Under the pieces are notes generated by a model, which was given only the letters and a program-made list of their open reading frames with translations, searched no databases and had not been told where the DNA came from. Source: an uncultured Candidatus Saccharibacteria bacterium (GTDB lineage: Bacteria; Patescibacteriota; Minisyncoccia; Phycocordibacterales; WO2-35-19). Taken from it: a stretch of 64,000 nucleotides of DNA. Below are positions 1 to 64,000 of this stretch, piece by piece. A program made the position numbers and the translations under genes. How positions within the stretch are numbered: position 1 is the first letter of the stretch; the number at the start of each line of letters is the position of its first letter. The DNA lies in assembly GCA_964392285.1 (NCBI GenBank), contig CAYMOW010000002.1, positions 1 to 64,000 on the forward strand, in the 5' to 3' direction.

Positions 1-430
1 CGGGCGAATTGCCGACAATCTCGGCCGCCAAAAGATGAGCCGTCCAATTAACGGTTGTGGTCTTGCCTCTGGTACCAGTAATACCAACAATTTGCTGGCT
101 CTGACAATTTTTGAAAAACAAACTTAGCTCATTCTCGATTATTTTGCCCTTAGCCTTGGCTAGCTTGATAAAGGGGCTGTCGATCGGCACGTCTGGGTTG
201 ACCACAATGATCTCGTTTTCCAAGAAATCTTGCTCGCGGTGCTCGCCTAGCACAAACTTTATAGCCGGCAAGTCGCGCAATTTGGCCAGAGAAGGCTCAA
301 GAAATTCCGGAGTCTTCATATCGGTGACTGTGAGCAGAGCTCCCCTTTCGGCCAAAAATCTGGCCGTGGCCACACCGCCACCCAAAATTCCAAGACCCAT
401 CAGCAATACTTTTTTGCCTTTCAAGTCCAT
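1..430 (-). CDS. murD: UDP-N-acetylmuramoylalanine--D-glutamate ligase MurD, N-terminal part (gene runs off the left edge)
   Basis: Minus-strand translation from ATG at 430..428 reads MDLKGKKVLLMGLGILGGGVATARFLAERGA... with the VGITGTRGKTTT P-loop typical of Mur ligases. There is no stop before position 1, so it is missing from the ORF table. Confidence 0.7.
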   Translation of the reverse strand, partial: MDLKGKKVLLMGLGILGGGVATARFLAERGALLTVTDMKTPEFLEPSLAKLRDLPAIKFVLGEHREQDFLENEIIVVNPDVPIDSPFIKLAKAKGKIIENELSLFFKNCQSQQIVGITGTRGKTTTVNWTAHLLAAEIVGNSP

Positions 431-439
431 TGTTACAAA

Positions 440-1957
440 TTATACGCCAGTAATCTTTTCGATCGAAGCACCGATTGAGTTTAGTCGTTCGACCACATCT
501 TCATAACCGCGATTAATCGAATAGACATTGCGGAGGATAGAAACACCGGGCGCGGCGAGCATAGCAATAAGTATGATCATCGCCGGGCGAAGCGCCGGCG
601 GACAAACAAGTTGAGCCGGTTTGAGCGGTGTTGGCCCAGTCACAAAAACTCGGTGCGGGTCGGCAAGGGTGATATTTGCCCCCAACCGATTGAGCTCGGT
701 AAAATAAATCGCCCGATTCTCCCACATCCAATCGTGAATGAGCGTGGTACCCTCGGCTTGCGTAGCGATCGGCACAAAGAAAGGCAGATTGTCTGAGTTG
801 AGCCCAGGGTAAGGCAGCGGATGAATTTTGTCTCGCAGAGATTTGAGCTTAGACGGCAAGAGGCTTAGGTCGACCAATTTGGTTTTACCATTTTTGGCTA
901 AATATTCTTTAGAAGTTTTATATTTGAGACCCATCATCTTGAGCTTTAGCAGTTCGACCGCCAAGAAATCAATCGGACAGCGCAAAATTTTCAGACTAGA
1001 TTTGGTGGTAACCGCCGCCCCAATAAACATCATCGACTCAATCGGATCTTCGCTGTTGTAATACTCGACATTCTGATTTATCTCTTTGAGTCCGTGGACG
1101 CGCAGATTGGTCGTGCCGACACCTTCGATCTCCACTCCCAATTTCTGCAAAAAGAAACAAACTTCTTGGACCTGATAATTGGGCGGCGCAAAATGAATTT
1201 CAGTTACACCCGGCACCAAGGCCGCCATCATGATGGCATTGATCGCGGCTGTATCGCTCGCCTCATACATCACAATTTTAGCTTTGTGGATCTTTGTACT
1301 CGAAACCTCATAGCGCTTTTCGACCGTCTTGATCGAAACTCCAAACTCGGCCAAAGCCGAGCGATGAGCGCCGATAGTTCGTTCGCCCATCTTGCAACCA
1401 CCAGAATGAAGCAAGACAAACTTACCCAAATTGTGCACCAGCGCCGGCAAAAGCATCAAGCTTGAGCGGACATTGGCAACCGACGGGTGAAGCAGACCTT
1501 GCTTGTCAAACTTTTTGGGTGGCTCGATCTCGAGAGTTTGCTTGTCTTGCCACCTGACTTTGACGCCAAGGGCTGTGAGTATCTCGATCATTCGACTAAC
1601 CTCTTCGATCCTCGGAATACCGTGCAGTGTGGTTGTGCCTCGATTGAGAAGCGCGGCAGAGAGGAGCCCCATGGCGCCATTCTTGGAAGGGTTGGTAGTG
1701 ATCGAGCCATGAAGCTTCCGACCGCCCTCGATCCGAAAGTCGATCGAATCAGAGAGCGAAACAATCTTGTGTTCGAGCGCGTCGCCGATGCGCAAGAGTT
1801 CGCTCGCCGTCAGATTTTGCCGACCACTCTCAATTCGCGCAATGGTACTCTGAGCCGTATTGAGCCTCTTTGCGAGCTCTTCTTGAGTAAGGAGCCTCTT
1901 TTCACGCAATCTTTTGATAAATTCACCGATGGCTTTCTGGTTTTGATTGGTTTTCAT
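440..1957 (-). CDS. murA: UDP-N-acetylglucosamine 1-carboxyvinyltransferase MurA with an in-frame N-terminal XRE-type helix-turn-helix domain
   Basis: ORF 440..2230. The real start is most likely ATG at 1957 (MKTNQNQKAIGEFIKRLREKRLLTQEELAKRLNTAQSTIARIESGRQNLTASELLRIGDAL = classic XRE HTH). This is directly followed by the MurA core (KLHGSITTNPSKNGAMGLLSAALL, GGCKMGERTIGAHRSAL, C-terminal NRGYEDVVERL). The 91 codons upstream would overlap the murB start region. Confidence 0.8.
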   Translation of the reverse strand: MKTNQNQKAIGEFIKRLREKRLLTQEELAKRLNTAQSTIARIESGRQNLTASELLRIGDALEHKIVSLSDSIDFRIEGGRKLHGSITTNPSKNGAMGLLSAALLNRGTTTLHGIPRIEEVSRMIEILTALGVKVRWQDKQTLEIEPPKKFDKQGLLHPSVANVRSSLMLLPALVHNLGKFVLLHSGGCKMGERTIGAHRSALAEFGVSIKTVEKRYEVSSTKIHKAKIVMYEASDTAAINAIMMAALVPGVTEIHFAPPNYQVQEVCFFLQKLGVEIEGVGTTNLRVHGLKEINQNVEYYNSEDPIESMMFIGAAVTTKSSLKILRCPIDFLAVELLKLKMMGLKYKTSKEYLAKNGKTKLVDLSLLPSKLKSLRDKIHPLPYPGLNSDNLPFFVPIATQAEGTTLIHDWMWENRAIYFTELNRLGANITLADPHRVFVTGPTPLKPAQLVCPPALRPAMIILIAMLAAPGVSILRNVYSINRGYEDVVERLNSIGASIEKITGV

Positions 1958-1991
1958 ACTAGCAATATAGCATATGTGATATAATAAATAT

Positions 1992-3023
1992 ATGATGTAT
2001 GTGGAAAGCGAAGCTCTAATCCCCAACTCCTTTGCGCTAAAATCAAAGGCTAGGTTTTTGCTCCAAATTAAAACCAAAGCAGACGTTCTCGACGCCGACC
2101 GTTTGGCCAAAGAAAAGAAGTTGCCTCTCCTCACCTTGGGCTCAGGCACCAACGTAATCCTACCCGAATATATTGAGGCCATAGTCGCCCTAACCAAAAC
2201 AAAAGGCCTAAAAACAAAAGACCTCCACATCGAGGTTCAGGCTGGTGAGGAGTGGGACAGGGTGGTTGGGTTTGCAGTCGAGAATAATCTTTCGGGTCTT
2301 GAAGCACTTTCGTCTATCCCTGGCAAAGCTGGCTCAGCTCCAATCCAAAACATTGGCGCTTACGGCACAGAAATTGGAGACGCTCTTGTCTCCGTCGAAG
2401 CCTACGACACCTCAAAAAAAGATTTTGTGGTTATCAGAAAAAAGGATTGCGGTTTTAGCTATCGCGACAGCCTTTTCAAAAGAAACCCCAACCGATTTAT
2501 AATTACCTCGCTTATCCTAGAGCTCTCCAAAGAATCTCCAAGTATCCCCAATTACAAAGATGTCCAAAGTTATTTCGCCAAAAGGGAGAATCCAAAACCC
2601 AAACTCAAAGAAATACGGGAGGCGATTATAGAAATAAGACAAAACAAATTGCCCGATTATCACCAAATTCCCAACTGCGGCTCATTCTTCAAAAATCCAA
2701 TCATCGAAACCAAACTGGCCCAAAAAATAAAACAAGACTTCCCCGACCTGCCAATATATACCCCAAACCTCCCAACGTCCGACGTTGGGAGATCGAAAAC
2801 TTCAAACAAAGTCAAAATTCCGGCTGGCTACCTAATCGAAAAAGCTGGTCTCAAAGGCGCAAACATAGACAACATAGTCGTTTATGAGCGCAACGCTCTT
2901 GTCCTCACTAACCCCTTTGGTGCTTCCTTTGCCAACCTAGTGTCAGCCAAAAACAAAATCCAAAAAATTGTCTTCCAAAAATTCGGTGTCCTGCTCGAGC
3001 CGGAAGTAAATATAAGAATATAA
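1992..3023 (+). CDS. murB: UDP-N-acetylenolpyruvoylglucosamine reductase MurB
   Basis: FAD-binding-domain motifs LGSGTNVI and the MurB C-terminal signature NCGSFFKNP; divergent from murA with a 34-bp shared intergenic region. Confidence 0.85.
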   Translation: MMYVESEALIPNSFALKSKARFLLQIKTKADVLDADRLAKEKKLPLLTLGSGTNVILPEYIEAIVALTKTKGLKTKDLHIEVQAGEEWDRVVGFAVENNLSGLEALSSIPGKAGSAPIQNIGAYGTEIGDALVSVEAYDTSKKDFVVIRKKDCGFSYRDSLFKRNPNRFIITSLILELSKESPSIPNYKDVQSYFAKRENPKPKLKEIREAIIEIRQNKLPDYHQIPNCGSFFKNPIIETKLAQKIKQDFPDLPIYTPNLPTSDVGRSKTSNKVKIPAGYLIEKAGLKGANIDNIVVYERNALVLTNPFGASFANLVSAKNKIQKIVFQKFGVLLEPEVNIRI

Positions 3024-3068
3024 AAAAGTGGGAGCCCTCCGCCGAGCTCCCACCGACGGCCTCTCCCA

Positions 3069-3302
3069 TCAAACGTTGAGACCGAATTCACACCTAAGGA
3101 AATCAGCCCCCTCCTGCTTCCCGGCAAAAAAGATTACCTCCTCCTCGCGAACGATCGCGGCTGCGATCAGGTTAGAGAATAGACCCTCAAACACCAGGGT
3201 GACGTTATCGTCACCTAGTAACACCCCCTGGTATTTCAAGGGTTCTCCGTAGAGACTCCTTCTGGCGATGATATCATCGCCAGAAACAGATATCGAAGTC
3301 AT
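3069..3302 (-). CDS. hypothetical small protein (77 aa)
   Basis: ORF with a strong Shine-Dalgarno (AAGGAGGTG) about 5 nt upstream of the ATG at 3302, lying in the murB-murC spacer. I recognise no domain. Confidence 0.4.
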   Translation of the reverse strand: MTSISVSGDDIIARRSLYGEPLKYQGVLLGDDNVTLVFEGLFSNLIAAAIVREEEVIFFAGKQEGADFLRCEFGLNV

Positions 3303-3342
3303 GTCTCACCTCCTTTTTCTTTTATACCATATATGAGATAAT

Positions 3343-4722
3343 TTGAAAACAATGATTCTGGATAAAAATAATTACCACTTTATAGGCATCGGGGGGATTG
3401 GGATTTCGGCCATTGCCCAAATGCTTTTAAGGCAAGGCAAAAAGGTCAGCGGGTCGGACCAAGCAAGGTCGGAAATTACTGATGATTTGGAAAAGCTTGG
3501 CGCCAAAATATTTATTGGTCACAAAGCCGAAAATATTACCAAGGATGTAGAAGCAGTAATTTATACCATCGCTATCCCCGACTCTAATCCCGAGATGCAA
3601 GAAGCTAGAAATAGAGTTTTCGAGACAAAATCAGCCGTAGAGCGAACATCCACAGCGAAGCGAGGACAAGAGAGCGGAACGGCTGATTTTGTCGAGAAAC
3701 CCATCATTATTGCTTCCTACCCCGAAGCGCTTGGGGAACTTTCGAAACAAAAATACACTATCGCCATTTCTGGCACTCACGGCAAAACCACGACTACAGC
3801 AATGATCGGACATATTTTGCAAAAAGCTGGTCTCGAACCAACAATTGTTGTTGGTTCGAAAATGCTCTCCGAGAACGAAAACAAAGAGAGCAATTTTTAT
3901 GGCGGGGCAGGTAAATATTTGGTAGTCGAGGCTTGCGAGTATCGACGTTCTTTTCTCAATCTTTCGCCCCAAATTCTTGTGATTACAAACATCGAAGCAG
4001 ACCACCTCGATTACTATAAAGATCTGGCCGATATCGAGAGCGCTTTCGACGAACTCAAAGCCAAAGTGCCAAAAGACGGGCAAATCATCACCGAAGCTGA
4101 ATACGAAAAGGTAGAGATAAAGAAGGAGGATCTGCTTATCCCCGGCAAGCACAATATCAAAAACGCCCAAGCCGCCGTGAAGGCCGCCGAAGCAATCGGT
4201 ATATCCGCAGAAGAAGCCAAGGAATATCTCAAGAGTTTTCGGGGTACTTGGCGTCGACTCGAATATAAAGGTACAAAACAATCACCTGATCTGAAAATTG
4301 AAAATATTTTTTACGACGACTATGCTCATCATCCGAGCGAAATCAAGGCTTCCCTTTTGGCCTTGCGCGAGAGATATCCAGAGCACCACCTCATCGCCAT
4401 CTTCGAACCACACCAACAAAGTCGGACCAAACTACTCTTTGATGATTTTGTCTCATCGCTCTCTTTGGCTGACCTAGTCTTCATTGCACCAATCTACAAG
4501 GCGCGCGAGACACCCGACCCCACCATCTCCAACCAAATCTTGGCCGAAGCAGTCAACAAATTTAAGCCGAGTATGGCAGTGGAGGGCGTAGAAGAATTGA
4601 AAGAGAAACTATCACCCCCTAACCCCCTCTTGTATCAAGAGGGGGGACCAGACACAAAAACTTGTATCGTCCTAATGGGCGCAGGTGATATCTACAAATG
4701 GACACCTGCTCTCCTTGCCTAA
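3343..4722 (+). CDS. murC: UDP-N-acetylmuramate--L-alanine ligase MurC
   Basis: HFIGIGGIGISAIAQMLLRQGKKVSGSD N-terminus, IAISGTHGKTTTTAMIGHIL P-loop and a C-terminal Mur ligase domain; contains a roughly 30-aa insertion (KSAVERTSTAKRGQESGTADFVEK). Confidence 0.9.
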   Translation: MKTMILDKNNYHFIGIGGIGISAIAQMLLRQGKKVSGSDQARSEITDDLEKLGAKIFIGHKAENITKDVEAVIYTIAIPDSNPEMQEARNRVFETKSAVERTSTAKRGQESGTADFVEKPIIIASYPEALGELSKQKYTIAISGTHGKTTTTAMIGHILQKAGLEPTIVVGSKMLSENENKESNFYGGAGKYLVVEACEYRRSFLNLSPQILVITNIEADHLDYYKDLADIESAFDELKAKVPKDGQIITEAEYEKVEIKKEDLLIPGKHNIKNAQAAVKAAEAIGISAEEAKEYLKSFRGTWRRLEYKGTKQSPDLKIENIFYDDYAHHPSEIKASLLALRERYPEHHLIAIFEPHQQSRTKLLFDDFVSSLSLADLVFIAPIYKARETPDPTISNQILAEAVNKFKPSMAVEGVEELKEKLSPPNPLLYQEGGPDTKTCIVLMGAGDIYKWTPALLA

Positions 4723-4728
4723 CCAAAA

Positions 4729-4744
4729 TTTCGCGGCCGCGAAA
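4729..4744. terminator. GC palindrome TTTCGCGGCCGCGAAA immediately after murC
   Basis: Perfect inverted repeat directly downstream of the murC stop; flanked by A/T runs. Confidence 0.4.
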
Positions 4745-4777
4745 AAATGGTTGATTCAAAAATTTAAAATATTAATG

Positions 4778-4811
4778 CTCAACTAGTTGACCGATCGGTC
4801 AGCTAGTTGAG
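4778..4811. repeat. 34-nt near-perfect palindrome CTCAACTAGTTGACCGATCGGTCAGCTAGTTGAG
   Basis: Read directly from the sequence; one mismatch from perfect dyad symmetry. Sits in a 450-bp hairpin-rich non-coding stretch (further hairpins at 4829..4855 and 4884..4913). Confidence 0.5.
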
Positions 4812-5174
4812 ATTTACACAAACAAATTGTGCGTGGCGATACTTCTGCCACGCACGTTACGGATTGATCTGTTCTTGTTTTTTCCGCCCGCAGATCACCT
4901 CTGCGAGGCGGGCAAAAAAGTATGGCACGGCCATTAGGCCGAGCCAAAAACCGATAGCGAGTGAGGTTTTGAACCTCACTTGTTCCCCCTTCCCCAACCC
5001 CTCTTGGGGTCGGAAAGAAAACTCAAAAAAAGCGCGGTGATCGCAACAACCGTAGGGATCACCGACGGAAAAACCAGCTGAAGAATCTTTCTCATCTAAA
5101 AACCATTATTGCATAAAAGGCCTAAAAGACAAAATGTGGAAAAAAAGGATAAGTTTTGGTAGACTCTTAGGAGC

Positions 5175-5257
5175 GCGTCGGTGGTAGAGTGGTCAATTAC
5201 AACAGACTGTAAATCTGTCGGCTTCGGCCTACGCAGGTTCGAATCCTGCCCGGCGCA
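5175..5257 (+). tRNA. tRNA-Tyr (anticodon GTA), long variable arm
   Basis: Folded by hand: acceptor GCGTCGG/CCGGCGC, D-arm GTAG-AGTGGTCAA-TTAC, anticodon stem ACAGA/TCTGT with loop CTGTAAA, variable arm CGGCTTCGGCCTAC, T-arm GCAGG-TTCGAAT-CCTGC. CCA is not encoded. Confidence 0.85.
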
Positions 5258-5261
5258 CAAG

Positions 5262-5290
5262 AAAAAATCCGCACCTGCGGATTTTTTTGT
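5262..5290 (+). terminator. rho-independent terminator after tRNA-Tyr
   Basis: AAAAAATCCGCACCTGCGGATTTTTTTGT: hairpin plus T-run. Confidence 0.6.
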
Positions 5291-5443
5291 GCGTCGGGAG
5301 GAAAAGCGTGGGACGCTTTTCCGTCAGGATTCGAACGACGGAGCGGGACCCACTTTAGCAAAAGTGGGAGCGAGTCGGTGCCCAGACCAAAAATTTGTGG
5401 CTGACAAATTTTTGAGTCGAGGGAGAAATTCCTGCCCGGCGCA
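5291..5443 (+). ncRNA. tRNA-Tyr-derived / tRNA-like structured element (unknown identity)
   Basis: Begins with the same GCGTCGG as the tRNA-Tyr 5' acceptor strand and ends with TCCTGCCCGGCGCACA, identical to the tRNA-Tyr 3' T-stem plus acceptor. The interior has no D or anticodon arm but four strong hairpins (GGAAAAGCG-TGGGA-CGCTTTTCC; CCGTC-AGGATTCGAAC-GACGG; CCCACTTT-AGCA-AAAGTGGG; CAAAAATTTGT-GGCTG-ACAAATTTTTG). Confidence 0.3.
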
Positions 5444-5448
5444 CAGAG

Positions 5449-8139
5449 TTATTCAACACTGACTGGTGTAGTTAGGATCGAGGGTTCGATGATTGCGCCG
5501 CGGCGGCCTTTTTTGATATCGAAACAAAGCTCACCATTTTTGAGTGCAATATGCACAAAGCCACCCTTCATAATCGACTTCCCGATGATAAGCGAGGCAA
5601 TTGGATTTAGAATCTTGTTCTGGATCAAGCGCTTCAGCGGTCTGGCACCATATTGCGGGTTGTAACCTTCGCGAGCCAAATAATCGAGTGCTTCTTCGGT
5701 AATATCGATGTCTATTTCCTTAACCGAAAGTCTTTCGCGCACCAAACCGATTTGGATTTTAACGATTTCTCTGATGGCCGATCTTGGCAAAACATCAAAG
5801 ACCACAATATCGTCTAGACGATTGAGGAATTCTGGACTGAAGTGATCTTTGAGCGCTTCGAGGACCTTGTCTTTGACATTGTCATAGGAAGTATTTTCCT
5901 CACCGCTGCGTTCGCCAAAGCCCATCTTCTCCATCTTTTCGATGTATTGAGCACCGATGTTCGAAGTCATAATGATGATGGTATTTTTGAAGTTGACGGT
6001 TCGGCCCTTCGAATCGGTCAGACGACCATTGTCGAGCACTTGCAAAAGCACATTAAAGACTTCCGGATGCGCCTTCTCGATCTCGTCAAAAAGCACTATC
6101 GAGTATGGCCGATGACGCACAGACTCGGTCAAACCACCGGCATCATCGAAGCCAACATAGCCCGGAGGCGCACCAATCAGTTTGGAGACAGAGTGCTTCT
6201 CCATAAATTCAGACATATCGACTCGGATCAAAGCCTTTTCGTCGTTAAACATAAATTCAGCCAGAGCTTTGGTCAGCTCGGTCTTGCCGACTCCGGTCGG
6301 ACCAAGAAAGATAAAGCTGCCGATTGGCTTGTTCGGATCTGAAATGCCAGCACGCGAGCGCTTGATGGTATCGGAAATTTTTTGGACCGCCTCGTCTTGG
6401 CCGACAATACGCTTTTTGAGCTCGGCTTCCATTCGGCCAAGCTTTTCGGCCTCCTCTTCGAGCATGCGCGAAACCGGAATACCAGTCCATTTGGCCACAA
6501 TTTCGGCAATGTCGTTCTCGGTAATTTCTTCGCGCAAAATCTGACGTGAGCTTTGCAACTTTTTGAGCTTCTTGACTTGAGCCTCGAGCTCTTTCTGCAA
6601 CTCCGGAAGTTTGCCATAACGGATCTCGGCGGCACGAGCCAAGTCGGCCACCGCTTCGGCTGATTCGGCATTGAGACGCTCTTGCTCGAGCTCCTTCTTT
6701 AGACGTTTGATTTCGGTGACCGTCTCCTTTTCGTTCTTCCATTTGAGGTCAAGCTCGCTGGTTTCTTCGCGCATATCGGCGATTGCTTTTTCTATCTCTT
6801 GCAAACGCTTTTTGGCCTTGGCATTCTTGCCTTCAGCCTCTTTCTTTAGAGCCTCTCTTTCAATTTCGAGTTTGATGATTTTGGCATTGGTTTCGGCAAG
6901 CGCCGGAGGCATATTTTCAAGTGAAATTTTGAGATGCGAAGCCGCCTCATCGATCAGATCGACAGCCTTGTCGGGCAAAAAGCGGTCAGTAATATAACGC
7001 GAAGAAAGATTGACCGCTGATTTTATAGCATCATCAGTAATGTGCACGCCGTGGTAAAGCTCATATTTTTCTTTGAGTCCGCGCAAAATGGTTGTGGCAT
7101 CATCGATTGAAGGTTCTGACACATAAACCGGCTGGAATCTGCGAGTCAGCGCTGGGTCCTTCTCGATGTGCTTTTGGTATTCTTTGAGCGTTGTTGCACC
7201 GATAGCCCGAAGCTCACCGCGCGCCAAAGCCGGCTTGAGCATATTGGAAGCATCGAGCGAACCCTCGGCACTGCCAGCGCCGACTATGGTGTGGATCTCG
7301 TCGATAAAAAGAATTATTTTGCCTTCGGACTTTTCGATTTCTTTTATAATATTCTTCAATCTTTCCTCAAACTCACCACGATATTTGGTACCCGCCACCA
7401 AAAGCCCCAGATCTAGAGAGACTAGCTCTTTTTCACGCAACGATTCGGGCACATTGCCAGAAGCAATACGCATAGCCAAACCTTCGGCAATCGCTGTTTT
7501 GCCGACACCGGCTTCGCCGATTAGGATCGGATTGTTTTTGGTCCGACGACTAAGGATCTGAATAACCCGAGCAATCTCGTCTTCCCTACCAATGACCGGA
7601 TCGAGCTTGTTTTCTTTGGCCAAGGTTGTGAGCGAACGAGTGAATTTGGAGATAGCTTTGTTCTTTTGGTTGGGTTTGCTTTCGAAAACTCGGCCTTGCT
7701 TGATTTCTTGGATCAGAAATCTGACCTTCTCCTTCTCAATTTTAAATCTGGCCAAGATATCTTTGGCCGGACTCGGTATCTCAAGACAAGCCAAGAACAA
7801 ATGTTCGGTCGAAACAAATTCATCACCCATTGAAGAAGCGATCTTGGCTGAATCTTCTATGATCCGAGCTAGTTCTGGCAAAAGATAAATCTGATAGGAA
7901 GGCGAGATGGTGTTGCTCGAAGAGCCAGGCTCGATTGCTTCGAGCAAGGAATCAGTCAGGAGTATGGTATCAACCTCCATCCGATCAAGAATCGAAATAA
8001 CCATCGACTCTTCTTGAAGCAGGAGCGCGGTCAAAAGATGCAGAGGCCCAACGTGGTTTTGGCCACGCTCAATTACCAATTCGTGCGACTTACGAATGAC
8101 TTCTTTGGCTTTGGTTGTAAAGTTGTTGAACGGAGGCAT
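5449..8139 (-). CDS. clpB: ATP-dependent chaperone ClpB
   Basis: 896 aa with a Clp N-domain, two AAA+ modules ([19 protein letters not shown] Walker A motifs) and a long coiled-coil middle domain. Confidence 0.9.
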
Positions 8140-8199
8140 AAAATTGCAAATAAATTAAAAAACTTCTTCCCATCAAAGTCAAATTATAGCAGAAAAGGC

Positions 8200-9009
8200 T
8201 TATTTGGCAAGTTCCGCTACGGCAGTTTTTATGGCCTTTTGCAAATTCGAAATTGGGTTGTAGCTCGCCATTTGGGCTGACTCGGCGGGCTCGGCTTCGA
8301 GCCCGACGATTTCGCCCTTGAGATTGAGAATTGGGCTACCAGGCTGGACTCGGCCAAAGCGAATATCGGTAGCAATTTTTTGGACCTCGCCTTGGGCTGT
8401 CTTTTCGAGGTCGGCGACTCGGCCGGTCAAAACGGTGTTTCTTTCTCTGCCACCGACCGCGATCACCGTCTGGCCAAGCTTGAGGATTGAGGGATTGCCC
8501 AAAACAGCTGGATAAAACTGATATTTGTCGCTAGCAGTTTTGCCGATCTTGAGAAAAACAAAACCGGAGGTCTGATCTTTGTAATTTTTGGAAATCGAAT
8601 AAACTGCCCCATCGTGAAAAACCGCCGAATAGTTGCCCGAGCCAAAACTGCGTTCGTCGACTGCAATAACACCACCTTGGTCAACCACGATACCGAAGCC
8701 GGTCATAATTTCGCTGCCATCGGCGCCGAGAGTCTTGAGACGCACAATCGAACGAGCATTGCTTTCGATCGATTGCATAATCAGATCTTCTTCGCTGACA
8801 ACAGTGGTGATCTCTTTGACCGTCTCGCCCGTGCCGGGCTCGCTGACCACCTTTTCGATTGTGCGTTCAACAACCCGATTGATATTTTGGGTTACGGCGA
8901 TCGGCGCTTCTTGAAGCAGAGTAAAAGTAATGATGCCGGTCGCAATCGATGTCACAAAACTCACAAGCAATGTGAGCAAAATTAGTTGTTGTTTGTTGAG
9001 ATCTTCCAT
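8200..9009 (-). CDS. membrane-anchored trypsin-like (S1/HtrA-like) serine protease without a PDZ domain
   Basis: N-terminal TM helix, then a chymotrypsin fold with G-S-P-I-L around the putative catalytic Ser (QPGSPILNLKGEIVG) and the FGIVVDQGGVIAV region. Confidence 0.55.
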   Translation of the reverse strand: MEDLNKQQLILLTLLVSFVTSIATGIITFTLLQEAPIAVTQNINRVVERTIEKVVSEPGTGETVKEITTVVSEEDLIMQSIESNARSIVRLKTLGADGSEIMTGFGIVVDQGGVIAVDERSFGSGNYSAVFHDGAVYSISKNYKDQTSGFVFLKIGKTASDKYQFYPAVLGNPSILKLGQTVIAVGGRERNTVLTGRVADLEKTAQGEVQKIATDIRFGRVQPGSPILNLKGEIVGLEAEPAESAQMASYNPISNLQKAIKTAVAELAK

Positions 9010-9023
9010 TGTCGTAAATTATA

Positions 9024-10178
9024 TCAAATTATTTTTTTGAGTGCATCAATAAGTTTGTCGATATCACCTTTCTTGGTTTCGCGACCAAAAGTAAAGCGCA
9101 AAGATGAGCCAGCGCATTCTTTCTTGCCCAAAGATTCGATAACATAAGAAGAGTTTTCGAGAACCAAAGCCTTGCAAGCGCTCGCCGCCGAAACGGCAAA
9201 ACCCAGAGTATCCAGCTTGATTACTGCAAACTCACTATCCAATCCTGCAAAACAAAAGTTGACGTTGTTTGCAATCCTTTCGGTGCGACTGCCATTCAAG
9301 CTAGCGCCAGGAATTTCTTTTTCTATTCTCTCGATACAATAGTCACGCAATTTTGTTAGACGTCTCTTTTCTGCTTCTCTCTTTTCGAATGCTATTTCAA
9401 GCGCTTTGGCAAAGCCGAGCGCCCCAACCACGTTTTCGGTCCCCGGACGCAAACCTCGCTCTTGACCGCCGCCAAAAAGGCTCGGCGCCAGATCAACCTT
9501 ATCTTTAACAACCAAAACCCCAAAGCCTCTGGGGCCATAAATTTTTATCCCATCTATAATTAGAATATCGGCTCCTAAGCGCTCGATCGAAATGTCTTCA
9601 TACAAAGCACCTTGCGAAGCGTCGACCATAAAAATCGCTCGACCATTTGTAACTCTTGAAATTTTTTGGACCGGCTCGATTACACCGATTTCGTTTTGGG
9701 TCTGCATCACGACAACCAAAGCCGTTTCGGCTCGCAATTCCCTTTCGATAGTTTCGGGTTTTATAATACCTTCTGCGTCTGGCATCACAAAACTCACTTC
9801 GACTCCCCAACCCGTAAGCGAGCGCACCTTTTCAATTACGGCCGGATGCTCTAGAGCAGAAACAATGATATGTGGGTTCACTATATACTTTTTGGCATTC
9901 ATCACCACACCATCGATCGCCAGATTGATCGCCTCGGTGCCACCGGAAGTAAAATAGATTTCGCTTTGTTTGCAGTGCAAGATTTTGGCAATTCTTTTGC
10001 GAGCCTCTTCGAGCGCCGATTTGGCTTGCTCGCCTTCTTGGTGGAGCGAGGAAGCATTGGCCCAAAAAGCCTGCTCGGCCCGATGTATTGCTTCTACCAC
10101 CAGAGGATCAACCGGGGTTGAAGCCGCAAAATCGAGGTAGACCCTGTTTTTCTCTTTGTTTTTAAGCCAAGCCAACAT
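9024..10178 (-). CDS. iscS: cysteine desulfurase (class V aminotransferase, IscS/NifS family)
   Basis: YLDFAASTPVDP N-terminus, SGGTEAINLAI motif, and a lysine-PLP region. Confidence 0.85.
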   Translation of the reverse strand: MLAWLKNKEKNRVYLDFAASTPVDPLVVEAIHRAEQAFWANASSLHQEGEQAKSALEEARKRIAKILHCKQSEIYFTSGGTEAINLAIDGVVMNAKKYIVNPHIIVSALEHPAVIEKVRSLTGWGVEVSFVMPDAEGIIKPETIERELRAETALVVVMQTQNEIGVIEPVQKISRVTNGRAIFMVDASQGALYEDISIERLGADILIIDGIKIYGPRGFGVLVVKDKVDLAPSLFGGGQERGLRPGTENVVGALGFAKALEIAFEKREAEKRRLTKLRDYCIERIEKEIPGASLNGSRTERIANNVNFCFAGLDSEFAVIKLDTLGFAVSAASACKALVLENSSYVIESLGKKECAGSSLRFTFGRETKKGDIDKLIDALKKII

Positions 10179-10261
10179 AGCTTATTTCTACATCAAATTT
10201 TGCAATTTCTCAACAAAAAAGGTAGAATTGCAGAGCTTTAAGCTTATGGCCAAATACTCCT

Positions 10262-11749
10262 ATGCCAAATCAAAATTCTCAAAACCGAATAAGGCGGGCG
10301 CCGGTCGTGGCTGTGCTTGGCCATATTGATCATGGCAAATCTACTCTGCTTGATTACATCAGGAAATCCAACACTGTGGAAAAAGAGGTTGGCGGTATTA
10401 CCCAACACTTGAGCGCTTACGAAGCCGAAGTTGGCCCCGATAAACGCAAGATCACCTTCCTCGATACGCCCGGCCACGAGGCTTTTTGTGCCATAAGAGA
10501 ACGCGGTAGCCGTGTCGCCGACATCGCCATTTTGGTCGTCTCGGCTGAAGATGGAGTCAAACCGCAAACAATCGAAGCGATCAAATGTATCTGCGCCGAG
10601 GCGACACCTTTTATCGTCGCCATCAACAAAATCGACAAACCCAACGCCAACATCGAAAAAACCAAACAGGACCTAGCCGGACAAGAAGTCTTTGTTGAAG
10701 GTTGGGGCGGAACCGTGCCAGTCGTGAATATTTCAGCCAAAAAAGGTGACGGCGTAGCCGAACTACTCGAGATGATTTTGCTTCAAGCCGATCTACTCGA
10801 GCTCGAAAGCGACCCTCTTGCACCAGCCGAAGGTTTTGTGATCGAGAGTGCCAAAGATACCAAGAACGGTGTTTCGGCGACCTTGATCATCAAAAATGGT
10901 CAGCTCAAAAAAGGTACCTATGTGGCCAGTCAAGGCGGTTTTGTGGCTGTGCGCCAAATCGAAACTTTTGACGGCCAAAAAATCGATCGAGCCGAAGCTT
11001 CGATGCCGATCAGACTGACCGGCTGGAACGGCCTGCCGATTGTCGGTGAAGATTTTGCAAGCTTCGACTCCAAATCAGAAGCCGAAGAATACGTCAGCCA
11101 ATTAGCGAGAAAAACCGAAACTCAAAAAATCTTTGGCCAAAACGAGGCCGGCTGTTCTTGCCTACCAATCATCATCAAAGCTGATGCCCAAGGCTCGCTC
11201 GAAGCAATCGAAAACGAATTTAACAAAATCAATATCTCTGGCATCAATCTAAAAATAATTGCCGATGGTATCGGCCCAATCACCGAAGGTGATGTCAAAA
11301 CCGCGGTCTCGAGCAAAGCGGTTATGATCGGCTTCAATGTTCCGACCGACAAAAATGCAAACGCTCTCGGTTTGCGCGACGCAGTCGAGATCAGAAACTT
11401 TTCGATTATCTACGAACTAACCGATTGGCTCAAAGAAAAACTCCAAGAACTCGCACCCAAAGAAAAACAAGAAGTCATAACCGCCAAAGTTAAGATTCTC
11501 AAAGTCTTCAGCCAGAGCAAAGACAAACAAGTCATTGGTTGCCGAGCCGAGGATGGCGAGGTCAAGTCTGGACAGGTGGCGCGCATCTTTCGACGTGAAG
11601 CCCAGATCGGCGAAGGCCGTATCCGCGAACTCCAATCTCAAAAACAAAAAGTTGGTTCGATCGAACAAGGCCAAGAATTTGGAATGCTGTTCGAATCCAA
11701 AACCGAAGTTGCTCCGGGCGATTATCTCGAGATTGTCAGCTTATCCTAA
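10262..11749 (+). CDS. infB: translation initiation factor IF-2 (short form, lacks the N-terminal domains)
   Basis: G-domain VVAVLGHIDHGKSTLLD, DTPGHEAF, NKID, followed by the IF-2 beta-barrel domains. Confidence 0.9.
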   Translation: MPNQNSQNRIRRAPVVAVLGHIDHGKSTLLDYIRKSNTVEKEVGGITQHLSAYEAEVGPDKRKITFLDTPGHEAFCAIRERGSRVADIAILVVSAEDGVKPQTIEAIKCICAEATPFIVAINKIDKPNANIEKTKQDLAGQEVFVEGWGGTVPVVNISAKKGDGVAELLEMILLQADLLELESDPLAPAEGFVIESAKDTKNGVSATLIIKNGQLKKGTYVASQGGFVAVRQIETFDGQKIDRAEASMPIRLTGWNGLPIVGEDFASFDSKSEAEEYVSQLARKTETQKIFGQNEAGCSCLPIIIKADAQGSLEAIENEFNKINISGINLKIIADGIGPITEGDVKTAVSSKAVMIGFNVPTDKNANALGLRDAVEIRNFSIIYELTDWLKEKLQELAPKEKQEVITAKVKILKVFSQSKDKQVIGCRAEDGEVKSGQVARIFRREAQIGEGRIRELQSQKQKVGSIEQGQEFGMLFESKTEVAPGDYLEIVSLS

Positions 11750-11804
11750 TCGCCTATTTTGTGTTAAATTAATTCTGGGCCCAAAAAAGTAGATGCATAA
11801 TCTG

Positions 11805-11876
11805 GGCCTAGTCGCCAAGTGGTAAGGCAAGGGTCTGCAAAACCCTTATACGGCGGTTCGATTCCGCCCTAGGCCT
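11805..11876 (+). tRNA. tRNA-Cys (GCA)
   Basis: Acceptor GGCCTAG/CTAGGCC, 3-bp D-stem, anticodon loop CTGCAAA, T-arm GGCGG-TTCGATT-CCGCC. Confidence 0.8.
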
Positions 11877-11942
11877 CAAAACATAGCCAGCTGATACACT
11901 AATTTTATAAAAGAGAATCGCCAAACCGTTTTGAAACTTCTG

Positions 11943-12024
11943 TGCCTGGGGCGGGCATCGAACCCACATCTCTTTCGAGACACGATTTTAAGTCGTGCGC
12001 GTATACCAATTCCGCCACCCAGGC
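11943..12024 (-). tRNA. tRNA-Leu (TAA), long variable arm
   Basis: Reverse complement gives GCCTGGGTGGCGGAATTGGTA...CACGA-CTTAAAA-TCGTG..GGGTTCGATGCCC..CCCAGGC. Confidence 0.8.
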
Positions 12025-12086
12025 TTTGTGTTTATATTATATGCTATTTGAGAAATTACAAATTTTGCTGTATATTTTCTTCTATA

Positions 12087-12159
12087 CCGCCCATAGCTCA
12101 GCTGGTAGAGCAGACGCCTCTTAAGCGTAAGGTCCTAGGTTCGAACCCTAGTGGGCGGA
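12087..12159 (+). tRNA. tRNA-Lys (CTT)
   Basis: Acceptor CCGCCCA/TGGGCGG, D-arm GCTC-AGCTGGTA-GAGC, anticodon loop CTCTTAA, T-arm CTAGG-TTCGAAC-CCTAG. There is one mismatch at the top of the anticodon stem. Confidence 0.7.
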
Positions 12160-12203
12160 CACGAGTAAAAAATATGAACTGCTTCATATTTTTTACTCGT
12201 GTC
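12158..12203. terminator. 20-bp perfect hairpin after tRNA-Lys
   Basis: GACACGAGTAAAAAATATGAA-CTGC-TTCATATTTTTTACTCGTGTC. Confidence 0.6.
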
Positions 12204-12493
12204 CGAGCCGGAGCGATGTTTTTGTTTGAGCTTTGCTCAAGGCAAAAACCGCGAGGCGGGATCGCAGAAAATTTGAGTCAGCAAATTTATCTGTGATGAC
12301 AATGTCCGAGGCGGAGCCATGTTTTGATAGCAATCAAAACAGGCGAGCCGGGTGAGAAGCGAATACTTGGAGCTTCGCAAGACTCATTGAGCTCGAGTCC
12401 TCGAGAGCCAATGAGTGGACAGATCCTGTAAGGATTGCGGAAATTTTCGAGCGACGGCGAGAAAATTATCCGTGACGACAAGATAGAATCGAT

Positions 12494-12575
12494 GCTGGGG
12501 TGGCGTAATTGGTAGCCGCGCTAGTCTTAGGAACTAGTGGAGTAATCCGTGGGAGTTCAAGTCTCCCCCCCAGCA
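12494..12575 (+). tRNA. tRNA-Leu (TAG), long variable arm
   Basis: Acceptor GCTGGGG/CCCCAGC, anticodon stem CTAGT/ACTAG with loop CTTAGGA, variable arm GGAGTAATCCGT, T-arm GGGAG-TTCAAGT-CTCCC. Confidence 0.8.
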
Positions 12576-12706
12576 CAGATTGAGCACGGCGAAAGCTGTG
12601 CTGGGGGTGCAGCTTTATGCAATAAAGCGTAGCACTGACTTGAAAGCCGGAGCGCGACGGCGCGAGGCGGGGTCGACCAAATTTTCAGCAGAAAATTATG
12701 GGTGAC

Positions 12707-12726
12707 CAAGTCTCCCCCCCAGCACA
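12707..12726 (+). repeat. direct repeat of the tRNA-Leu(TAG) 3' end (CAAGTCTCCCCCCCAGCACA)
   Basis: 20-nt exact copy of 12558..12577, about 130 nt downstream of the tRNA. The 12205..12700 region also carries three copies of a GCCGGAGCG...GCGAGGCGGG module and AAAATTAT[CG][CG]GTGA[CT]GAC modules. Confidence 0.6.
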
Positions 12727-12768
12727 AATGCAAAACTCGCCTTTTGGGCGAGTTTTGCATTTTGTGAT

Positions 12769-13094
12769 CCTCATTCTCATAAGCCGAATTCTGTTTCTTT
12801 GCAATAATTTATCTAGGTCCTAGATTGCTCTAGGACTCGAGCGGCACTCCCCTCGATTGCTTTCGGGGCACGGCCTTGCACAGAAGTAAGAGTTTAGTCG
12901 TTGCACCCGTATGTTGCCATACGATTACTCCACAAGGGAGCTCCTTGCCTTTCGGCTTGGACGTCACTGTTCGCATCTCGCGCCTCACGGCGGACGGGCA
13001 TTACCCGCTACTTGGCTCTCCAATCGAAATTGGAGCTGTGTTCGGACTTTCCTCTCCGACTAAAACGTCGGAGCTATTGCTCGGAATGAGAATC
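12769..13094 (-). ncRNA. rnpB: RNase P RNA (rnpB) candidate
   Basis: The minus-strand RNA contains the universal CR-I-like GAGAGGAAAGUCCGAAC near its 5' end and a CR-V-like AACAGAAUUCGGCUUAU near its 3' end. The P4 partners are GUCCGAA and UUCGGCU. The terminal P1 pairing is UCUCAUUC...GAGAAUGAG. The whole is about 326 nt and GC-rich. Confidence 0.6.
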
Positions 13095-13205
13095 TAGACA
13101 TATTCTATCACATATTTTCAACTTCGCAAATTTTGCTTGCATTTTTTCCCTTTTAGTGATATAATTGAAGACGGTAGTTATTTTGACAATTTAGGGAGGT
13201 AAGAA

Positions 13206-14252
13206 ATGGCTAGCGCACCACCAATTGAACTTCAAGAAGGGGCAGTGCCCAGACCAAGATATCAACTCTTCACTGATTGCCCCCAAGATTGGTTCTTGGT
13301 GGTCGTACGTGGGGGGGACATTCACAAGATCGTCCATTCTGTAAAAGGGTGGCGAGTAAACGAAGAGTTTGAGTTCGTAACAGAAGATGCTACGAACAAA
13401 AACTTGATCACCCCTCTTCGAGCCCTGACAGGCTACGAATTTGTGGGTGTCCCGGGTTTCCAGGGGCTAAAAGTAATAAAGTTCGCCTGGAATAAATACT
13501 GGCGAACAGATGAAAACAGTCCAATCTACGGGGTGGTCGCTCACGACCCACAACTCGTTTATGTGTTCCCGTTCGAATCTCAATACCCTCTTACGTACGA
13601 AGGAATTGATACGGTGGCACAAAACCGAATAAAACCGGAAGAGTTGTCGCTCGTAGCGGTAACTTTTGTGGTCACGGTCCGAGTCAGGATGCTACGACCA
13701 CGGATCGCACTCGCTACAAACATCGATTGGTTCGGGGGGGTGCTTATTCCAAAACTCCAAGGAGTCCTGAAGGATTTCGCTGGAGAGAAAAGTTACGACG
13801 AACTGATTCGGGGGGCAAGGAAGACGGTTACGCAAGAACTCGAAGAGTTTGTGATGGGGACCAACCAGACCCCTAGTAAATTTCGGGAGAAAATTCTTCA
13901 AACGGCAGGAGTCGACATCATCGACTTTAGCCTAGTAGACATCAAACCCAACAAGGCCTTCGAAGACGCCCAAAATGAATTGGCTTCCGAACAACGAAAG
14001 GCCTCCGGGGTCATCGTCACAGCCGAAGCGGCCAAACAAGCCAAGATCCTGGAGGGAGAAGGACTGGAAGCATACGAAGCCGCGATAGGTAGGGGTAAGG
14101 CAACCGCGATAAAAGCCATCCGTGAAGCTGCGGGTTCCGACTCAGAGACCTACTTCAAGTGGGACGGGATGAAAAGTTCGAAACTGGGTACCTACGCGGA
14201 AGGTACCAGCAAGGCTAGCATCCTGGTCGGCCCTGACGGCAGACCTATCTAG
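13206..14252 (+). CDS. SPFH/band-7 (stomatin-prohibitin-flotillin-HflK/C-like) domain protein, no TM segment
   Basis: Strong RBS AGGGAGG. The C-terminal half matches the band-7 pattern (GVDIIDFSLVDIKPNKAFEDAQNELASEQRKASGVIVTAEAAKQAKILEGEGLEAYEAAIGRGKAT); the N-terminal roughly 150 aa are unique. Confidence 0.55.
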   Translation: MASAPPIELQEGAVPRPRYQLFTDCPQDWFLVVVRGGDIHKIVHSVKGWRVNEEFEFVTEDATNKNLITPLRALTGYEFVGVPGFQGLKVIKFAWNKYWRTDENSPIYGVVAHDPQLVYVFPFESQYPLTYEGIDTVAQNRIKPEELSLVAVTFVVTVRVRMLRPRIALATNIDWFGGVLIPKLQGVLKDFAGEKSYDELIRGARKTVTQELEEFVMGTNQTPSKFREKILQTAGVDIIDFSLVDIKPNKAFEDAQNELASEQRKASGVIVTAEAAKQAKILEGEGLEAYEAAIGRGKATAIKAIREAAGSDSETYFKWDGMKSSKLGTYAEGTSKASILVGPDGRPI

Positions 14253-14378
14253 CCAAACTTCTGACTACAACCCCTTTTGGAGAACTTACCAGTTCCAACC
14301 AAAAGGGGTTGCTTTTTTTATAGAATATGATATAATTGCCCACAGAATTGTAATCCGAAAATTGAAGGGAGGAAGAAA

Positions 14379-15509
14379 ATGCTTTGGATGATATTGGTAT
14401 GGACAGTGGCCATAATCCTAGCGATTGGGGCCAAGATTTTACTGCCACCCGTTATCGGGTGGCGCAACAAACTCATCACGACTAGGCAGGCGTGGCAAAT
14501 CCCAATAGTGGTGGCCGGTTGTGTATCCGTAATACGGGTGATCGCTCACCTGATCGGGTCACAATGGCAAACAATCTGGTGGATAGTAGGTTTAGTAGTC
14601 GTTGGATATCCGATTTATCGCATCATACGACGCGAAAAGGTTTCGAACCTCGCCCAAAGGTATAAGACAGACCTTACAATAGTGGGCGTCTCGACCTTTA
14701 CAGTGGTCGCCGCCAACTGCCTGCTATACTTTGTTACCAGTGCCGATCCAAGAATTTGGGCTTGGTACTATGGCAATGCGTATTTCTTCTGGGCATGGAA
14801 CTTTGGCTGGATCGTAGTGGCTTTCCTCCATTCCAAAAGAGACGACAAGAACATCGTGATTCCGATCGCGGTTACGGGCCGTAATTGGATTATGGTGATT
14901 TTGATTGCAGGACTCCTGATAAATTATGTGTTTTATCCTTCTTTACCGAGATGGGTCAACACATTGACTACCAGCGGTCTGGGTAATCTCGGCACCAACT
15001 TCGGTCAGCCTGACCTGCTCCGGTTAACGCCGGAGGAGCACAAGGCGACACACACAGCGTTGATGAAAACTCCGTTCGCGGAGCGGAAGGTGCTCTGGGC
15101 CCTCTACGAGTGCAACCCAGAAAACAAGGCCTTTCGTCCCAAGGATGGGGACCTTCCTGCCCTCAAGACCTACCAGTCAAAAGGCGCACAAGCCTTCGGC
15201 GATGCCTGTGTCGAGAAATTGACGCGGGCACGGCAAACGTTTGTCCTCGCCGTGGTGGAGGCCACGAGCGAGAAGTGGAGCGATCCAGTAATTTTACCGG
15301 AAGCGCTCTTGTACGAGATTGTGTACTCCTCCGAAGAGAGGAGACACAGGACCACAGTCCTGGGGCCCGATGATGGCCAGCAAATGGAGCTGGCCGAAGG
15401 ATACACGGTCCCGCCCTTCAAAACAGTCGGGGCCAAGTTCAAGTCCAAGGCCGGGACGGTGCGTGTCACCGTCGAATACCGGCCAACGAAAGGAGCGAGC
15501 TCGCAATGA
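14379..15509 (+). CDS. polytopic membrane protein (about 6 TM) with a C-terminal soluble domain, hypothetical
   Basis: Strong RBS GAAGGGAGG. Trp-rich hydrophobic N-terminal 200 aa followed by a charged, roughly 170-aa tail. Same strand as the SPFH gene, 126 nt downstream of it. Confidence 0.6.
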   Translation: MLWMILVWTVAIILAIGAKILLPPVIGWRNKLITTRQAWQIPIVVAGCVSVIRVIAHLIGSQWQTIWWIVGLVVVGYPIYRIIRREKVSNLAQRYKTDLTIVGVSTFTVVAANCLLYFVTSADPRIWAWYYGNAYFFWAWNFGWIVVAFLHSKRDDKNIVIPIAVTGRNWIMVILIAGLLINYVFYPSLPRWVNTLTTSGLGNLGTNFGQPDLLRLTPEEHKATHTALMKTPFAERKVLWALYECNPENKAFRPKDGDLPALKTYQSKGAQAFGDACVEKLTRARQTFVLAVVEATSEKWSDPVILPEALLYEIVYSSEERRHRTTVLGPDDGQQMELAEGYTVPPFKTVGAKFKSKAGTVRVTVEYRPTKGASSQ

Positions 15510-15553
15510 CGCGAGCCCGCTCCCCTTTTTTTTATCAACTTTTTAGACAACAA

Positions 15554-15823
15554 TTACGACTCGCCGAAGAATGATGGCACAGGAATACCGAAGGTGTTTA
15601 GCACCAAACGCAAGATGCCGTAGACGCTAAACATTACAAACATCCCAATGATACCGTAGAACACATTCATCTTCTTCTTTTCCAAATCCGAACCATCGGC
15701 TCCAGCTATGAGCCCGATAATGCCGTAAAAGAAGAATATAGTCGCCACCACAAAACCCAGAACGATAATCGGATTGATGATGTAGGTGGCTATTTTGCCG
15801 AGCAGGTTCGTAACAGCTGGCAT
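15554..15823 (-). CDS. small two-TM membrane protein, paralog 1 of a seven-member family (VirB2/TrbC-pilin-like?)
   Basis: Helix-charged loop-helix architecture: FFFYGIIGLIAGADGSDLEKKKMNVFYGIIGMFVMFSVYGIL. Confidence 0.65.
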   Translation of the reverse strand: MPAVTNLLGKIATYIINPIIVLGFVVATIFFFYGIIGLIAGADGSDLEKKKMNVFYGIIGMFVMFSVYGILRLVLNTFGIPVPSFFGES

Positions 15824-15826
15824 GTC

Positions 15827-16177
15827 TTATCTTGGAACAAGTTGACGAACATTAAAACCAGGACCCGTACCTGTGTCAATTCCCAAAGCATCACCGAGGA
15901 ATGCTACCAAACCCCAGACAGCAGCCATGACAAAGATGGCCACAACGCCCCAGATCATGGTCTTCTTGGCCTGATCTGCTTTGTGTTCGCCACCAAAGAT
16001 ATACATAGCCAAGCCCCAGAAGAAGAAGAGCATTGCCAAGGCAAAGATGATTGGGATCAGGATATTTATGATATCACCAATCGATTCTGCCAAGCTTTTG
16101 ACATTATTAAGCTCCTGACCAAAAGCCAAAACTGGCGAAGCCAGAGCAACTATTCCGAATGAAATTAATTTTTTCAT
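15827..16177 (-). CDS. small secreted two-TM protein, paralog 2 (signal peptide + pilin-like core)
   Basis: MKKLISFGIVALASPVLAFGQ signal peptide, then core FFWGLAMYIFGGEHKADQAKKTMIWGVVAIFVMAAVWGLVAF. Confidence 0.7.
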   Translation of the reverse strand: MKKLISFGIVALASPVLAFGQELNNVKSLAESIGDIINILIPIIFALAMLFFFWGLAMYIFGGEHKADQAKKTMIWGVVAIFVMAAVWGLVAFLGDALGIDTGTGPGFNVRQLVPR

Positions 16178-16286
16178 TATTTTGTTTTTAATAATTTATT
16201 TAATAACCAAACGACCTAATAATTGAATACATTATAACACTTTCATCCATCTTTTCCAAACTAATTATGTTAATTATGTTTAGATT

Positions 16287-16634
16287 CTAGTAATTTATTC
16301 TTGGCATATTAATGGTATTGCGTTCATCAATACCCAATTCTTGCCTAAAGAACCTCACAAGACCCCAAACAGAAGATATCACAAAGAGCGCAACGACACC
16401 CCAAACCATCACATTTTTCCCCTCTGCTTTGCCATCACCCTCAGATTTGATGTACTTGGCCACACCCCAGAAGAAATAAAGCAAAGCCAAAGTGAAAGCT
16501 ATCGGAATCAAATAAGCACCTACTATGTTATCAACACTGCTTATTATTCTTTCTGTCCCTTGTAAAGCCTGCGCACCTACCACCGTCGGTAAAACTAACA
16601 AAGCCGGCACAATAGAATATTTGAAAAATTTCAT
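16287..16634 (-). CDS. small secreted two-TM protein, paralog 3
   Basis: Signal peptide MKFFKYSIVPALLVLPTVVGAQA, core YFFWGVAKYIKSEGDGKAEGKNVMVWGVVALFVISSVWGLVRF. Confidence 0.7.
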   Translation of the reverse strand: MKFFKYSIVPALLVLPTVVGAQALQGTERIISSVDNIVGAYLIPIAFTLALLYFFWGVAKYIKSEGDGKAEGKNVMVWGVVALFVISSVWGLVRFFRQELGIDERNTINMPRINY

Positions 16635-16649
16635 ATAATTATAAATTTA

Positions 16650-16952
16650 TTAATTATTTTTAACTTCTACTTTGATTGGAATGTTGGAAAGGCCGAGTTC
16701 GCTTCGGATAAAGGCCACAATACCCCAGACCGAAAAGGCCACAAAGAGTCCGATGATACCCGAAACCATAATCCGCCTACCCTCTTCGGCCGCCTTGTCG
16801 CTACTTGCGCCCTCCTTGATATATTTTGCCACACCCCAAAAGAAATACAACAAGCAAAGTGAAAAAGCCAGTGGTATGAGTATGCTGTTCACTATGCCGA
16901 ATGCTGAATCTATGAGGTCGCCAAGTTTCATCCCGTTAGTGAAAAATGGCAT
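16650..16952 (-). CDS. small two-TM protein, paralog 4
   Basis: Core YFFWGVAKYIKEGASSDKAAEEGRRIMVSGIIGLFVAFSVWGIVAFI; about 85% identity to paralog 3 in the core. Confidence 0.7.
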   Translation of the reverse strand: MPFFTNGMKLGDLIDSAFGIVNSILIPLAFSLCLLYFFWGVAKYIKEGASSDKAAEEGRRIMVSGIIGLFVAFSVWGIVAFIRSELGLSNIPIKVEVKNN

Positions 16953-17087
16953 TGCTTTTTTGAAAAGCCACCATTTTATTTTTTAGTTTGTAATTCATAT
17001 AAATATCGACTTAATATATTATAACTCGATTGAAAAAGCTTTTCTATGCCATTTTCTACTACGGGATTCATATTACAATTTTCAATC

Positions 17088-17369
17088 TTAAATCTTAAAA
17101 TTGATTTGCGGTATGCCGACCGGACTGTTCCAACCAAACTCTGAGCGCAAAAAGACCATAATGCCCCAGATAGTCGTCAGCACAAAGAGACCGATTATAC
17201 CCCAGATGAGCAGGTTTTTGCTCTCTTTGAGCTCCTTCTCATTGCCCGCAGCTCGAATAAACCGCCCCACTCCAAGCACAAAGACCAAAAAGGCCACCAC
17301 GCCCAAAAACGGAATAATCTTCATTCCGAGGTCGGTGAACATCTTTACTACTTCGCCAAGGTTTTTCAT
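17088..17369 (-). CDS. small two-TM protein, paralog 5
   Basis: Core VFVLGVGRFIRAAGNEKELKESKNLLIWGIIGLFVLTTIWGIMVF. Confidence 0.65.
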   Translation of the reverse strand: MKNLGEVVKMFTDLGMKIIPFLGVVAFLVFVLGVGRFIRAAGNEKELKESKNLLIWGIIGLFVLTTIWGIMVFLRSEFGWNSPVGIPQINFKI

Positions 17370-17381
17370 AATTTGTCTTTT

Positions 17382-17795
17382 TTATGAGCGCAATTGGTCT
17401 ATCGTGCCACCTATCGCTTCAGATATAACCCAAGCACCGAGGAGTATAGCTGCCCCGATCACTCCATAAAGCAAGGTGTCGTGGGCTGTTTTGATTTTAC
17501 CCGTATCGCCTCTTGCTGTGACATAAAGAAAGCCCGCATACATTATAACCAAAACAGCAATTACTCCGCCTATAGGTATCAGTATTTCGTTTATAACCGT
17601 CTTTATAAAGTCCATCAGATTATCGCCACCCTTGAATGGATTGTCTATTTTTATATTGAATTTGACTGGACTTGGAGCCGGAGTAACCTGTGGACTTGGG
17701 GCTGGAGTAATTTGTGCCCACAAAACCACTGGAACAAAGGCAGAAAATATAACCACAACAACAAAAAGATTTTTGAATAAATTTTTGATCTTCAT
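17382..17795 (-). CDS. small secreted two-TM protein, paralog 6 (Pro/Thr-rich linker)
   Basis: Signal/TM MKIKNLFKNLFVVVVIFSAFVPVVLWA, the repeat PAPSPQVTPAPSP, and core YAGFLYVTARGDTGKIKTAHDTLLYGVIGAAILLGAWVISEAIGG. Confidence 0.65.
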   Translation of the reverse strand: MKIKNLFKNLFVVVVIFSAFVPVVLWAQITPAPSPQVTPAPSPVKFNIKIDNPFKGGDNLMDFIKTVINEILIPIGGVIAVLVIMYAGFLYVTARGDTGKIKTAHDTLLYGVIGAAILLGAWVISEAIGGTIDQLRS

Positions 17796-18199
17796 TTGTT
17801 TATTATATTAGTATAATCGCCTTTGAAAAGTGCACCAACGATGGCTTCGGTTACGAGCCAGGCCGAAAGTATGATGGCGAGTCCGATGCCAACTTTTTTC
17901 ATCATTGCAATCGATTCGCTTCTTTTGCCTGAATTGTCCGGATTGAGCATCATATTCAAGCCAGCCCAAGCAAAGACTCCAGCCGAAACCGGCACGGCAT
18001 ACTTGATCAGCTCTCTGATAATATTGTTTATAAGGGTTACAAAATCATCAAAACCACATTCCTGGTTCAGCCCGCCCGAATTGTTGCGCTGGCCACATTC
18101 GGGGATAATGCCACCTCTATTGGTCTGTGCCAGAGCCTGGCTTGGCACAAGCACCAAGAGCATAAGACAGACGAATAGTATTTTGGTTGAAGTTTTCAT
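17792..18199 (-). CDS. small secreted two-TM protein, paralog 7
   Basis: Signal peptide MKTSTKILFVCLMLLVLVPSQALA, core WAGLNMMLNPDNSGKRSESIAMMKKVGIGLAIILSAWLVTEAIVG; its stop overlaps the start of paralog 6 by 4 nt. Confidence 0.65.
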   Translation of the reverse strand: MKTSTKILFVCLMLLVLVPSQALAQTNRGGIIPECGQRNNSGGLNQECGFDDFVTLINNIIRELIKYAVPVSAGVFAWAGLNMMLNPDNSGKRSESIAMMKKVGIGLAIILSAWLVTEAIVGALFKGDYTNIINK

Positions 18200-18208
18200 C
18201 TTGAATAT

Positions 18209-19516
18209 TTAATCGGCGACAACGTCGTAGATATTGTATTTGCCAAGCAGGGCCTCGAGCTCCCGGCTGGCACGAGTAATCGCTTCCGAAACTCTGGCTC
18301 GCCCGCTTGTTACTGACTCAATCATAGCACGGAAGACTGCTTCGCTTTCTTTGGGTTCCGGATCAAGCCAAGCTCTGGCTCGGATAGCGCTATCATAAAA
18401 GACACTCCTGTAAGCATCGGTCTGTCTTTGGGCTAGAAGATCGCGGCGCACCGGTGGCAGACCAAAAACCTGGCTCCAGGGTTCGGCCCCTTCGGTCGCT
18501 AAAGTATAGGCCACGTTGTAAGCCGAATTAATATTGGCTGAAGCCTTGGTGATAGCTAACCCCAAAAAGTCGCCGTAGACGAAGAAATCGCCAGCCTCGC
18601 GCGAGGTCGGCACCTTAGCTACATCAAAATTGAGATTGGGGTTGCGATACTGTAGTCCGGTAAGTTCGCTCGCAAGACCAAAGTAAAGAGCCAGATCACC
18701 ACCCAAAAAATAATTGTAAGAAAGAGGTAGAGAGCGGTTCCAAGAATAAGTTGGTTTGGCCGGATTGCTAAATTCGGTATAAAAGTTGATCGAGGCTTCG
18801 GCTGGAATGATCGGCTTGTCGAATCGATAGTCAAAAACACTGGCCACCTTGTTGCCCTGCCAAGCGGTAATCGGCGTCCCAGCCTGCATGGCTAAGGTCG
18901 AGATGATGGCCTTGGCGTGAGAAATGTTTGCATACTCGCCAAAGCTAACCACACTTCGTTGGATATTGAGCGCGCCATCTTTTTGAGAAATTAGACCTGC
19001 GAGAGTATAAAACTCGTCCCAATATTTTGGTGGTTCGGTAATGCGGGTTTGGTTGAAAATGTTGCGATTCCAATACATCACTAGCGGGTCAACCACAACC
19101 GGCAAAGCCAGAACGCCCTTGGGAGTAGTAAATATTTCTGCACCTTCAATAAAACTGTCTTTGAATTGGCGTGAAGTCAAAACCGAATAAGGCACCTCGA
19201 AGATCTTGTTGCGGTGCTTCATAATTTTGTTCGAGGGCAAAAGAAAGAGGTCGGGTCCATTACCCGAGGCCAAAGCTTCGACAAACTCAGCATCAAACTC
19301 GTCGGCGTTGATTTCTTTGTAAGAAACCTCGATCGTTTCGCTGTCTTTGAGCGAAGTGGCATCAAGCACATTGGCAAAAAGGTCGGAGCGCAGACTGCCC
19401 CAAACCACAACCGTAACTTTGTCTTGCGAAGCACCTTTATAAGCGGAAAAGATAATCAGTCCGATTACAATAAAGGCTCCAAAGACACCGGTCAAAATAA
19501 GCTGAAATTTACTCAT
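18209..19516 (-). CDS. membrane-anchored extracellular solute-binding-protein-like (SBP family 1-like) protein
   Basis: N-terminal TM helix, then TVVVWGSL...EALASGNGPDLFLL, reminiscent of the sugar-type ABC substrate-binding-protein signature (AxxSGxxPDV). Confidence 0.45.
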   Translation of the reverse strand: MSKFQLILTGVFGAFIVIGLIIFSAYKGASQDKVTVVVWGSLRSDLFANVLDATSLKDSETIEVSYKEINADEFDAEFVEALASGNGPDLFLLPSNKIMKHRNKIFEVPYSVLTSRQFKDSFIEGAEIFTTPKGVLALPVVVDPLVMYWNRNIFNQTRITEPPKYWDEFYTLAGLISQKDGALNIQRSVVSFGEYANISHAKAIISTLAMQAGTPITAWQGNKVASVFDYRFDKPIIPAEASINFYTEFSNPAKPTYSWNRSLPLSYNYFLGGDLALYFGLASELTGLQYRNPNLNFDVAKVPTSREAGDFFVYGDFLGLAITKASANINSAYNVAYTLATEGAEPWSQVFGLPPVRRDLLAQRQTDAYRSVFYDSAIRARAWLDPEPKESEAVFRAMIESVTSGRARVSEAITRASRELEALLGKYNIYDVVAD

Positions 19517-19590
19517 TATGCCTTAATTGTAGCAAATATTTTTAATGCAAAAACAAAATCTGTTAATACATTAGGACTAATCTTCCCTAA

Positions 19591-19613
19591 CCCCTCTTTA
19601 CTCTAAAGAGGGG
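19591..19613. repeat. hairpin CCCCTCTTTA-CTC-TAAAGAGGGG (copy 1 of 2)
   Basis: Seen directly; the second copy at 19660..19684 has the same stem with loop ATG. Both lie between gyrA and the SBP-like gene. Confidence 0.6.
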
Positions 19614-19659
19614 AACTGCGCAATACATTGTTAAATCAATGAGTAATAAATTGCAGTCA

Positions 19660-19684
19660 CTCCCTCTTTAATGTAAAGAGGGAG
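19660..19684. repeat. hairpin CTCCCTCTTTA-ATG-TAAAGAGGGAG (copy 2 of 2)
   Basis: Seen directly; likely a gyrA transcription terminator (minus strand) or a repeated regulatory hairpin. Confidence 0.6.
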
Positions 19685-19695
19685 ATGGAGGGAGA

Positions 19696-22161
19696 TTAAA
19701 AGCAAATCAGTGAGGCCAGGGAGTCGCCTTCGCGCAGCTTCATGATGCGCACCCCTTGAGTCGAGCGACCAAGCGAAGGGATTTCGGAAAGTTCGAGACG
19801 GATGACTTGAGCCTTTTTGGACATAGCCACAAGCTCGGTTTCTTCTGGTGTTACTACGCTCGAAGCCATTATTTCGCCGGTTTTGGCTGTAACGCTCGAA
19901 GTCTTGATACCGGAGCCGCCACGCTTTTGGATCTTATATTCAGAAATTGGCGTTTTTTTGCCATAACCATTGGCACCGACAACCAAAATTTCCGAGACCT
20001 TCTCTTTGTCTTTGGCAATACGATCGGCACCGACAATACTGTCGTTCTTGCCAAGCTTCATAGCTCGCACACCCCCCGCCGTGCGCCCCATCTCGCGAAT
20101 GTCGCTCTCTTTGAACCTGATCGACTGACCCTTGGCCGTGACCAAAATACAAGTATCGCCCTTTTCGACAGCCGAAACCGAAACCAACCGATCGCCATCC
20201 TGGAGCTTGATGGCAATAATGCCGTTTGATCGCACATCGTGGAAACTGGCAGCACTGACTCGCTTGCCAATTCCAGCCGAAGTGATCATCAGTAGTGAGA
20301 GATCTTTGTTGTCTTTGATATTTTTTGGCATCGGCAAAATAGAGGTCACCTTCTCCCCCTCCGAGAGCGCTAGGAAATTCATAATCGATTTGCCTCTGGT
20401 GGCACGTTTGCCTTCGGGGATGTCATACATTTTGATCTGATAGGCCTTGCCCCGATCGGTAAAGAAAAGCAGATCGGAATGTGTGCTCGCAGTCAAAAAG
20501 TTGGTTACAAAATCTTCTTCTTTGGTATCAAGATCCACCACCCCGACCCCACCGCGCTTCTGTCGGCGAAATTCGTCCGGATTGGTGCGTTTGATATAAC
20601 CGCCAGCCGTCAGGGTCAGAGTATTCTCTTCATCAGCAATCAAATCTTCGACTGAAAGGACCTTGACTCCGCCCTTGATCAGTTTGGTGCGACGCTCGTC
20701 GCCATACTTTTCGGAAATTTCGGAAAGCTCTTTCTTGATGATCGAAAGAATCTTTTTGGGATTGGCCAAAATCGATTCGAGTTCGACGATCAGGGCTTGC
20801 ACGGCCTTGAGTTCGTCTTCGATCTTCTGGCGTTCTAGGCCGGCGAGCTTTTGCAAACGCATTTCCAAAATGGCGTTGGCCTGCAACTCGGAAAATTTGA
20901 ATTCTTTCATCAGGTTGGCCCGAGCTGTATCGACATCTTTGGACTTCTTGATGAGTTTGATGATTTCGTCGATATGGTCGAGCGCCTTCTTTAGACCGAG
21001 CAAAATATGCTCGCGCGCCTTGGCTTCTTTGAGGTCAAATTCGGTTCGGCGTCTAACCACCAATTGTCGGTGCTTGATGAATTCTTCGATGATCCCTTTG
21101 AGCGAAAGAGTTTGTGGCACTCCATCGACAAGAGCCACCAAGTTAACATGAAAAGTGTCTTCGAGTTGGGTGTGCTTGTAGAGAGCGTTTAGAACTTTCT
21201 GCGGATGACTGTTGCCTTTGAGCTCGACTACGACCCGGATATCTTTGGTCGACTCGTCGCGCATATCTCTGATGCCTTCGATTTTTTTGTCGCGGTGAAG
21301 CTCGGCGATCTTTTGGATCATCTCGGCTTTGTTGACCCTAAATGGTATCGAGGTGATGATGATTTGCGAGCCGTTTTTGGTTTCTACAATTTCGGCCACG
21401 CCTCGAGTCACGATCCCGCCTCGGCCGGTTGTATAAGCATGCTGAATATCTTTGCTATTGAAAATCACACCTCCAAGCGGAAAATCCGGACCCTGAATAA
21501 ATTGCAAAAGCTCTTCGGTTGTGGCGTCTTTGTTATCGATAAGATAGGCGCAAGCATCGCAAACCTCGCGCAAGTTGTGAGGTGGAATGTTGGTCGCCAT
21601 ACCGACCGCAATGCCCAAGGTGCCGTTCAAAAGGAGTTGGGGCACGGCGCTCGGCAAAACCAACGGCTCCTTTTTGGTTGCGTCATAATTCGGTTTCCAA
21701 TCGACGGTCTCTTTGCCGATATCGCGTAGAAGTTCGCCGGCGATCCGGCTCATTTTGGCTTCGGTATAACGCATCGCGGCCGGACTGTCGCCGTCGATCG
21801 AGCCGAAGTTGCCTTGACCAATAACCAACGGGTAGCGAAAAGTGAAGTCTTGGGCCATCTTGACCATCGCATCATAACAAGCGGTGTCGCCGTGCGGGTG
21901 GTAATTACCAAGCACCTCACCGACTACAGCCGCACTTTTGCGTGTCTTGGCGCTAGCACCAAGACCCATATTGTGCATTGCATAAAGAATCCGGCGGTGG
22001 ACCGGCTTGAGCCCATCGCGCACATCGGGCAAGGCGCGATCAGTGATAACCGACATTGCATAGTCGATAAAAGATTTTTTCATCTCGCTCACAATCGAGC
22101 GCGAAACCACGCCTGTCGGCGCGTCTTGTTCTGGGCTATTTTCTCTAGTATTTTTGGCCAT
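19696..22161 (-). CDS. gyrA: DNA gyrase subunit A
   Basis: [30 protein letters not shown]-terminus with the active-site Tyr region, and C-terminal beta-pinwheel repeats. Confidence 0.95.
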
Positions 22162-22218
22162 AAAACTTTATACCCATTATAGCAAATAAGGGCTGATTTT
22201 CAAGCAAAAAACGGGCGA

Positions 22219-22566
22219 TTACCTACGTTCGTAGACTTCGATACCGGTAATAAAAGGCACAAAAACTCCGGCCAAAGAATCTCTGACCGAACCATAAACC
22301 TCGCCGAGGCCCGACCAAGCCGAGCCCAAAGAAAGCTTGAGCTGATCGAGGGGCGTCGGGAGGTCGTCGGAAACAGGATTTTCTGCGCGCGCCGACGGAG
22401 CCACACTTGCCTTTTGGGCCAAGTTATCACCAGAGAATTCGATAAGCCCCCGCTGTCCGGCCCAGCCGAAAGCCACAACCAAAGTTAGGACCAAAGAAAG
22501 ACCGAGAGCCACACCCTGCTTGTGAGTCTCCGAACTCTGACGGATTTTCTCCAAGAAAGATTGCAT
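22219..22566 (-). CDS. hypothetical small membrane-associated protein
   Basis: ORF with one TM segment (GVALGLSLVLTLVVAFGWAG); I recognise no domain. Confidence 0.4.
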   Translation of the reverse strand: MQSFLEKIRQSSETHKQGVALGLSLVLTLVVAFGWAGQRGLIEFSGDNLAQKASVAPSARAENPVSDDLPTPLDQLKLSLGSAWSGLGEVYGSVRDSLAGVFVPFITGIEVYERR

Positions 22567-22579
22567 TTTATTTTTGTGA

Positions 22580-23194
22580 TTATTGCTGACCCAAGACGAC
22601 GATTTCTCCTTGTTTGCCTTCGAGATCCTTTTTCTTGACCGTCAACTTCTCGACTGATTTGAGATTTTCAACCCCACCTTCTTTCAGAAAAGATCGGATC
22701 GACTTTTCGTCGAAGTTCATAGGTATAATTATAGAAGGTTCAAGCGAAACAGCAAACTTGTAAGCCTCGCTCGGACCAAGCGTATCGACCGGCACAAAAA
22801 GTATGTCGATACCGTCGAGCGACTCTTTGGCATCGGCCGAAAGCTTGGAGTCGCTTAGAGCACCCAAGAAGCAGAGGTTCATACTTTCCAAACTGACTCT
22901 ATATATAGTATTGATCAGTCTTTCGCCACCATAATCAGAAACCCCAGCACTACCTTTGATAAAAACTCCGCTAACTTCATATTCACCTGGGCCATCTACT
23001 ACAAAAGCCTGCTTCTCGCCCCGACTAGCCTGATCGCTACCATTCATATCTGGATGGTTCAAAGAAATAAGGGCGATATCGGCCCCAAAATTGCCAGCCT
23101 TGAGTTTGGAATTCTTGGAAATTGGGTCAAAAGCGAGCACGGTATCGCCAAACTGCACCCGGAAGCTTTGCATCCCTTGGTATGTGATAATCAT
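22580..23194 (-). CDS. MBL-fold metal-dependent hydrolase-like protein (COG2220/UPF0173-like)
   Basis: Starts MIITYQGMQSFRVQFGDTVLAFDPI (compare MKITYLGHSxF...DP), then ALISLNHPDMNG. The start was chosen at the internal ATG (23194). Confidence 0.45.
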   Translation of the reverse strand: MIITYQGMQSFRVQFGDTVLAFDPISKNSKLKAGNFGADIALISLNHPDMNGSDQASRGEKQAFVVDGPGEYEVSGVFIKGSAGVSDYGGERLINTIYRVSLESMNLCFLGALSDSKLSADAKESLDGIDILFVPVDTLGPSEAYKFAVSLEPSIIIPMNFDEKSIRSFLKEGGVENLKSVEKLTVKKKDLEGKQGEIVVLGQQ

Positions 23195-23242
23195 GGCTGA
23201 AATATAGCACAAATCGACCCAAAATGGAAATCCGGCACGAAA

Positions 23243-25105
23243 TTATTTAGTTAAATATTCTATGTTGTATTTTATAAGATCATAAGCTTCTATTGTTATT
23301 GCTTTCTTTTTCAGGAGCAACTGCAATTCAGTCATAAAAAGCTTCACCAAAATTTTATTAACCTTTTTGTCAAAAACCTCTACTCTCTTTAATTTTACTG
23401 AACCATCAGGAAGTTTTTCTTTGACTACCTCTATTTTCTTATTGAATTTGATAGCACCATTAACTTGTTTTATCAGACTATCACGCACCTTTTTATCTTT
23501 AATCCAACCAAGATCGAAAGATTTGTTTATATCTCTTATCAGAGTTTCAAGGGTTATTTCTTCAACATCACTCTCCGGCAACGTGATTTTTGGTTCGCCA
23601 ATTTCTGCCGTCGGTTCACTTGCAATATAATCAACCACTACTTCATATTCAACCTTTTCTCCTTCAACAATATCTTTTTTCACAGTTTCGATCTTGTCTG
23701 TATCAGAATCAGATAACGCTACCGCCATATGATATTTACCATCAGAAGTTCCGACTAGTTCCACCTTGTAATCTCCCGCCAACCCATTAGGAATAATTAT
23801 CATTTTCAACCCCTCAGGATTACTTTCTCCTGTATAAATAGCTCCAGGTATACTATTGGTGTTTTTGGTTATAACTCTGCCTTGCGGATCTGTAATTTTG
23901 ACTTCAACCGGTGAAGCAAACCAAAAAGAAGTCAGATTATCTGGTTCTGGCGGTGGCACATAAGCAACGGATGGTTGTGGTAAAGAAAGAGTGGAGAAGA
24001 TATCGGAAATGGCTTTGGTCGGCAAATCACCGTGTTTCGAATCTACCTCAATGTGTTTTAGGAATTCACTGGGATTTAATTGGGCGTAAGCAGTCGGTAA
24101 AATTTTTGCAAACAATCTTTGCCAAAAATTCTGCATCAGAACTGGTGGAAATATGTCAATCCCACCAAAAGACGCACTGAGAGCCAGTACTCTATTATCA
24201 CCTTCGGTCGTATCTCTGATTGGGGTAATTGGCTCTGGTACTCCATCTACCCAAAGTTTAGTTTCCGAAGCACTCCTTGGGACAATCGGGATACTTTCTA
24301 TTGTGTCTTGACCTTTACCTGCAACTGTCAGAATGCCTCCGACATTTTGTAACTGCATTGTTGAACTATTAAGATTTAGGTTCTCTAGAAAATAATTCCT
24401 GCCTTGTTGAAGATTCTCATATGAGATCAATTCCCCATTCTCATCTTTAAGAAAATTATATAGCGGTAAAAGTTCCCCTATTGATGGAATAAAGCTGTGG
24501 ATGGTGTCGTAACTATCAGCAGTCTGAGCGGTCGCGGTGGTCATATACCAAAGATACAACCCCACCCCAGCCCGTGTTAGTTTATCCCAATTCTCTGGCA
24601 CAACACCACCTTCCCATAATACATAAACTTCAGAGCTACCCCAATTTGGAGTACCTAATAAAATAAGCTTGTTCACATCGTTCCTGTAATTATGACTTTG
24701 GATGTAACGCCTAGTCACCAAACCACCCATAGAGTGAGCGATTATATTCACTTTGCCAGTCGGAGAATTAGCAAGAGCCTTATCTATTGTTGGTATAAGA
24801 TAATCGGTAGCAGAATTTATATTGCTCTGCCTCCAATCATAAAAAGCAATGAAAAGTGTTTTGTCTTTTTCATAACCCGCTTTCTCTAGGGCATCGATCA
24901 TATTATCCCAGGTTTTATCAGATGGAAAGAAATCCCAACTCCCGCTACCATTCCTCTGTAGCATCACTTCCCAATTCCAAGACCCCATAATCCCGGGCAC
25001 TATGACTATTGGTTCTTTTGCTTCTTGAGCAAAAACTTGTTGACAAGGGTTAAATACAAAACTTGTCAAAAACAATAAAATTACAACCTTATGAAATATA
25101 TTCAT
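23243..25105 (-). CDS. secreted alpha/beta-hydrolase lipase/esterase with a C-terminal extension
   Basis: Signal peptide, IVIVPGIMGSW, and the GxSxG nucleophile elbow IIAHSMGGLV. The C-terminal 250 aa are Lys/Glu-rich. The region is AT-rich. Confidence 0.65.
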   Translation of the reverse strand: MNIFHKVVILLFLTSFVFNPCQQVFAQEAKEPIVIVPGIMGSWNWEVMLQRNGSGSWDFFPSDKTWDNMIDALEKAGYEKDKTLFIAFYDWRQSNINSATDYLIPTIDKALANSPTGKVNIIAHSMGGLVTRRYIQSHNYRNDVNKLILLGTPNWGSSEVYVLWEGGVVPENWDKLTRAGVGLYLWYMTTATAQTADSYDTIHSFIPSIGELLPLYNFLKDENGELISYENLQQGRNYFLENLNLNSSTMQLQNVGGILTVAGKGQDTIESIPIVPRSASETKLWVDGVPEPITPIRDTTEGDNRVLALSASFGGIDIFPPVLMQNFWQRLFAKILPTAYAQLNPSEFLKHIEVDSKHGDLPTKAISDIFSTLSLPQPSVAYVPPPEPDNLTSFWFASPVEVKITDPQGRVITKNTNSIPGAIYTGESNPEGLKMIIIPNGLAGDYKVELVGTSDGKYHMAVALSDSDTDKIETVKKDIVEGEKVEYEVVVDYIASEPTAEIGEPKITLPESDVEEITLETLIRDINKSFDLGWIKDKKVRDSLIKQVNGAIKFNKKIEVVKEKLPDGSVKLKRVEVFDKKVNKILVKLFMTELQLLLKKKAITIEAYDLIKYNIEYLTK

Positions 25106-25120
25106 TGTAAATTTTAATAA

Positions 25121-25603
25121 TTATAATATTTTTCCAGACGCATATCCCAAACCAAGTACCATAACGAAAAAGAAAATTGCCACAAAAACAGCCAGCAAAA
25201 TAAGTGCAACAACCAAAGAAATTACGAAATTCTTTAAGGTAAATTTACCGTGCTTTAGAACTATGTAGCAATAAAAAACCAACACTGACCAACCTAAAAC
25301 TGATATCGGTATCAAATCAAACACCTTGTTTTCTATAACACTTTGCAGATTATAACCATTTGAAAAATAATTATGAGTCAGTTCTGTTGCAGACCAAAAT
25401 CCAAACCAAGCACAAACCACAAAAGTCACAAGAGATGTTAGATAGGCTAGGATTACCTGCCACCAAGAGATTGATAATTTTCTTTTCCATTTTCTAAATC
25501 CTAAGTATGCAAAAGGTAAAAAAATAAAAAATGCTGATAGCAAGAAAAATACCCACTCGATAACGAGTATCAATGTAGGCCCCGCCCTAAAATAGGTTTC
25601 CAT
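25121..25603 (-). CDS. hypothetical membrane protein (about 4 TM)
   Basis: Hydrophobic ORF, AT-rich, no recognisable domain. Confidence 0.45.
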   Translation of the reverse strand: METYFRAGPTLILVIEWVFFLLSAFFIFLPFAYLGFRKWKRKLSISWWQVILAYLTSLVTFVVCAWFGFWSATELTHNYFSNGYNLQSVIENKVFDLIPISVLGWSVLVFYCYIVLKHGKFTLKNFVISLVVALILLAVFVAIFFFVMVLGLGYASGKIL

Positions 25604-25666
25604 TTGAGGTTATACACTTATGGTAGCACAACGACTTGATTCGTTTTACAAGCTTATCCACATAAT

Positions 25667-26761
25667 TTATTCAGCACAGATAACATAATGCAGATATTCT
25701 GTCGTCTTGCTTGCTGTATAATTCCTGTTTTCTGATTTATCAGCCCTAAAACGACTATGCTCTTTTGTAAAACATCCATATTTACCCCGGAGACTCATTA
25801 TTTCTCTTATATCATCGGGGGTCATCAAACCTTCATTGTTATAACTCAAAAATATATATTTGACTTTGGCCTTCAATATCAAATCTTTAAACGATTTTCT
25901 GACCTGGTTTTTTGAACAATACAAAGATTTCTGATCAGTATAATCTCGTAGACCAGTCTTCCCATATATTTTAGGATTATCATACCTAGCAATTGTCTCT
26001 AAAATATGATAATTCGTTGCATATTGACGATGATTATATGGTGGGTCAAGATATAAAACATCTCCGTTAATTTTTTCGACGATTTTATTTATATCCATAT
26101 TGAAAATTTCGTGATCTTGTTCATTAACAATCAATTCTGCTGGTTTCAAGATCAGACTACTTTGAGCTGTCTTTTTTAGATTCTTCAGGAAAGCTCCGTA
26201 GACGGATGCTGTGTTCGCATATTTATCAATCGATTCGACTAAACTAGCGATCAAAAAATAATATTCATCATCAGAGATTAAATCTTTCTCTTTCCAATTT
26301 TCAATTTTTTGACGAATAGCGTCGCACCGCATTCCATTTTCATTTGAAAAATATTGTCTTGATTCTTCTTTGTCTTTGGTTTCTCCGAGACAATAATTTT
26401 TATAGATAAAGCCTTTTACACCCTCCAAATTTGATAGATATTCACAAACAAAATCTTTACGTTTTTCTGTGTCAATATTTTTTAGACCAGCAATTTCTTT
26501 TGTTAGTTTTATAAATTTTAATTCCTTATGATTCCCAACATAGTGCCTATTCAATACATAACTGTAATATTGAATATCGTTAGAAATTATTTTGTAACCT
26601 CTTTTCTTGAAATAACTACCGACAACTCCAGTTCCAGCAAATAAGTCACAAAAAACCTTGCAGTTTTTATCAACTACTTTATTAATTGATTCTTCCAAGA
26701 ATTCTAACAAAGATAGTTTACTGCCGATATAATTCATAAATTCATGATAACATACCCGCAA
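25667..26761 (-). CDS. Dam-family (alpha-class, D12) N6-adenine DNA methyltransferase
   Basis: N-terminal NYIGSKLSLLEFL and FCDLFAGTGVVG (motif I); C-terminal LYLDPPYN (motif IV DPPY). Confidence 0.8.
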   Translation of the reverse strand: MRVCYHEFMNYIGSKLSLLEFLEESINKVVDKNCKVFCDLFAGTGVVGSYFKKRGYKIISNDIQYYSYVLNRHYVGNHKELKFIKLTKEIAGLKNIDTEKRKDFVCEYLSNLEGVKGFIYKNYCLGETKDKEESRQYFSNENGMRCDAIRQKIENWKEKDLISDDEYYFLIASLVESIDKYANTASVYGAFLKNLKKTAQSSLILKPAELIVNEQDHEIFNMDINKIVEKINGDVLYLDPPYNHRQYATNYHILETIARYDNPKIYGKTGLRDYTDQKSLYCSKNQVRKSFKDLILKAKVKYIFLSYNNEGLMTPDDIREIMSLRGKYGCFTKEHSRFRADKSENRNYTASKTTEYLHYVICAE

Positions 26762-26799
26762 TAAAATCTATACGAAAACATAGGCTTTTGTGGTAGTAT

Positions 26800-27549
26800 T
26801 TGCCTATGTTAAAAAACGACTTAAATAATGAACGAATTGGCGTCTCTGCTGAAATTTCAATTGCAGATATTTTTGAAATTCCTATCAGTGACAACTATCG
26901 AAATCGCGGAGCACAAGATATTACAAACACCATCAAACCTATCATTGCCGATATCTTCAACTTAAATAATATTCCTCCACCAATCAAACATGTTGCGGAA
27001 AATCAAAATACTATAGATTTTATACTTGAAGGCAATAAAACTTTATCCGTAAAAACAAATAAACAAAAATTGGGCAAAGCTGCACCACAAAAAATTGGCC
27101 AGGCATCATCAAACACTTGGTTTGCGATTTTAGCAGAACGATTAGGTATAGCATATATACCGACAGCTTATCCTGAAAAAGTCAAACTTTTTAAAATAAT
27201 TGCACTAACAAGGATCGAGGAACTACTTTTTATTTACTGGGAATACATGTTCGATTGCGATTTTTTGATCCATATTTTCAATATCGTTGATTCTAATAAC
27301 AACCTTACTCGTGATCCGAAATACATAGTAACTAAGAAAACCAGTAGCCCTATTTGGGATCCTGCAAAAATTACATTTACAAGGCCAACTGTATCCGAGT
27401 GGAATGAGAGCAATACTGTAAAATACGAATACGATGGTGTGGCAATAGGTGAATTTCAAGTCCACAACAATAGGGACAATTTTAAATTTCGTTTCAATAT
27501 GGCCGGTATTTTCAAGTTAATGACAGAAGGTCGTCTCAGTTTTTCTTAA
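26800..27549 (+). CDS. putative type II restriction endonuclease (hypothetical, sits between two methyltransferases)
   Basis: 249-aa ORF with no recognisable family. It is divergent from the Dam-like MTase and convergent with the second MTase; AT-rich. Confidence 0.4.
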   Translation: MPMLKNDLNNERIGVSAEISIADIFEIPISDNYRNRGAQDITNTIKPIIADIFNLNNIPPPIKHVAENQNTIDFILEGNKTLSVKTNKQKLGKAAPQKIGQASSNTWFAILAERLGIAYIPTAYPEKVKLFKIIALTRIEELLFIYWEYMFDCDFLIHIFNIVDSNNNLTRDPKYIVTKKTSSPIWDPAKITFTRPTVSEWNESNTVKYEYDGVAIGEFQVHNNRDNFKFRFNMAGIFKLMTEGRLSFS

Positions 27550-28321
27550 AAACCATTATGTATTCGTGTTTGAATATATAATAATCACTTGATAACGCGC
27601 GGTATCTCCAAATTCCTTCTTTATTCTGTTTGCCACGATTACCAACCATATTCTTTATTATAATACTTTTCAGAATTAGACCTAGTTTTTGAGCCTCATT
27701 CATACAATAAAAACCCAATGGTACCCACTTCCCCATTTTATATGCATCACCAATAACAATCGCCAAATATCTACCATTTTCCAAAACATCTATTGTATTC
27801 TTTAAAACTTCAGCAAATTTTCCTAAAAACTCTTTCAAGGATTTTGCGTTTGATAAATCATCTTTTAAGTCACTAAACTTTATAATATCCGCATATGGTG
27901 GGTGCAATATGGCCATTTGCACATTTTTCTTTTTGTGTTTTTCTAAAATATCTTTTACTTTTTCAAAAGTTTGGATTTTTGTGCTGTCACCTATAATTAG
28001 CTCAGAAAAATTACCTTTCGCATCAATATTCTCACTGACATAATCAACGAGTTTTTTCTGTATATCGATCCCAATAAAATTCCTGTTTAGACTCTCTGCC
28101 TCATAAGCAGTGGTTCCACTTCCTAAAAATGGGTCCAGGATTGTTTCGTTCTTTTTTGTGTACCTAGATATTAACTGGTGAGGAATTTGTGGAACAAAAT
28201 TCCCATGGTAAAAACCGCTATGTTTTCCTGACTTGTCTCTTTCTGAAATAATCCAGAGACTATCCGTCCAAATTTCTGATTCTTTCCACTTACTTAAATC
28301 AAGATCATTAAAAATTGGCAT
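27536..28321 (-). CDS. DNA methyltransferase, N4/N6 amino-MTase (PF01555-like)
   Basis: HGNFVPQIPHQLISRY (motif X-like), ILDPFLGSGTT (motif I), ILHPPYADI (motif IV-like). The table ORF extends to 28441, but those 40 extra codons read through tRNA-Glu; ATG at 28321 (MPIFNDL) is used instead. Confidence 0.7.
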   Translation of the reverse strand: MPIFNDLDLSKWKESEIWTDSLWIISERDKSGKHSGFYHGNFVPQIPHQLISRYTKKNETILDPFLGSGTTAYEAESLNRNFIGIDIQKKLVDYVSENIDAKGNFSELIIGDSTKIQTFEKVKDILEKHKKKNVQMAILHPPYADIIKFSDLKDDLSNAKSLKEFLGKFAEVLKNTIDVLENGRYLAIVIGDAYKMGKWVPLGFYCMNEAQKLGLILKSIIIKNMVGNRGKQNKEGIWRYRALSSDYYIFKHEYIMVFKKN

Positions 28322-28332
28322 CTTAATATTTG

Positions 28333-28406
28333 TGACGCTACCGGGATTTGAACCCGGGTACCAAGCTTGAAAAGCTTGTGTCCTAACCAGACTAGACGAT
28401 AGCGCC
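28333..28406 (-). tRNA. tRNA-Glu (TTC)
   Basis: Reverse complement GGCGCTATCGTCTAGTCTGGTTAGGACACAAGC-TTTTCAA-GCTTGGTACCCGGGTTCAAATCCCGGTAGCGTCA. Confidence 0.8.
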
Positions 28407-28500
28407 TTTCGACTCGCTTTGCTCGCTTCAAGGCAAGCCAAGGAGAGAGTAATAGTAACATATTTTGATAAAAAGGCAAAAAATGATAGGCTGTAATTAG

Positions 28501-28587
28501 GGAAGAGTGGCTGAGTGGTTTAAGGCACCGGTTTCGAAAACCGGCGTGGGGGCAACCCCACCGTGAGTTCAAATCTCACCTCTTCCG
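28501..28587 (+). tRNA. tRNA-Ser (CGA), long variable arm
   Basis: Acceptor GGAAGAG/CTCTTCC, anticodon stem CCGGT/ACCGG with loop TTCGAAA, variable arm CGTGGGGGCAACCCCACC, T-arm GTGAG-TTCAAAT-CTCAC. Confidence 0.8.
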
Positions 28588-28589
28588 CT

Positions 28590-29771
28590 ATGATAATTCT
28601 GGGTATAGAGACAAGTTGTGATGAGACGGCAATCAGTGTCGTCAGAGCAGAGGGCGATGTCGACAAGCCGGTTTTTGAGGTGCTTGGAAGCAGTGTTCAG
28701 AGTCAGATTGATATTCACAAAGAATACGGTGGCGTCTTCCCCACCCTCGCCAAACGTGAGCACATCATAAATTTGCCTGCTGTTTTAATTGAGGCACTTA
28801 GGAAGGCAAATTTAATTTCCAATTTTCATTTTTCAATTTTCAATGAATCACAAAACCCCGAGGAGGTCTGGCAAGATTTTTTTGATAAATTGCCAAAAGT
28901 AGATGTCGACATGATTGCTGTAACCGTTGGCCCAGGACTCGAACCCGCCCTGTGGACAGGTATAAACTTCGCCCAAGAGCTGGGGAAAAGATGTGGAAAA
29001 CCTGTGGTTCCAACCAATCACATGTTGGGCCATATTGCTTCGGTGCTATTGAACAAACAAATAACCTTTCCAGCTATCGCCCTACTTGTAAGTGGCGGCC
29101 ACACTGAACTGGTCTTACTCAAAAGTTGGGCTGACAAAAAGAAAATCGGCGAAACTCAAGACGACGCGGTCGGCGAAGCTTTCGATAAGGTAGCTAGGAT
29201 GCTTGGCCTGCCCTATCCGGGTGGACCAGAAATTTCCAAACTAGCCGAAGAAGCCCGGATTCAAAATATTAACCTGGAGAAAAAGTTACCAAGACCAATG
29301 ATTAATTCTGGTGATTTTAATTTTTCTTTTTCGGGTTTAAAAACTGCTGTTTTGTATTATTTGAGAGACCTGACCTCACCCCTGACAATGGGTCCTCTTC
29401 CGTCTGGAATTCCCTCCCCTGATCAAGGGGAGGGATCAAAGGGTGGGGTGTCTTTTCAGACAAAATTAGCCGTAGCGCGAGAATTTGAAGACTCGGTCAT
29501 CGAAACTCTACTAAGCAAAACTCGCAAAGCTATCGATGCTCATTCGCCAAAAAGTTTGATCATTGGCGGTGGTGTCATCGCCAACAAAGCTCTGCGAGAA
29601 AACTTTCTCAAACTCAAAGAAGTCTACCCCAACCTCGAAATTTTCATACCCGAAAGAGAACTCACGACCGACAACGCCACCATGATCGCAATGGCCGGAT
29701 TTATAGAATACTTGCAAAATAAAACCGAAATACCCGCCAAGCTCGAAGCTCGCGGGTATTTGGAAATCTAA
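28590..29771 (+). CDS. tsaD: tRNA N6-adenosine threonylcarbamoyltransferase TsaD (Kae1/OSGEP family)
   Basis: MIILGIETSCDETAISVV start 2 nt after tRNA-Ser (the table ORF begins inside the tRNA); HMLGHI, SGGV, and a C-terminal ASKD fold. Contains an extra segment, roughly 40 aa, EALRKANLISNFHFSIFNESQ.... Confidence 0.85.
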   Translation: MIILGIETSCDETAISVVRAEGDVDKPVFEVLGSSVQSQIDIHKEYGGVFPTLAKREHIINLPAVLIEALRKANLISNFHFSIFNESQNPEEVWQDFFDKLPKVDVDMIAVTVGPGLEPALWTGINFAQELGKRCGKPVVPTNHMLGHIASVLLNKQITFPAIALLVSGGHTELVLLKSWADKKKIGETQDDAVGEAFDKVARMLGLPYPGGPEISKLAEEARIQNINLEKKLPRPMINSGDFNFSFSGLKTAVLYYLRDLTSPLTMGPLPSGIPSPDQGEGSKGGVSFQTKLAVAREFEDSVIETLLSKTRKAIDAHSPKSLIIGGGVIANKALRENFLKLKEVYPNLEIFIPERELTTDNATMIAMAGFIEYLQNKTEIPAKLEARGYLEI

Positions 29772-29785
29772 AAAGATTTTAAGTT

Positions 29786-32700
29786 TTAATTTTGATCAGC
29801 TTCCTCGATCACAAGCTCGCCTTCCGGAAGATCGGTTGGTTTCTTGCTCACGCCAGGCATAGCAACAACCGGTGAAGCTTGGTCTTTGTTGGCCAGACCA
29901 GCAGCCAAGAGAGCTGCGGCCACAGCACTAGCTTGCTTGCGCTTGCAGATCGCCGAGAAAATCAAGAACATTATAGCGAGCAAGATAAGGAAGAGTAGAC
30001 CGAAGACGATAGCCGTATCGCGAGGCGAACTGAAGAGAGTGATGGCGACATTTCGCAAAATAGATGTATCCGATTCGTCGCGATCCTCTTTGGCCAAATC
30101 AACGACCACACCAGCAACAGAACCTAGAGTGCTTGTTGCCTCGGCCGAACCAGAGACTAGAGTCGTAGTAGAAAATGTTCCACTTCTACCCACAGAACCA
30201 CCAAAACTTGATGTGTCTATTTCAACTCCACGAGATCTGAGATTTTCAAGAAGCGCTCGGAAAGCATTGATCTCATTTTGTTCTTCAGAAGTCACAGGGA
30301 AAAGAGAGCGACAGAATATTTCGTTGATCTTCTTTTTGGTCAAGATATAAACGAAGCCAGTCGGTGCATCATGACCCCAAGGTTCAAGAATATCGGCGAA
30401 GTATTTATTTTGGAATCTCGAAACAGCATCAAAGGTTGCTTGATCAAAATTCGAGTTCAAGGACAAATTTTCTTGTTCAAAGACATTTAGGAATGTTTTT
30501 AGTTTGAGCATTTCCGTTGGGTCATTGTTCCAACCCATCTTGAGGTGATCGCGCAAGTAGAAGCAGGTAGTTGCTCCAAGGATTTCACCTTGAGGACGTC
30601 GGCGACTACCGCCAAGCGATGAGCCACCACCTCCACCACCGCCGCCACCACCGCCACCAGTGTTCACTGTAATGGTTGTAGTTGCGCTAGCGCTGCCCCC
30701 AGCACCAGTACAAGAAATACTGTACTCGGTTGTAGAACCCGGAGTTACAGAAGCTGTGCCTGAGGTTGAGGTTGCGCTCGTCCAAGCTGCGCTACAAGAA
30801 GTTGCGTTGGTAGAACTCCAAGATAGAGTCGAGGAATTGCCTTTATCGATCGTTGAAGGATTGCCAGTCAAAGTCACAGTCGGCTTTGGATCAGGATTGG
30901 AGATCGGGTTTACAATTATTGTGGTTGTCGAAGTTGCATTACCACCTGATCCGGTACAGGTGATTGAATAAGTTGTAGTTGTAGCTGGAGAAAGTATTGC
31001 ACTACCAGAAGTTGAGGTGGCACTAGTCCAAGCCGCACTACAAGAATTTGTATTATTTGAAGTCCAAGAAAGAGTTGTTGTAGCCCCAATGGTGATAGTC
31101 GAAGGATTGCCAGTCAAATTTACTGAAGGTAGTAGTGGTCCACCGCCTTGTGGCTTGACGATAACTGTCCTTGTGGTTGAAGCACTAAGTCCACCCGAGT
31201 CGGTCACGGTGTAAGTAAGAGTATAAGTACCAGTTGTCGAAGCGTTGACACTGCCGGTTTTTACAATAACAGAAGTCAAATTGCCATCTTCAAGATCGTT
31301 TGCAGTTGCGCCCGGGTCAGTAAAGACATTGCCCACAATTATTTCAATTGGGTTTGCACCAACCAAAGTGATAGTTGGTGGGGTGTTGACCGGAGCGGTA
31401 GTACAAGGCAATTCAATCGAATCGATGGTAAAGTCAATACCATTTCTCGATGTTGCATCGATAAGCAAACTTATTGCGCCGACATTGCTCATATTGGCAC
31501 CACTACCAAGGAATGGCGTAAAGCTACTGAATGGCACACTGCCATTAAGGACAGTGTTACTAGCACCATAAAGCTCAAGGACAGCTTGAGAAGCATTATT
31601 GGCATCAGTATAGACTCTAAAGGTCAAAGTAACCTTTTTGTTGTCAACAAAATCTGCACTGTAAGTAAAGTTTATTCTATTTCTTTGACCGTTCAAGGAC
31701 AAATCTTTACCATTCAGACCTGTATAATTTATAACATTGGCATTAGTATCCTTGCCATCCCAAACCAGAAGAACAGTGCTTTTGGTATTAGCTCCGTTGG
31801 AAAGAGCAAAGGCACCAGAAGTCGTATCTGTAAAATCAGAGAAACTAGCTGAACCTATTCTGGTAATAGTATGAAATACATCGAGTTCGCCACCAAGACC
31901 CGAAGTGTCTACATAGTGCATCAATCTTGACGAACTAGGTGTCTCATAGGTTATGGCTTGATAGGCATTTGAGAAATGATCGACAACTAAAGGACATTGA
32001 CCACCGATCGGAGGCGGCACAACCGGATTACAACTATTGACCGTAACCTTTACAACCAAATCATTAAAATCATTGTCAGATTCAGATGAAGGTAAGTCTT
32101 CAAAACCAATCAAGAATACATTGTTGTCGATTTCATAAACCACAGCGTGATCCGTAGCGTCTTGGTTGTTAGCTATCTTGGTCGAATAGTATCTGCCACT
32201 ACCAGTGTTGATTACAAAAGCAATCTCTGAGTTGGCAGGCAGATCAAAATTTGCCGTTTGACCAACCGAAAGAGTTGGAGCAGATGAGTGGTCGGTATTG
32301 ACACCATTCTTAAAGACCGGAACAAAGGAACCAGATGAGGTGCTAAAACCGAAAGCCGAGTCTAGTACGGCATCGCGATGAATATATTCCACTGTAACCG
32401 AAGTCGTGGCTTGAGTATTCCAAATCTGAAACTGCTTCTGATCATTGATAACATTCAAACCATAACCTTTGGTGGTAATAACGTCTTGCAAAGACAATGG
32501 TCCAGTGCCTGGAACGACTGGTTCGACAGAACCATCACCCAAAGTACTCGGCAGAGCACAGGTGTGAGTAATAGTTTTTGGCACGACATTTACAACTCTA
32601 TTCACAGTAACCGAAGAACCCTTGGAATCAGCAACAGTGTAAGAGATAGTATAGGAGCCGGTGCTTGAAGCATTGACCGTGCCCGACTTTTGGATCTGAG

Positions 32701-33544
32701 AAGTCAAATCCCCGTCTTCGGCATCAGTCGAAGTAGCACCCGGATCAACAAAAGGTGTATTGACGACGATAGTCATCGGATTATTGCCAAGCAAAGTCAA
32801 AACCGGAGGCGTGTTGGCTGGAGGTACAACCGGGCCACCACCATTATCCTGAACGCAATTTACACTAACTGAATCGATAAACATACCGTAGCCAGAAGGA
32901 TTGTTATCGACTCCTTGATCGATAAAAGATAAGTAAGTCTCAGAAGTTGTAGCCACAAATTCATACTGCTTGACGGTCCAAGCAGTGTTCATATTGTTTG
33001 CATTATCAACAATGTTAGCAATGAGAGATCCATTGAAATAAACAGAAACATTGTTGTCAGCAGAAGTCTGCTGAGGACGAGGCGAGTAAGCAAAAGTAAG
33101 TTTGTATTTTGTGCCAGCATTTGTAGAAAGCTTATTCATTACAGGCACATCAAGACCGCCATCGATTTCAGCATATTGATTGCCTTGATACGGTGCCCAA
33201 GGTAAAACATCATCAGCTTTGAGACCGGCCTGAACTTCCAAACCATATTTGGTCGCAGTAGACTCCCAGCCAAGGTTTTGAGTATTCCAAGGGAAGATCT
33301 GCCATTTGTCCTGATGAGTTACAACCACATCTTCAAAGCCGCCATTTTTGACCAACTCGATATTTGGGTCACAAGCAGGAACAGCCAAACTCAAATTTTG
33401 TACGGAAAGATTCTCAGTGTTTTCAGTAGAGTCAGTTTGCTCGGTATTTGTATTGTTCGACTCTTCGGCAAAGGCCACCAAAGGTGAAAATACAAACGAG
33501 ATTGCAAGGAAAGATACGGCTGTGTTTTTGATAATGTTTTTCAT
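29786..33544 (-). CDS. very large (1252 aa) cell-surface protein
   Basis: Signal peptide MKNIIKNTAVSFLAISFVFSPLVAFA. Two roughly 90-aa repeats NTPP(V/T)(L/I)TL(L/V)G(N/A)NP..VDPGATS(T/A)D.EDG(D/N)LTS. Two roughly 95-aa repeats VxLTGNPSTI..G.S.TLSWSS.N...CSAAWTSATSTSG. GGGGGGGGGGGGSS tract. PG_binding_1-like segment LKLKTFLNVFEQENL...FDQATFDAVSRFQNKY. C-terminal TM FGLLFLILLAIMFLIFSAI. Confidence 0.75.
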   Translation of the reverse strand: MKNIIKNTAVSFLAISFVFSPLVAFAEESNNTNTEQTDSTENTENLSVQNLSLAVPACDPNIELVKNGGFEDVVVTHQDKWQIFPWNTQNLGWESTATKYGLEVQAGLKADDVLPWAPYQGNQYAEIDGGLDVPVMNKLSTNAGTKYKLTFAYSPRPQQTSADNNVSVYFNGSLIANIVDNANNMNTAWTVKQYEFVATTSETYLSFIDQGVDNNPSGYGMFIDSVSVNCVQDNGGGPVVPPANTPPVLTLLGNNPMTIVVNTPFVDPGATSTDAEDGDLTSQIQKSGTVNASSTGSYTISYTVADSKGSSVTVNRVVNVVPKTITHTCALPSTLGDGSVEPVVPGTGPLSLQDVITTKGYGLNVINDQKQFQIWNTQATTSVTVEYIHRDAVLDSAFGFSTSSGSFVPVFKNGVNTDHSSAPTLSVGQTANFDLPANSEIAFVINTGSGRYYSTKIANNQDATDHAVVYEIDNNVFLIGFEDLPSSESDNDFNDLVVKVTVNSCNPVVPPPIGGQCPLVVDHFSNAYQAITYETPSSSRLMHYVDTSGLGGELDVFHTITRIGSASFSDFTDTTSGAFALSNGANTKSTVLLVWDGKDTNANVINYTGLNGKDLSLNGQRNRINFTYSADFVDNKKVTLTFRVYTDANNASQAVLELYGASNTVLNGSVPFSSFTPFLGSGANMSNVGAISLLIDATSRNGIDFTIDSIELPCTTAPVNTPPTITLVGANPIEIIVGNVFTDPGATANDLEDGNLTSVIVKTGSVNASTTGTYTLTYTVTDSGGLSASTTRTVIVKPQGGGPLLPSVNLTGNPSTITIGATTTLSWTSNNTNSCSAAWTSATSTSGSAILSPATTTTYSITCTGSGGNATSTTTIIVNPISNPDPKPTVTLTGNPSTIDKGNSSTLSWSSTNATSCSAAWTSATSTSGTASVTPGSTTEYSISCTGAGGSASATTTITVNTGGGGGGGGGGGGSSLGGSRRRPQGEILGATTCFYLRDHLKMGWNNDPTEMLKLKTFLNVFEQENLSLNSNFDQATFDAVSRFQNKYFADILEPWGHDAPTGFVYILTKKKINEIFCRSLFPVTSEEQNEINAFRALLENLRSRGVEIDTSSFGGSVGRSGTFSTTTLVSGSAEATSTLGSVAGVVVDLAKEDRDESDTSILRNVAITLFSSPRDTAIVFGLLFLILLAIMFLIFSAICKRKQASAVAAALLAAGLANKDQASPVVAMPGVSKKPTDLPEGELVIEEADQN

Positions 33545-33908
33545 GGCGACTTGTTAAAATTTTTAAGAAGTTTTAATGATTAAATCGAATTTTGTTGTGC
33601 GTGCGCATACTATAATATTTATATACTTTTGTAAAGAGCGGGCCAAAATTGACCATGTGATAAATATCCTTATTTATAGCCTTTTTTTGAAAAAATCTGA
33701 ATTTTTGATTTTTTTGTCCTTTATAAAAACCTGAAAGTCCTTTATAGGACAGAAAAAAGTTATAAAAAGATTGATTAATTTTATAAAAGACAAAAAGCGA
33801 CAAAGTAGCCCTTGCAGAGTCTTTTATACCAATTAAAGCCCAAACCAAGCTAAAGCGATGTCTTGGCCAAATTTTGAAAAAGAGACCATTTAATATAGTA
33901 TTGTCTAT

Positions 33909-36044
33909 ATGAACGAAGAGCTCAAAAAACCCTACAATCCAAAAGAAGTTGAGGAAAAAATATACAAACAATGGGAAGAGAGTGGTTATTTCAATCCCGA
34001 TGTCTGTATTGAAAAAGGTTTGACAAATCTTGAAGCACCAACTTTTTCTATGGTTCTACCGCCACCAAATGTAACTGGTTCCTTGCACATCGGTCACGCC
34101 TTTGAGGACAGCTTGCAAGATGTCGCCGTAAGATACAAAAGGATGAAGGGTTTAAGAACTTTATGGATCCCCGGTACAGACCATGCCGCCATAGCCACCC
34201 AATCAAAAGTCGAGAAAATTTTGGAGAAAGAAGGATTGAAAAGAAAAGAATTGGGCAGAGAAAAATTTCTAGCCAAAACCAAAGAATTTGCTGAGACAAG
34301 CAAAAACACCATCGTGAGCCAAATCAGAAGAATGGGCGCCTCTCTTGATTGGTCGCGTGAGGCGTTCACTCTAGACAAAAAAAGAGAGTTTGCCGTCAGG
34401 ACAGCTTTCAAAAAACTTTTTGACCTTGGTCTTATTTATCGAGGCTACAAAGTTATCAACTGGGACCCGAAGGGTCAGACTGTTATTTCCGATGATGAAG
34501 TAGTACACGAAGAACGGTCCAGCCAGCTCTACACATTCAAATACTGGTCCGACTTCCCTATCTACATTTCCACTACCAGACCAGAAACCAAAATCGGTGA
34601 CGTAGCCGTAGCTGTAAACCCAAAAGATTCACGTTACCAAAAATATATCGGGCAGATATTCGAGGGAGACTTTGTCGGGTACCAACTGAAAATCAAAATA
34701 ATTGGTGATCACACAATCGACCCTGAATTCGGTACTGGAGCAGTTGGTATCACCCCAACTCACAGTCAGATAGACGCCGAAATAGCCGATCGGCACCAAT
34801 TGGAAGGTATACCGGTTATAGACCAATACGCCAAAATATCGATCGGACCACTCGCTGGGCTGAAAACCATCGAGGCTCGCCAAAAAATTATTGACCAACT
34901 AAAAGATTCTGGATTATTAGAAAAAGAGGAAGAGATCAAGATCAATATATCTTTGGCTGAAAGGACAGGTGGTGTCATAGAACCCCTACCCAAATTGCAA
35001 TGGTTTATTGCGGTCAACAAACCATTAGAGTCCGGTAAGACATTGAAAAATTTGATGCAAGAAGCAGTGTCCGAGGGTGAAATAAGAATAATCCCAGAAA
35101 ATTTTGAAAAGATTTATTACAACTGGATAGATAATTTGCGCGATTGGTGTATCTCGCGTCAGATTTGGTATGGCCACCAAATTCCAGTCTGGTATCGCGG
35201 AGAAGAGGTTTGGGTAGACACCGAAGACCCAGAAGGTGAAGGTTGGGTTCAAGACGAAGACACTTTGGATACTTGGTTTTCCTCAGCCCTTTGGACATTT
35301 TCGACCTTAGGTTGGCCAGGAGAAACTCCAGATCTCAAAGACTACCACCCAACGAGCTTGATGGCACCTGGCTATGAGATTCTCTTTTTCTGGGTCGCTC
35401 GAATGATTTTGATGTCTAAAACATTACTTGGAAACATTCCTTTCAGAACCGTTTACATCCACGGCATCGTCAGAGATAAAAACGGCAACAAGTTTAGCAA
35501 ATCTGCCGGCAACGGTGTTGATCCAATAGAAGTAATCGAAGAATACGGGGCCGATGCTTTGCGAATGGCGCTTTTGGTTGGTGTCGGACCTGGCAACGAC
35601 AGCAAATACGATCAGAACAAAGTAAAAGCCTACAAGCATTTTGCTAACAAGATTTGGAACGCTTCGCGCTTTGTTTTGGAGCAAACCGCAGGACAGCCAA
35701 TCGCCAACATTGACCAACTGACCGAGGCAGACAGAAAAATTCTTGAAGATTTTGCGTCTTTCCTCAAAGATCTAACATCAGATATGGAAAATTATCGCTT
35801 CTACTTGGCAAGCGAAAAAATCTACCACTATTTTTGGCACACCTTTGCCGACAAAATCATCGAAGACACCAAGGAACGCATCAGATCAGACCAAGAAGCC
35901 GAATCAGCGCGCTTTGTACTCATTCACCTACTTGAAAATCAGCTCAAAGTCTTGCATCCCTTTATGCCGTTTATAACAGAAAAGATTTGGAGCTTACTGC
36001 CAAACCGCAAAAACTTGCTCATAGTGGAAAAGTGGCCCGATTAA
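33909..36044 (+). CDS. valS: valyl-tRNA synthetase (short form, no C-terminal coiled-coil)
   Basis: PPPNVTGSLHIGHA (HIGH), KFSKS (KMSKS), an editing domain, and an anticodon-binding domain. Confidence 0.85.
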   Translation: MNEELKKPYNPKEVEEKIYKQWEESGYFNPDVCIEKGLTNLEAPTFSMVLPPPNVTGSLHIGHAFEDSLQDVAVRYKRMKGLRTLWIPGTDHAAIATQSKVEKILEKEGLKRKELGREKFLAKTKEFAETSKNTIVSQIRRMGASLDWSREAFTLDKKREFAVRTAFKKLFDLGLIYRGYKVINWDPKGQTVISDDEVVHEERSSQLYTFKYWSDFPIYISTTRPETKIGDVAVAVNPKDSRYQKYIGQIFEGDFVGYQLKIKIIGDHTIDPEFGTGAVGITPTHSQIDAEIADRHQLEGIPVIDQYAKISIGPLAGLKTIEARQKIIDQLKDSGLLEKEEEIKINISLAERTGGVIEPLPKLQWFIAVNKPLESGKTLKNLMQEAVSEGEIRIIPENFEKIYYNWIDNLRDWCISRQIWYGHQIPVWYRGEEVWVDTEDPEGEGWVQDEDTLDTWFSSALWTFSTLGWPGETPDLKDYHPTSLMAPGYEILFFWVARMILMSKTLLGNIPFRTVYIHGIVRDKNGNKFSKSAGNGVDPIEVIEEYGADALRMALLVGVGPGNDSKYDQNKVKAYKHFANKIWNASRFVLEQTAGQPIANIDQLTEADRKILEDFASFLKDLTSDMENYRFYLASEKIYHYFWHTFADKIIEDTKERIRSDQEAESARFVLIHLLENQLKVLHPFMPFITEKIWSLLPNRKNLLIVEKWPD

Positions 36045-36069
36045 ATTTAACCTCTGCTATAATAGAACA

Positions 36070-36757
36070 AATGAACACCGGGATTACTTTGTTTCTTTCA
36101 CTTTTAGGTGGTGTCTTGCCGGCTTTGCTCTGGCTTTGGTTTTGGCGCAAAGAAGATCGCCTACACCCCGAACCACGACGCCAAGTGGCTCTGGTCTTCC
36201 TCTGTGGAATGCTTGCGGTTATCTTGGTTTTGCCACTCGAGCGATTCATCTACTCACTCGTCGGTAACAATGTAAATAATCTGACAATCGCACTCTGGGC
36301 CAGCGCCGAGGAGATTTTCAAATTTTTGGCCGTCTATCTTGCGGTCTTTCGCAGTCGCGAAATGGACGAACCTATAGATGCGAGCCTCTATATGATCACC
36401 GGCGCCTTGGGTTTTTCGGCTCTCGAAAATACATTTTTCCTCTGGCACCTGATCGATGACGGACTCTTTACCCAAAGCATTATTACCGGCAACATGCGCT
36501 TCCTTGGTGCTACCCTGCTTCACACGGCAAGTTCGGCTTGTATCGGTATCCTCTATGGTTTGGCTTTTTATAAGAGCTGCCTAACCAGAAAGATTGTTTT
36601 GTTTTCCGGACTTTTGGTAGCGATCGTATTGCATACCATTTTCAACTTGCTTATAATAAATGCTGGCAAGAATATCTTTTTCATCTTCGCCGGAATTTGG
36701 GTTGTTATAACTTTCCTGATTGTCGCAATGGAAAAAGTCAAAAAAGTTCACGCTTAA
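36070..36757 (+). CDS. prsW: PrsW-family intramembrane protease
   Basis: LLWLWFWRKEDRLHPEP, EEIFK (EExxK), and HTASSACIGILYG. Start moved to ATG at 36070 to avoid a 58-nt overlap with valS. Confidence 0.65.
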
Positions 36758-36767
36758 TTAAAATCAT

Positions 36768-37214
36768 ATGAAAAAAAGATCATTTTTTGAAAGACTCACC
36801 GGCTCAATCTCTCTGCCAGACGAAGTCGATGTCGAAATCGAAACCACGCCAAGAAACGAAGGCTGGATAAACGACCAACCCGAAGAGGGCGAGCTCTCCG
36901 TCGATGTCTTCCAAAACCAAAACGAAATCGTGATCAAGACAATGGTCGCTGGCGTAAAGCCTGAAGACCTCGATGTCTCAATCTCGCGCGATATGGTCGC
37001 AATCAAAGGCAAGCGCGAGAACGAGCGTACTATCGCCGATGACGACTATTTTCATCGCGAGCTTTATTGGGGCACCTTTTCACGCACAGTCGTCCTACCT
37101 CAAGAAATCGACGTCGATGCCGCCGAGGCGATCGAAAAGCACGGCCTCCTTATCATCAAACTGCCCAAACTCGACAAAAACCGCCAAACCCGCCTCAAAG
37201 TCAGGGGTAATTAA
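36768..37214 (+). CDS. Hsp20/alpha-crystallin small heat-shock protein
   Basis: LSVDVFQNQNEIVIKTMVAGVKPEDLDVSI...FSRTVVLPQEIDVDAAEAIEKHGLLIIKLPK, the ACD fold pattern. Confidence 0.85.
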   Translation: MKKRSFFERLTGSISLPDEVDVEIETTPRNEGWINDQPEEGELSVDVFQNQNEIVIKTMVAGVKPEDLDVSISRDMVAIKGKRENERTIADDDYFHRELYWGTFSRTVVLPQEIDVDAAEAIEKHGLLIIKLPKLDKNRQTRLKVRGN

Positions 37215-37298
37215 ATTACACCACAATTTTCAAATGGAAGAGGGTCACCCTCTTCCATTTTGATTTTATGGTCTAGTTTTATTTAAAAATATGCTTGG

Positions 37299-37371
37299 TG
37301 CCGAGGGGCGGGCTCGAACCGCCGACCTATCGCTCTTCAGGCGAGCGCTCTACCAACTGAGCTACCTCGGC
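37299..37371 (-). tRNA. tRNA-Phe (GAA)
   Basis: Reverse complement GCCGAGGTAGCTCAGTTGGTAGAGCGCTCGC-CTGAAGA-GCGATAGGTCGGCGGTTCGAGCCCGCCCCTCGGCA. Confidence 0.8.
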
Positions 37372-37436
37372 AATAACAGCTATAATACTAAAACTCAGAC
37401 CTTTTGCAAAATCTCAACCAAAGCTCTTTTTGATCT

Positions 37437-37682
37437 CTACCTAAACAAATCGCCGAAGTTGCGCAAGTCGCCCTTGATATTGCCATAGACGTTGATGGCT
37501 TCGTTGATATAGGGATCGATATAATAGTAGATACCAATAGCCGCGCCGATTATAAGCACCCAGTAAGCAATGCGGAAGACTCGCCCCCAAATCATCTGCC
37601 GACGAATACTATGAAGCATTTTGTTGTTCTCTTGGGCCAACTCGAGCGTCTTTTTGAGTAAAGCTTTTTCTTCTTCGTTCAT
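37437..37682 (-). CDS. hypothetical small membrane protein
   Basis: ORF 37437..37757 trimmed to the internal ATG (MNEEEKALLKK...) to avoid overlap with the glutaredoxin gene; one C-terminal TM (WVLIIGAAIGIYYYI). Confidence 0.4.
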   Translation of the reverse strand: MNEEEKALLKKTLELAQENNKMLHSIRRQMIWGRVFRIAYWVLIIGAAIGIYYYIDPYINEAINVYGNIKGDLRNFGDLFR

Positions 37683-37692
37683 ATTTTTATTA

Positions 37693-37929
37693 CTATTTAA
37701 GACCCAGACTATCTTCAATCCGAGCCTGATCAAAGCCGACAATAACTTCGTCGCCAATCACAATAACCGGCACACCCATCTGGCCAGATTTTTGCATCAT
37801 CTCTTGTCTTTTGGATAAATCGCTCAAAACATCAAAGTCTTCAAAAGGCACATTGTTTTCTTTAAAAAAGTCTTTGGCTAAATGACAGAAATGGCAGGTT
37901 GGGGTCGAATAGATGGTTACTTTTTGCAT
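37693..37929 (-). CDS. glutaredoxin-like protein (NrdH/Grx family)
   Basis: MQKVTIYSTPTCHFCHLAKDFF...GVPVIVIGDEVIVG: CxxC and the cis-Pro region of the thioredoxin fold; start at the internal ATG (37929). Confidence 0.75.
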   Translation of the reverse strand: MQKVTIYSTPTCHFCHLAKDFFKENNVPFEDFDVLSDLSKRQEMMQKSGQMGVPVIVIGDEVIVGFDQARIEDSLGLK

Positions 37930-38146
37930 AGTCTTTTGGTTATTTGATAATATAATCCAAATTCTCCTCACAAGCTTTGCTGTAGAACGGACAGGGCTCA
38001 AGAACAACATCCTCGGGAGGAAACAGGTAGTCAGTATAAACCATAATCACACAAGCGCAAAGGGCCGAAAAAGAAGCAAAGATCAAGACTCTAACATAGT
38101 TCATAACCAATCTATTGTAGCAAAAAAACTAGCACAAAAAAACCAC

Positions 38147-38293
38147 CGGGGGCCAATCTCTTACAGCAGGAGGTAGTAAAGAGAGATCGGCCCCGGCGGT
38201 ACACGAGTGGGGTCGCCCGTGGACTGGCGACCCCGAGGGGAGGGTGGGGTCGGAGGAGCTTGACCTCGCAGAACGGACAAGCACCCCACCCCC
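38147..38293. other. GC-rich highly structured element between grx and groEL (candidate ncRNA or complex terminator)
   Basis: GGGGGCCAATCTCTTAC...GTAAAGAGAGATCGGCCCC long hairpin, GGGGTCGCC-CGTGGACT-GGCGACCCC perfect hairpin, and GGGTGGGGT...ACCCCACCC; stands out in an AT-rich neighbourhood. Confidence 0.4.
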
Positions 38294-38393
38294 CTATCTA
38301 ATGTCTAGGGTAACAAACCCACAGAATTTGTAAAGCCCCAATTCAAAAAACCCCCTCTCTTGCATCCAAGAGAAGAGGCTTGGGGATGAGTTA

Positions 38394-40040
<1,647 letters not shown>

Positions 40041-40144
40041 TTACAATTTTCAGTTTTCAATTTTCATTAAATTTCCAATTTCTCAATGTTTGAAAATTAG
40101 AAGATTTAATCATTTATTGAAAATTTTAAATTATAAATTGAAAA

Positions 40145-40498
40145 TTAATTGATAATTGCCAATATATTCTCCTCCTTCAAAATGTAATATTCTTCGCCTG
40201 CGTATTTTATTTCATCATAACCGTAGCGAGAAAAGACGACCCGATCACCAACCTTGACCGAAGGTTTGATCAAAACCCCATCATCCCACCTGCCCTCGCC
40301 CACCGCTACAACCTTGCCTTGCTCAGGCTTTTCCTTATTAACAGTGTCGGGAATAATAATACCCGAAGCTCTTTTATCGCCGATCTCTTCTGAAGCCAAA
40401 GGCCTCAAAACCACTCGATCGCCCAAAGGCCATAAGCCAAAAGTCGATCCGGACTTGGCTACAGACTTGTTTGTTTTTTTCTTTAATGGCTTTTTCAT
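40145..40498 (-). CDS. groES: co-chaperonin GroES (with a roughly 20-aa basic N-terminal extension in this ORF)
   Basis: LWPLGDRVVLRPLASEE...GKVVAVGEGR...GDRVVFSRYG. Confidence 0.85.
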   Translation of the reverse strand: MKKPLKKKTNKSVAKSGSTFGLWPLGDRVVLRPLASEEIGDKRASGIIIPDTVNKEKPEQGKVVAVGEGRWDDGVLIKPSVKVGDRVVFSRYGYDEIKYAGEEYYILKEENILAIIN

Positions 40499-40612
40499 AT
40501 GCCTTATGAGAAGTTAGCTTAATAATGCTTTTTGCGCGAGTTATTATAGTATATTTGAGGAAGCTTGCAAGACTCTGAACTTATGCTAGAATGATCCAGT
40601 AACCAATCCTTT

Positions 40613-40825
40613 ATGTTAGCTTATATCCAAATCATACTCGCCATTTTGCTTGGCGCGCTCGTCTTGATCCAGCAGTCCGAGGGTAGTTTGGGCTCGGCTT
40701 TTGGCGGTAGCAGTTTGGGCGAAAACACCCACACTCGCCGCGGGCCGGAACTTTGGATTTTCAGATCAACTATTGTTATTGCGATCGCCTTCGTTGCATC
40801 CACACTGCTCAATTTGGTATACTAG
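40613..40825 (+). CDS. secG: preprotein translocase subunit SecG
   Basis: MLAYIQIILAILLGALVLIQQSEGSLGSAFGGS...RRGPE, a second TM and the SecG pattern. Confidence 0.75.
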   Translation: MLAYIQIILAILLGALVLIQQSEGSLGSAFGGSSLGENTHTRRGPELWIFRSTIVIAIAFVASTLLNLVY

Positions 40826-40868
40826 AACTTCGTTTCTCCCATCTTTAATCCAATCTTGAAAAACATTA

Positions 40869-42617
40869 ATGAACCTTTTGGCAAAAATTTCATCTTTTTT
40901 TGATGCTTTATTCGTCCGTCCCCGAAGTCTAAAACTCTCAGAGAAAGGACAGGGCGTGATCGACTCAATGCGACCAACCGAAAAACTTTTGTTTGGAATC
41001 TTTGGTCTTGTTGTTGTTTTCAGTAGTCTGATCTTGCTTTTCAAAGTTCACCGATTCTTTCTGATCGAAGTACCGACTTATGGCGGAAGCTTCACTGAGG
41101 GTGTCGTCGGCAATCTGCGTTTTGTCAATCCGGTCCTAGCTATTTCCGATACCGACAAAGAGTTGTCGAGCCTTATTTACTCCGGCATCCTCAAGAAAGA
41201 TTCGTCTGGCGACTTAGTCAACGACCTGGCCGAAAGCTGGGCAATTTCAGAAGACGGACTCACCTATGAGGTCAAAATCCGCGAAGATGCTTTTTTCCAC
41301 GACGACCGACCAGTCACAAGCGCCGACATCGCCTTCACGATCGAAAAGGTGCTTGACCCAACAATCAAAAGTCCGCGCCGCGCCAACTGGGAAGGTGTGG
41401 AGGTAGAAATAATTTCCGAAAAATCTTTGCGCTTTGTGCTCAAAAAACCTTTCGGACCTTTTGCTGAAGCCCTGACTCTGGGCATATTACCCAAACATAT
41501 TTGGTCCAGTGCCTCTTCAGAAGAGTTTCCTTTTAGCGAATGGAATGTCAGCCCGATCGGCTCCGGCCCCTACCAGATCAACAACGTCAAGCGCAATTCA
41601 GCCGGTATTCCGAACTCCATCAGTCTTTCGGCTTGGTCAAAATACACACTCGGTAAACCATTCATAAAAAATCTAAACTTCAAATTCTTTTCAAACGACG
41701 AGGAACTAAAGAAAGCTTACGAAACCAAAGAAATCGACAGCTTGGCTCGGATTGGCAAAGAATCAGCTCGCCTGCTCGACCAAAAAGCAGATTTTATTTC
41801 GACTGCTTCGCCTAGAGTCTTCGGAGCTTTCTTCAACCAAAACTCGGCCCCCGCCTTTTTGAACAAAGAAGTCAGGCAGGCTCTGGATCTTTCGGCACCC
41901 AAAGACGAGATTGTCGAAAAGATCCTCTTTGGCTACGGCTCGGTTGCTCTCGGACCATTACCAGAACAAAACCGCCAGACCGCAGAAGAGAGCGACAAAA
42001 CTGCCGAAGCCAGAGAACTACTCAGATCACACGGCTGGCAAATCGATGAAGCCGATGGCATTCTCAAGAAAAAAACCAAATCAGAAACAGTGGCCCTAAG
42101 TTTCGTCTTGAGCACCGCCGACACACCCGAACTCAGACAAACGGCGGAAATACTCAGATCTGCCTGGCAAGCAATCGGAGCCAGTGTCGAAATCAAAGTT
42201 TTTGAAGCGAGCGACCTAAACCAAAATGTCATCCGCCCTCGAAAATACGATGTCTTACTTTTTGGTCAGGCAATTTCAAATCCGAGCGAACTTTATTCTT
42301 TCTGGCACTCCTCGCAACGCAACGATCCGGGCCTCAACGTACCACTTTATGCCAACATCACTGCCGACAAAATACTCGAGGAATTGCGCATCGGAAGCAA
42401 AATCGATCAAGAAGAAAGAATCAAAACTCTAACTCGCGAAATTACGAACGATGTGCCGGCGGTTTTCCTTTTTGTCCCCGACACCATTTATTTACCAGCC
42501 AAAAACATCAAAAACATTTCTCTACCCAAAGTTTCAAGCCCGAGCGAACGCTTCAATTCTATCAACAATTGGTTTATCGAGACCGATAAAGTTTGGAGCT
42601 TTTTTGCTCGGATATAA
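40869..42617 (+). CDS. ABC transporter substrate-binding protein, family 5 (oligopeptide/OppA-like), membrane anchored
   Basis: N-terminal TM, LVNDLAESWAISEDGLTYEVKIREDAFFHDDRPVTSADIAFTIEKVLDP. Confidence 0.75.
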   Translation: MNLLAKISSFFDALFVRPRSLKLSEKGQGVIDSMRPTEKLLFGIFGLVVVFSSLILLFKVHRFFLIEVPTYGGSFTEGVVGNLRFVNPVLAISDTDKELSSLIYSGILKKDSSGDLVNDLAESWAISEDGLTYEVKIREDAFFHDDRPVTSADIAFTIEKVLDPTIKSPRRANWEGVEVEIISEKSLRFVLKKPFGPFAEALTLGILPKHIWSSASSEEFPFSEWNVSPIGSGPYQINNVKRNSAGIPNSISLSAWSKYTLGKPFIKNLNFKFFSNDEELKKAYETKEIDSLARIGKESARLLDQKADFISTASPRVFGAFFNQNSAPAFLNKEVRQALDLSAPKDEIVEKILFGYGSVALGPLPEQNRQTAEESDKTAEARELLRSHGWQIDEADGILKKKTKSETVALSFVLSTADTPELRQTAEILRSAWQAIGASVEIKVFEASDLNQNVIRPRKYDVLLFGQAISNPSELYSFWHSSQRNDPGLNVPLYANITADKILEELRIGSKIDQEERIKTLTREITNDVPAVFLFVPDTIYLPAKNIKNISLPKVSSPSERFNSINNWFIETDKVWSFFARI

Positions 42618-42647
42618 CAAAAAATCAAAATTATCTTAAAAAGTCTA

Positions 42648-44545
42648 AAATGAAAAATCGAGAAAGAATCAGAAGCTATCATGCACCTAGCGCGCCCACC
42701 ACAAGACCAAGGCGTGCCCGTCGCACATTTACCACCACCGGAGCCGGTCAGACCCCAAGCAAACCCCGAAGCAGTTCGTCGCGTTTTAGCCGACCGCCCA
42801 AACGCCGGCCTTCGCCGCCACCGGTCAATCCAGAAAAAGAATTAGTGCGCAAGCCGGAAACTCTTGGCTTACCAACGGTGGGCAAAAATATCCGCATCAT
42901 CCCGCTCGGTGGCGTGGAGGAAGTCGGACGCAATATGACCGCAATCGAAATCGGCGACGATATTGTGGTTGTCGATGCCGGTTTTCAATTTAAAGATGAG
43001 GATTCGCCTGGTATCGATTACATCTTGCCCAACACCAAATACCTTGAGGAAAGAAAAGAGAAGATCCGCGGACTCTTTATCACCCACGGTCACCTCGACC
43101 ACATTGGCGGTATTCCCTTCATCATTGATCGCATTGGTTATCCGACGGTCTACACCAGGCAATTCGGTGCCATTATGGTCCAAAAACGCCAAGAAGAATT
43201 CCCTCACCTCAAACCCCTCGATATCAAAGTTATTGGAGGTAACGAAACCATTACCTGTGGCAAAATCCGAGTCAGCACCTTCCCCATTTCGCACACTATT
43301 CCGGATTCGATGGGTCTTGTGATCGAGACACCTTACGGCAATATCGTCTTTATCGAAGACGTGCGCGTCGACAACGTCAAGGGTGTGCCGACCGAAGAAG
43401 AAGAGCGCCAATACGAACGTTTCAAAAATATGAATGTCTTGCTTTTGACCATGGACTCGACTTCGATCGAAAAACCCGGCTTCTCTCTCTCCGAAAACGT
43501 CGTAGCTGAAAACATCGAGCGCTTCATCAAGGAGACCAAAGCTCGACTCATTATCGGCACCTTTGCGAGCCAAGTCGAGCGCATTATCTCAATCATCAAA
43601 ACGGCCGAAAAATACGGCAAGAAAATTGCCGTTGAAGGCAGAAGTATGAAAACCAACCTCGAGATTATAAAGCAACTAAAACTGGCCGAAATAACCAACA
43701 TCATCCCAATCGAGGAAATAGAAAATTATCCGCCTGACCGCATTGTGATGCTCGTCACTGGCGCCCAAGGCGAAGAATTTGCAGCTCTGATGCGTATCGC
43801 AAACAAAACTCACAAATATGTCCGACTCAAAAAAACCGATACTATCCTGCTCTCTTCTTCGATTATTCCGACCAACTACAAAGCCATCGTCAAACTCAAA
43901 GACAATCTTTATCGTTCAGAGGCCAAGGTCGTAACCTATCTCGACTCAGACATCCATGCCTCCGGTCACGGCAACCGCGATGAATTGCGCTGGATCCACA
44001 ATCAGATCAAGTATCGTTTCTTTATGCCGGTCCACGGCAACCATTATATGCTCTATCAGCATGCCGAATTGGCTCAATCAGTCGGCACCCCAAGAGAAAA
44101 CATCGTCATTCCCGACAACGGTTCAATCGTCGAAATTTATGATGAGGGCCAGAAGATCAAAGTCCTGAAAGAAAAGGCCCCGAGCGATTTGGTTATGGTC
44201 GACGGCTTCGCCGTTGGTGGCGTCCAAGAAGTGGTTTTGCGCGACCGACAAATGCTGGCCGAAGATGGGATGTTTGTTATCGTCGCAGTCATCAATCTCA
44301 AGACCGGACGCCTACGCAAATCACCAGACATCATCTCACGCGGATTTGTTTATCTACGCGAATCCCAAGACCTACTAAACCAAACTCGCCTCCTGATCAA
44401 AAAGACCATCGAGGATTCGACCCACAATACCAACCCGATCAATTTTGATTTCGTCAAAAACCAAGTCACCGACTCGGTCTCGCGCTTCCTCTTCCAACAA
44501 ACCGCCAAGAAGCCAATTGTTATACCAGTCGTCCTCGGATTGTAA
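42648..44545 (+). CDS. rnj: ribonuclease J (MBL + beta-CASP) with an Arg/Ser/Pro-rich N-terminal extension
   Basis: IRIIPLGGVEEVGRNMTAIEI, THGHLDHIGGIPF. The first roughly 85 aa are MKNRERIRSYHAPSAPTTRPRRARRTFTTTGAGQTPSKPRSSSSRFSRPPKRRPSPPPV; ATG at 42648 was chosen over the table start, which overlaps oppA. Confidence 0.85.
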
Positions 44546-44565
44546 TTGTAGTAGAATAGAGTCTT

Positions 44566-45720
44566 ATGGCATCAAGAAAGAGAGTCTGGTTTGTTTATCT
44601 CGGTGGGCTTTTTTTGGCTTTGCATTATGCACTCATCATCTACGTCAACTCCTCTTTTTTGAAGCAATTTATGCAAGAGAGCGCCATTAGCGCTCTCTAT
44701 GTGCTCGGTTCTGCCGTTAGCGTCGGTCTTTTTCTAAACGCCGGCCGGATTTTGCGCCACTTTGGCAATCTGACGACCTTTTTTATATTCCTGATCCTCG
44801 AACTAATCTCAATGGTCGGCATCTTCTCAGCCGATTCGGCTTCGAGCGCGGCTTTCTTTTTCATAATCCATCAGGCCGTCATCTCGCTTATCTTCTACAA
44901 CCTCGATATCTTCCTCGAACGCGAACAAGAAGTCGAGGAGAACACCGGCAATCGCCGAGGCGCTTTTCTAACCTTCCAAAACATTGCCTGGATCAGCGCC
45001 CCGATCATCTCGGGATTTATTGCCAACGCTTTTGGCCTCAAAAACGTTTATCTTTTGGCATCGATTTTGATAATTCCACCAGCGATCATTTTGGGCAAGA
45101 TTTTCTATGGCCGGATCCATCCGCCGATCAGAACAACCAGTCTAATAGAAATCTATCACTTCCTGCGGACCAAAAGCGATCTCAAGAGAATTTTGCTTTC
45201 GAATATTTTGTTGCAATTTTTCTACGCCACTATGGTCATCTTTATCCCAATATTTCTGATCGAGAGTCTGGGCTTCAACTGGCAACAGACCGGCATCATC
45301 TTTACGATTATGCTTCTACCCTTCCTGATCCTTGAATGGCCACTCGGTTACATCGCCGACAAAAAACTCGGTGAAAAAGAAATATTGGGTTTTGGTTTTA
45401 TAACTATGGGCTTTGCGACCCTAATTGTCTCGATCACAAGCTCAACGGCTTTTTCCGTCTGGGCCCTGCTTCTCTTTGCTACTCGCATCGGAGCAAGCGC
45501 AGTCGAAATCGGCAACGAAGCTTACTTCTTCCGCCAAGTCAAAGAACGCGACGCCGGCATCATCGGCCTCTTCCGGATGACTCGCCCGCTCGCCTACGTC
45601 CTCTCGCCTATCTTTGCTTATATTGTTTTGAGCTTTGCCGGAGTTCGAACCCTCTTCTTTCTCCTCGCGCTTCTAACCCTCCTCGGCTTGATTTTTATCC
45701 CCAAAAAAGATACCAGGTAA
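44566..45720 (+). CDS. MFS transporter
   Basis: 12 predicted TM segments with a central loop, the MFS architecture. Confidence 0.7.
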   Translation: MASRKRVWFVYLGGLFLALHYALIIYVNSSFLKQFMQESAISALYVLGSAVSVGLFLNAGRILRHFGNLTTFFIFLILELISMVGIFSADSASSAAFFFIIHQAVISLIFYNLDIFLEREQEVEENTGNRRGAFLTFQNIAWISAPIISGFIANAFGLKNVYLLASILIIPPAIILGKIFYGRIHPPIRTTSLIEIYHFLRTKSDLKRILLSNILLQFFYATMVIFIPIFLIESLGFNWQQTGIIFTIMLLPFLILEWPLGYIADKKLGEKEILGFGFITMGFATLIVSITSSTAFSVWALLLFATRIGASAVEIGNEAYFFRQVKERDAGIIGLFRMTRPLAYVLSPIFAYIVLSFAGVRTLFFLLALLTLLGLIFIPKKDTR

Positions 45721-45723
45721 AAA

Positions 45724-46227
45724 TTAAGGTTCCAAAATACCTTCCGTCTCACCATCAATTGAGATGACAACCCGATCGATATCTGGCAGAGCCATAAGTG
45801 TATTCTCGATCTGTGAGCGGATGGCCGCAGCATTGCAAGAACCAGCCAAACCTTGATTTAGAGCAGAATTAAAATCAACATAAGATGTACCGTCTAGTAT
45901 TTCAAATTTCTGAATCAAGGTAGCTGGATTGACAGCAGAAAAATAGTCAACCTGCTCTTCCGGCCTCAAACCCTCAATCAAAGCCGACAGGGCCCCAGGG
46001 CCCAAAGTTTCGGCATTCAAGACTTTGCGATTTAGAGGCGCTTCGGCCAAACAACTTTCCAGTTCTGCGACTGATTTTTTTACAAAAAAGACTTGAACCT
46101 CCTTTTCCCATTCAAAAGCATTGGCAACCGGAGTCGGCTCGGTTCGACGGCCAAAATTCGCAACCAACAAAAGAAAGAGCAAGCCACAGGCTACAACGTA
46201 AACGAAATATTTCAAAATTTTTGTCAT
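45724..46227 (-). CDS. secreted GerMN-like domain protein (putative)
   Basis: N-terminal TM/signal, and a C-terminal ...ALPDIDRVVISIDGET pattern resembling GerM/Gmad2 domains. Confidence 0.35.
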   Translation of the reverse strand: MTKILKYFVYVVACGLLFLLLVANFGRRTEPTPVANAFEWEKEVQVFFVKKSVAELESCLAEAPLNRKVLNAETLGPGALSALIEGLRPEEQVDYFSAVNPATLIQKFEILDGTSYVDFNSALNQGLAGSCNAAAIRSQIENTLMALPDIDRVVISIDGETEGILEP

Positions 46228-46249
46228 AGCACGAAATTAAGTTTGAGCC

Positions 46250-46549
46250 TCAAACAACAACCTTTTTCTTTCTGGTTTTAGGTTTAACCACACTGGAAAG
46301 GAGTAAGGTAAAAATCGTCCGGACAAAACTCGAGGCTTCGCTCGAAAGTTCCGAACCCAAGAGAGTTGCGCCCTTGGCAAAACTTTTGGCAATAAACTCG
46401 GCCTCGCGCCGAGCAATGTTTGAAAGCTTTTTGACATCGCGCAAAATCGAAAGCACATAAAACAAGACCGCCAGAAGCAAACCAAAAACGGCAATCGTCG
46501 CCACACTTGCCACCGCAAAATAAATTTGCATATAAGAAAGATCGCTCAT
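46250..46549 (-). CDS. hypothetical membrane protein
   Basis: ORF with two hydrophobic segments and a lysine-rich C-terminus. Confidence 0.4.
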   Translation of the reverse strand: MSDLSYMQIYFAVASVATIAVFGLLLAVLFYVLSILRDVKKLSNIARREAEFIAKSFAKGATLLGSELSSEASSFVRTIFTLLLSSVVKPKTRKKKVVV

Positions 46550-46610
46550 ATGTATATTCTACACGATTCAAATCACAAAAAGTGAGTCGACCTGTGAATT
46601 ACTCGAGACT

Positions 46611-47018
46611 TCATTGGATAAAGTCTACTTCAAACCCATACATCCCCATCGTACAACTACCCTGCATCAAACCTTCGGCGGGCGAACCGACCTCAATGTC
46701 TGTATTGCCAGAAAAATCCAGACTCCTACTTATACCAACACTTGGGATCCTGACTGAAACAGAACAATCAAACGAGCCTTTAGAGTCAAAACGAAAAACG
46801 GTCGGCAGACCGGCTTTGGCAACGCTTCGCCTCGGAGAGTATCCGCCCTTGGCTCTTATATTTACAACCTGCACCCCATCAACAAATTCGACATTCGCCG
46901 TCGGTGCTTTGGTGTAGTTCGCCTCTCTGGGTCTGCTTTCTTGACTCTTACCCTGACCAAATAAGAACAAGAGGCCGACTAAGGCCAATAAAGTTATTCC
47001 GATCAGAGCAGTTTTCAT
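46611..47018 (-). CDS. secreted cupredoxin-like/metal-binding domain protein (putative copper-binding partner of the cop operon)
   Basis: Signal peptide, and a beta-rich domain ending GSCTMGMYGFEV (a Cys/Met pair). It lies immediately downstream of the HMA-permease and copA on the same strand. Confidence 0.4.
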   Translation of the reverse strand: MKTALIGITLLALVGLLFLFGQGKSQESRPREANYTKAPTANVEFVDGVQVVNIRAKGGYSPRRSVAKAGLPTVFRFDSKGSFDCSVSVRIPSVGISRSLDFSGNTDIEVGSPAEGLMQGSCTMGMYGFEVDFIQ

Positions 47019-47031
47019 AAAATTTATTCTA

Positions 47032-48054
47032 TCAGAAATTAAAAATCGGTGACAAAAGACCGACTGCCACCAAACTATTCAGAAGATTAAACAGAGCAAA
47101 GAGGATAACTAGAAGACCGGCTGATTTGAAGAAAACTCCAGCCCAAGAACTTTTGTGTATGGCAAAAGACGAAAAGCTGAGGAGCGCAAGTATTGGCAAG
47201 GTACCGAGAGCAAAGACAAACATCGTGAGCGCGCCGTCCAAGAAGGAGCCCGAAGAAAGAGTGTAGATCTGCATTGATTGGGTAAAACCGCAAGGCAAAA
47301 AGAAGGTCGCGACGCCAACTAAAATCGGCGAAAGAGAATGGCTAAGCTTTGAAGCATTGTGAACGTGCTTGCCAATAAACTTTGGCATACGCGGCTCTAG
47401 CCTCTTGGCCCAAGGAAAGATATCAAGCAAATTTATCCCGAGCACAACCATGACCAAACCAATGATCAAGCTCAGAACAAAAGAGAGGCTCGGACTCAAA
47501 GTAAAGGCGGTACCCATGGCACCAATCACTCCACCCAACAAAAAGAAAGAGACTAGTCGACCAAGATGGAACATAGTTTGGGGACGCAACTTATCGCCTT
47601 CTTTGGCAAAAGTTGCCGACATCGAAAGCACCAGACCGCCCACAACCGCCATACAAGAAGAAAGCGAGGCAATCACCCCAACAAGAAAGACGGTGCCAAA
47701 AGACAACTTACTCGCATCAACCCAATTTACTATGCCAAGCTTTTGGAGCAGAACAAAAAGCACACTCAGAAAAAGAGCAATGGGTATAGCCCATCTAAAG
47801 TCCGACCACTTGCCTGACTTTGACTCTTTTTCCAAAGAAAGTTTGTAGCCGTGCGGTATAAGTGGTCGCGAGAGGAACTCGGCAATTTCCGCCGCGCTCA
47901 GATCGCCAAAATCACCAACAACCTGCATCGTTTGGGTTTTTAGGTGAGACTTTGCGCTTTCAACCCCGGCAATATTGCCGACTTCGCTTTCGGTCAACAG
48001 GACACAAGAAGCGCAGTGCATACCATGAATATGAAAAGTGTAATTCTGGCTCAT
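47032..48054 (-). CDS. HMA (heavy-metal-associated) domain fused to a polytopic membrane permease-like domain
   Basis: [20 protein letters not shown] (MxCxxC), followed by about 8 TM segments. The start overlaps the copA stop by 4 nt. Confidence 0.65.
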
Positions 48055-50396
48055 ATTTTTTTGGATTTTATTCGTAATGAATTCGCTACAACCGAGACAC
48101 TCGACATCGCCATGGCAAAGCCGGCAAAGATTGGGTTGAGTAGCCAGCCGAAAAAGGGATAAAAAGCTCCAGCCGCAAGCGGGATACCCACAACGTTATA
48201 AATAAAAGCCCAGAACAAATTTTGCCTGATACCGCGCATGGTCATCTTTGAGAGCCGGGTAGCTTTGACAAGTTTGGAGATGTCGCCATGAAGCAGAGTG
48301 ATCCCGGCCGATTCGATTGCCACATCAGTACCAGTCGCCATAGCAATACCGACATCGGCTTTGGCCAAAGCCGGAGCATCGTTCACCCCATCGCCAGCCA
48401 TCGCAACCACAAGACCTTCTCTTTGCAGAGCCTCAATCTTGCGTAGTTTGTCCTCGGGCAAGACATGAGCGACGACCTCATCGATACCGACCTCGTTTGC
48501 AATATAACGCGCGGTCTTCTCTTCATCACCAGTGAGCATTACAACTTTGATCCCGAGTTTGTGGAGGTCGGAAACAGCTTGCTTTGCTTCTGGCTTTACC
48601 TCGTCGGCAACCATCACCAAGGCTAACACTTTTTCTTTTGTAGCCAAGATAACCGGTGTTTTGCCCTGAGCGGTTAGCTCGTGCAGTTTGGTCTGTTCAA
48701 AATCGAGAGCGAGTTCGTCTACAAGTTTTGTATTGCCGGCAAAGTATTCGACTCCATCGATCAGCCCTTTGATACCCTTCCCTTGCAGATTTTGAAAATT
48801 GACCACTTCCGCAAGATCCAAATTTTTGGCTTCGGTCCTTAGAGGATCTGCGGTCCTTACAGGATCTACGACCCTTTCAGGATCTGCGACATAATTCAAG
48901 ATGGCGCGAGCGATTGGGTGCTCGGACTTTTTCTCCAGCGAAGCCAAGATTGAGATCACTTGCGAGTCGGTAAAGGTTGAAAAGTTTATGACATCGACGA
49001 GAGTTGGAAAACCTTTAGTCACAGTGCCGGTCTTATCGACAACTACTGTATTTACTTTGTGCAATTTCTCCAAAGTCGCCGCATCTTTGATGAGGATGCC
49101 TTCCTTGGCACCCTTGCCCACCCCGACGATTATAGCGGTCGGCGTAGCCAAACCCAGAGCGCAAGGACAAGCAATGACCAGGATACCCACAAATGAGACC
49201 AGACCAAAAGAGAGAGCTTCGGCAAAACCCAAATATTGCGAACCGACAAAGAGCCAGAGCCCCAAGGTAACAAAGGCGAGCACAAGCACAACCGGCACAA
49301 AAACACTGGAGATTTTGTCCGCAAGCGCTTGGATCGGCGCTTTGCTGCCTTGGGCCTCTCTTACCATTTTTACAATCTGAGCGAGCAGGGTTTCTGAGCC
49401 AACTTTGGTCGCTTTGAAAACAAAAGAGCCTGTCGTATTGATAGTCCCCGAAACAACGCTGTCACCGACCGATTTTTTCACCGGCATTGGCTCACCGGTC
49501 ACAAGCGATTCATCTACAAAAGAAACACCATTGGTTATCAGACCATCGACAGGAATCTTTGAACCGGGTTTGACCACAATCAAATCGCCATGCTTTACAT
49601 CATTCACAGAAATTTCGATCTCTTGACCGTCGCGTATCACCAAAGCAGTTTTGGCCTGAAGATTGAGAAGCTTTTCGATAGCATCGCCGGTCTTTACCTT
49701 TGAACGAGCTTCGAGATACTTGCCGAGAGTAATAAAAGTGATGACAACAATTGTGACATCATAATATTGGTGATCGACATTTACAAAATTCTCAAGCAAG
49801 GTCTCGAAGGCTGAGATCACAAAGCTATACAGATAGGCTGCGCTTGTACCGATACCAATCAGGGTATCCATGTTGGCCTTACCAAAACGCAGAAAACGAT
49901 AGACACCAGAAAGATACGGTCGGCCAATAACAAACAAAATATAAGTCGCAAACACCGGCAATAAGTGATGCACAAAATCATCGACTACCGGACTCATTTC
50001 GGCTGCCAACTCATATTGCATCAAAACATCCCAGATCATTATGGCGATACTAAAGATCGCAATCGGCACCGCCGAGAACAACCCTTTCTTCATACTTTGT
50101 AATTCGGCAAGCTTCTCCACCTTTGACTCACTGAGTCCGAGATGCTTCGCGTGCTCGTCTGCGCTCATACCCATTGCCTCGGCTGTGTCTTCAACAAGAG
50201 AGTAGCCCAACGGTTCGATTTGTTTTGACAGATCTTTGGCGTGCAACTTCTGCTCATCAAAACTTATTTTGGCCGTTTCCGTACCAAAATTTACTTCAAC
50301 ACTATTTACGCCACTTTCTTTTTTGAGCGTCTTTTCGATAATATTGGCGCAAGACGCACAATGCATTCCTTTTATCTTAAAAATTTCTTTTCTCAT
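48051..50396 (-). CDS. copA: copper-translocating P1B-type ATPase CopA
   Basis: N-terminal [19 protein letters not shown] motif ([12 protein letters not shown]), DKTGTVT, and [10 protein letters not shown]. Confidence 0.95.
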
Positions 50397-50443
50397 ATCT
50401 TATATTTTTTATTTTTCGTAGTTTTCGTATAATTTTAGTCTAT

Positions 50444-50707
50444 TTATTTTCTCTTGAGTCGATAAACCTCCAGCACTTCTTTGACCGCCTTGCTTTCGCT
50501 ACCCTTCTTCATCTGATGTACGACGCAAGTATTGAGATGGTTCTCAAGTAAAGCGTCCTCAACGCTCGAAAGCGCCCGTTTGACCGCCGAAGTCTGGGTA
50601 ATAACATCGATACAATAGACATCTCGGTCGATCATTTCTTGCAAACCTCTGACCTGACCTTCAATAATTTTGAGCCTCCTAATTATACGTGATTTGGGTG
50701 TAATCAT
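50444..50707 (-). CDS. csoR: CsoR-family copper-sensing repressor
   Basis: LKRLKIIEGQVRGLQEMIDRDVYCIDVITQTSAVKRALSSVEDALLENHL: the RcnR/CsoR fold with Cys and His ligands. Confidence 0.85.
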   Translation of the reverse strand: MITPKSRIIRRLKIIEGQVRGLQEMIDRDVYCIDVITQTSAVKRALSSVEDALLENHLNTCVVHQMKKGSESKAVKEVLEVYRLKRK

Positions 50708-50845
50708 ATTTTTGAAAATTGAAAATTATAAATTGATAATTCTATACTATACCCCCCTAGGGTATTAGTCAAGTCAAACCAAAACCACTTCTGGGGATAA
50801 TCCAAAAGTGGTTTTGGCCGGTTTCGGCTTTGGTCGAACCAGAGA

Positions 50846-51481
50846 TTAATTGGCTTTAGACAGAGCTTCTCTCAAAATCAGACGAAACTCATCAACCGAG
50901 CTGGGATTTTTTATTTGTTCACCATTCAGAAAGAAGCTCGGCGTGCCCTGTAAACCAGATTTGAGCGAGTGAACTCTCTGCGCCGAAACAAAATTCTTGA
51001 CTTCCTTGCTACGCCAATCGAGATTGAATTTTTCTACATCGAGATTCAAAAGTTTGGCATAGTTTTCAAAAAGCGGTGCAATATCGGAAACATTTGACCA
51101 CTCGTTCTGTTTTTCAAACAAAAGATCGTGCATCTCCCAGAACTTACCTTGGCGACCGGCAGCTTCCGCTACCCGAGCAGCAAACTCGGCGTTGGGATGG
51201 ATAGCATTGAGCGGAAAATGTCTGTAGACAAAAGCCACCTCATTGCCAAATTCGGCCGAGAGTTGTCGTAGGACTGGATAATAAGCCCGACAAGCCGGAC
51301 ATTGAAAGTCGCTGTATTCCATAAGCACTACCTTAGCCTCCTTGTTGCCTTTTATATTATCGAGTGGATGCAAAACTCCCTTTTCAAAAGGTGGCTCAAT
51401 CTTGGGTCCACCACCAAAACTCGCAAGCAAAACGATACCAACCACAACCAACACACCAACTATCCAATAAGTTTTTTTCAT
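50846..51481 (-). CDS. DsbA-family thiol:disulfide oxidoreductase, membrane anchored
   Basis: N-terminal TM, and KVVLMEYSDFQCPACRAYYP (the CPxC active site). Confidence 0.8.
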   Translation of the reverse strand: MKKTYWIVGVLVVVGIVLLASFGGGPKIEPPFEKGVLHPLDNIKGNKEAKVVLMEYSDFQCPACRAYYPVLRQLSAEFGNEVAFVYRHFPLNAIHPNAEFAARVAEAAGRQGKFWEMHDLLFEKQNEWSNVSDIAPLFENYAKLLNLDVEKFNLDWRSKEVKNFVSAQRVHSLKSGLQGTPSFFLNGEQIKNPSSVDEFRLILREALSKAN

Positions 51482-51552
51482 TTTATTTTCGGTTGATTTT
51501 CTATAATTCTCCTATTTTACCACTTCCCCAAAACTTTGCTAGCCAAAAAATA

Positions 51553-51999
51553 TCAAAAATAAATAAGATACCAGACTAGGAGTGCCAAGGCGCCCCACCA
51601 ACCAAGGTCAGAAAAAATAAGACTGACTATTATTTTGTTCTGCCAAGAAGCGGGCAAAAGCTCCTCCGCTCGACCCTCCCTCTCTTTTTTCAAAAGATAT
51701 GGGCTGACGCGAAAAGATAAAAACAAGCCATTGAGTATGAGCACGATAGCAATCAGAGCCAAGTACATTGGCAGACCAACAAAAGGTTCGCTCCTAAAAA
51801 ATATACCGCCCCCGATAATCGCAAGAAAAATACCCGCCCAAATCATCGGCTTAGTGACTTTGTGGGTGCGCGTGGTAGCCTCGGTCCAGTAATTTGATTT
51901 TCGCCCTAAAAATCCATGAATATCAATCACCGTCACAGCTCCAAGTCCAACCACAAACCCAGCGACAAGCAAGAACAATCCGATGAAATCAAGAATCAT
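51553..51999 (-). CDS. hypothetical membrane protein (4 TM, no cysteines; not DsbB/VKOR)
   Basis: Hydrophobic ORF; Cys-free, so unlikely to be the DsbA redox partner. Confidence 0.45.
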   Translation of the reverse strand: MILDFIGLFLLVAGFVVGLGAVTVIDIHGFLGRKSNYWTEATTRTHKVTKPMIWAGIFLAIIGGGIFFRSEPFVGLPMYLALIAIVLILNGLFLSFRVSPYLLKKEREGRAEELLPASWQNKIIVSLIFSDLGWWGALALLVWYLIYF

Positions 52000-52050
52000 A
52001 AACTTATAATAACACCAAACTAGTTAGTAAAAAATTCTCAAACTCACAAA

Positions 52051-52467
52051 CTAAGAGTTGAGGTAAGTAATGGTCAATTGCAAAACAGTGGCAAAAGAGA
52101 CCCACAAGAGATATGGAATGTTCGCATAAACTACCCACCTCAGATCACTAGAACCTTGAGGCACAAGTCGCCATATTAGGACCATCCCCCAGACCAAAGT
52201 AGCCAGAACCAGCAAAATATCGATCGAGGCCAAAAGATTGTTTTGCAGACCAAATTGAATCGGTGTAAAAGCAAAATTAAAAAACAGATTCAAAACAAAA
52301 GGCAACGCCACAAATCGCGGAATCTTGCGCTTCAAGGCAGAGTAAAAGACTTTACCAAAAGAAATGGCAATGATGGCATAAAGTACCGTCCACACCGGAC
52401 CAAAGACCCAACTCGGCGGCGCCCAAGATGGTTTGATCAAATCTATATACTTAGTTGTTTCGTTCAT
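52051..52467 (-). CDS. tspO: TspO/MBR-family tryptophan-rich sensory protein
   Basis: PSWAPPSWVFGPVWTVLYAIIAISFG: the canonical TspO N-terminus and a 5-TM layout. Confidence 0.85.
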   Translation of the reverse strand: MNETTKYIDLIKPSWAPPSWVFGPVWTVLYAIIAISFGKVFYSALKRKIPRFVALPFVLNLFFNFAFTPIQFGLQNNLLASIDILLVLATLVWGMVLIWRLVPQGSSDLRWVVYANIPYLLWVSFATVLQLTITYLNS

Positions 52468-52515
52468 GTTATTTTATAACTTACATAAATTTGATAGTAT
52501 TGTGATGATTTGAGT

Positions 52516-53346
52516 TTACGCCGTGTTGAGAGATACCGCAACTTTTGCTTTCAAATATTCGCCGACTATAACATCGATTCCTACTGGATTTTTATACCAA
52601 GAATCTCGTTTATATTGATCTCCCGTACCGCAATTTACACGAATCAACCTAGCATCATCGGGAAGATATTTTTTGAAATGAGCCCAACCCCTTCTTTGGG
52701 TATAAGGAGAATTCACCAAAACGATTGAATTGTAAGAAATTCCTTTTTCATCAAGAATATTTAACGAACTCCTTACATTATCAGGGACAGTAATTGATTT
52801 GTCTTCAATAATAATTGCTTTTTCTGGCACACCTTTATCCATGGCCATTTGAGCATAAACTTCTGCCTCGGTCGGAGCAGAGCCCTCTCCATAATACGGA
52901 CCTCGACCACTGACGACAATAGTTTGTGATATCTCTTGTTTATAAAGCTCAATAGCTTTTTCAATTCTAAATGGAGTTTTGGCACCAAAAACAAATATCA
53001 AATCCGATTTTTCTGGCACATCTTCCTCGGCAAGATAATCGTAAACACTGTTAAGTACTTCTACGTCTTCGGGTAACAATTCTTTGTTAAGAATCTTGCC
53101 TTTTAACTGCCCTACAATACCTTTTCCTTTTTCTAACAAATTTTCATTACCTACGTCTTCTTTTGAATATGTCGTGGCCAAAATTTGAGCATCCAAACCA
53201 AAATGTTCAGCCAGTTTAATCAATGGAGAAAAATCAAAATAATGAAGTTCTTCCTTTCCTTTAGGAAAACCTCTTTTTGCTTCCGCATCGAGGATAGTCT
53301 TGAGTTCTTCTGAGTTTGGCAGTTGACTAAAATTATCTCTTTTCAT
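52516..53346 (-). CDS. DUF218/YdcF-ElyC-like domain protein
   Basis: LIFVFGAK...IVVSGRG...EAEVYAQMAMDKGVPEKAIIIEDKSITVPDNVRSS...LVNSPYTQRR. Confidence 0.6.
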   Translation of the reverse strand: MKRDNFSQLPNSEELKTILDAEAKRGFPKGKEELHYFDFSPLIKLAEHFGLDAQILATTYSKEDVGNENLLEKGKGIVGQLKGKILNKELLPEDVEVLNSVYDYLAEEDVPEKSDLIFVFGAKTPFRIEKAIELYKQEISQTIVVSGRGPYYGEGSAPTEAEVYAQMAMDKGVPEKAIIIEDKSITVPDNVRSSLNILDEKGISYNSIVLVNSPYTQRRGWAHFKKYLPDDARLIRVNCGTGDQYKRDSWYKNPVGIDVIVGEYLKAKVAVSLNTA

Positions 53347-53410
53347 CTCTTACATTATAGACTAATATTATACGATTAAATTTTGCTAGTTGTTTGAGAG
53401 AGTATACAGA

Positions 53411-54229
53411 CTATTTTAGACCAAGTACCTTTTCAACAAAAGGCTTAAATTTATTGAACTCTGCAGCAACATCTGGGCCTATCTCCACTATCGACTCTTC
53501 ATATTTTATTTCTTTTTTTAAACTTCTTTCTACATAATCGTCGTGGATTTCCCCCAACCATGCAGATAGTTTAAAAATAGAATAAAACAGCCAATGTAAG
53601 TTTCCGCCACAATTCTCAGCAGCAGGGACTTGCATAAGATTCGATAATAATCGAAATCTTTTTCTTAATTTATGAAATTGTTCTATTGGAAGATTGTTTG
53701 CCTGTACTAGTGTTGCAATGTGATCTAAAATACTTTTCGCATATTTTTTGAATTCTTCTGTATCTATAAAATTTACTGAAAAATCTAGGTCGCTCAAACT
53801 ATCTAAAATACCTTCCCTAATTTCTGGTTGAGATGATATCCAGTAACTGTCATTGTACTCACCCAAAAGAAACAAAAAGTGATTTAATTTTTCTCCACAT
53901 TTATGGCTGGTGTCGGTAAATCTATATAGAGCTTTCAGGATCAGCCCATAACGCCTAACCTGTTTTAAATAAGAAAAGCTTTCTTCATTTGCTTCAAGTT
54001 TAATTTCTCGTACAAACCTCTCCTTATCAAAAATAAATTCAAATGCTTTTCTTGCTTCTTCAAAAATATGTTCACGATATTGTTTATCTTCAAAAATATT
54101 TGAAAAATCAACTTCATCAGGATTCAATTCTGGTCTTGTTCTAATATCAAAAAAACGAGAGACCAGGATTGGTTCAGTCTGTATGTTCTCTAAATTATTT
54201 TTCATATTTGATATATTATCAGGATTCAA
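53411..54229 (-). CDS. hypothetical protein (272 aa), AT-rich
   Basis: ORF only; I recognise no family. Confidence 0.4.
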   Translation of the reverse strand: MNPDNISNMKNNLENIQTEPILVSRFFDIRTRPELNPDEVDFSNIFEDKQYREHIFEEARKAFEFIFDKERFVREIKLEANEESFSYLKQVRRYGLILKALYRFTDTSHKCGEKLNHFLFLLGEYNDSYWISSQPEIREGILDSLSDLDFSVNFIDTEEFKKYAKSILDHIATLVQANNLPIEQFHKLRKRFRLLSNLMQVPAAENCGGNLHWLFYSIFKLSAWLGEIHDDYVERSLKKEIKYEESIVEIGPDVAAEFNKFKPFVEKVLGLK

Positions 54230-54417
54230 AATTGTTAGATAGGTATCAATTTTACGTTGTAAATACTACTAAAGTCTAGGGTTATCCGTCCAAAGGAGCA
54301 CCTAAACAGAACCGAGATCAATATAACAGAAAACTCACTGAGCGACGAGTTCCTGTAATACAGACCAACTTGTGTATTGAAATCATGGACTGGCCCAATC
54401 TCCAAATTTATGACTAC

Positions 54418-54452
54418 CAAAACCGCTCCGCCCTTCAGAGCGGTTTTGATTT
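54418..54452 (+). terminator. intrinsic terminator closing a roughly 180-nt leader upstream of the 54518 gene (possible attenuator/riboswitch)
   Basis: AAAACCGCTC-CGCCCTTCA-GAGCGGTTTT followed by GATTTGTTCT. The upstream 54270..54417 contains CTAGGGTTATCCG...GAACCGAGA. Confidence 0.45.
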
Positions 54453-54517
54453 GTTCTAAAAGATAGCTCGTTCTTCAATCGATGGACAAATTAAAAAGGC
54501 GCGAATAGAATAGAAAC

Positions 54518-54991
54518 ATGTATAAAAAAATTCCTAATTTTATTTTATATGGAGCCACGGCGGTCTTGGGTCTCATTGTCCTCGCCTTATGTATTTTTGC
54601 CTTGCCTTCGATGTGGCGAAATGGCCCACTTGAATTTCCCGAGGCTAGCTTGGCAGTGCGACTCATCGTAATCGGTTTGTATGCGACCACTATTCCCTTT
54701 TTTATCGGTCTTTGGCATGTCTTCAAATTCCTCCGCTATGTGAGCAAAGATATGGGCTTTTCTGACCTAGCGATAAAAGCCTTACACAATATAAAATACT
54801 GTGCCCTCATAATAGGAGTTATGTGTATGATTGGCGTGCCACTTTTGCTCCCAATCGCCGAGGCCGATGATGCTCCCGGGCTTCTTGTAGTCGGATTTGC
54901 AATCGCTTGCGCACCTTTCGTCATTGCTTCATTTATCGAAATTCTACAAAGGCTTTTGAGAATTGGGATGAAAAAATCTGGGATAAAATAA
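54518..54991 (+). CDS. small membrane protein (4 TM), DUF2975-like
   Basis: MYKKIPNFILYGATAVLGLIVLALCIFALP..., a hydrophobic 157-aa ORF preceded by the leader/terminator. Confidence 0.55.
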   Translation: MYKKIPNFILYGATAVLGLIVLALCIFALPSMWRNGPLEFPEASLAVRLIVIGLYATTIPFFIGLWHVFKFLRYVSKDMGFSDLAIKALHNIKYCALIIGVMCMIGVPLLLPIAEADDAPGLLVVGFAIACAPFVIASFIEILQRLLRIGMKKSGIK

Positions 54992-55056
54992 AAAAGCGCC
55001 CGCAAAGGTATGTAAACCCCTACTGGCGCAAACCCCACGGATTCAAATCGCACGGT

Positions 55057-55794
55057 TCACCCCTTATAGAGAATGAACCATTGGTGCTCAAACGGGAACC
55101 TGATCACTCCCCGCGTGCACTCTTTGCCAAAGTATTCCGCCAGATAGGCGGGCACCGCTGGCGCAGAGATAAATCTCTCGTAGCGGTCCTTTTCTGCGTT
55201 ACTGTAAACAAAAGCTAGGGCTTCCATGACTTCGTTGATGCTTTCTGAGGTTACAAGAGTCGGAACCATATGCTCTTGAATTACACAGAAATTGGTCCGC
55301 AAGAACCACCTCAATCCATCAAGCCCCTCCCGATTGACAGGAAACCGCTCGAGCGAACTCCAATCAAGCAAATCGCTCCAATGCCCTTGTTCATCATTGA
55401 ATGTAACGACGACGAGATGACCACCCTTCGCGACCATCCGATGAGCCTCCCGGACGAAGTGCTCTCGCGTCGCCGTGATGTTGGGCAAAGAGTGCGAAAT
55501 CAACACCAGGTCGAACTGCTCGCTTGGGGAAGTACCGACAACCTCAGGAAAAAAGCCTTCCACAACATTGATACCTTGCCCCGTGAGGCGCGATACAAAA
55601 TTCTTGCTCGCCTCGATTGCCCTATAGTGAGGCACCAAATTAGAAAGTGGTAGAGCAAGACTTCCATCCCCCGCCCCGATGTCCAGCAAAGACGCCGGCT
55701 TGAACGTGCTAATAATTTGCGTGAGGTACCGGATGAAAACCGCCTTCTCGTCGGTACACGCAAGAAAACGACCAAAACTCTCTTCATAGCTCAT
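55057..55794 (-). CDS. class I SAM-dependent methyltransferase
   Basis: LLDIGAGDGSLA (motif I) and the acidic loop DLVLISHSL. Start moved to ATG 55794 (MSYEESF), which has a CTAGGAG RBS. Confidence 0.7.
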   Translation of the reverse strand: MSYEESFGRFLACTDEKAVFIRYLTQIISTFKPASLLDIGAGDGSLALPLSNLVPHYRAIEASKNFVSRLTGQGINVVEGFFPEVVGTSPSEQFDLVLISHSLPNITATREHFVREAHRMVAKGGHLVVVTFNDEQGHWSDLLDWSSLERFPVNREGLDGLRWFLRTNFCVIQEHMVPTLVTSESINEVMEALAFVYSNAEKDRYERFISAPAVPAYLAEYFGKECTRGVIRFPFEHQWFILYKG

Positions 55795-55836
55795 AAGTAC
55801 TCCTAGCAAGCACCCTAGCATTTCTGAAATTTATTT

Positions 55837-55989
55837 TCAATTCGATGAAATAAAAAAATATATACCTATAATAACACCAAAAGAAATCGCGATGATGGCA
55901 TAAAGTACTGTCCACACCGGACCAAAGATCCAACTCGGCGGCGCCCAATCCGGTCTAATCAAATTCAAATACCTTGTTGCTTCGTTCAT
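55837..55989 (-). pseudogene. tspO: truncated duplicate of the tspO 5' end (51 codons)
   Basis: Encodes MNEATRYLNLIRPDWAPPSWIFGPVWTVLYAIIAISFG... then diverges and stops. The DNA is about 88% identical to 52351..52470. Confidence 0.7.
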
Positions 55990-56018
55990 ATTGTTTTGTA
56001 TTAATTTGAAATTTTAAA

Positions 56019-56330
56019 TCACTTTTTAGGTTTACCTAGGCCCGTGGTAGTGACGAATTGTTCCATATAATTCAAGTAATCCTGACTTCCAACTTGTATT
56101 TTCAAATCATCAAAAGCCTCTTTCAGAATTTGCGAAGCGTCTTCCATATTCAAGGCTGGCTCGTAAGAATCATCTTCTGCCCCATCACCTTCTTCATCTT
56201 TTGACTTACCAAACAAATTCTGCCGCATTCTCTTTTCGAGATATGCTCGCGCATCCCTTTCCGCTCGTTCGTTTATCTCCCTCAACCGGTCCGCACCACC
56301 TTCCAAACTTGGTTTAATAGGTTCTTCCAT
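56019..56330 (-). CDS. hypothetical acidic protein (103 aa)
   Basis: ORF; charged and helical; no family recognised. Confidence 0.4.
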   Translation of the reverse strand: MEEPIKPSLEGGADRLREINERAERDARAYLEKRMRQNLFGKSKDEEGDGAEDDSYEPALNMEDASQILKEAFDDLKIQVGSQDYLNYMEQFVTTTGLGKPKK

Positions 56331-56407
56331 ATTTCTTATATTAGGATTAAATTTTGCTGGCCATCTGGTACGAAGTCGGAACAGTTCTATGTATTTAATT
56401 CAAGTTT

Positions 56408-57493
56408 TTACCTGCCTATTTGTTCTCGCAACATTTTAATAAGTTCGGTTACAAGTTGTGAGTCATATTTGCCACTAACTTCTTTTGTTCTAGGTTCAGA
56501 AAATAGTATATCTAAACCTTTATCAAGAATTTTCTCCCCTCTCTCTTTGTGGGTAGTAATAAGGTTGTTCATAGTATTCATTGATGAATACTTAAACATA
56601 TAATTATTATAAAGTCGTTTGTGAAATAAAAACTGATTGGCAGCAAAAAGGGTTAGGTACGCGGGCACAATTAAACTAGTTATACGCAATATAGCCATAC
56701 CAACTTTTATTTCCTGAGTTTTTGTTGCTGCTTTAATAATGAATTCGTATGTTACCCATCCGGTCATAAAAGCAAAAATAAACGAGGCTAGAAGCCATAG
56801 CCAACTACCACCCAAATCATATTCAGAAGGAAATTTCTTCATTTTTTCTTTTATAGATTCAGGAGCATTATTTTTGCCTATCCAAGCACGAATTGTTTTA
56901 TGTTCACGAGCCATATCATGGAATGCTTCAGCTTGTTCCTCTATTGTTTTTCCGTTAATGTCGCGCCGAATATGTAACCATTTCTCTGCTCCACCGATTG
57001 CTTCTTGTATGTCAGTAGATTTAGTAGCAAGTGAATTAGCAACACTTTCTGCCTCTGTAAAACGATTTATTTTTTGAACAAGAATGCTTTCAGCAATTTT
57101 TGCAGCATTTAAATCTACATATATACCAGTGTTCTTAATCGAGGAGTTAAGTGAGTGCAATTGCGATACCGCATTATGATGTTGGGTGGTAATTTGATCA
57201 TAACCAAGAGTGGGTAAACCATGATTGTTATAAGAATTTATAAATCCAGATAACTGATTGTCGATGTTTCTAATATCAAGCGGTGAAGCTGAATCAAGAA
57301 CAGAAATGTTAGTTTTGATATCTTGCAAAAGATTAACCACAATTTGTACCAAGTGTTGGACATCTTCGGGAGTTAAATTATTCCAATTTTGTATACTAGG
57401 ATTTTTGGAGTACAACTTACTAAGATCAAATTTTAAAATCTGATCAATTTTTTCCAATATCTGTGCTTTTACTTCTGAGGTTGCCATCTGCAA
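56408..57493 (-). CDS. hypothetical protein with a soluble N-terminal domain and a C-terminal 2-TM module (SLATT-like effector architecture?)
   Basis: About 230-aa soluble region, then WLWLLASFIFAFMTGWVTYEFII and MAILRITSLIVPAYLTLFAANQFLF, plus a roughly 80-aa tail; AT-rich. Confidence 0.5.
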   Translation of the reverse strand: MQMATSEVKAQILEKIDQILKFDLSKLYSKNPSIQNWNNLTPEDVQHLVQIVVNLLQDIKTNISVLDSASPLDIRNIDNQLSGFINSYNNHGLPTLGYDQITTQHHNAVSQLHSLNSSIKNTGIYVDLNAAKIAESILVQKINRFTEAESVANSLATKSTDIQEAIGGAEKWLHIRRDINGKTIEEQAEAFHDMAREHKTIRAWIGKNNAPESIKEKMKKFPSEYDLGGSWLWLLASFIFAFMTGWVTYEFIIKAATKTQEIKVGMAILRITSLIVPAYLTLFAANQFLFHKRLYNNYMFKYSSMNTMNNLITTHKERGEKILDKGLDILFSEPRTKEVSGKYDSQLVTELIKMLREQIGR

Positions 57494-57956
57494 TTATAGT
57501 TTCTATTATTCTTAATTTGTTTTTAAAATTATCTCCAACCTCTACAACTTCTAGTAGTAAATTCGTATCTTGAAACAACTGTTTTTTAAAGTGGTCGGAA
57601 CTAATTCGTTTGGGGTCAAGGTGCGATTTGCCATTAAGTTCTATAGCAAAGATGGGTTTAAAATACTCGTTGCACACAAGAAAGTCAACATGCCGAGACC
57701 AGATTTTATTCCGCCATTTATAATCTGAATTTGTTGGTTCGATAAAATCTATAATTCTTGTTTTTGGGAAAATATGATATTCAGGCGGCAAAGACTTTTT
57801 GAGTTCAAAAAATAGAGCTTCCTCACTCTTATTGAAAAAATTTTGTCTTAGTTTGTAAGGTAATTTTTCTTCACCACTTTCAAACTTTAAGCCTTTAAAA
57901 ATAGCCAGCAAAATTACAAGAACAATTATTGCTATAGCAAAATAAATCATAACCAA
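57444..57956 (-). CDS. membrane-anchored DUF2726-like (restriction-endonuclease-fold/NERD-like) protein
   Basis: N-terminal TM, and HVDFLVCN...PIFAIELNGKSH (a D...E-x-K-like motif). Confidence 0.5.
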   Translation of the reverse strand: MVMIYFAIAIIVLVILLAIFKGLKFESGEEKLPYKLRQNFFNKSEEALFFELKKSLPPEYHIFPKTRIIDFIEPTNSDYKWRNKIWSRHVDFLVCNEYFKPIFAIELNGKSHLDPKRISSDHFKKQLFQDTNLLLEVVEVGDNFKNKLRIIETIIADGNLRSKSTDIGKN

Positions 57957-57968
57957 ATTATATCACTT

Positions 57969-58211
57969 CTATTCTTGTGTATTTTCTCCCGGCACAGGTA
58001 TCTTGTTTCTCCTAAAGTATTCCTCGTCAAAATTTTCGTCTGGATACCTAACACCTTCTTTTCTGGTGTTTCTCTCAATCCTTTCCAAAATCCTTATCGC
58101 TTTATTTACTTTCCAATACCAAGTCAAAATTTCTCTTATTAAAAAGAAGAATATTATTCCTCCGATAAGATATACGAGAGAGTCGCTAGATAAAAGATTA
58201 TTTAAATTCAT
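57969..58211 (-). CDS. hypothetical small membrane protein (80 aa)
   Basis: ORF with a single TM. Confidence 0.35.
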   Translation of the reverse strand: MNLNNLLSSDSLVYLIGGIIFFFLIREILTWYWKVNKAIRILERIERNTRKEGVRYPDENFDEEYFRRNKIPVPGENTQE

Positions 58212-58261
58212 ATTTCTTCAGTTGTGGTTTAAATATATCATAAAAACAGAAAACCCCCACA

Positions 58262-58531
58262 TCAAACAGATCTAATAAGGCTTAATTTCTTTTCCCTCTT
58301 CCATCCTTTGATTTCTGTTTCTCTTCTTCTTGCTTCAATAAGAGTTTTAAATCCTTCAGAGTATCTCAGGATAACCGGTCTACGAATTTTGGTGTAATGA
58401 GCGCCAGATTTGGAGTTGTTGTGTTGATCCAATCTTCGTTCTAAATCATTTGTGCAACCGACGTAAAAGGATCCATCTGCACATTCTAAGATGTAGGTGA
58501 AGTATTGCATGAGATTTGAAGATACTTCCAC
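58262..58531 (-). CDS. GIY-YIG nuclease-domain protein (UPF0213-like)
   Basis: YFTYILECADGSFYVGCTNDLERRLDQHN...TLIEARRRETEIKGWKREKK. Confidence 0.75.
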   Translation of the reverse strand: MEVSSNLMQYFTYILECADGSFYVGCTNDLERRLDQHNNSKSGAHYTKIRRPVILRYSEGFKTLIEARRRETEIKGWKREKKLSLIRSV

Positions 58532-58612
58532 TTCGCTTTGCTCAGTGTCAGTACCTTCGTCTCAGTTTATTTCCTCGTGCCGAAGGCCCTGAGGAGCTAT
58601 TGCGACGAAGGG

Positions 58613-58683
58613 CTGCGGGACTTGGGCTCGAACCAAGATTAACGGATTCAGAGTCCGCTGTCCTACCATTAGACGATCCCGCA
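58613..58683 (-). tRNA. tRNA-Gln (CTG)
   Basis: Reverse complement TGCGGGATCGTCTAATGGTAGGACAGCGGA-CTCTGAA-TCCGTTAATCTTGGTTCGAGCCCAAGTCCCGCA. Confidence 0.75.
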
Positions 58684-58765
58684 ATGTTCTGTATAAAAAT
58701 ACCCTGAAATCAGATAAAATTCAACGTCTGGACGATTTTTTCAACACACAGGTTGAGCCTGTGTG

Positions 58766-60421
58766 TTATTTGGCCTTCTTTTTGCGAGCGATGGCGGAAG
58801 CGATGAATTCGGAGAAGAGTGGGTGGGGAGAAAGAGGACGGGCCAAGAATTCGGGATGGAATTGGGTGCCAAGGAAAAATGGGTGGCTAGACTTGGGCAA
58901 TTCGGCGATCTCCATCAGCTTACCATCGGGCGAAATACCAGAGAAAACCAGCCCGGCCTTTTCTATAGCCTCGATAAATTCTGGATTGACTTCGTAGCGA
59001 TGACGATGCCTCTCTCTTATGACTTCCTGCTTGTAAGCGCTACGCGCAATGGTGCCCTGGCGGAGAAGCGCCGGGTAGGAACCGAGGCGCATAGTGCCCC
59101 CCATCTCGCCCTTAGCGATAAGTTTCTTCTGTTCGGGCATAATATCGATAATCAGATGTTTGGATTTGGGATTGATTTCGGCCGTATGCGCGTCTTTCCA
59201 ACCCAAAACATTGCGCGCGTATTCGACAACCATTAGTTGCATACCATAGCAGAGTCCAAAATATGGAATCTTGTTCTCTCGACAGTATTGTATGGCTTTG
59301 ATTTTGCCTTCAACCCCGCTCTCACCAAAGCCCCCGGGCACAAGCACACCATCATACTTTTTGAGTTCAGAAAGTTTGCTCTGGTTTCTTTCGTACTCTT
59401 TAGCATTTAACCATTCGATGACCGGCTTCTTGTTCTTATGAATAGCCGATATTTTGAGCGCCTCGATCACTGAAATGTAGGCATCGGAGAGCACAAAATC
59501 ACCAGTGTCGAAATACTTGCCCACAATCGCAATCCGCACTTCGTCTCTGACCGAACCGGCCTTGCGCACAAACTCGCGCCATTCGACCAAATCTTTCTTT
59601 CTGGGTCGCAAACCAAAATGCTTCAAAATACGATCGGAGAGCCCGTCATCTTCGAAGTTGATCGGCACTTGATAAATCGAGTCGATATCTGGTGCAGAGA
59701 TGACATTTTCTGAAGGAATACCCGAGGCCATCGCCACCTTTTCTTTGCGCTTCCTGTCGAGCGGATATTCACTCCGAGCAATAATCATATCGGCATTAAC
59801 ACCATAAGAAGAAAGTTGGCGCACGGCATTTTGGGTCGGCTTGGTCTTCATTTCGCCGATTTTGTTCGGCACCGGAAAATAGCTGACCAGCACAAAAAGC
59901 ACATCTTTGGGATGTTGCAATTTGATCATTCGGGCCGCTTCGATAAAGATGGCATTTTGGTATTCACCAATGGTGCCCCCAATTTCCATAATTGTGATTT
60001 CCGAACCACTCCTTTCAATCGAGCGCTTGATCCGACGCAAAATTTCTTCGGTAATGTGGAAAACCGGTTCGACACACTTGCCCTTGTAGCCGAGCGCACG
60101 CTCCTTGTCGATCACATACTTAAAGACCATACCGTTGGTCATATAGTTGTCAGCCGGAACACTTTGGTTGAGAAAGCGTTCGTAATTGCCCATATCCTGA
60201 TCCGTTTCGAGCCCAGAATCAAGCACAAAAACCTCGCCATGCTCGGTCGGGTTCATGGTACCAGCGTCGACATTGAGATACGGATCAGCCTTGATTGAGG
60301 AAACTTTGAAGCCTTTGGACTGGAGAATGGTGCCGATAGAAGCCGAGGTAATACCCTTGCCCACCCCCGACATAACACCTCCAATAACGAAGATGTATTT
60401 GTGTTTGCTTCTTTTCACCAC
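58766..60421 (-). CDS. pyrG: CTP synthase
   Basis: KYIFVIGGVMSGVGKGITSASIG N-terminus, and the GATase domain GLCYGMQ. Confidence 0.95.
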   Translation of the reverse strand: MVKRSKHKYIFVIGGVMSGVGKGITSASIGTILQSKGFKVSSIKADPYLNVDAGTMNPTEHGEVFVLDSGLETDQDMGNYERFLNQSVPADNYMTNGMVFKYVIDKERALGYKGKCVEPVFHITEEILRRIKRSIERSGSEITIMEIGGTIGEYQNAIFIEAARMIKLQHPKDVLFVLVSYFPVPNKIGEMKTKPTQNAVRQLSSYGVNADMIIARSEYPLDRKRKEKVAMASGIPSENVISAPDIDSIYQVPINFEDDGLSDRILKHFGLRPRKKDLVEWREFVRKAGSVRDEVRIAIVGKYFDTGDFVLSDAYISVIEALKISAIHKNKKPVIEWLNAKEYERNQSKLSELKKYDGVLVPGGFGESGVEGKIKAIQYCRENKIPYFGLCYGMQLMVVEYARNVLGWKDAHTAEINPKSKHLIIDIMPEQKKLIAKGEMGGTMRLGSYPALLRQGTIARSAYKQEVIRERHRHRYEVNPEFIEAIEKAGLVFSGISPDGKLMEIAELPKSSHPFFLGTQFHPEFLARPLSPHPLFSEFIASAIARKKKAK

Positions 60422-60425
60422 CCGA

Positions 60426-61364
60426 TTATAACTTCAAATAACGTCTGACCGCAAGTAGACTAGAAAGGGCGCCAATACCTACTCCGGCGCCAATAACAAC
60501 CAAAGCAATTTGCACAAAATTTTGGAGATAGTAGCTAAAGACGTTGAGCCCGATAAAGAAATTTTGAGTCACACCACCGAGCCAATAAAGTAAGGGGAAG
60601 AAGAGCAAGACGGTCAGCAATCCAGAAACCGAGCCGACCAAAAAACCAGTTACCACAAACGGTCCTTTGATGTAGTTTTTGGAAGCGCCGACAAGTTGCA
60701 TTACACTAATTTCTTCGCGAGAGATATAAATGGCCAACCGAATGGTGTTGAAAGTTATAATGATCGAGACCAAAACCAAGGCAACCGAAACAGCCGTGCC
60801 CAGCCGACCAGCCGAGTCGATAATGCGCGAAAGTTTTTCGATCGCTGTCTTGTTCTCAAAATAATTGACCTTATCGACAATTTTTTGACCACCACTACCC
60901 AGAATATTTTCTTCATTCAAAAAGTTAGCCAGCGATTCGTATTGCGAAGGCTCCTTGGCTTTGATATTGAGCACTGCTCCTAGCGGGTTATCGCCGAGTT
61001 CTTCGAGCGCTTGCAGAGTAATCGCATCGCTCGAATGTCTGTCTTTGAATCTTTGTAGGGCCTCCTCTCGACTAACATATTCGACCCGAGCCACCTCGGG
61101 CATTGATTCGATCCGAGTCTTGAGCGAAAGGATGTCCGCTTCGCCGGCCGCAGTGACAAAATAGACATTGACATCGACCTTGTTGCGCAATTCTTGCAAA
61201 GTTATATTGAGTATGGCGCCTAGAAAAATCACCCCTCCAACCACCGAAAGAGTCACCATCATCACCAAGATCGAAGCCAGCGAAACGTAGCCACTGCGCC
61301 AGAAATTGAAGAAGCCGGCCTTGATCACCCTTTTGAGTTTTATCTTGAATGTGCTTTGTTCCAT
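60426..61364 (-). CDS. ftsX: cell-division permease FtsX
   Basis: N-terminal cytoplasmic segment, TM, periplasmic domain, and three C-terminal TM segments. Confidence 0.8.
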   Translation of the reverse strand: MEQSTFKIKLKRVIKAGFFNFWRSGYVSLASILVMMVTLSVVGGVIFLGAILNITLQELRNKVDVNVYFVTAAGEADILSLKTRIESMPEVARVEYVSREEALQRFKDRHSSDAITLQALEELGDNPLGAVLNIKAKEPSQYESLANFLNEENILGSGGQKIVDKVNYFENKTAIEKLSRIIDSAGRLGTAVSVALVLVSIIITFNTIRLAIYISREEISVMQLVGASKNYIKGPFVVTGFLVGSVSGLLTVLLFFPLLYWLGGVTQNFFIGLNVFSYYLQNFVQIALVVIGAGVGIGALSSLLAVRRYLKL

Positions 61365-61474
61365 AGTGGTTTAATTTTCAATTTTTAATTTAGAATTTTC
61401 AACAAATGATTTAATTTAAAATTTATAAACATTGAAAATTTAATGAAAATTGATAATTGATAATTCTAAATTTC

Positions 61475-62188
61475 TTAAAGTATGTATTTTCCAGTTGGAT
61501 CGTCTCTTATAATCTTGCCGTTTTGCATCGTAATCACCCTTTTACCGATCGAGTCGATCACCCCCTTGTTGTGAGTGGTTAAAATCACGGTCGTGCCCAG
61601 ATCGTTGATACGTTTCAAAATTTCGACAATATCGTAGGTGTTGACCGGGTCGAGGTTGCCAGTCGGCTCGTCGGCAATAATGATATCCGGCTGATTGACA
61701 ATCGCCCGCGCGATCGCCACCCTCTGCTTTTCACCGCCCGAAAGTTCGTTTGGAAAATTCCAAATTTTTGGTCCAAGATCCACAAGCTCCAAAACATGCG
61801 GCACATCAGACTCAATCTCCTCATCGCTCCGACCAGCCGCTTCCATAGCAAAAGCGATATTTTCGAAAACATTTTTTTGCGGTAGAAGACGAAAATCTTG
61901 GAAGACAGCGCCAATCTTGCGGCGCACAAAGTTGATGTCGTCATCGTGCAAAGCGTGAATATCGGTGCCCTGCAACAAAACCTTGCCCGCAGTCGGCCGG
62001 TCTTCGGCTAAGAGCATTTTGAGCAAAGTAGTCTTGCCGGCGCCGGATGGCCCAACAATAGAGACAAATTCATTAGGTTCGACTACAAAGGAGACGCCTT
62101 CTAGGGCTACATAATCGCCATTGTATTTTTTGGATACATTATCAAAAGTAATCACAGCCTTTATTATATCACAATCCAAACAATGCAA
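61475..62188 (-). CDS. ftsE: cell-division ABC ATPase FtsE
   Basis: ITFDNVSKKY..GPSGAGKTTLLKML, LSGGEKQRVAIARA, and IIADEPTGNLD. Confidence 0.85.
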   Translation of the reverse strand: MHCLDCDIIKAVITFDNVSKKYNGDYVALEGVSFVVEPNEFVSIVGPSGAGKTTLLKMLLAEDRPTAGKVLLQGTDIHALHDDDINFVRRKIGAVFQDFRLLPQKNVFENIAFAMEAAGRSDEEIESDVPHVLELVDLGPKIWNFPNELSGGEKQRVAIARAIVNQPDIIIADEPTGNLDPVNTYDIVEILKRINDLGTTVILTTHNKGVIDSIGKRVITMQNGKIIRDDPTGKYIL

Positions 62189-62192
62189 AACT

Positions 62193-63077
62193 CTAACGGG
62201 ATTCGGCGTCTAAAAATTCTTGAATTTCACCTTGCTCTAAAACACCTTCGACATCGCTCGTCTCGACATTGGTCCGATGATCCTTGACCATCTTGTAGGG
62301 GTGGAGCACATAAGAGCGGATTTGGTTGCCCCAAGCAACTTCGGTTGTCTTGCTTATATACATTCCCTCAACTTTGCTCACTCGCTCCTCTTCGAGCGCT
62401 TTAAAAATTTTGGCCTTGAGGATAGAGAGAGCCTTTTCTTTGTTGTCAGCCTGACTACGCTCGTTGTCGGAGGAAGCACTAAGTCCGGTCGGCAGATGCA
62501 CAATCCGCACAGCCGTCTCACGCTTGTTGACGTTTTGTCCGCCGGGGCCGGAAGAACGCGAAAGTTCAATTTTCAAATCTTCATCGCGTAGTTCTATGTC
62601 TGCCTCAATCTGTTTATCAAATTTTGGTATGACCTCGACCATACTGAAGCTTGTATGCCTTTTTTGATTAGCATTGAAGGGCGAAACCCGCACTAGTCGG
62701 TGCACCCCAGACTCCTTCTTCAATACTCCATAAATATTTTTGCCACCCACCTCGACCGTTACATTCCGGAACCCTCCATGATCGTTTTGGTTTTCGTGCA
62801 AAATTTTGTAACTAAAATTGTTTTTATCAAAATATTTGAAATACATCCGCAAAAGCATCGCGCTAAAGTCTTCGGCGTCATCACCTCCTGCACCCGAAAA
62901 GATAGTCATGATAGCGTCACCCCTATCGTACTTACCCACTCCCAAAAGCTCGTCTTTGAGCCTCTGCATTTCTTTGATGATCGCCTGCGCGCGCTCCTTG
63001 TCTTCCCAAAAGCGTGGGCTTATCATCTGCGCCTCGAGCTCTTTTATCTTCTGTTCAATTTCTGCTTTTTCTGCCAT
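62193..63077 (-). CDS. prfB: peptide chain release factor 2 (short N-terminus, no frameshift site seen)
   Basis: SPF motif (VRVSPFNANQ), GGQ (SSGPGGQNVNK); 294 aa. The upstream context shows no CUU-UGA-C shift site. Confidence 0.85.
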   Translation of the reverse strand: MAEKAEIEQKIKELEAQMISPRFWEDKERAQAIIKEMQRLKDELLGVGKYDRGDAIMTIFSGAGGDDAEDFSAMLLRMYFKYFDKNNFSYKILHENQNDHGGFRNVTVEVGGKNIYGVLKKESGVHRLVRVSPFNANQKRHTSFSMVEVIPKFDKQIEADIELRDEDLKIELSRSSGPGGQNVNKRETAVRIVHLPTGLSASSDNERSQADNKEKALSILKAKIFKALEEERVSKVEGMYISKTTEVAWGNQIRSYVLHPYKMVKDHRTNVETSDVEGVLEQGEIQEFLDAESR

Positions 63078-63109
63078 TAAATCACTTTAACCCTTTTTAC
63101 CAATTTGAG

Positions 63110-63417
63110 CAAAAAAATTAAGTATGAATAAAGGGCCCCCTGGTGGAAGCCCTTTTGTGAGAGGTAAAAAACCTCTCGATGAGTGCTGGGGCGCATCGGG
63201 CGCGCCCAGGAGGTACCCTTCGCGACGCCCCCGTAAAAGAAATTGGTGTGGAGGTCGGATGAGCACCTACAGGATATCATAAACAGAAAAAAGTGCAAGC
63301 GAATCTGTGGACTGGCCGCAAAGGATACCTCTTGGTGTGTGCCGTCCCAGGCGTCCCAAAAGAGTACCTAACACCCATTGTCAAATTGCCAATGGTAGGC
63401 AACCAACCACAGATCCA
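63110..63417 (-). ncRNA. candidate roughly 300-nt structured ncRNA (identity unresolved: ssrA/ssrS/ffs-like?)
   Basis: On the minus strand there is a consensus sigma70-like promoter, TTGACA (63452..63447), a 17-nt spacer, and TATACT (63429..63424). This is followed by roughly 300 nt of GC-rich sequence (about 60% GC) with no ORF. It ends in the hairpin GGGCUUCC-ACCA-GGGGGCCC (63152..63133) plus UUUAUUCAUACUUAAUUUUUUU. Confidence 0.45.
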
Positions 63418-63493
63418 CAAGCGAGTATACACGATTATTAAACTCTGTCAAGTCCCTGTATCCGTCCACCCACCAATTTATATAAAAGAAAAG

Positions 63494-63521
63494 CCCCCGA
63501 GGCGCGCGCCAAACGCCTCGG
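63494..63521 (-). terminator. rho-independent terminator for the 63568..63990 gene
   Basis: CCCGAGGCG-CGCGCCAAA-CGCCTCGGG hairpin, followed on the minus strand by CTTTTCTTTTAT. Confidence 0.55.
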
Positions 63522-63567
63522 GAAACCTTATTGCCACCTTTTCTCCAGAAGGTGGTCCAGCCGGCGC

Positions 63568-63990
63568 TCATCGCGCCGGCGAGTGTGCAGTCGCCGAACC
63601 GCGACGACCGCGAAAAGCAGACATACCACCGTCGGCCACCCGACGAAAAACCCGAGAATTTCGAACATAAAACCCCTCCGATTTCTGAAGCCCCCATCGT
63701 AGCAGACGGAAGCAGGTTGCAGTGGCCAGGAGAGCGACGCTCCAGACCATCAAGACCGCGATTAGCTCGCCTGGATCAGCGGGCGCTTGATAGACTTGCC
63801 CCGCATCAATCCATTCCGCCATTTCTTGTCCATACTCTATGTATTTCCACCCGGCACTAATTAAAAAAAACAACCCCGGAAAGAAACACATCCAAGACAA
63901 GACCGAGCAAATGGCTCTGGAAAAACGCAGAAACCACATTGTGAGCCTCCCTGCGAACGGGATTTCCTCAAATATTATACCTAAAATCAA
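63568..63990 (-). CDS. hypothetical membrane protein with a basic C-terminal tail
   Basis: A hydrophobic N-terminal two-thirds and an Arg-rich tail; a terminator lies downstream. Confidence 0.35.
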   Translation of the reverse strand: MILGIIFEEIPFAGRLTMWFLRFSRAICSVLSWMCFFPGLFFLISAGWKYIEYGQEMAEWIDAGQVYQAPADPGELIAVLMVWSVALLATATCFRLLRWGLQKSEGFYVRNSRVFRRVADGGMSAFRGRRGSATAHSPAR

Positions 63991-64000
63991 ATAAAAAGCA

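Follow-up and report, generated by a model that had tools for sequence, protein, structure and literature searches.

An anchor-less SPFH protein and a Trp-rich membrane partner beside a VirB2-like pilin array: a possible membrane scaffold and wall-binding module of a Patescibacteria/CPR-like bacterium

Two adjacent genes of the analyzed window, a stretch of DNA of 64,000 nucleotides, encode an SPFH/Band-7 protein without a membrane anchor and a Trp-rich polytopic membrane protein. The pair was present together in 13 of 13 related metagenomic loci, where it always lay tail-to-tail with an array of 7–8 VirB2-like pilin genes. We propose that it is a lineage-specific cell-envelope module of a Patescibacteria/CPR-like bacterium, in which a membrane scaffold and a wall-binding protein serve the pilin apparatus; this reading is plausible but somewhat short of probable. 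This bacterium is probably ultra-small and of the CPR type. The features of the locus are as follows:

13137..13165, + strand: proposed promoter of gene 1, with TTGCAT at 13137–13142, a 17-nt spacer, and the extended -10 element TGaTATAAT at 13157–13165 (read from the sequence)
13166..13205, + strand: 5' leader of gene 1, ~35–40 nt, with the Shine–Dalgarno (SD) sequence GGGAGG (sequence, SD scan)
13206..14252, + strand: gene 1, anchor-less SPFH/Band-7 protein, 348 aa (ORF confirmed, Pfam and fold search)
13653–14030, + strand: SPFH core of gene 1 recognized by Pfam Band_7, residues 150–275
14268..14319, + strand: intrinsic terminator between the genes, hairpin at 14268–14311 and T-run at 14313–14319 (fold and terminator scan)
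14309..14336, + strand: proposed promoter of gene 2, with TTGCTT at 14309–14314, a 16-nt spacer, and the extended -10 element TGaTATAAT at 14328–14336 (sequence, conservation)
14337..14378, + strand: 5' leader of gene 2, with the SD sequence GGGAGG at 14367–14372 (sequence, SD scan)
14379..15509, + strand: gene 2, partner protein, 376 aa (ORF confirmed)
14379..14936, + strand: membrane part of gene 2, residues 1–186, ~6 transmembrane (TM) helices (hydropathy, K/R counts in loops)
14937..15509, + strand: predicted extracytoplasmic tail of gene 2, residues 187–376 (family alignments)
15554..18199, - strand: seven small VirB2-like pilin genes, convergent with the pair (Pfam T4SS_pilin/TrbC)

Both open reading frames are real and lie where a preliminary description of this DNA had placed them, and its assignment of the first product to the SPFH proteins was borne out by profile and fold searches. 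Comparison with the Pfam Band_7 model (PF01145) gave 34.3 bits against a cut-off of 23.6, and the orthologues from loci L006 and L008 also scored above the cut-off (44.1 and 25.0 bits, respectively). According to the analysis in the Foldseek program, the AF2 model of the protein resembles HflK/C, stomatin, prohibitin, flotillin, and the vault protein MVP with a probability of 1.0. The model is weak overall (pLDDT 56), its core at residues 120–280 reaching a pLDDT of ~60–89; in it, a long coiled-coil helix (residues 250–306) comes after the alpha/beta SPFH fold, and the C-terminal strand carries the conserved motif ILVGxDGxP. Homologues of the protein were found as P0002–P0006 and in the loci L004–L008. 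A fold search in BFVD gave generic SPFH matches only; SPFH proteins also occur in phages.

As described previously, the usual N-terminal membrane anchor is missing from this protein. No hydrophobic anchor or TM segment was detected, the maximum 19-residue Kyte–Doolittle mean being 1.36. Distant SPFH orthologues in L009–L012 retain an N-terminal TM helix, which in L010–L012 is followed by a K/R-rich stretch (N-out, C-in). The N-terminal 150 aa had been regarded as unique; they are in fact conserved across all homologues and align with the TM-anchored distant relatives, and the earlier claim is right only in part. Pfam does not recognize this stretch, and AlphaFold models it with a pLDDT < 50, giving no fold for the first 120 residues. 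These residues most likely make up the first half of the SPFH domain, enlarged by lineage-specific insertions.

The second gene encodes, in agreement with the preliminary description, a Trp-rich protein with about six TM helices and a soluble tail. The tail is ~190 aa long. The protein contains 16 Trp, 14 of them within the first 195 aa, and the Trp-rich core W.WYYGN..FFWAWNFGW is present in all partner homologues. The SD spacing speaks for a start at 14379 rather than at 14388, the position given in the database (P0007, 373 aa). The tail is predicted by the positive-inside rule to lie outside the cell. Of the lysozyme-like domain of the partner family, its helical segment retains no more than the final ~30 residues; the conserved C-terminal beta-rich domain of that family follows (VEATSEKWSDPVILP...VTVEYRP). 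The hhalign program aligned the lysozyme-like remnant over these last ~30 residues only, with a probability of 51% and an E value of 1.6e-4. The AF2 model of the protein is too poor to use (pLDDT 43). Searches of Pfam and NCBIfam returned no match, and thus no NfeD (PF01957), ClpP-like, protease, or PspA-type domain.

The partner family is small, with 74 representatives among 1.84 billion. The lysozyme-like domain, with the pattern ES...GxxQ(I/F)...W, was detected by the domain HMM in 53 of 73 members together with the conserved C-terminal beta domain, and the catalytic part is missing from the other 20, the window copy included. In a PDB search with the domain profile, nearly all matches were lysozymes, EtgA, and RpfB (best E 0.005). 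The Pfam matches of the family domain were only Transglycosylas (PF06737), SLT_3 (PF18896), SLT, and Lys, all below the gathering scores. Many consistent matches, each of them sub-threshold, therefore suggest the lysozyme-like assignment of the family, whose tail is modular, with this domain gained and lost among its members. The window partner was not matched by the domain HMM and contains neither the ES nor the GxxQ motif. Since only the C-terminal ~30 residues align, the catalytic region appears to have been lost as a whole, rather than its site altered by point mutation. The segment YECNPEN in the tail was also considered as a mutated CESGG catalytic motif and was rejected, as local profile alignment gave no support.

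Judging from these similarities, the partner would descend from a membrane-anchored lysozyme-like family, an ancestry missed in the preliminary description. With its beta domain kept and its catalytic part gone, the window copy is more likely to bind or organize the wall than to cut it. No relatives were found among GTDB species-representative genomes by alignment of either the SPFH protein or the lysozyme-like domain, and searches of the literature on SPFH with Patescibacteria and on PF18896 yielded nothing relevant.

The expression signals of the two genes set them apart from the rest of the window. The sequence GGGAGG lies 6 nt upstream of each ATG (at 13194–13199 for gene 1), and only these two of the 54 plausible window genes have an SD match of at least 5 nt, i.e., GGAGG; the preliminary description had already noted that they look unlike most genes here. 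The other genes mostly have a TATAAT box or an A/T-rich stretch immediately before the start codon. The SD is retained in the orthologous loci L001–L010, being present as GGAGG or AGGAG before the gene 1 orthologues of L001–L003, L005, and L008–L010 and before the partner gene in L002–L009. The layout CCTTGCATTTTTT...TGnTATAAT also occurs 5' of the orthologues in L001, L002, L005, and L009, and, for the gene 2 promoter, a comparison of six loci showed the highest conservation of DNA at GGGGTTGCTTTTTTATA..ATATGcTATAAT. A strict sigma-70 scan flagged neither of the proposed promoters because their -35 boxes match at only 3/6 positions; what supports these candidates is the extended -10 element and their conservation from locus to locus.

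The intergenic hairpin has an MFE of -26.2 kcal/mol (z = -7.0; 0/200 shuffles fold as well), and the terminator is kept with compensatory stem changes in L001–L003, L007, and L008. Its 3' arm and T-run are overlapped by the TTGCTT of the proposed gene 2 promoter. Comparison of both 5' leaders with Rfam revealed no riboswitch or leader RNA. With a promoter, a leader, and a strong SD for each gene and a terminator between them, high and separately set expression is possible.

As stated previously, the pair sits between a tRNA/RNase P RNA cluster (11805–13092) and a pilin-like array. The tRNA cluster carries a duplicated tRNA-Leu 3' end. A Pfam T4SS_pilin/TrbC match was obtained for three of seven array genes tested. 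Pilin arrays were seen in L001, L003, L005, L006, L008, L010, L011, and the JGI 3300071358 contig; the VirB2-like array is a constant neighbor of the pair, which the preliminary description had missed. The SPFH assignment and the joint conservation of the two genes, on which that description depended, were thus both found. The chromosomal slot is the same in every relative, with the pilins, SBP, and GyrA downstream, and IF-2/RbfA lies upstream in L001, L006, and L008, the loci with enough upstream DNA seen. The pair and the array stay together even in loci with a differing upstream flank. Since the wider region (SBP and GyrA; IF-2 and RbfA) is syntenic in close relatives, the adjacency of the pilin genes argues only weakly for a functional link. 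The window ORFs scanned contained no VirB4, VirB6, or VirD4 domain; among the neighbors scanned, FtsH is absent and the SPFH gene is single.

The pair diverges to 20–50% identity among relatives in which GyrA stays at 80–85%, and its divergence is incongruent with that of the flanks. The SPFH protein, predicted to be cytoplasmic, is nevertheless diverging as fast as its partner. In every locus, the pair has higher GC and GC3 contents than its genome, most clearly in L006 (GC3 of 0.50–0.53 versus 0.22–0.29 in the flanking genes). In their fit to housekeeping codon usage, the two window genes rank 47 and 52 of 54. Of the horizontal acquisition put forward in the preliminary description, a recent island in this genome is contradicted by the same slot in every relative, and the distinct composition in all loci and the incongruent divergence speak for acquisition. 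The latter would fit the replacement of a cassette at one fixed site; searching the borders of the pair revealed neither recombination breakpoints nor mobile-element genes.

Among known systems, the SPFH cages (HflK/C–FtsH, stomatin, prohibitin, and flotillin) were the best structural matches of gene 1 in Foldseek. They share with it the SPFH core, the coiled-coil helix, and the C-terminal strand, and they likewise pair an SPFH protein with a membrane protein thought to be confined by it. Gene 1 differs from them in having no N-terminal TM segment or hairpin, the usual but not universal anchor, and in the lineage-specific insertions of its N-terminal half. The SPFH domain of HflK/C is periplasmic, whereas that of gene 1 is predicted to be cytoplasmic; in addition, there is one SPFH gene here, the partner is no protease, and no FtsH gene is adjacent. 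The two-gene layout of an SPFH protein and a membrane protein is shared with the stomatin–NfeD operons, but the partner has no NfeD or ClpP-like domain, and the gene order and the intergenic terminator differ. A pair of the NfeD or HflK/C type, as suggested at first, is therefore not supported. FliL, which forms rings around flagellar stators, is also an SPFH-like protein ringing a membrane-embedded machine and is a weak structural match of gene 1 (Foldseek rank 40); however, FliL is single-pass with a periplasmic domain, shows no sequence relation to gene 1, and no flagellar genes are present here.

A known SPFH protein that has no anchor and relies on neighboring integral membrane proteins is YdjI of B. 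subtilis with YdjG/YdjH (pspA-ydjGHI), a system that is also linked to wall integrity (PMC8581546). In contrast to that system, the locus has no PspA gene nearby, the SPFH protein has no zinc-finger tail and no match to a Band_7_1-type model, and the window partner is unrelated to YdjG/H. As for the partner family, its putative lysozyme-like domain resembles the secretion-associated muralytic enzymes (VirB1, EtgA, PrgK/TraG) and Rpf-type domains, with EtgA and RpfB among the best PDB matches, and it adjoins VirB2-like pilin genes. Unlike these enzymes, it has the domain joined to a Trp-rich polytopic membrane part and to an unassigned beta domain, and, unlike for a VirB1-type wall hydrolase of a T4SS, no virB4 is adjacent, only VirB2-like pilin genes.

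VirB2 arrays of 2–11 genes are known in Patescibacteria, where they are widespread and highly variable; they were reported to be essential for epibiotic growth in one species, the one tested, and most of them have no recognizable VirB1 or scaffold component (PMC12102498). The seven-gene T4SS_pilin/TrbC array of the window is similar to these arrays, whereas the same paper mentions neither an SPFH protein (0 occurrences) nor the membrane partner as array neighbors.

A membrane-organizing role, as proposed in the preliminary description, is the natural reading of an SPFH protein paired with a membrane protein. The gene 1 product, built of an SPFH core, a coiled-coil helix of some length, and a strand at the C terminus, would act as a cytoplasmic scaffold, the N-terminal TM helix kept by the distant orthologues having presumably been lost in the clade of the window. 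Like other SPFH proteins, it should form oligomeric rings or cages at the cytoplasmic side of the membrane, and it probably attaches there through the basic cytoplasmic loops of the partner, in the manner of YdjI and YdjG/H of B. subtilis. The gene 2 product would direct its tail outward; in most family members, this tail appears to combine a lysozyme-like muralytic domain with the beta domain. The scaffold may thereby confine the partner to a membrane patch at which a pilin or T4SS-like apparatus finds the wall opened or kept open. Precedents exist for an anchor-less SPFH protein tethered by neighboring membrane proteins (PMC8581546) and for flotillin as the scaffold of a secretion system (PMC5718613). 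Several observations count against this reading: the membrane is predicted to lie between the soluble parts of the two proteins, the genes are divided by a strong terminator, the window contains no VirB4, VirB6, or VirD4 gene, the window partner has no catalytic residues, and both AF2 models are weak.

Other roles were weighed against this module serving the pilin apparatus. The SPFH fold with its coiled coil, the YdjI-type precedent (PMC8581546), the synteny of the entire region including SBP and GyrA, and the organization of the two genes as separate transcription units would agree with a general module of membrane homeostasis or stress, in the style of stomatin/NfeD, HflK/C–FtsH, or PspA–YdjGHI, with the pilin adjacency reflecting conserved gene order in a narrow clade. 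We consider this fairly unlikely, as the partner shows neither an NfeD nor a protease or PspA-type domain, the low identity of the pair is unexpected next to such a well-conserved GyrA, and the pair accompanies the pilins even in loci with another upstream flank. Divergence too fast for a housekeeping role also argues against a factor of wall growth or division, i.e., an Rpf-like membrane-anchored muralytic family for turnover of the cell's own peptidoglycan with the SPFH protein as its regulator. The resemblance of the profile to RpfB, c-type lysozymes, and EtgA and the influence of flotillins on peptidoglycan synthesis (PMC7360373) are consistent with such a factor. It is nevertheless quite improbable, since an essential wall enzyme would hardly be expected to lack its catalytic part in 20/73 members, among them the window copy.

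Even less probable is the defense role raised in the preliminary description, in the form of a horizontally acquired anti-phage or abortive-infection module or a prophage remnant. The atypical codon usage and SD use, the hypervariability of the pair, the adjoining tRNA cluster with its duplicated tRNA-Leu 3' end, and the existence of phage SPFH proteins are compatible with it. However, PADLOC-DB 2.0 contained no families for either protein at E up to 1, the only PHROGs match was at E 0.21, no relatives were found in the 2.9 million viral contigs of IMG/VR, and the BFVD matches were generic. Defense is thus unsupported by these collections, and there is no integrase, nuclease, NTPase, or toxin-like partner in a chromosomal slot that is fixed in all relatives. 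The same hypervariability could instead mark a surface-interaction or host-range cassette, in which the partner tail acts on or recognizes the host wall under diversifying selection and is swapped by recombination through conserved flanks, with its own promoters and SDs. On this account, the tail would be muralytic in most alleles and binding-only in the window copy. The very fast and incongruent divergence, the raised GC and GC3 (most strikingly in L006), the low codon-usage ranks, the self-contained and conserved expression signals, the modular tail with its gained or lost lysozyme-like domain, and the neighboring variable pilin arrays (PMC12102498) all point in this direction. On the other hand, the cytoplasmic SPFH protein diverges equally fast, no recombination breakpoints or mobile-element genes were detected at the borders, the raised GC3 could reflect expression-linked codon bias, and the host wall may be out of reach for a protein fixed in the cytoplasmic membrane. 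We regard this role, too, as unlikely.

A more speculative extension, which we consider unlikely, combines the module serving the pilin apparatus with such exchange. The pair would then be a self-contained hypervariable cassette, exchanged among related ultra-small bacteria at a fixed slot beside the VirB2-like array and supplying the missing wall-breaching or wall-holding component of the apparatus together with a scaffold, with alleles that tune the engagement of the host. If so, the promoters, leaders, SDs, and terminator would travel with the pair, and alleles with or without the lysozyme-like domain and the SPFH anchor would differ in the host cells that can be engaged. The SPFH scaffold and the membrane protein of the lysozyme-like family are two testable candidates for the organization of a membrane and wall patch in minimal cells. 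The locus may also serve as a natural example of an SPFH protein losing its anchor while the membrane partner is kept, of the decay of a muralytic domain to what is probably a binding module, and of SD-led genes with leaders in a genome where SD sequences are hardly used elsewhere.

Both open reading frames of the preliminary description were confirmed, and so was their setting, with a tRNA/repeat hotspot on one side and a pilin-like array on the other. The region is organized as follows:

10262-11749, short IF-2 gene, upstream of the tRNA cluster
11805-12576, four tRNAs, between IF-2 and the RNase P RNA
12764-13092, minus strand, RNase P RNA, bacterial class A (Rfam RF00010, 111.7 bits against a gathering score of 100)
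13206..14252, plus strand, gene 1, SPFH protein (ORF, 348 aa)
14268-14311, intergenic hairpin with a T-run (-26.2 kcal/mol, z = -7.0)
14379..15509, plus strand, gene 2, membrane partner (ORF, 376 aa)
15554-18199, minus strand, seven small pilin-like genes with T4SS_pilin/TrbC matches

The RNase P RNA and the SPFH gene are transcribed divergently; the ORFs listed at 12764-13092 are spurious. Beyond the pilin array lie a solute-binding protein (SBP) gene and then GyrA. Elsewhere the window carries ordinary chromosomal genes, for ClpB, GroEL, RNase J, a class I aminoacyl-tRNA synthetase, a P-type ATPase and an EPSP-synthase-family (MurA/AroA-type) protein; no rRNA gene lies in it. The short IF-2, the pilin arrays and the gene content suggest that the organism belongs to CPR/Patescibacteria. 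In addition, 29786-33544 on the minus strand encodes a protein of 1252 aa that has bacterial surface Ig-like, DUF4114 and DUF642 domains and is probably a large surface protein.

The tRNA cluster (11805-12760) comprises Cys, Leu-taa (minus strand), Lys and Leu-tag. The tRNA-Leu 3' end at 12550-12580 is duplicated at 12699-12729 (31 nt, 87%) and looks like an att-type scar. Further repeats were found at 12250-12277 and 12661-12688, and perfect hairpins at 12156-12205 (after tRNA-Lys) and 12726-12762. In the related metagenomic loci, rbfA follows infB (L001 3338-3673, L008 3183-3509); it is absent at 11749-11805 of the window, where the tRNA cluster begins 55 nt beyond infB. What lies between infB/rbfA and the SPFH gene varies from locus to locus, with an HNH endonuclease in L001 and several small ORFs led by Shine-Dalgarno (SD) sites in L008, which indicates a variable hotspot.

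According to the Pfam search, the gene 1 product matches Band_7 over residues 150-275 (34.3 bits, cut-off 23.6). Six homologues went into its AlphaFold model, which is mediocre as a whole (pLDDT 56) and good at residues ~120-280, with a helix at 250-306. Foldseek matched the model with HflK/C, stomatin, prohibitin, flotillin and major vault protein in the PDB (probability 1.0), and the BFVD search returned only generic viral Band-7 proteins. No hydrophobic segment was detected, the highest 19-residue Kyte-Doolittle mean being 1.36. Gene 1 thus encodes an SPFH protein that lacks the usual anchor, as had been proposed, and this superfamily member lies outside the HflK/C, stomatin-NfeD and YdjI subtypes. 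The N-terminal 150 residues, previously described as unique, proved to be conserved across all homologues. From P-x-P-x-Y on, they can be aligned with distant orthologues that start with a transmembrane helix and then have a K/R-rich stretch (hhalign probability 97% for L012, 85% for L011, 80% for L009 and 45-83% for L010). By the positive-inside rule, the anchor of these orthologues is oriented N-out, C-in, which places the SPFH domain in the cytoplasm. Judging from these alignments, the N-terminal helix has been lost in the window clade.

As for the partner, it is not recognized by Pfam, NCBIfam, PHROGs or PADLOC, and its AlphaFold model was unusable (pLDDT 43). Hydropathy analysis gave approximately six transmembrane segments, in agreement with the Trp-rich 6-TM protein described earlier; the soluble tail is ~190 residues long rather than ~170. 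The positions of the K/R-rich loops ('RNKLITTRQ', 'RREKVSNLAQRYK' and 'SKRDDKN') predict that the N-terminus and the tail lie outside the cell. Conservation is highest in a Trp-rich core, IWAWYYGN..FFWAWNFGW. When 1.84 billion representatives were scanned in full with HMMER, only 74 relatives reached E <=1e-3. The family tail has the consensus CESGG..QF...G..Q(I/F)...H...EGN..Y...G..PW...CW.PKL, followed by VEAP..WS..v.iP, and a tail-domain HMM matches 53 of 73 members. Against the PDB, a 35-sequence tail-domain profile retrieved 92 sequences at E <=10, nearly all lysozymes; the best match was 1gd6 (E 0.005), and the T3SS-associated transglycosylase EtgA and RpfB were also matched. Single family members gave sub-threshold Pfam matches, and these fell exclusively in lysozyme-like families (Transglycosylas, SLT_3, SLT and Lys). 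From these many concordant weak matches, no single one being strong, we conclude that the family combines a polytopic membrane anchor, a putative lysozyme-like domain and a beta-rich C-terminal domain. The family is small, undescribed and related to lysozyme-like domains. Twenty of the 73 members, the window partner among them, lack the lysozyme-like domain. In the window partner, alignment is confined to the last ~30 residues (hhalign probability 51%, E 1.6e-4), and the tail has neither the ES nor the GxxQ motif; this protein does not class as an active lysozyme-like enzyme and is probably not an enzyme.

In both genes, GGGAGG is placed 6 nt ahead of the ATG. When 54 plausible window genes were scanned 3-20 nt 5' of the start for the longest SD-core match, only these two had a match of at least 5 nt, so the outlier status claimed for them is real. 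The other 52 are A/T-rich 5' of the start, often with TATAAT within ~10 nt of it, which suggests short-leader or leaderless mRNAs, apparently the rule in this organism. Upstream of gene 1 are TTGCAT, a 17-nt spacer, TGaTATAAT and a ~40-nt leader with the SD site; upstream of gene 2 are TTGCTT, 16 nt, TGaTATAAT and a similar ~40-nt leader with its SD site. The 3' arm and T-run of the intergenic hairpin overlap the TTGCTT box. This layout is also present in L001-L010, where the stretch ACAACCCC...GGGGTTGCTTTTTTATA..ATATGcTATAAT is conserved better than the encoded proteins and shows compensatory changes within the stem. Since each gene has its own proposed promoter, leader and SD site, with the hairpin between them, they are separate, strongly signalled transcription units, an arrangement that allows the scaffold to be produced in large excess over the partner. 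In the database, the partner (P0007, 373 aa) begins instead at the second ATG, 14388; the start at 14379 is favoured because its SD spacing is 6 nt, against 15 nt.

Close homologues are very rare: among 5.8 billion clusters, five matched gene 1 and four matched gene 2, and GTDB scans found no relatives. The contigs inspected were L001-L003 with a JGI contig, L004-L006, L007-L010, and L011 and L012 with a further JGI contig. All carry an SPFH or SPFH-like gene, a same-strand partner and then opposite-strand pilin genes, so that the pair is co-conserved beside pilin genes in 13 loci besides the window, and the refutation envisaged in the preliminary description does not apply. SBP and GyrA follow further along on long contigs, and IF-2/RbfA stand at the start of L001, L006 and L008. 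In the 3300071358 contig, the upstream flank differs and the SPFH-like/partner/pilin trio is intact. On this JGI contig (genes 776-2515 and 4033-5490), a second, long Band_7 protein (579 aa) is encoded upstream of the pair, on the other strand. L008 alone among the relatives has a Y1 (IS200/IS605-type) transposase between SBP and GyrA (13558-14193).

In composition, the pair (GC 0.51 and 0.53, GC3 0.54 and 0.64) falls inside the range of housekeeping genes, but its synonymous codon usage ranks 47th and 52nd of 54 in fit to the housekeeping set. The pair exceeds its surroundings in GC in each related locus, with a stark contrast in AT-rich L006: its GC3 there is 0.50-0.53 against 0.22-0.29 for IF-2, SBP and GyrA, and the pilin array is at background. 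Expression-linked codon bias is a possible explanation, covering GC3 only. The low-GC stretches 23200-28400, 52500-54200 and 56400-58000 (GC 0.31-0.38, GC3 0.23-0.32; elsewhere ~0.47) look like the window's foreign islands, rather than the SPFH pair; the first encodes an LCAT/lipase-like alpha/beta hydrolase and a D12 N6-adenine DNA methyltransferase.

Among the window, L005, L006, L008 and L011, identity is 80-85% for GyrA, 56-68% for SBP, 20-57% for SPFH and ~20-28% for the partner, with the global alignment of the window and L011 partners, at 2%, effectively no alignment. The loci nearest in GyrA differ from those nearest in SPFH: the window and L008 share 83% in GyrA and 36% in SPFH, the window and L005 share 52% in SPFH, and L005 and L011 share 85.5% in GyrA and 25% in SPFH, with the anchor in one and not the other. 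These low, discordant identities indicate that the pair evolves rapidly and incongruently with its flanks, possibly through cassette replacement by recombination at a fixed slot or through diversifying selection. Of the suggested horizontal acquisition, this flank-discordant evolution stands, but a recent island in the window genome does not.

The reading favoured here, still tentatively, is that the SPFH protein would assemble as a ring or cage on the cytoplasmic side of the membrane, as expected from family behaviour established for HflK/C, stomatin, prohibitin and flotillin structures. Having lost its anchor, it would be tethered through the partner, an arrangement with experimental precedent in B. 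subtilis, where YdjG/H tether YdjI (PMC8581546). On the outer side of the membrane, the partner would display a domain that acts on the wall or, in the window genome, binds it, and the unit may serve the adjacent VirB2-like pilin apparatus. Such arrays are common in Patescibacteria, usually miss a recognisable VirB1 and are reported to be essential in one cultivated species (PMC12102498); scaffolding of a secretion system by flotillin has a precedent (PMC5718613). Since close relatives share synteny across the entire neighbourhood, the pilin adjacency is suggestive, not compelling. The rivals to pilin service are that the pair is a generic membrane-stress module, a host-range cassette or a wall-growth factor. 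A defence module, raised in the preliminary description, is the least supported of them, with no PADLOC or PHROGs matches and no relatives among viral contigs (IMG/VR).

Searches of the literature for SPFH with Patescibacteria and for PF18896 returned nothing relevant, and PMC12102498 makes no mention of SPFH. Modules of an SPFH protein plus a partner and T4SS-associated muralytic enzymes are both already known kinds; new with respect to the literature searched are their combination, topology, fixed site by pilin arrays and cassette-like evolution.

Follow-up and report, generated by a model that had tools for sequence, protein, structure and literature searches.

Layout of the Array and Its Lead Gene

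The window (the whole 64-kb stretch of DNA analyzed here) is chromosomal DNA from a Zambryskibacteria-like member of the class Paceibacteria (Patescibacteria/CPR), and its gene content is that of a housekeeping chromosome. Seven ORFs of 89-137 aa, designated p1 to p7, lie in succession on the minus strand at 15554-18199 (Table 1), where an earlier reading of the letters alone (the sequence-only reading) had placed seven genes of this size. All seven proteins share two hydrophobic helices separated by a Lys/Glu-rich loop, as judged by hydropathy segments. The common core described in that reading is thus present in 7/7, and the core that it quoted belongs to p3. Its four signal peptides were also recovered (in p2, p3, p6, and p7), called by eye from their AxA-type endings.

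Table 1. Positions and main features of the array genes, the spacer indel, and the lead gene
Feature	Position	Strand	Description
p1	15554-15823	-	89 aa; last and shortest gene of the array; signal peptide never present
p2	15827-16177	-	116 aa; signal peptide; PF18895 41.5 bits
p3	16287-16634	-	115 aa; signal peptide; PF18895 26.6 bits
p4	16650-16952	-	100 aa; no signal peptide here; PF18895 31.6 bits
Palindromic indel	16932-17072	.	141 bp; p5/p4 spacer; absent from near-identical strains
p5	17088-17369	-	93 aa; no signal peptide; PF18895 31.4 bits
p6	17382-17795	-	137 aa; signal peptide, linker, IxIxNPFK, hairpin; PF18895 33.9 bits
p7	17792-18199	-	135 aa; signal peptide, two-Cys motif, hairpin; PF18895 32.8 bits
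MalE-like SBP homolog	18209-19516	-	membrane-anchored; first gene of the putative operon

In p7, a PxC...CG[YF] motif precedes the helical hairpin on its N-terminal side, and both the signal peptide and the Cys pair occur in 17/17 aligned genomes. The p7 stop and the p6 start overlap by 4 bp (ATGA), in agreement with the translational coupling proposed earlier for genes 6 and 7. The p6 protein has a variable Pro/Gly/Thr-rich linker containing PAPSPQVTPAPSP, the linker that the sequence-only reading had pointed out, and a conserved IxIxNPFK motif. Its AF2 model (pLDDT about 90+) consists of a helix at residues 60-93, a loop at 94-97, and a second helix at 98-136. Among the shorter members, p5 has orthologs of 55-73% identity (16/17 without a signal peptide), and p4 orthologs carry a signal peptide in 7/17 cases. 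The real p4 start is probably at 16931 (Met8), judging from its orthologs and near-identical strains, which begin at MKLGDL. In all canonical arrays the terminal gene is p1.

Two long spacers interrupt the array. The 109-bp spacer preceding p2 contains an extended -10 promoter-like site (16259->16231). The p5/p4 spacer holds the palindromic indel, which has ∼21-nt terminal inverted repeats, folds at -35.5 kcal/mol, and was delimited by blastn against strains L002 and L039. A sigma-70-like match lies inside it, with a promoter-like site at 17046->17018. The promoter-like sites in both spacers are weak consensus matches, and the number of terminator-like matches within the array is no higher than chance would explain (8 vs. 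5.0 +/- 2.5 expected).

The SBP-like gene had been described as lying downstream of the array. Read along the transcribed strand, it is in fact upstream (5′), ending 9 bp before p7. Its product matches Pfam SBP_bac_8 (39 bits), and profile matches in the PDB are to sugar SBPs. The AF2 model (pLDDT 83, pTM 0.82), whose N-terminal TM helix spans residues 3-28, matches oligosaccharide SBPs in a Foldseek search of the PDB with E about 1e-20. These matches and the model identify the product as a predicted family-1, oligosaccharide-type SBP homolog with a two-lobed MalE-like fold. No BPD_transp_1 permease and no sugar-type ABC ATPase was found in the 64-kb window, where the sole ABC pair is FtsE/FtsX (60426-62188).

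Family Membership

We searched the seven proteins against family profiles. All matched PF18895 (T4SS_pilin) with E from 1e-10 to 8e-5, and 6/7 reached its gathering score of 26.6 bits. The remaining protein, p1, scored 23.0 bits, and a profile of its orthologs aligned with those of p2-p5 at hhalign probabilities of 97.9-98.7%. PF04956 (TrbC/VirB2; gathering score 27.9 bits) was passed by p6 (29.1 bits), with p7 (25.6 bits) and p3 (13.9 bits) below threshold and no match for p1, p2, p4, or p5. The NCBIfam model NF045849 gave subthreshold matches for 7/7 (14-30 bits vs. a 40-bit cutoff, E 2e-7 to 0.03), and the ortholog groups of all seven were linked to one another by hhalign. Homologs of p6 (n = 233) bear public names of the pilin or VirB2 kind, such as “VirB2 component (pilin).” In a structural comparison, the T-pilus subunit 8exh_A appeared among the Foldseek matches at 25% identity over 75 columns, which is not significant (E = 4.9). 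A PDB profile search with the p6 ortholog alignment returned only a 20-residue loop motif matching designed “Pizza” beta-propeller repeats, a hit that we rejected as spurious.

The profile comparison thus bears out the VirB2/TrbC-like core that had been proposed, and sequence evidence supports the assignment of p1-p7 to the VirB2/TrbC-pilin-like family as two-helix tandem paralogs. The array is not a chance assemblage: every ORF falls into one curated Pfam family, and more than 30 other genomes carry the array as a whole. It also has the properties by which VirB2 arrays of Patescibacteria are delimited in PMC12102498 (2-11 PF18895/PF04956 genes, in tandem or with one non-pilin gene between, of low identity), with seven adjacent genes, low mutual identity, and relatives in Patescibacteria.

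The sequence-only reading had also offered small pore-forming toxins or bacteriocins as an alternative, and we considered holins along with them. Small size and two hydrophobic helices are generic traits that would suit such proteins, and p1 has one weak match to a PHROG annotated “membrane protein” (E = 0.0018). However, no holin or bacteriocin family was matched in Pfam, NCBIfam, PHROGs, or PADLOC, and the neighborhood contains none of the phage, lysis, immunity, or export genes that such proteins would have for company. The locus, moreover, is stably syntenic beside gyrA across the clade and is under purifying selection. We regard this explanation as exceedingly improbable, and the specific PF18895/PF04956 matches effectively refute it. 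A role in defense was likewise set aside, PADLOC and PHROGs having returned no defense, holin, or phage family.

Conservation and Selection

Pairwise identity between the paralogs ranges from 16 to 55% (mean about 31%), with the weakest pairs formed by p7 and p1-p5. Two earlier estimates of divergence need correction: p3 and p4 are 55% identical (42/76) rather than about 85%, and p6 and p7, considered barely recognizable as relatives, share 30% identity, their profiles aligning with 98.7% probability.

The closest genomes belong to Candidatus Zambryskibacteria/Paceibacterota. In 31/31 related loci with sufficient downstream DNA, the SBP gene is followed directly by 4-8 pilin genes whose paralog order is unchanged, and the association holds down to an SBP identity of 34%; one further related contig, outside these 31 loci, stops after the first pilin gene. 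In relatives, pilins always come next after the SBP gene. The best 120 of 2308 SBP homologs are all orthologs from the same clade, so that the linkage observed is one within Paceibacteria. About 25 species-level genomes retain the p7-to-p1 order with its positional orthologs, the orthologs being 50-80% identical in contrast to the 16-55% of paralogs. Traits specific to array positions are conserved too, namely the presence or absence of a signal peptide, the p7 Cys pair, and the p6 linker with its NPFK motif. Judged from these sequences, each of the seven paralogs is an old lineage with orthologs at its own position.

Ortholog dN/dS has medians of 0.16-0.29 per paralog and a maximum of 0.45, values that are pairwise, gene-wide averages with dS near saturation (about 1-2). 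Every paralog is under purifying selection. The repeated duplication under diversifying selection suggested by the sequence-only reading is therefore not supported for this array, whose ordered orthologs are ancient.

Variation is unevenly spread. The fastest-evolving positions are p3 and p7, led by p3 (median ortholog identity 0.51, dN/dS 0.29), and changes lie mostly in N-linkers and C-tails. In strain L002, which is ∼99% identical, p3 has been swapped for a divergent allele, and breaks within the array occur in three independent assemblies. We also found natural “poly-pilin” fusions, in which a single polypeptide comprises 2 to 12 or more units; a syntenic Taylorbacteria array includes one 3-unit fusion. 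Neither these fusions nor the invariant SBP lead gene is mentioned in the accessible part of PMC12102498 or in related literature that we found.

The uneven variation could reflect a repertoire of alternative major pilins, interchangeable or switched to match host strains or evade recognition, as PMC12102498 suggests for Patescibacteria after the virB2 paralogs of Bartonella and Anaplasma. The low paralog identity is consistent with such a repertoire, as are the rapid evolution of p3 and p7, the clustering of changes in predicted surface-exposed N-linkers and C-tails, and the promoter-like sites in both long internal spacers. The L002 allele and the three assembly breaks are what population microdiversity predicts. 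However, seven positional orthologs held in one order across about 25 species-level genomes are the opposite of fast birth-and-death, dN/dS stays at or below 0.45 for each paralog, and the structural traits specific to each position are retained. Moreover, each of six array genes of Southlakia epibionticum is essential (PMC10633639), so those genes are not redundant. We consider a variation repertoire unlikely.

Genomic Context and Linkage to T4SS

As the sequence-only reading had stated for the vicinity of the array, no VirB4, VirB6, or VirD4 is encoded nearby, and we found none anywhere in the 64-kb window. Likewise, the 10 kb or so around the array contain neither a VirB4-sized ATPase nor other T4SS machinery in more than 30 relatives; the array is syntenic beside gyrA across the clade. 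A tblastn search with p6 and p2 of 72,556 plasmids gave zero matches and so provided no direct plasmid or conjugation context. According to one part of Table S1 of PMC12102498, VirB4 is present in 22/25 Zambryskibacteria assemblies, among them L012, L024, and L026, which also carry syntenic arrays. The tie to T4SS consequently runs through homology and through VirB4 elsewhere in related genomes, not through the neighborhood.

On the other side of the array are an SPFH gene and a gene for a 376-aa membrane protein. Described earlier as an upstream SPFH pair, they are encoded on the other strand and run toward the array 3′ end. We rejected them as array partners: they are convergent, conserved only in position, very divergent, and without a match to any T4SS family.

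Separation from T4SS genes raises the question of whether the proteins could form, together with the MalE-like SBP, a T4SS-independent membrane channel, platform, or transporter-like complex, for example for uptake of host oligosaccharides, so that “pilin” would be a label of homology. The invariant SBP-array linkage across a 9-bp spacer, retained down to 34% SBP identity, is in line with this idea, and no array of the clade has a VirB4-sized ATPase within 10 kb. The SBP fold is intact and MalE-like, yet no permease or ATPase is adjacent. Fusions of 12 or more hairpins, along with the 3-unit fusion of Taylorbacteria, resemble a polytopic membrane protein, and three paralogs have no signal peptide. 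Against this, we know of no SBP-dependent transporter built of two-helix subunits. In F- and T-pilus structures, moreover, both termini of VirB2-type subunits face outward, and linked subunits could therefore still pack in a filament of that type. The family itself is homologous to TrbC/VirB2. In other classes of Patescibacteria virB4 is adjacent in 58% of assemblies (PMC12102498), and the S. epibionticum members lie inside an essential T4SS cluster without an SBP gene (PMC10633639). We judge a complex of this kind distinctly unlikely.

A further proposal, which we consider unlikely, is that in Zambryskibacteria and Taylorbacteria the pilins and the MalE-like protein may make up a heteromeric organelle of fixed composition, a VirB2-derived host-contact or nutrient-uptake device rather than a homopolymeric conjugative pilus. 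In it, every one of the seven hairpins would have its own fixed place, with the sugar-binding module acting as the receptor or substrate-capture part. The poly-pilin fusions, the strict order, the S. epibionticum essentiality, the invariant SBP linkage, and the separation from virB4 are compatible with such a device.

Comparison with Published Arrays

Tandem arrays of divergent VirB2-like genes have already been published for Patescibacteria, and the locus is therefore no new kind of system. PMC12102498 (Quinonero-Coronel et al. 2025) counts 441 such arrays of 2-11 genes, among them one of N. lyticus TM7x termed the “Sec secreted array,” and places pilin genes near virB4 in 1135/1948 assemblies (58%). 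The same detection criteria and gene-number range apply to the array in the window, and divergence is nearly identical (mean 25% and maximum 54% identity there, about 31% and 55% here). Fixed paralog order and purifying selection in a Paceibacteria clade distinguish our array from those described there.

The nearest functional comparison is S. epibionticum ML1, in which six tandem PF18895 genes (SEML1_0014-0019), each scored essential, adjoin VirB6-, PrgI-, and VirB4-like genes (PMC10633639). Both arrays consist of tandem divergent PF18895 proteins of about 100-185 aa on a Patescibacteria chromosome, six there and seven here, with some members in both matching PF04956. In contrast, the ML1 array (class Saccharimonadia) sits inside a T4SS cluster and has no SBP gene, whereas that of the window (class Paceibacteria) is unlinked to T4SS genes, adjacent to gyrA, and headed by an SBP gene. 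The essentiality demonstrated belongs to the ML1 array.

Outside Patescibacteria, the VirB2/TrbC/TraA pilins of diderm T4SS (A. tumefaciens T-pilus, PDB ID code 8EXH) resemble the window proteins in having a signal peptide (in four of the seven here), two hydrophobic helices, and a short charged loop. They differ in that there is one major pilin, as opposed to seven paralogs known from genes alone, of which 1/7 reaches the PF04956 threshold, in a monoderm-like host and with no adjacent VirB3-B11. Bartonella and Anaplasma phagocytophilum also have several divergent tandem virB2-like genes in a host-interaction T4SS, and PMC12102498 treats these paralogs as presumed antigenic or host-range variants, unlike the orthologs here, which persist from species to species and evolve under purifying selection. 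Mbov_0395 and MMCAP2_0565 of Mycoplasma ICEs (NF045849) are small two-helix pilin-like proteins of a wall-less monoderm T4SS, and NF045849 alignments of the window proteins cover nearly the whole 80-position model. Unlike the window array, these proteins are ICE-borne, single-copy, and linked to conjugation.

Proposed Function

We infer that the operon, consisting of the MalE-like SBP gene and seven VirB2-like pilin genes, probably encodes nonredundant subunits of a T4SS-dependent pilus or conduit. Each protein would form an N-out/C-out hairpin across the cytoplasmic membrane, its Lys/Glu-rich loop on the inner side. Four would insert by means of cleavable Sec signal peptides and three by translocating short N-tails without one. 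The membrane pool would then be assembled by the lineage’s MPF-FATA-like T4SS, encoded elsewhere (VirB4, TrsD, PrgI/VirB3, VirB6), into a pilus-like fiber or short conduit where the host cell is contacted. The product is envisaged as one heteromeric structure, with a major subunit and base, tip, or adaptor subunits rather than interchangeable variants. The age, fixed order, and individual conservation of the paralogs, together with the essentiality of all six S. epibionticum homologs, make it most likely that they are nonredundant components. That this T4SS might build a pilus-like structure has been suggested in a review (PMC12857230); in the literature, that review included, no pilus of PF18895 pilins has been reported in Patescibacteria.

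Besides the missing T4SS neighborhood and the lack of any reported pilus, three observations weigh against a pilus or conduit. Signal peptides are absent from 3/7 proteins, chains that fuse 2 to 12 or more hairpins are unusual for subunits supposedly extracted singly, and polar effects may account for part of the essentiality that Tn-seq assigned to upstream genes in S. epibionticum.

Apart from its clade-fixed gene order and constant SBP lead gene, the array is an ordinary one. It nevertheless bears on an open question, the role of the Patescibacteria T4SS, a system that the one species tested requires for epibiotic growth, that has no relaxase, and that includes VirB2-like pilins, unusual for a monoderm (PMC10633639, PMC11665869, PMC12857230). 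Paralogs that are ancient, ordered, and individually conserved across a clade favor distinct structural roles over a variation repertoire. Moreover, the array can be uncoupled from virB4 and coupled to an oligosaccharide-binding-protein homolog, which offers a lead for the uptake function that has been speculated. The natural multiunit fusions predict which units are side by side and, together with the fixed order and the SBP coupling, could guide multimer modeling and cryo-ET of the proposed pilus or conduit.

A seven-gene pilin array

We found seven minus-strand ORFs at 15554-18199, exactly at the positions given by the sequence-only reading; within the array, p7 comes first and p1 last in the direction of transcription. 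The proteins span 89-137 aa, and all seven share a hairpin architecture in which a short Lys/Glu-rich loop lies between two hydrophobic helices. Packing is operon-like: p7 and p6 overlap by 4 bp, and the remaining spacers, from p6 to p1, measure 12, 135, 15, 109, and 3 bp. Signal-peptide-like N termini occur in p2, p3, p6, and p7 and are lacking in p1, p4, and p5. The pilin interpretation was right, with the proteins belonging to PF18895 (Pfam T4SS_pilin); a holin or toxin role found no support and is scarcely credible. An HMM built from the seven paralogs detected no further pilin copy in the window.

Identity over all paralog pairs ranges from 16% to 55% (mean ∼31%). The seven-ORF observation is real, and some of the numbers first attached to it were wrong: p3 and p4, put at ∼85% identity, are 55% identical, and p6 and p7, described as barely recognisable, share 30% identity, with ortholog profiles matching at 98.7% hhalign probability. 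GC content at 16001-18000, within the array, is 0.40 compared with 0.47-0.51 in the flanks, despite ancient synteny; this probably reflects Ile/Phe/Lys-rich composition rather than recent transfer.

The array belongs to a kind of system already described in Patescibacteria. Quinonero-Coronel et al. (2025) screened 3,035 genomes of Patescibacteria for PF18895 and PF04956 (TrbC/VirB2) and report 441 VirB2 arrays, each made up of 2-11 pilin genes in tandem (identity mean 25%, maximum 54%); in 1135 of 1948 assemblies, pilin genes lay close to virB4 (PMC12102498). Southlakia epibionticum ML1 has six PF18895 genes in tandem, SEML1_0014-0019; Wang et al. scored every one of them as essential, and VirB6-, PrgI-, and VirB4-like genes adjoin them (PMC10633639). 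Part of a homologous array is up-regulated in TM7x during stable symbiosis. A 2025 review regards the Patescibacteria system as exceptional for a monoderm T4SS and raises the speculation that a pilus might serve as a conduit (PMC12857230); a second describes the role of the T4SS as completely unknown (PMC11665869).

Features of the window
Feature	Position	Strand	Remarks
p1	15554-15823	-	ORF
p2	15827-16177	-	ORF
p3	16287-16634	-	ORF
p4	16650-16952	-	ORF
p5	17088-17369	-	ORF
p6	17382-17795	-	ORF
p7	17792-18199	-	ORF
Palindromic indel	16932-17072		p5/p4 spacer; 141 bp; ∼21-nt imperfect terminal inverted repeats; fold -35.5 kcal/mol
SBP gene	18209-19516	-	MalE-like solute-binding-protein homolog
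SPFH/Band-7 gene and polytopic membrane protein gene	13206-15509	+	348 aa and, downstream, 376 aa
HTH_3-enolpyruvyl transferase ORF	440-2230	-	596 aa
Low-GC stretch	24000-28500		GC 0.32-0.37 vs ∼0.47
Unannotated ORF	25121-25603		low-GC stretch
Dam-like D12 N6-adenine methyltransferase	25667-26761		low-GC stretch
Unannotated ORF	26800-27549		low-GC stretch
N4/N6 methylase	27536-28441		low-GC stretch
Predicted surface protein	29786-33544	-	1252 aa; DUF642, two bacterial Ig-like domains, DUF4114
Second orphan solute-binding protein	40869-42617	+	SBP_bac_5, peptide/oligopeptide type, 218 bits
Metal/redox envelope cluster	46611-51481	-	cupredoxin-like protein; DsbD_2 membrane protein with HMA domain; heavy-metal P-type ATPase with HMA; DsbA-like thioredoxin

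A conserved locus headed by a solute-binding protein gene

The SBP gene had been placed downstream of the array; it lies upstream, first in the putative operon and 9 bp before p7. Its TM-anchored product has a MalE-like oligosaccharide-binding fold (predicted structure pTM 0.82; Foldseek E ∼1e-20), and no ABC permease or ATPase was found nearby. None adjoins the gene for the second orphan solute-binding protein in the window either.

Anchoring the search on the SBP-like gene, we retrieved relatives from 36 species-level reference genomes; those with informative names were Candidatus Zambryskibacteria, Taylorbacteria, and Paceibacterota, all of class Paceibacteria. In every related locus with enough downstream DNA, the pilin array directly follows the SBP gene, which is always immediately upstream (loci L003-L038), down to 34% SBP identity. 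Arrays mostly comprise 6-8 genes, with 4-5 in the most distant loci, and sit in a syntenic block running lactamase_B-gyrA-SBP-array-(convergent membrane protein + SPFH-like)-...-IF2. Some syntenic relatives lie on long contigs, such as CAWJAC010000006.1 (174 kb) and CAZVUY010000002.1 (172 kb). The T4SS cluster of S. epibionticum, unlike these arrays, has no SBP gene.

The surroundings are housekeeping chromosome (ClpB, IF-2, GyrA, GroEL, ValRS, RNase J, CTP synthase, RF, and FtsEX, with nine tRNAs and RNase P RNA). No VirB4, VirB6, VirD4, or relaxase was found across the 64-kb window, and a VirB4-sized ATPase is absent within ∼10 kb of the array in all related loci checked. One part of the published Table S1 lists 25 Zambryskibacteria assemblies and records VirB4 in 22 of them; the VirB4-positive ones include three whose syntenic arrays we examined.

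The SPFH/Band-7 gene and its 376-aa partner, which has no family match, are convergent with the array, facing its 3′ end, and the corresponding place in related loci holds very divergent equivalents. This pair may be SPFH/NfeD-like, with no evident pilin link.

Fixed paralog order and purifying selection

By best-hit assignment, the order p7-p6-p5-p4-p3-p2-p1 is conserved in ∼25 genomes, and positional orthologs are 50-80% identical, far above the identity between paralogs. Each position has its own features. In p7 orthologs, the signal peptide is always present and is accompanied by a PxC...CG[YF] Cys pair; in p6 orthologs, it is likewise always present, together with an IxIxNPFK motif and a low-complexity linker that varies. 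The signal peptide is invariable in p3 and p2, present in p4 in 7 of 17 genomes, almost never found in p5, and never in p1. Pairwise dN/dS between positional orthologs had medians of 0.16-0.29 and a maximum of 0.45 (SBP gene, 0.11), figures that are rough and gene-wide because dS is near saturation. Fixed order, identities above those between paralogs, and low dN/dS therefore indicate old duplications, with each copy under purifying selection; the proposal of repeated duplication under diversifying selection is unsupported. The regions that vary most are the signal peptides, the N-terminal linkers, and the C-terminal tails.

A few observations hint that the array varies between strains. Strain L002 is 99.6% identical to the window over p7-p5 and 97.9% over p4, and its p3 allele (L002 1384-1545) could not be aligned to the window's p3 by blastn. 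Three independent short assemblies (L001, L002, and L039) end within or just after p5-p3, which together with the divergent allele suggests population microdiversity at that point. That the array is a variation repertoire would agree with this p3 variant and has precedent in the literature, but it fits poorly with fixed orthology, purifying selection, and individual essentiality in S. epibionticum, and we regard it as rather unlikely.

The p5/p4 spacer adds to this hint: near-identical strains have 24 bp in place of the palindromic segment, which is single-copy within the window and may be a small MITE-like insertion. An upstream ATG within the segment makes the p4 ORF 7 codons longer.

Other features of the window

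The low-GC stretch, beside tRNA-Glu and tRNA-Ser, resembles an island that is devoted to restriction-modification or was acquired horizontally. The 1252-aa surface protein is a candidate adhesin with partial homologs at the syntenic position in relatives. The HTH_3-enolpyruvyl transferase ORF has an unusual architecture, an N-terminal Cro/C1-type HTH fused to a full EPSP-synthase/MurA-type domain, and adjoins MurB and a Mur ligase. The DsbA/DsbD pair of the metal/redox cluster may bear on the Cys pair conserved in p7.

Poly-pilin fusions and a proposed assembly

A profile of the seven paralogs matched 48,385 cluster representatives. Among the 150 best matches (P0241-P0390), 117 are single polypeptides in which one signal peptide precedes several hairpins, from 2 up to 12 or more; ranking by summed score favours such multi-unit proteins. 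Examples are P0241 (353 aa, 3 units), P0247 (820 aa, 8 units), and P0299 (1775 aa, 12 or more units). Moreover, a true 3-unit fusion (L034 10375-11403) lies within a syntenic SBP-headed array in a Candidatus Taylorbacteria genome. We found no mention of poly-pilin fusions in the accessible portions of the T4SS papers.

These natural fusions argue that hairpin units sit side by side, and they leave open a T4SS-independent, SBP-coupled membrane complex. Such a complex would suit both the fusions and the gene neighbourhood; it runs contrary to the family's association with virB4 elsewhere, and we consider it improbable. In the assembly that we propose instead, each hairpin would insert into the membrane N-out/C-out, its positively charged loop on the inner side. 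A T4SS whose genes lie elsewhere would then build the hairpins into a pilus-like fibre or a conduit that serves in contact with the host, and the seven paralogs are presumed to be non-redundant parts of a single heteromeric structure. Fixed paralog order, SBP coupling, separation from virB4, and poly-pilin fusions are to be taken as leads, not as mechanisms that have been demonstrated.

Follow-up and report, generated by a model that had tools for sequence, protein, structure and literature searches.

A predicted three-gene type II restriction-modification cassette with two methyltransferases and a probable CATG target in a variable slot of a Patescibacterial genome

The closest described counterparts of the locus analyzed here include the CviAII restriction-modification (RM) system of chloroviruses, which is directed at CATG and relies on m6A modification (PMC7248222), and the DpnII system, which sets the precedent for an accessory methyltransferase (MTase), DpnA, that acts on single-stranded incoming DNA (PMC3573125). 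Our analysis of 64,000 nucleotides from an uncultured Candidatus Saccharibacteria bacterium, a stretch referred to as a whole as the window, indicates that an intact type II RM cassette of about 2.65 kb, self-contained and comprising three genes, occupies the segment from 25.67 to 28.32 kb, within a variable slot of this Patescibacterial genome. The cassette belongs to an ordinary kind of bacterial defense system and represents a new example rather than a new kind. As the account that on balance fits best, we propose that it is a CATG-specific type II RM cassette consisting of a nuclease (R), its cognate MTase (M1) and an accessory MTase (M2). The features of the region are the following, in coordinates of the window:

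23213..28331, no strand: variable slot bounded on one side by a conserved MBL-fold gene and on the other by the tRNA-Glu 3' end (synteny plus alignments of the junctions to relatives L007, L008 and L009; GC)
23243-25105, minus strand: secreted LCAT-type alpha/beta-hydrolase, lipase/esterase-like (Pfam LCAT 5.4e-17; AHSMGG nucleophile elbow; N-terminal signal-like segment)
25121-25603, minus strand: 160-aa multi-pass membrane protein, orphan (no family match)
25667..26737, minus strand: M1, D12-class (alpha) N6-adenine DNA MTase with MNYIGSK...DLFAGTG...DPPY (Pfam, PADLOC)
26738..26805, no strand: divergent M1/R spacer of 68 bp, presumed promoter region (sequence)
26806..27549, plus strand: R, 247-aa PD-(D/E)xK restriction endonuclease of the chlorovirus-type REase family (PADLOC match, residues, AF2)
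27536..28321, minus strand: M2, 261-aa amino-MTase with the linear order X-I(DPFLGSGTT)...IV(HPPY) (Pfam, PADLOC)
28332-28406, minus strand: tRNA-Glu(UUC), at whose 3' end the variable slot stops on the right (ARAGORN; alignment with relatives)

All five ORFs, the drop in GC and the tRNA-Glu gene lie where an earlier, sequence-only reading of this DNA had placed them, and its central proposal, an intact RM system with one nuclease and two amino-MTases of different classes, was borne out. Separate, adjacent R and MTase genes that are conserved together, a nuclease fold with a catalytic motif in R, and complete MTases carrying motif I and motif IV in both M1 and M2 are among the features that characterize a type II RM system, and each of these was found. 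The two outcomes that the reading had named as fatal to it did not materialize: the central ORF encodes a nuclease and not a member of a non-nuclease family, and the MTases are full length with all motifs instead of being orphan or phase-shifted fragments. All three genes were present together in 50 of 80 metagenome loci as well as in all four sampled contigs (4/4), and they form a conserved unit that recurs in many unrelated genomic contexts, with no fewer than five gene orders. The nucleotide homology to the closest cassette copies is confined to the stretch bounded by the M1 stop and the M2 start, and the GC content of the cassette is about 0.32.

The central ORF (26800-27549, plus strand; likely start ATG 26806) had been described as a candidate nuclease without a recognisable family. 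The lack of a family holds for searches of Pfam, NCBIfam and PDB sequences, none of which produced a match, but not for PADLOC, in which the REBASE-derived REase_II model PDLC03458 matched R at 1.5e-15, with residues 11-241 aligned to profile positions 128-333 of 342. Giant-virus homologs of R match this model at 1e-40 to 5e-62, and R belongs to a family of more than 1,100 homologs, all of which are named "hypothetical". The 342-aa profile is presumably that of R.CviAII. The alignments of R, and of most of its homologs from bacteria and viruses (220-250 aa), are restricted to the C-terminal two-thirds of PDLC03458, and the full-length architecture with the N-terminal ~125 positions is not found in R. 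The nuclease assignment itself is supported by the PADLOC model, by the invariant residues of the family and by the predicted fold. E16, D71 and S81-x-K83 are invariant and represent candidate catalytic residues; in the AF2 model, which forms one compact domain with a pLDDT of 93, E16 is located on helix 1, D71 at the start of a beta-strand and S81-x-K83 on the next strand. The folds closest to this model are R.HinP1I and R.MspI, although the Foldseek comparison was not significant. In giant viruses and in the locus L137, homologs of R have only one MTase as partner; they are fused to a D12 MTase in L179, and occur as a tandem R-R fusion in L168. R is thus a single-domain PD-(D/E)xK nuclease from a large, mostly unannotated family that also occurs in giant viruses.

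M1 is encoded by an ORF at 25667-26761 on the minus strand with a likely start at ATG 26737. It matched Pfam PF02086 (MethyltransfD12) at 3.7e-48 over the entire profile (1-253 of 253) and PADLOC MTase_II PDLC03257 at 2.8e-113. Its previous description as a Dam-like alpha-class N6A MTase with a DPPY motif was correct with regard to the alpha class and the motif, but the likeness to Dam did not hold, as the score of M1 with the dam model, 29.9 bits, stayed below the cut-off of 114.85, and no solved Dam, DpnM or T4Dam chain in the PDB was matched. M1 belongs to the 'MNYIGSK' branch of D12 enzymes. Its place beside R is conserved in 57 of the 80 metagenome loci, copies of it with 74-78% identity are found in cassettes with other nucleases, and it is the probable cognate CATG MTase.

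Since CATG depletion tracks the R family, ICEA nucleases co-occur in cassette copies, the M1/R spacer is enriched in CATG, and the chlorovirus CviAII system uses CATG and m6A, we consider it likely that R cuts the 4-bp palindrome CATG and that M1 protects the host via C(m6A)TG. CATG is the most depleted 4-mer of the host (obs/exp 0.44, z -10.5), compared with an obs/exp of 0.89 both in the nearest relatives (L007-9) and in 1.26 Mb of Patescibacteria controls. The ratio ranged from 0.47 to 0.71 in every R-carrying bacterial group and from 0.20 to 0.42 in viral R groups regardless of the MTase partner, with a value of 0 in some 12-kb contigs, and the depletion was unaffected by the flanking base. 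GATC, GGCC and ACGT were likewise depleted in the pooled cassette flanks, and CATG avoidance could also come from another CATG system elsewhere in the genomes. In three cassettes (L113, L119 and L120) an IceA/NlaIII-type nuclease (PF05315, 2.7e-70) is positioned between M1 and M2. The M1/R spacer carries CATG at 26743-26746, and 11 of 16 distinct spacers of the M1/R type contain this word, amounting to 11 sites versus 2.9 expected, an approximately 4-fold enrichment, whereas further palindromes matched in base composition reach 0-2 sites. The spacer CATG is a possible methylation-sensitive control site, whose methylation status might conceivably tune expression. More distant cassettes have a C-protein gene in place of the spacer CATG. 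A scan for promoters and terminators yielded nothing above chance.

The second MTase is encoded within a long ORF (27536-28441) that overlaps tRNA-Glu; translation actually begins at ATG 28321, which leaves 10 nt to the 3' end of tRNA-Glu and gives a protein of 261 aa, and all M2 homologs have 260-262 aa. M2 is convergent with R, with an overlap of 14 nt. It matched Pfam PF01555 (N6_N4_Mtase) at 2.3e-28 in two permuted stretches and PADLOC MTase_II PDLC03351 at 2.4e-100. In bacterial cassettes M2 is always accompanied by a conventional MTase, either of the D12 or of the beta-class DPPF type, and M1 and M2 are retained as a pair with 74-80% identity even where the nuclease located between them has been exchanged for an unrelated one. 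At least four unrelated nuclease families take part in this exchange, namely the CviAII-like R, a family of 286-299 aa with D-x9-D-x-K, a 389-aa NucS_C/PDDEXK protein, and IceA/NlaIII HNH enzymes. Because of this retention of M1 and M2 across nuclease swaps, the constant pairing of M2 with a D12 or DPPF enzyme, and the presence of a single conventional MTase, without any M2, beside viral R homologs and in L137, which would fit a second MTase that self-protection can do without, M2 may be an accessory second MTase of the same system, architecturally comparable to DpnA in the DpnII GATC cassette, a reading whose chances we rate as about even. In such a role, the substrate of M2 might be DNA that is single-stranded or incoming, or M2 might modify a second base within the site.

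The strongest competing explanation, that M2 is independent of R, either as a DNA MTase with its own target (an epigenetic or anti-restriction passenger, or what is left of a second RM system that has lost its nuclease) or as an RNA m2G-type enzyme, draws on the much larger size of the M2 family, with more than 6,800 homologs in over 120 clusters at >=77% identity compared with about 420 matches for R. Moreover, L249 has M2 but neither M1 nor R, and in the three IceA-containing cassettes it is translationally coupled to the ICEA nuclease and not to R. The AF2 core of M2 is confident and its best solved folds are the tRNA m2G MTases Trm11/TrmN, and one source labels an M2 homolog as 'RsmD family RNA methyltransferase'. 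The motif IV of M2, HPPY, is atypical for m6A and m4C enzymes. However, the persistent linkage of M2 to R and a conventional MTase across rearrangements, including the conserved convergent overlap with R, and the strength of its match with the type II MTase model argue against independence. So does motif I, DPFLGSGTT, a form usual among N6_N4 DNA MTases, for which the PDB search gave matches to DpnA, M.MboIIA and CcrM, with only this motif aligning to DpnA. We therefore regard an independent M2 as rather unlikely. A wider form of the accessory reading, which we put forward tentatively, is that the conserved unit is an MTase 'immunity pair' of an M2-type enzyme and a conventional CATG adenine MTase, into which at least four unrelated nucleases have repeatedly been swapped or stacked, with M2 representing a class of accessory DNA MTases that has yet to be characterized and the nuclease family being shared by ultra-small bacteria and giant viruses of algae. 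If this were the case, M2 could shield single-stranded DNA as it enters naturally competent Patescibacteria or, alternatively, add a second mark to CATG.

From the presence of two MTases and one nuclease it had been proposed that the system recognizes a type IIS-like or short non-palindromic, asymmetric site, with M1 modifying one strand and M2 the other and both being needed. The strict retention of two MTases per nuclease in bacterial cassettes would also be predicted by such an arrangement. In addition, M1 matched a PADLOC profile of 646 positions (1.5e-92), the N-terminal half of whose fused D12 MTase it resembles, better than one of 326 positions (2.2e-50), and if the longer profile were FokI-like (GGATG) an asymmetric site would be possible for M1. 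In contrast, type IIS nucleases have separate recognition and cleavage domains and typically exceed 400 aa, whereas R is a single domain of 247 aa with no separate recognition module, and its homologs are paired with one MTase in viruses and L137 or fused to one in L179. The word that tracks the family is a palindrome, CATG, without influence of the flanks, no asymmetric 5- or 6-mer stands out, and IceA/NlaIII-type CATG nucleases are found in the same cassette type. Since R homologs in viruses have a single MTase, M2 always occurs with a conventional MTase, and the nuclease is swapped, a DpnII-like architecture is favored over a type IIS one; an asymmetric site thus seems improbable, and M2 would not be the enzyme for its other strand.

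The surroundings of the cassette were compared with those in relatives that lack it. The order gyrA-orf115-MBL-[variable]-tRNA-Glu-tRNA-Ser-tsaD is kept in L007 and L009, the cargo of the slot differs in each relative (L007, L008, L009), and in junction alignments the similarity ends immediately upstream of where the MBL gene starts (about 23215) and restarts exactly at the tRNA-Glu 3' end (28332). The cassette is absent from 80 of 80 TsaD loci, including those of L007 and L009. The GC scan and the alignment with cassette-free relatives confirmed an AT-rich, atypical region abutting the tRNA: GC is 0.31-0.41 in the slot and about 0.47 in the flanks. As a caveat, low-GC patches are frequent in the 64-kb window, with others at 15.5-17.8, 33-34.5, 52-54.3 and 56.4-58 kb. 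Within the slot, composition forms two layers of 0.40 and 0.32, with the lipase region at 0.38-0.41 and 25.0-28.3 kb at 0.31-0.35, and the island is composite, with the RM cassette proper extending only from about 25675 to 28321. The lipase ORF (GC about 0.40; 0 CATG versus 6.3 expected from base composition) has a 33%-identical, lipase-like counterpart in the same slot position of L009 and is resident slot cargo outside the RM cassette. The membrane protein had no family match in Pfam, NCBIfam or PADLOC and no tblastn match among 246 loci, falls outside the block of cassette nucleotide homology, and is separate cargo without a link to the cassette at other loci; the inclusion of both genes in one RM island unit was consequently not upheld. 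It is very improbable that the 5.1-kb stretch arrived as a whole, with the lipase, membrane protein and RM genes delivered together by site-specific recombination in a classical genomic island targeted to a tRNA, as the proposal of the tRNA as a classic integration site implied, since insertion at the tRNA 3' end, atypical composition and a few cassette copies near tRNAs (L247, L100, L101, L104) are set against the failure to find an integrase or recombinase ORF (ORF calls and Pfam) or a direct repeat of the tRNA-Glu 3' end near 23.2 kb or elsewhere in the window (best match 14/17, inside the lipase ORF), the two composition layers, the end of cassette homology at the M1 stop codon, the lipase-like gene already present in cassette-free L009, and the location of most other cassette copies away from tRNAs.

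Compared with known systems, the cassette shares two MTases per nuclease with type IIS systems of the FokI/BstF5I-like, MboII and HgaI kind, and M1 resembles the N-terminal half of the fused profile, but R is far too small and its homologs manage with one MTase. The monomeric type IIP PD-(D/E)xK enzymes R.HinP1I and R.MspI are nearest to R in modeled fold; however, they are only 9-12% identical without a sequence-level match, recognize GCGC and CCGG, and are partnered by C5 MTases. NlaIII and HpyI (iceA1-hpyIM) likewise have a D12-class CATG adenine MTase, and their ICEA nuclease type lies between M1 and M2 in three related cassettes, whereas the window contains no ICEA gene, R is a PD-(D/E)xK and not an HNH enzyme, and NlaIII and HpyI have a single MTase. 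With DpnII-type systems (DpnM, DpnA and DpnB; MboI, LlaDCHI) the cassette has in common the compact two-MTase architecture of a D12 alpha MTase, a small N6_N4-type MTase and a small nuclease, but R does not match the DpnII Pfam family, GATC is not depleted in the host (obs/exp 0.96), M1 is not Dam/DpnM-like, and M2 has the linear order X-I...IV, unlike the beta-class DpnA. Finally, CviAII of PBCV-1 (A251R, M.CviAII; A252R, R.CviAII; C^ATG, C(m6A)TG) resembles the cassette in that R, as its giant-virus homologs, matches PDLC03458, viral homologs are paired with a D12 'NYIGSK' MTase similar to M1, and CATG is the depleted word around the R family, whereas R is only about 30% identical to the viral proteins and lacks roughly 127 N-terminal profile positions, and the cassette described here adds M2 as a second MTase.

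The region between the MBL-fold gene and tRNA-Glu carries what is predicted to be an intact, ordinary type II restriction-modification (RM) cassette, composed of a nuclease encoded by the central ORF (R), a D12-class adenine methyltransferase (MTase; M1) and a second amino-MTase (M2). All ORFs listed in the sequence-only reading are present in the region, and both the RM system and the island that it proposed are real, while its type IIS assignment and its mechanism of integration at the tRNA are not supported. The features are as follows:

23243-25105, minus strand: secreted LCAT-type alpha/beta hydrolase (lipase; Pfam 5.4e-17)
25121-25603, minus strand: 160-aa membrane protein without family match
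25667-26761, minus strand: M1, D12-class adenine MTase (PF02086 3.7e-48, full length)
26800-27549, plus strand: R, central ORF (likely start ATG 26806, 247 aa)
27536-28321, minus strand: M2, second amino-MTase (261 aa, the same length as all its homologs)
28332-28406, minus strand: tRNA-Glu

M1 likely starts at ATG 26737, since its homologs begin with 'MNYIGSK', and the real start of M2 is ATG 28321, the mechanical ORF call of 301 aa reading through tRNA-Glu. By sequence comparison, R, M1 and M2 each match REBASE-derived type II models, and the cassette is thus not a new kind of system.

The central ORF is predicted to be a restriction endonuclease. R had no match in Pfam or NCBIfam, a PDB sequence search yielded nothing but chance hits to ribosomal protein S16, Foldseek against the PDB had no significant hit (best E 0.05), and a tblastn search against plasmids found no match. 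It matches the REBASE-derived type II endonuclease profile REase_II of PADLOC (PDLC03458) at 1.5e-15, and the earlier suggestion of a novel family is not supported. More than 420 close members of the R family and more than 717 further ones around a giant-virus relative were found, every one of them named 'hypothetical'. In an alignment of 40 members E16, D71, S81-x-K83, E201, E216-x-Q218 and H220 are invariant, and the AlphaFold model of R (pLDDT 93.3) puts E16 in helix 1, D71 where a beta strand begins and S81-x-K83 in the strand that follows, a predicted arrangement that corresponds to the canonical PD-(D/E)xK layout. UpaP162 of Ureaplasma, a CATG blunt cutter with 'no known domain', has a predicted C5-type MTase as its partner (PMC6191088) and is for this reason probably unrelated to R.

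The three genes recur as a unit. Four sampled homologs of R (47-88% identity) all lie beside a D12 MTase and an N6_N4 MTase of 261-262 aa, with otherwise unrelated neighbourhoods, and R, M1 and M2 occur together in 50 of 80 metagenome loci, in at least five gene orders, the others being mostly short contigs or members of a divergent subgroup. One cassette-bearing metagenome contig (L089) also encodes a predicted tRNA with the anticodon UUA (1335-1408), which would read the UAA stop, either as a possible suppressor or because its host may use an alternative genetic code. The viral collection contained approximately 159 relatives of R at about 30% identity, many of them from giant-virus MAGs, which match the same PADLOC model far better (1e-40 to 5e-62). 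These viral copies are fused to an MTase or have a single MTase partner, either a conventional beta-class DPPY enzyme (L170, L215) or a D12 'NYIGSK' enzyme (L205, L169, L175). On viral contig L179 (5908-7686) the nuclease, here an R-like domain with a VDFILEGGKTLSVKTN core, and the MTase, of the D12 'NYIGSK' kind, are encoded by one 592-aa ORF, a type IIC-like fusion of families that are separate in the window. Two tandem R-like domains in one polypeptide at locus L168 (2983-3672; 497-aa ORF) suggest that members of the R family act on double-stranded DNA in units of two domains.

The recognition site of the cassette is probably CATG, to which several independent but indirect lines of evidence point. 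CATG is the most depleted 4-mer in the host DNA of the window (108 observed vs 244 expected, obs/exp 0.44, z -10.5), equally across all four flanking bases, compared to obs/exp values of 0.89 both in the closest cassette-free relatives and in 1.26 Mb of Patescibacteria controls. Every group of contigs with an R-family gene likewise has CATG-poor flanks, with obs/exp values of 0.71, 0.56, 0.53 and 0.47 in the four R-identity subgroups of bacterial contigs with the three-gene cassette, 0.71 in other bacterial R-family contigs, and 0.20, 0.42 and 0.24 in viral R-family contigs grouped by MTase partner. No palindrome is more depleted than CATG in any of the three viral groups, and some 12-kb viral contigs lack it completely; the values for six 12-kb giant-virus contig pieces encoding an R-family nuclease (L204, L246, L241, L190, L219 and L174) are 0.00-0.05. 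Since GATC, GGCC and ACGT likewise run low when the bacterial flanks are pooled, this line of evidence is supportive and not exclusive. In the spacers between M1 and R, CATG was found in 11 of 16 distinct ones (11 sites vs 2.9 expected), compared to 0-2 occurrences for each of the seven further palindromes with the same base composition. The CATG of the window spacer (26743-26746) lies just upstream of the M1 start, and in the closest cassette group the spacer CATG shares bases with an extended -10-like ttCATGGTAAGAT located upstream of R; a promoter and terminator scan gave nothing above shuffled expectation. Five distant copies (L153, L155, L157, L162, L166) have a 360-390-nt spacer with a small Xre-type helix-turn-helix ORF (C-protein-like) and no CATG, and copies without this ORF have a short spacer, usually with CATG. 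PADLOC profiles PDLC03458 and PDLC03720 span 342 and 326 positions, presumably the sizes of R.CviAII (342 aa) and M.CviAII (326 aa), respectively. The chlorovirus CviAII system (A251R/A252R), which has been characterised, has the specificity CATG/m6A (PMC7248222). GATC as the site of a DpnII-type system was rejected: GATC is at a normal level in the host DNA of the window (obs/exp 0.96), a DpnII domain is missing, and M1 is not Dam-like, contrary to its earlier label.

The AT-rich character of the region from about 23.2 kb to tRNA-Glu was confirmed by a GC scan, in which values fell from approximately 0.47 to 0.38-0.41 across the lipase gene and 0.31-0.35 over 25.0-28.3 kb; comparable low-GC patches occur in four other places in the window. 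A scan of species-representative genomes with the neighbouring TsaD as query identified the host as a Patescibacterium, with a TsaD identity of 70-78% to its nearest relatives, and two cassette-free relatives (L007, L009) share the arrangement gyrA-orf115-MBL-[variable]-tRNA-Glu-tRNA-Ser-tsaD-large surface protein. Alignments with the relatives lose similarity just upstream of the MBL start (~23215) and regain it exactly at the tRNA-Glu 3' end (28332), so that the borders proposed earlier enclose a true variable slot. Its content varies from genome to genome, with two unknown ORFs in L007, a 725-aa lipase-like protein 33% identical to the window lipase in L009 and yet other genes in L008, and R, M1 and M2 were absent from all 80 TsaD loci. 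Because nucleotide homology with the closest cassette copies (73-77% identity) is limited to the stretch from ~25675 to 28321-28332, bounded by the M1 stop and the M2 start, the island is composite, a bare 2.65-kb RM cassette beside older or unrelated cargo (lipase and membrane protein). The lipase gene (23243-25105) contains no CATG (6.3 expected by base composition) and the cassette contains four (7.9 expected), which is consistent with a longer residence of the lipase under host CATG avoidance. Integration directed by the tRNA was not supported: no integrase was present among the ORFs or Pfam hits of the region, and neither a repeat scan nor a query with the tRNA-Glu 3' end (three mismatches allowed) found a copy of it, apart from 14/17 matching positions within the lipase ORF. 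The cassette is not generally adjacent to tRNAs, other copies lying mostly away from them; here it sits in a hot-spot adjoining tRNA-Glu. Elsewhere in the window, a low-GC patch (~0.32) at 56408-57956, beside tRNA-Gln (58610-58684), codes for an unknown protein of 361 aa together with one containing DUF2726 (nuclease-related), and could represent a further small insertion with an accessory or defence role. Low GC was also found at 15554-17795 (0.38-0.42), where six small ORFs (89-137 aa) follow one another on the minus strand, the last of them encoding a TrbC/VirB2-type T4SS pilin (PF18895 3.3e-08), and at 52051-54229 (0.33-0.38; TspO/MBR, DUF218 and an unknown ORF of 272 aa).

M2 is an addition found specifically in bacterial cassettes; it is partnered with a D12 M1 in most loci and is missing from the viral pairs and from locus L137. 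In two loci of higher-GC bacteria (L122:4641-6513, L142:4140-6099), R and an M2-like MTase with HPPY kept are accompanied by a beta-class DPPF MTase replacing the D12 M1, and the two-MTase layout thus persists despite the replacement of one MTase class. The argument that M2 alone suffices was dropped, since three loci apparently with R and M2 only also carry a beta-class MTase. Close homologs of M2 (~80% identity) and M1 (74-78%) also enclose completely different middle genes. Because the MTases are kept while the middle genes differ, the pair forms a conserved module with an exchangeable nuclease, the pattern expected of enzymes with one common recognition site. Among these middle genes are unannotated proteins of 286-299 aa with a D-x9-D-x-K motif (L247:4786-5685, L251:4786-5685, L250:5051-5911) and proteins of ~390 aa (389 in L248:4786-5955; also L120:2224-3396, L142:2959-4143) with a NucS_C/PDDEXK-like C-terminus and a conserved 'THVFIV..F..HLEY.FAG' N-terminus. 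They have neither a BLAST relation to R nor a PADLOC hit and are candidate new restriction nucleases. In three clusters (L113:7139-7765, L120:4547-5197, L119:135-779) the gene immediately upstream of M2 encodes a nuclease of the ICEA family (IceA1/NlaIII-type HNH), and R and M1 are also present, giving two unrelated nucleases with two MTases.

Our analysis identifies a predicted and apparently functional restriction barrier for this genome, and the testable prediction of its specificity (CATG, m6A) could aid the transformation or genetic manipulation of Patescibacteria. Of more interest are the by-products. A family of more than 1,100 proteins common to bacteria and giant viruses, 'hypothetical' in public annotation and outside Pfam and NCBIfam, can now be assigned a fold, a set of candidate catalytic residues and, probably, a specificity. 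The MTase pair emerges as a 'hub' with swapped nucleases, which brings to light further unannotated candidate nucleases at the position that R occupies between M1 and M2, and with M2 as an uncharacterised class.

As to why the cassette has two MTases, a function of M2 independent of R, or even directed at RNA, has a modest probability in view of its unusual HPPY motif IV, for which a literature search found no report, its linear motif order (X-I...IV) and its nearest solved folds, the Trm11/TrmN RNA m2G MTases. An asymmetric type IIS site with one MTase per strand, as first proposed from the paired MTases, is not favoured, since R is a single small domain, its homologs work with one MTase and the associated word is palindromic. 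The nearest architectural precedent for a two-MTase cassette is the DpnII family of GATC cassettes, in which DpnA, a small N6_N4 MTase that methylates incoming single-stranded DNA, joins a D12 MTase (PMC3573125), and by analogy M2 might play a DpnA-like accessory role in the cassette described here.

Follow-up and report, generated by a model that had tools for sequence, protein, structure and literature searches.

The window (the whole 64-kb stretch of DNA analysed) carries AT-rich repeats at four places: within tsaD, in the groES-groEL and ftsE-ftsX gaps, and in the leader of csoR. Related elements at these sites had been proposed in a first-pass annotation, and Tandem Repeats Finder (TRF), run on the 64-kb window, placed period-7 AATTTTC arrays of 4.1-4.4 copies at all four: at 28814-28844 within tsaD (4.4 copies, sense strand, +), at 40038-40066, at 61373-61402 and, reversed, at 50712-50741. 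The gene names also held, TsaD among them; Pfam backs CsoR, FtsX and, in the FtsE position, an ABC-transporter ATPase, while GroES and GroEL are backed by their N- and C-terminal sequences and by homologues.

Chance AT-richness as the source of the similarity was ruled out by shuffles. With up to 2 mismatches, TTTTCAATTTTCA occurs 28 times against 9.7 ± 3.1 expected (28 or more in 0 of 100 shuffles), and ATAAATTGATAATT occurs 10 times against 1.4 expected from shuffling. Over 113 nt, the + strand of the groES-groEL spacer and the reverse complement of the ftsE-ftsX spacer align at ~82-85% identity (~82% of columns, gaps counted), with a score of 124 against a null of 26 ± 4 (maximum 46). The csoR copy matches the right half of the element over 41 nt (score 55, null 21 ± 4), and the tsaD arm agrees with that of groES-groEL at 31 of 35 positions (89%; score 50, null 17.5 ± 2.8, maximum 27). 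Shuffles and alignment nulls thus contradict the refutation foreseen in the annotation, that the copies are no more alike than AT-rich DNA would be by chance. The repeats are a dispersed family, beyond chance AT-richness, since two copies are collinear over 113 nt including a non-heptad core, in opposite orientation, and are joined by a half copy.

The full element is a quasi-palindrome of ~113 nt and roughly 15% G+C (a by-eye estimate), in which AATTTTC-type and GAAAATT-type arms flank a short, non-repetitive core (...CATTAAATTT...TCAATG...AATCATTT...). Within these 64 kb of the genome, the count is two full copies, oriented oppositely, plus a half copy and a single arm. A fifth exact 13-mer (4292-4304) was rejected as an element; by Pfam it is ordinary MurC coding sequence (DLKIENIFYDDYAHHP).

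Intercistronic copies

The first full-length element (40029..40147, no strand assigned; core ~40035-40148) has its AATTTTC arm at 40038-40066 and its GAAAATT-type arm at 40114-40148, and it spans the whole gap from the groES stop codon (40145-40147) to the groEL ATG (40028). Its RNA hairpin is computed at -23.9 kcal/mol (z = -4.1). The second (61365..61477, likewise unstranded) is in reverse orientation to the first and fills the whole gap between the ftsE stop (61475-61477) and the ftsX ATG (61364); its hairpin is weaker (z = -1.0), no better than shuffles. The half element, a right arm of 41 nt (50700..50741, unstranded), lies in the leader directly upstream of the csoR ATG (50707), and here the opposite arm faces the AUG. 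The annotation had also considered a shared regulatory or RNA-processing site, an idea weakened in its strand-specific form because the two full copies are opposite in orientation within same-strand operons; a hairpin role could still suit a quasi-palindrome.

A known RNA family was ruled out by the absence of any Rfam match at gathering score in the window, with sub-threshold noise alone over 39980-40200, and an intrinsic terminator by the lack of terminator-like sites within the elements. Of 63 crude gene calls, just 2 showed a convincing GGGAGG Shine-Dalgarno sequence; besides these, three 4-mer matches were noted. Many ATGs among the calls have -10-like boxes 6-9 nt upstream. At groEL, ftsX and csoR, and likewise at CPR loci, the arrays lie a few nt upstream of start codons that have no Shine-Dalgarno site. 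The AT-rich tetranucleotides TAAT, AATT and TTAA flank the copies, which may be chance in AT-rich DNA, and no consistent target-site duplication could be defined around the copies. Nor is a transposase or parent IS with the same termini evident in the window.

The tsaD arm and the TsaD loop

The first TsaD insertion (28809..28904, +) separates helix alpha1 from the IAVTVGPG strand and adds ~26 residues net (NLISNFHFSIFNESQNPEEVWQDFFDKLPKVD). The array at 28814..28844 is in frame and encodes (I)SNFHFSIFN; the peptide originally quoted, NLISNFHFSIFNESQ, is correct. The expectation that Kae1/TsaD cores lack the segment was confirmed by solved TsaD structures, against which query residues 72-102 stand opposite chain residues 66-70, an insertion; it is missing from solved TsaD and from P0003/L004. 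The AF2 model gives residues 72-88 as coil and 89-99 as a short helix. The tsaD copy is one heptad arm, lacking a partner with which to form a hairpin and predicted to be unstructured (z = -0.4), which rules out a hairpin or a whole element here; the right half of the insert matches the right arm of the element weakly. A second tsaD insert contains a GC-rich palindrome that is unique in the window and forms no dispersed family there.

Many CPR orthologues of TsaD have the same insert (LISNFQFSIFNEF...) at the same loop, with 57-76% identity. A recent, private invasion of tsaD was rejected, the insert being common to syntenic orthologues. The in-frame invasion suggested by the annotation stands as to frame, but it concerns one arm only and is shared by many CPR orthologues. 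The annotation would have abandoned the idea if all TsaD orthologues carried the segment; this came out only half true, because the closest orthologue (P0003) and most others are without it. The NFQ insert is found in at least 10 scattered clades of a neighbor-joining (NJ) TsaD tree, and a single ancient gain followed by vertical inheritance fits neither this tree nor the GroEL tree (all trees are NJ trees of single proteins). The site is filled in the window and in L003 and empty in L004, and nucleotide identity between the window and L003 is highest over the insert and its flanks, a mosaic pattern.

The TsaD insert of L001 matches positions 10-92 of the element model (39.6 bits), does not fold (z = +0.4), and has the arm-end motif AATTTTCAATGAA in common with intergenic CPR copies. 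The same loop holds (GAATTAT)x4 in L192 and a perfect (AATTTTC)x4 in L193. In the single comparison between 99% identical variants (P0001 and P0002), both have the same insert with no difference in length.

Conservation at the codon level is anomalous. The same-codon fraction is 73-100% in the tsaD insert and 35-58% for the same amino acids elsewhere in tsaD, the insert being significantly higher in 8 of 10 pairs. The orthologous groES-groEL copies of the window and L128 are 79% identical, although four-fold degenerate sites are saturated at 21-37%. Under simple neutral decay, an old selfish insertion would be expected to show neither the synonymous conservation of the insert nor the 79% identity of the spacer; both would need recent independent insertion, recombination, self-homogenisation of the repeat or selection. 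That the insert is so conserved at synonymous positions is a definite anomaly, and one that can be tested.

Distribution in CPR genomes and beyond

An HMM made from two copies found full-length elements of ~100-140 nt in Patescibacteria-group MAGs and Saccharibacteria, and also in Moranbacteria, Kuenenbacteria, Microgenomates, Levybacteria and Gribaldobacteria. Some 8 of 13 full-length elements are at most 6 nt from an upstream stop and at most 16 nt from a downstream start, between co-directional ORFs, and 11 of the 13 form long hairpins, with z between -2 and -4.3. Several element copies occur per locus in L083 and L060. Among 17 relatives with 82-87% GroEL identity, groES-groEL spacers are mostly 4-36 nt. 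L128 has the same 119-nt element in the same orientation as the window, while its sister L126 has a 4-nt spacer; in the leading groupings of 200 bootstraps of the GroEL tree (covering 183 of the 200), L128 is never the sister of the window. Other relatives have different heptad or palindromic inserts at this junction. The groES-groEL junction and the TsaD loop can be described as hot or permissive sites.

Arrays of (AATTTTC)3 are present in many unrelated phyla and frequently adjoin other heptad units. Taken alone, this heptad is a generic repeat of many phyla, which qualifies the family as first annotated. A phage vector was considered and rejected, the element-specific pattern ending in CAATG having 0 viral matches; the 42 viral contigs with the bare heptad array are uninformative on this point.

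The two strands of the heptad differ in coding properties. (AATTTTC)n is free of stop codons in every frame and encodes NFQFSIF, whereas its complement (GAAAATT)n has TGA at each junction, in all three frames, so only the AATTTTC-sense orientation can persist within genes. Of 108 arrays in 120 genomic loci, the 13 lying in long ORFs are all sense (0 antisense); Pfam backs five of these ORF arrays, which lie in UvrC, Fmt, RsmA, a PrmC-like protein and a radical-SAM protein. Relative to the neighboring start codon, arrays in the 120 loci have no orientation bias (29 sense, 24 antisense).

Origin of the elements

Several known repeat types resemble these elements. Rickettsia palindromic elements (RPEs), as summarised in PMC10969869 after Ogata et al. 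(2000), are AT-rich palindromes of ~100-150 bp in small, host-dependent genomes, located between genes and also in frame in unrelated housekeeping genes, at fold-compatible positions and with a family-specific peptide. The likeness is one of layout: here too an AT-rich palindrome is both intergenic and in frame in housekeeping genes, and the NFQFSIF-type peptide recurs in TsaD and in the five Pfam-confirmed proteins. The differences are that the arms are tandem heptanucleotide repeats, that the lineage is CPR, and that ORF copies consist of the stop-free arm alone, the whole palindrome being absent as in the unstructured tsaD copy.

Direct repeats of the heptamer TAACTGA occur patchily in Beggiatoaceae, cyanobacteria and Bacteroidetes, a few nt from start codons in genomes or regions poor in Shine-Dalgarno sites; one orientation has stops in three frames and the other is open, giving a 7-residue peptide repeat in ORFs (MacGregor, 2015, PMC4679880). 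The arrays described here likewise have head-to-tail 7-nt units (TRF period 7 at four sites), three-frame stops in one direction with exclusively sense arrays in ORFs, and positions a few nt upstream of Shine-Dalgarno-less starts (groEL, ftsX, csoR). Cyanobacterial STRR heptamers are further repeats of similar kind. Copy-number variation between close strains, a feature of the TAACTGA type, was not seen in the one pair compared (P0001/P0002). The unit sequence also differs, and the heptads here form the inverted arms of a hairpin with a conserved core, spanning CPR intercistronic gaps.

MITEs are the third likeness: the elements are non-coding, below 300 bp (~113 nt), with inverted-repeat arms and hairpin z down to -4.3, are dispersed in both orientations, and have filled and empty orthologous sites (119 nt in L128 against 4 nt in L126; tsaD in L003 against L004). 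MITE, REP, BIME and Correia-type repeats share with them the character of small intergenic palindromes, often inside operons and polymorphic between relatives. The annotation's proposal of a small dispersed REP- or MITE-like repeat is thus upheld as to a related, dispersed, palindromic family, but not as to REP: REP/BIME units are 20-40 bp GC-rich palindromes with a GTAG/CGTC tag and a RAYT, whereas these are ~113 nt, AT-rich and untagged, and have no RAYT context. The heptad-armed hairpin form appears to be undescribed, although the repeat types it resembles are known; a literature search for the literal repeat strings returned nothing relevant.

We favor, with a probability of about 0.5, a MITE- or RPE-like non-autonomous repeat built on a heptanucleotide repeat and tolerated in loops and intercistronic gaps. 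The tsaD segment would be one arm of an AT-rich non-autonomous family with AATTTTC on one side, GAAAATT on the other and a short core between. Like MITEs or Rickettsia palindromes, such elements would appear again and again, by origin or insertion, on a generic heptanucleotide simple sequence repeat (SSR), and would persist only where they do little harm. Survival within genes requires the AATTTTC-sense orientation, multiples of 3 nt and a surface loop, which is the tsaD case. Between genes the element folds back, bringing the upstream stop and the downstream start to the base of one hairpin, and an A-rich arm that has stops in three frames lies 0-16 nt upstream of the AUG; because of this fold-back and this stop-rich arm near the AUG, termination-reinitiation coupling may tolerate the 110-nt insertion. 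The tsaD insert is probably old, is patchily shared among CPR lineages, seems to have moved with its flanks by recombination, and by the structure model would be translated as a loop and short helix.

The main rival, which we consider unlikely, is that CPR bacteria, which lack Shine-Dalgarno sites and are largely leaderless, use the element as a dedicated cis-acting RNA for translation. The hairpin would link the stop codon of one cistron to the start codon of the next. The GAAAAUU arm, with its three-frame stops, would lie directly before the AUG, and the element would either promote termination-reinitiation or be bound by a factor such as S1, Csp or CsrA, in line with what has been suggested for TAACTGA heptamers; conservation at the nucleotide level would then reflect translational function. 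This agrees with copies that span stop-to-start gaps with the hairpin base at most 10 nt from both codons, with groEL and ftsX lacking Shine-Dalgarno sites as the genome generally does, with the 79% identity of the orthologous element despite saturated synonymous sites, with the codon-level conservation in tsaD, and with the published parallel of heptamers just 5' of starts where Shine-Dalgarno sites are few (PMC4679880). It fits poorly with the short, element-free groES-groEL spacers (2-36 nt) of most close relatives and of the sister to the L128 lineage, with ORF copies that have neither partner arm nor predicted structure, with the csoR copy turning its opposite arm to the AUG, with the lack of orientation bias toward neighboring starts in the 120 loci, and with an ftsE-ftsX hairpin no better than shuffles. 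The still bolder proposal that heptad-armed hairpins have been selected throughout CPR as a way to express downstream cistrons that have no Shine-Dalgarno sites seems doubtful to us. If true, the upstream stop would be set beside the downstream start, three-frame stops would force termination before the AUG and lead to reinitiation, and the nucleotide-level constraint on ORF arrays such as that of tsaD would mean that heptad DNA or RNA is recognised by a conserved factor.

Mobility may not be needed at all if each array is a heptanucleotide SSR that expanded locally through replication slippage, starting from AT-rich seeds. The sites would then be alike by convergence on a favored unit kept by self-homogenisation of the repeat, which could also account for the synonymous conservation. 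The spread of (AATTTTC)3 over many unrelated phyla and 42 viral contigs, often near other heptad units, is in keeping with this, as are the different units at the same tsaD loop and groES-groEL junction across lineages and the report that, among the long SSRs of prokaryotes, heptanucleotide repeats are the commonest class (Mrazek, 2007, as cited in PMC4679880). Slippage alone does not account for the collinearity of the L128 copy with both window copies across a ~40-nt non-heptad core, or for their matched inverted arms; CPR copies also have a common arm-end motif, TTTTCAATG(A/T), and the 99% identical P0001/P0002 pair has no length difference. We judge growth in place improbable. Internal promoters are less probable still: (TTGAAAA)n intrinsically yields TTGAAA-N17-GAAAAT, which could give leaderless groEL and ftsX transcripts, and a gene-strand TTGAAA-17-GAAAAT match does end 10 nt before the ftsX ATG, in a genome where many genes have a -10-like box 6-9 nt before the ATG. 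That match is antisense in the groES-groEL copy and in tsaD, and counts are not above shuffles (3 against 1.4 ± 1.2; 1 against 1.0; 1 against 0.3), so the promoter reading was rejected for unexceptional hexamer counts and inconsistent strands. A Fur-box-like reading of TGATAATTGATAATT was set aside; its repeats are direct, unlike the 7-1-7 inverted form of the Fur box.

The genomes of CPR/Patescibacteria are tiny and dense, and repeats and mobile DNA are usually said to be scarce in them. On the favored reading, of a non-autonomous repeat tolerated in loops and gaps, a recurrent hairpin repeat lies in their essential operons (groES-groEL, ftsE-ftsX) and in essential enzymes (TsaD; elsewhere UvrC, Fmt and RsmA). 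After Rickettsia, this would be the second case of 'selfish DNA in protein-coding genes', independent of the first and again in reduced genomes. It would account for many low-complexity insertions of the NFQFSIF/ISNFQ type that make CPR proteins harder to annotate and align and their structures harder to predict, and it would offer a handle on how internal cistrons are translated in Shine-Dalgarno-less, largely leaderless bacteria.

Heptad arrays and the intercistronic element

Tandem Repeats Finder identified arrays of the heptad AATTTTC, with period 7, at four sites in the window, which has a G+C content of about 45%: within tsaD (28814-28844, 4.4 copies), at 40038-40066, at 61373-61402 and, reversed, at 50712-50741. 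The 13-mer TTTTCAATTTTCA, with up to two mismatches, occurs 28 times in the window where 9.7 ± 3.1 are expected, a number reached in 0 of 100 shuffles, and for ATAAATTGATAATT there are 10 occurrences where 1.4 would be expected. The repeat occurrences of the first-pass annotation are thus genuine, and its gene names are correct: TsaD was identified from homologues and solved structures, GroES and GroEL from sequence and homologues, and Pfam supports CsoR, FtsX, and an ABC-transporter ATPase in the FtsE position. The fifth exact 13-mer, at 4292, was rejected as an element, being ordinary MurC coding sequence. The window also holds a direct repeat of 125 nt (52354-52478 and 55876-56000, 86% identical), next to which is a shorter one of 44 nt (51976-52019 and 55838-55881, 84%); the two copies of each are 3.5-3.9 kb apart.

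Alignment reveals the groES-groEL and ftsE-ftsX spacers as two copies of a single element. The plus strand of the former and the reverse complement of the latter align over 113 nt with about 82% identical columns (score 124, null 26 ± 4), spanning a non-heptad core (…CATTAAATTT…TCAATGTTT…AATCATTT…); with both operons on the minus strand, the copies point in opposite directions relative to transcription. Each full copy is quasi-palindromic (AATTTTC-type arm, core, GAAAATT-type arm) and exactly spans its gap, between the groES stop (40145-40147) and the groEL ATG (40028) in one case and between the ftsE stop (61475-61477) and the ftsX ATG (61364) in the other. No Shine-Dalgarno sequence precedes groEL or ftsX. 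The csoR site is a half copy, a 41-nt leader reaching the csoR ATG, and the tsaD site resembles the AATTTTC arm alone (31/35 against the groES-groEL arm; score 50, null 17.5 ± 2.8).

Just upstream of the csoR leader is an inverted repeat, ATACCC-CCCTA-GGGTAT (50749-50765), which we take to resemble a CsoR-type operator and which would imply csoR autoregulation. Shine-Dalgarno sequences are nearly absent window-wide (63 crude gene calls), with GGGAGG only at genes 13206 and 14379; many window genes have a TAnAAT-like box 6-9 nt 5′ of the ATG, suggesting predominantly leaderless mRNAs.

Distribution of the element and of the bare array

An HMM built from the two window copies found near-full-length matches (model positions ~7-122, 40-70 bits) in Patescibacteria-group MAGs, Saccharibacteria, Moranbacteria (three copies within one 8-kb locus), Kuenenbacteria, Microgenomates, Levybacteria and Gribaldobacteria. 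Matches in Bacteroidota and other phyla were mostly arm-only, except for one near-full-length match in Saprospiraceae (L056); arm similarity is partly ascertainment, since the matched loci had been selected for containing the heptad. About 8 of 13 elements begin no more than 6 nt from the stop of an upstream ORF and end no more than 16 nt from where a co-directional downstream ORF starts. All but two of the 13 fold as a single long imperfect hairpin (z −2 to −4.3), its base usually within 10 nt of stop and start alike; the hairpin of the ftsE-ftsX copy is weak (z = −1.0). The element matches no Rfam family, and no terminator-like site was found in the elements. A promoter reading was rejected, as hexamer pairs were not above shuffles and strands were inconsistent.

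At the groES-groEL junction, 67 groES loci were collected from metagenomes independently of the repeat. The spacer is usually 4-36 nt (e.g., TAA-ACCT-ATG) and has no Shine-Dalgarno sequence, among 17 relatives with 82-87% GroEL identity. One other locus, L128, has the element there too (119 nt), collinear and in the same orientation, 79% identical to the window copy including gaps (shuffle null 59%, maximum 64%), while fourfold degenerate sites are saturated between the two (identity 21% in groES, 37% in groEL). In the GroEL neighbor-joining tree L128 is sister to L126, whose 4-nt spacer is empty, and it was never sister to the window among the leading bootstrap groupings, which cover 183 of 200; the element common to the window and L128 requires either two gains or many losses. 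In other CPR lineages the junction carries ATTTCGG units (L129), ACGAATA units (L127, L131, L135, L144), paired arms of other units (L165, L171, L175, L183; these include 9-mer arms in L175, CGGATCA arms in L171 and GAACCTA units in L183) or GC-hairpin modules (L133, L142, L163). Such unrelated inserts mark this junction as a hot spot or as a permissive site.

The sequence itself shows that (AATTTTC)n is stop-free in every frame and encodes NFQFSIF with a 21-nt period, and that (GAAAATT)n has TGA at each unit junction, in all three frames because 7 = 1 mod 3. A scan of 185,579 genomes with AATTTTCANTTTTCAATTTTCA gave at least 120 loci, those among the matches listed coming from Bacteroidota, Acidobacteriota, many CPR lineages, cyanobacteria, Planctomycetes, Firmicutes and others. 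An ORF can accommodate just one of the two orientations: among the matches listed, the 13 arrays in long ORFs (of 108 scorable) are all sense and none antisense, and intergenic arrays have no orientation bias (29 vs. 24 upstream of starts, 31 vs. 46 downstream of stops). Five ORF cases from different phyla were confirmed by Pfam, with in-frame (AATTTTC)≥3 read as nfqfsif (L117:5013-6338, L101:2888-3766, L086:3208-4119, L057:59-1858 and L119:1793-3019); the proteins are UvrC (Yanofskybacteria), Fmt (Peribacteria), RsmA, a PrmC-like methyltransferase and a radical-SAM enzyme. The bare array is also present in 42 viral contigs and, given this and its many phyla, is a generic heptanucleotide simple-sequence repeat. 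Heptanucleotide units are reported to be the commonest long class of such repeats in prokaryotes (Mrazek et al., 2007, as cited in PMC4679880). The same properties are found in TAACTGA repeats: one orientation gives three-frame stops, the other encodes a 7-residue peptide repeat, and the repeats sit just 5′ of start codons with few Shine-Dalgarno sites (MacGregor, 2015; PMC4679880). Five loci (L027, L053, L028, L089, L065) of Thermoanaerobaculia, Acidobacteria and Bacteroidales have the parts in opposite order, as (GAAAATT)n, GC-rich hairpin, (AATTTTC)n; there the arrays both flank and lengthen terminator-like GC stems, in some cases as repeated modules.

Insertions in tsaD

The tsaD gene is on the plus strand with its ATG at 28590; the listed GTG start at 28563 overlaps tRNA-Ser. 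The ATG begins 2 nt past the 3′ end of tRNA-Ser(CGA) (28501-28588), so that an essentially leaderless tsaD mRNA could arise from 3′ processing of this tRNA. Relative to solved structures, the window TsaD has two insertions (residues 72-102 and 259-292), the first bearing out the annotation of the low-complexity segment as foreign to the TsaD core. Across 120 homologues, the loop joining α1 (REH…) to the IAVTVGPG strand is 28 residues long in its basal form. The proposal of an insertion held in part in the orthologue alignment: the insert is missing from the nearest relatives (homologues P0003 and P0005, which keep the common ancestral-type …GIKESEID…), but inserts of the LISNFQFSIFN… type, 36-78 residues long, are also present in many CPR orthologues, and a further set has …ELWxMNYELWEKN…. 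The orthologues are syntenic (gyrA … tsaD, surface protein, leuS, prsW, hsp20).

In L193 the insert DNA has a perfect (AATTTTC)x4; the inserts of L001 and L194 have about 50 nearly identical nt in common (TTTAATTTCTAATTTTCAATTTTCAATTTTCAATGAATTTTCAAAT) despite differing protein clades, L003 has the window's insert interrupted by an extra 21 nt, and the loop of L192 has a different heptad, (GAATTAT)x4. An arm-end motif, AATTTTCAATGAA, common to the ORF copies and the intergenic CPR elements ties the two together, and the L001 insert matches the element HMM (model positions 10-92, 39.6 bits). The NFQ insert occurs in at least 10 scattered clades of a neighbor-joining tree from 335 core columns, and tsaD nucleotide identity between the window and L003 is highest in the insert and flanking DNA, a mosaic pattern that suggests recombination. 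Where the aligned amino acid is identical, the codon is identical too at 73-100% of insert positions; the rest of the gene gives 35-58% for those amino acids, a difference that is significant (p < 0.05) in 8 of the 10 pairs, which are not independent. In the AF2 model (pLDDT 83.9) the heptad-encoded residues 72-88 form a coil (block pLDDT ~67) behind helix 50-71, followed by a short helix, 89-99. The insert RNA has no predicted structure (z = −0.4 in the window, +0.4 in L001).

The second in-frame insertion (29355-29456, LTSPLTMGPLPSGIPSPDQGEGSKGGVSFQ) is predicted to be disordered (pLDDT <50) and is the most conserved DNA of the gene among the window, L003 and L004 (third-position identity 0.8-1.0). 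It contains a perfect 10-bp GC-rich palindrome, TCCCTCCCCT-GATCA-AGGGGAGGGA (29411-29435), unique in the window; other CPR TsaDs have PPLTKGRV…GGV-type inserts at this site. A low-GC island (24000-28450, 0.32-0.37) adjoining tRNA-Glu and tRNA-Ser is probably a restriction-modification cassette, with a D12-class N6-adenine DNA methyltransferase (25667-26761), an unannotated ORF (26800-27549) and an N6/N4 DNA methylase (27536-28330). RNase P RNA (bacterial class A, 111.7 bits) is on the minus strand at 12764-13092, beside a cluster of five tRNA genes.

Proposed origin and tolerance of the element

The heptad-armed repeat family is real, its elements sit precisely in intercistronic gaps of genomes lacking Shine-Dalgarno sites, and presence/absence is polymorphic at two orthologous sites. 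The first-pass annotation had raised a REP/MITE-like dispersed repeat as one possibility and, as another, a shared site that had also invaded a coding region; the repeat family stands, and recent invasion of tsaD does not, since the tsaD insert, which is translated, is old and patchy in distribution. We favor non-autonomous, MITE- or RPE-like elements that would be recurrently inserted or generated. Both the tsaD insert and the orthologous groES-groEL copy are more conserved at the nucleotide level than simple neutral decay can explain. This excess may stem from selection acting on DNA or RNA, from recombination, from self-homogenisation of the tandem repeats, or from recent, independent insertions out of a conserved family. 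Because the data do not separate these, a functional element, serving translational coupling or as a binding site, retains substantial weight.

Three ingredients are already known, namely heptanucleotide repeats, palindromic MITE-like elements and in-frame RPEs (PMC10969869). Literature searches on CPR repeat elements and with the literal repeat strings found nothing relevant, and we found no description of their combination, with heptad-array-armed hairpins spread over CPR lineages, filling stop-start gaps and leaving NFQFSIF-type insertions in essential enzymes. For elements of recurrent insertion or generation, folding would hold the upstream stop and downstream start adjacent and place an A-rich arm with three-frame stops before the AUG, which may be why operons tolerate them, as protein loops also appear to do.
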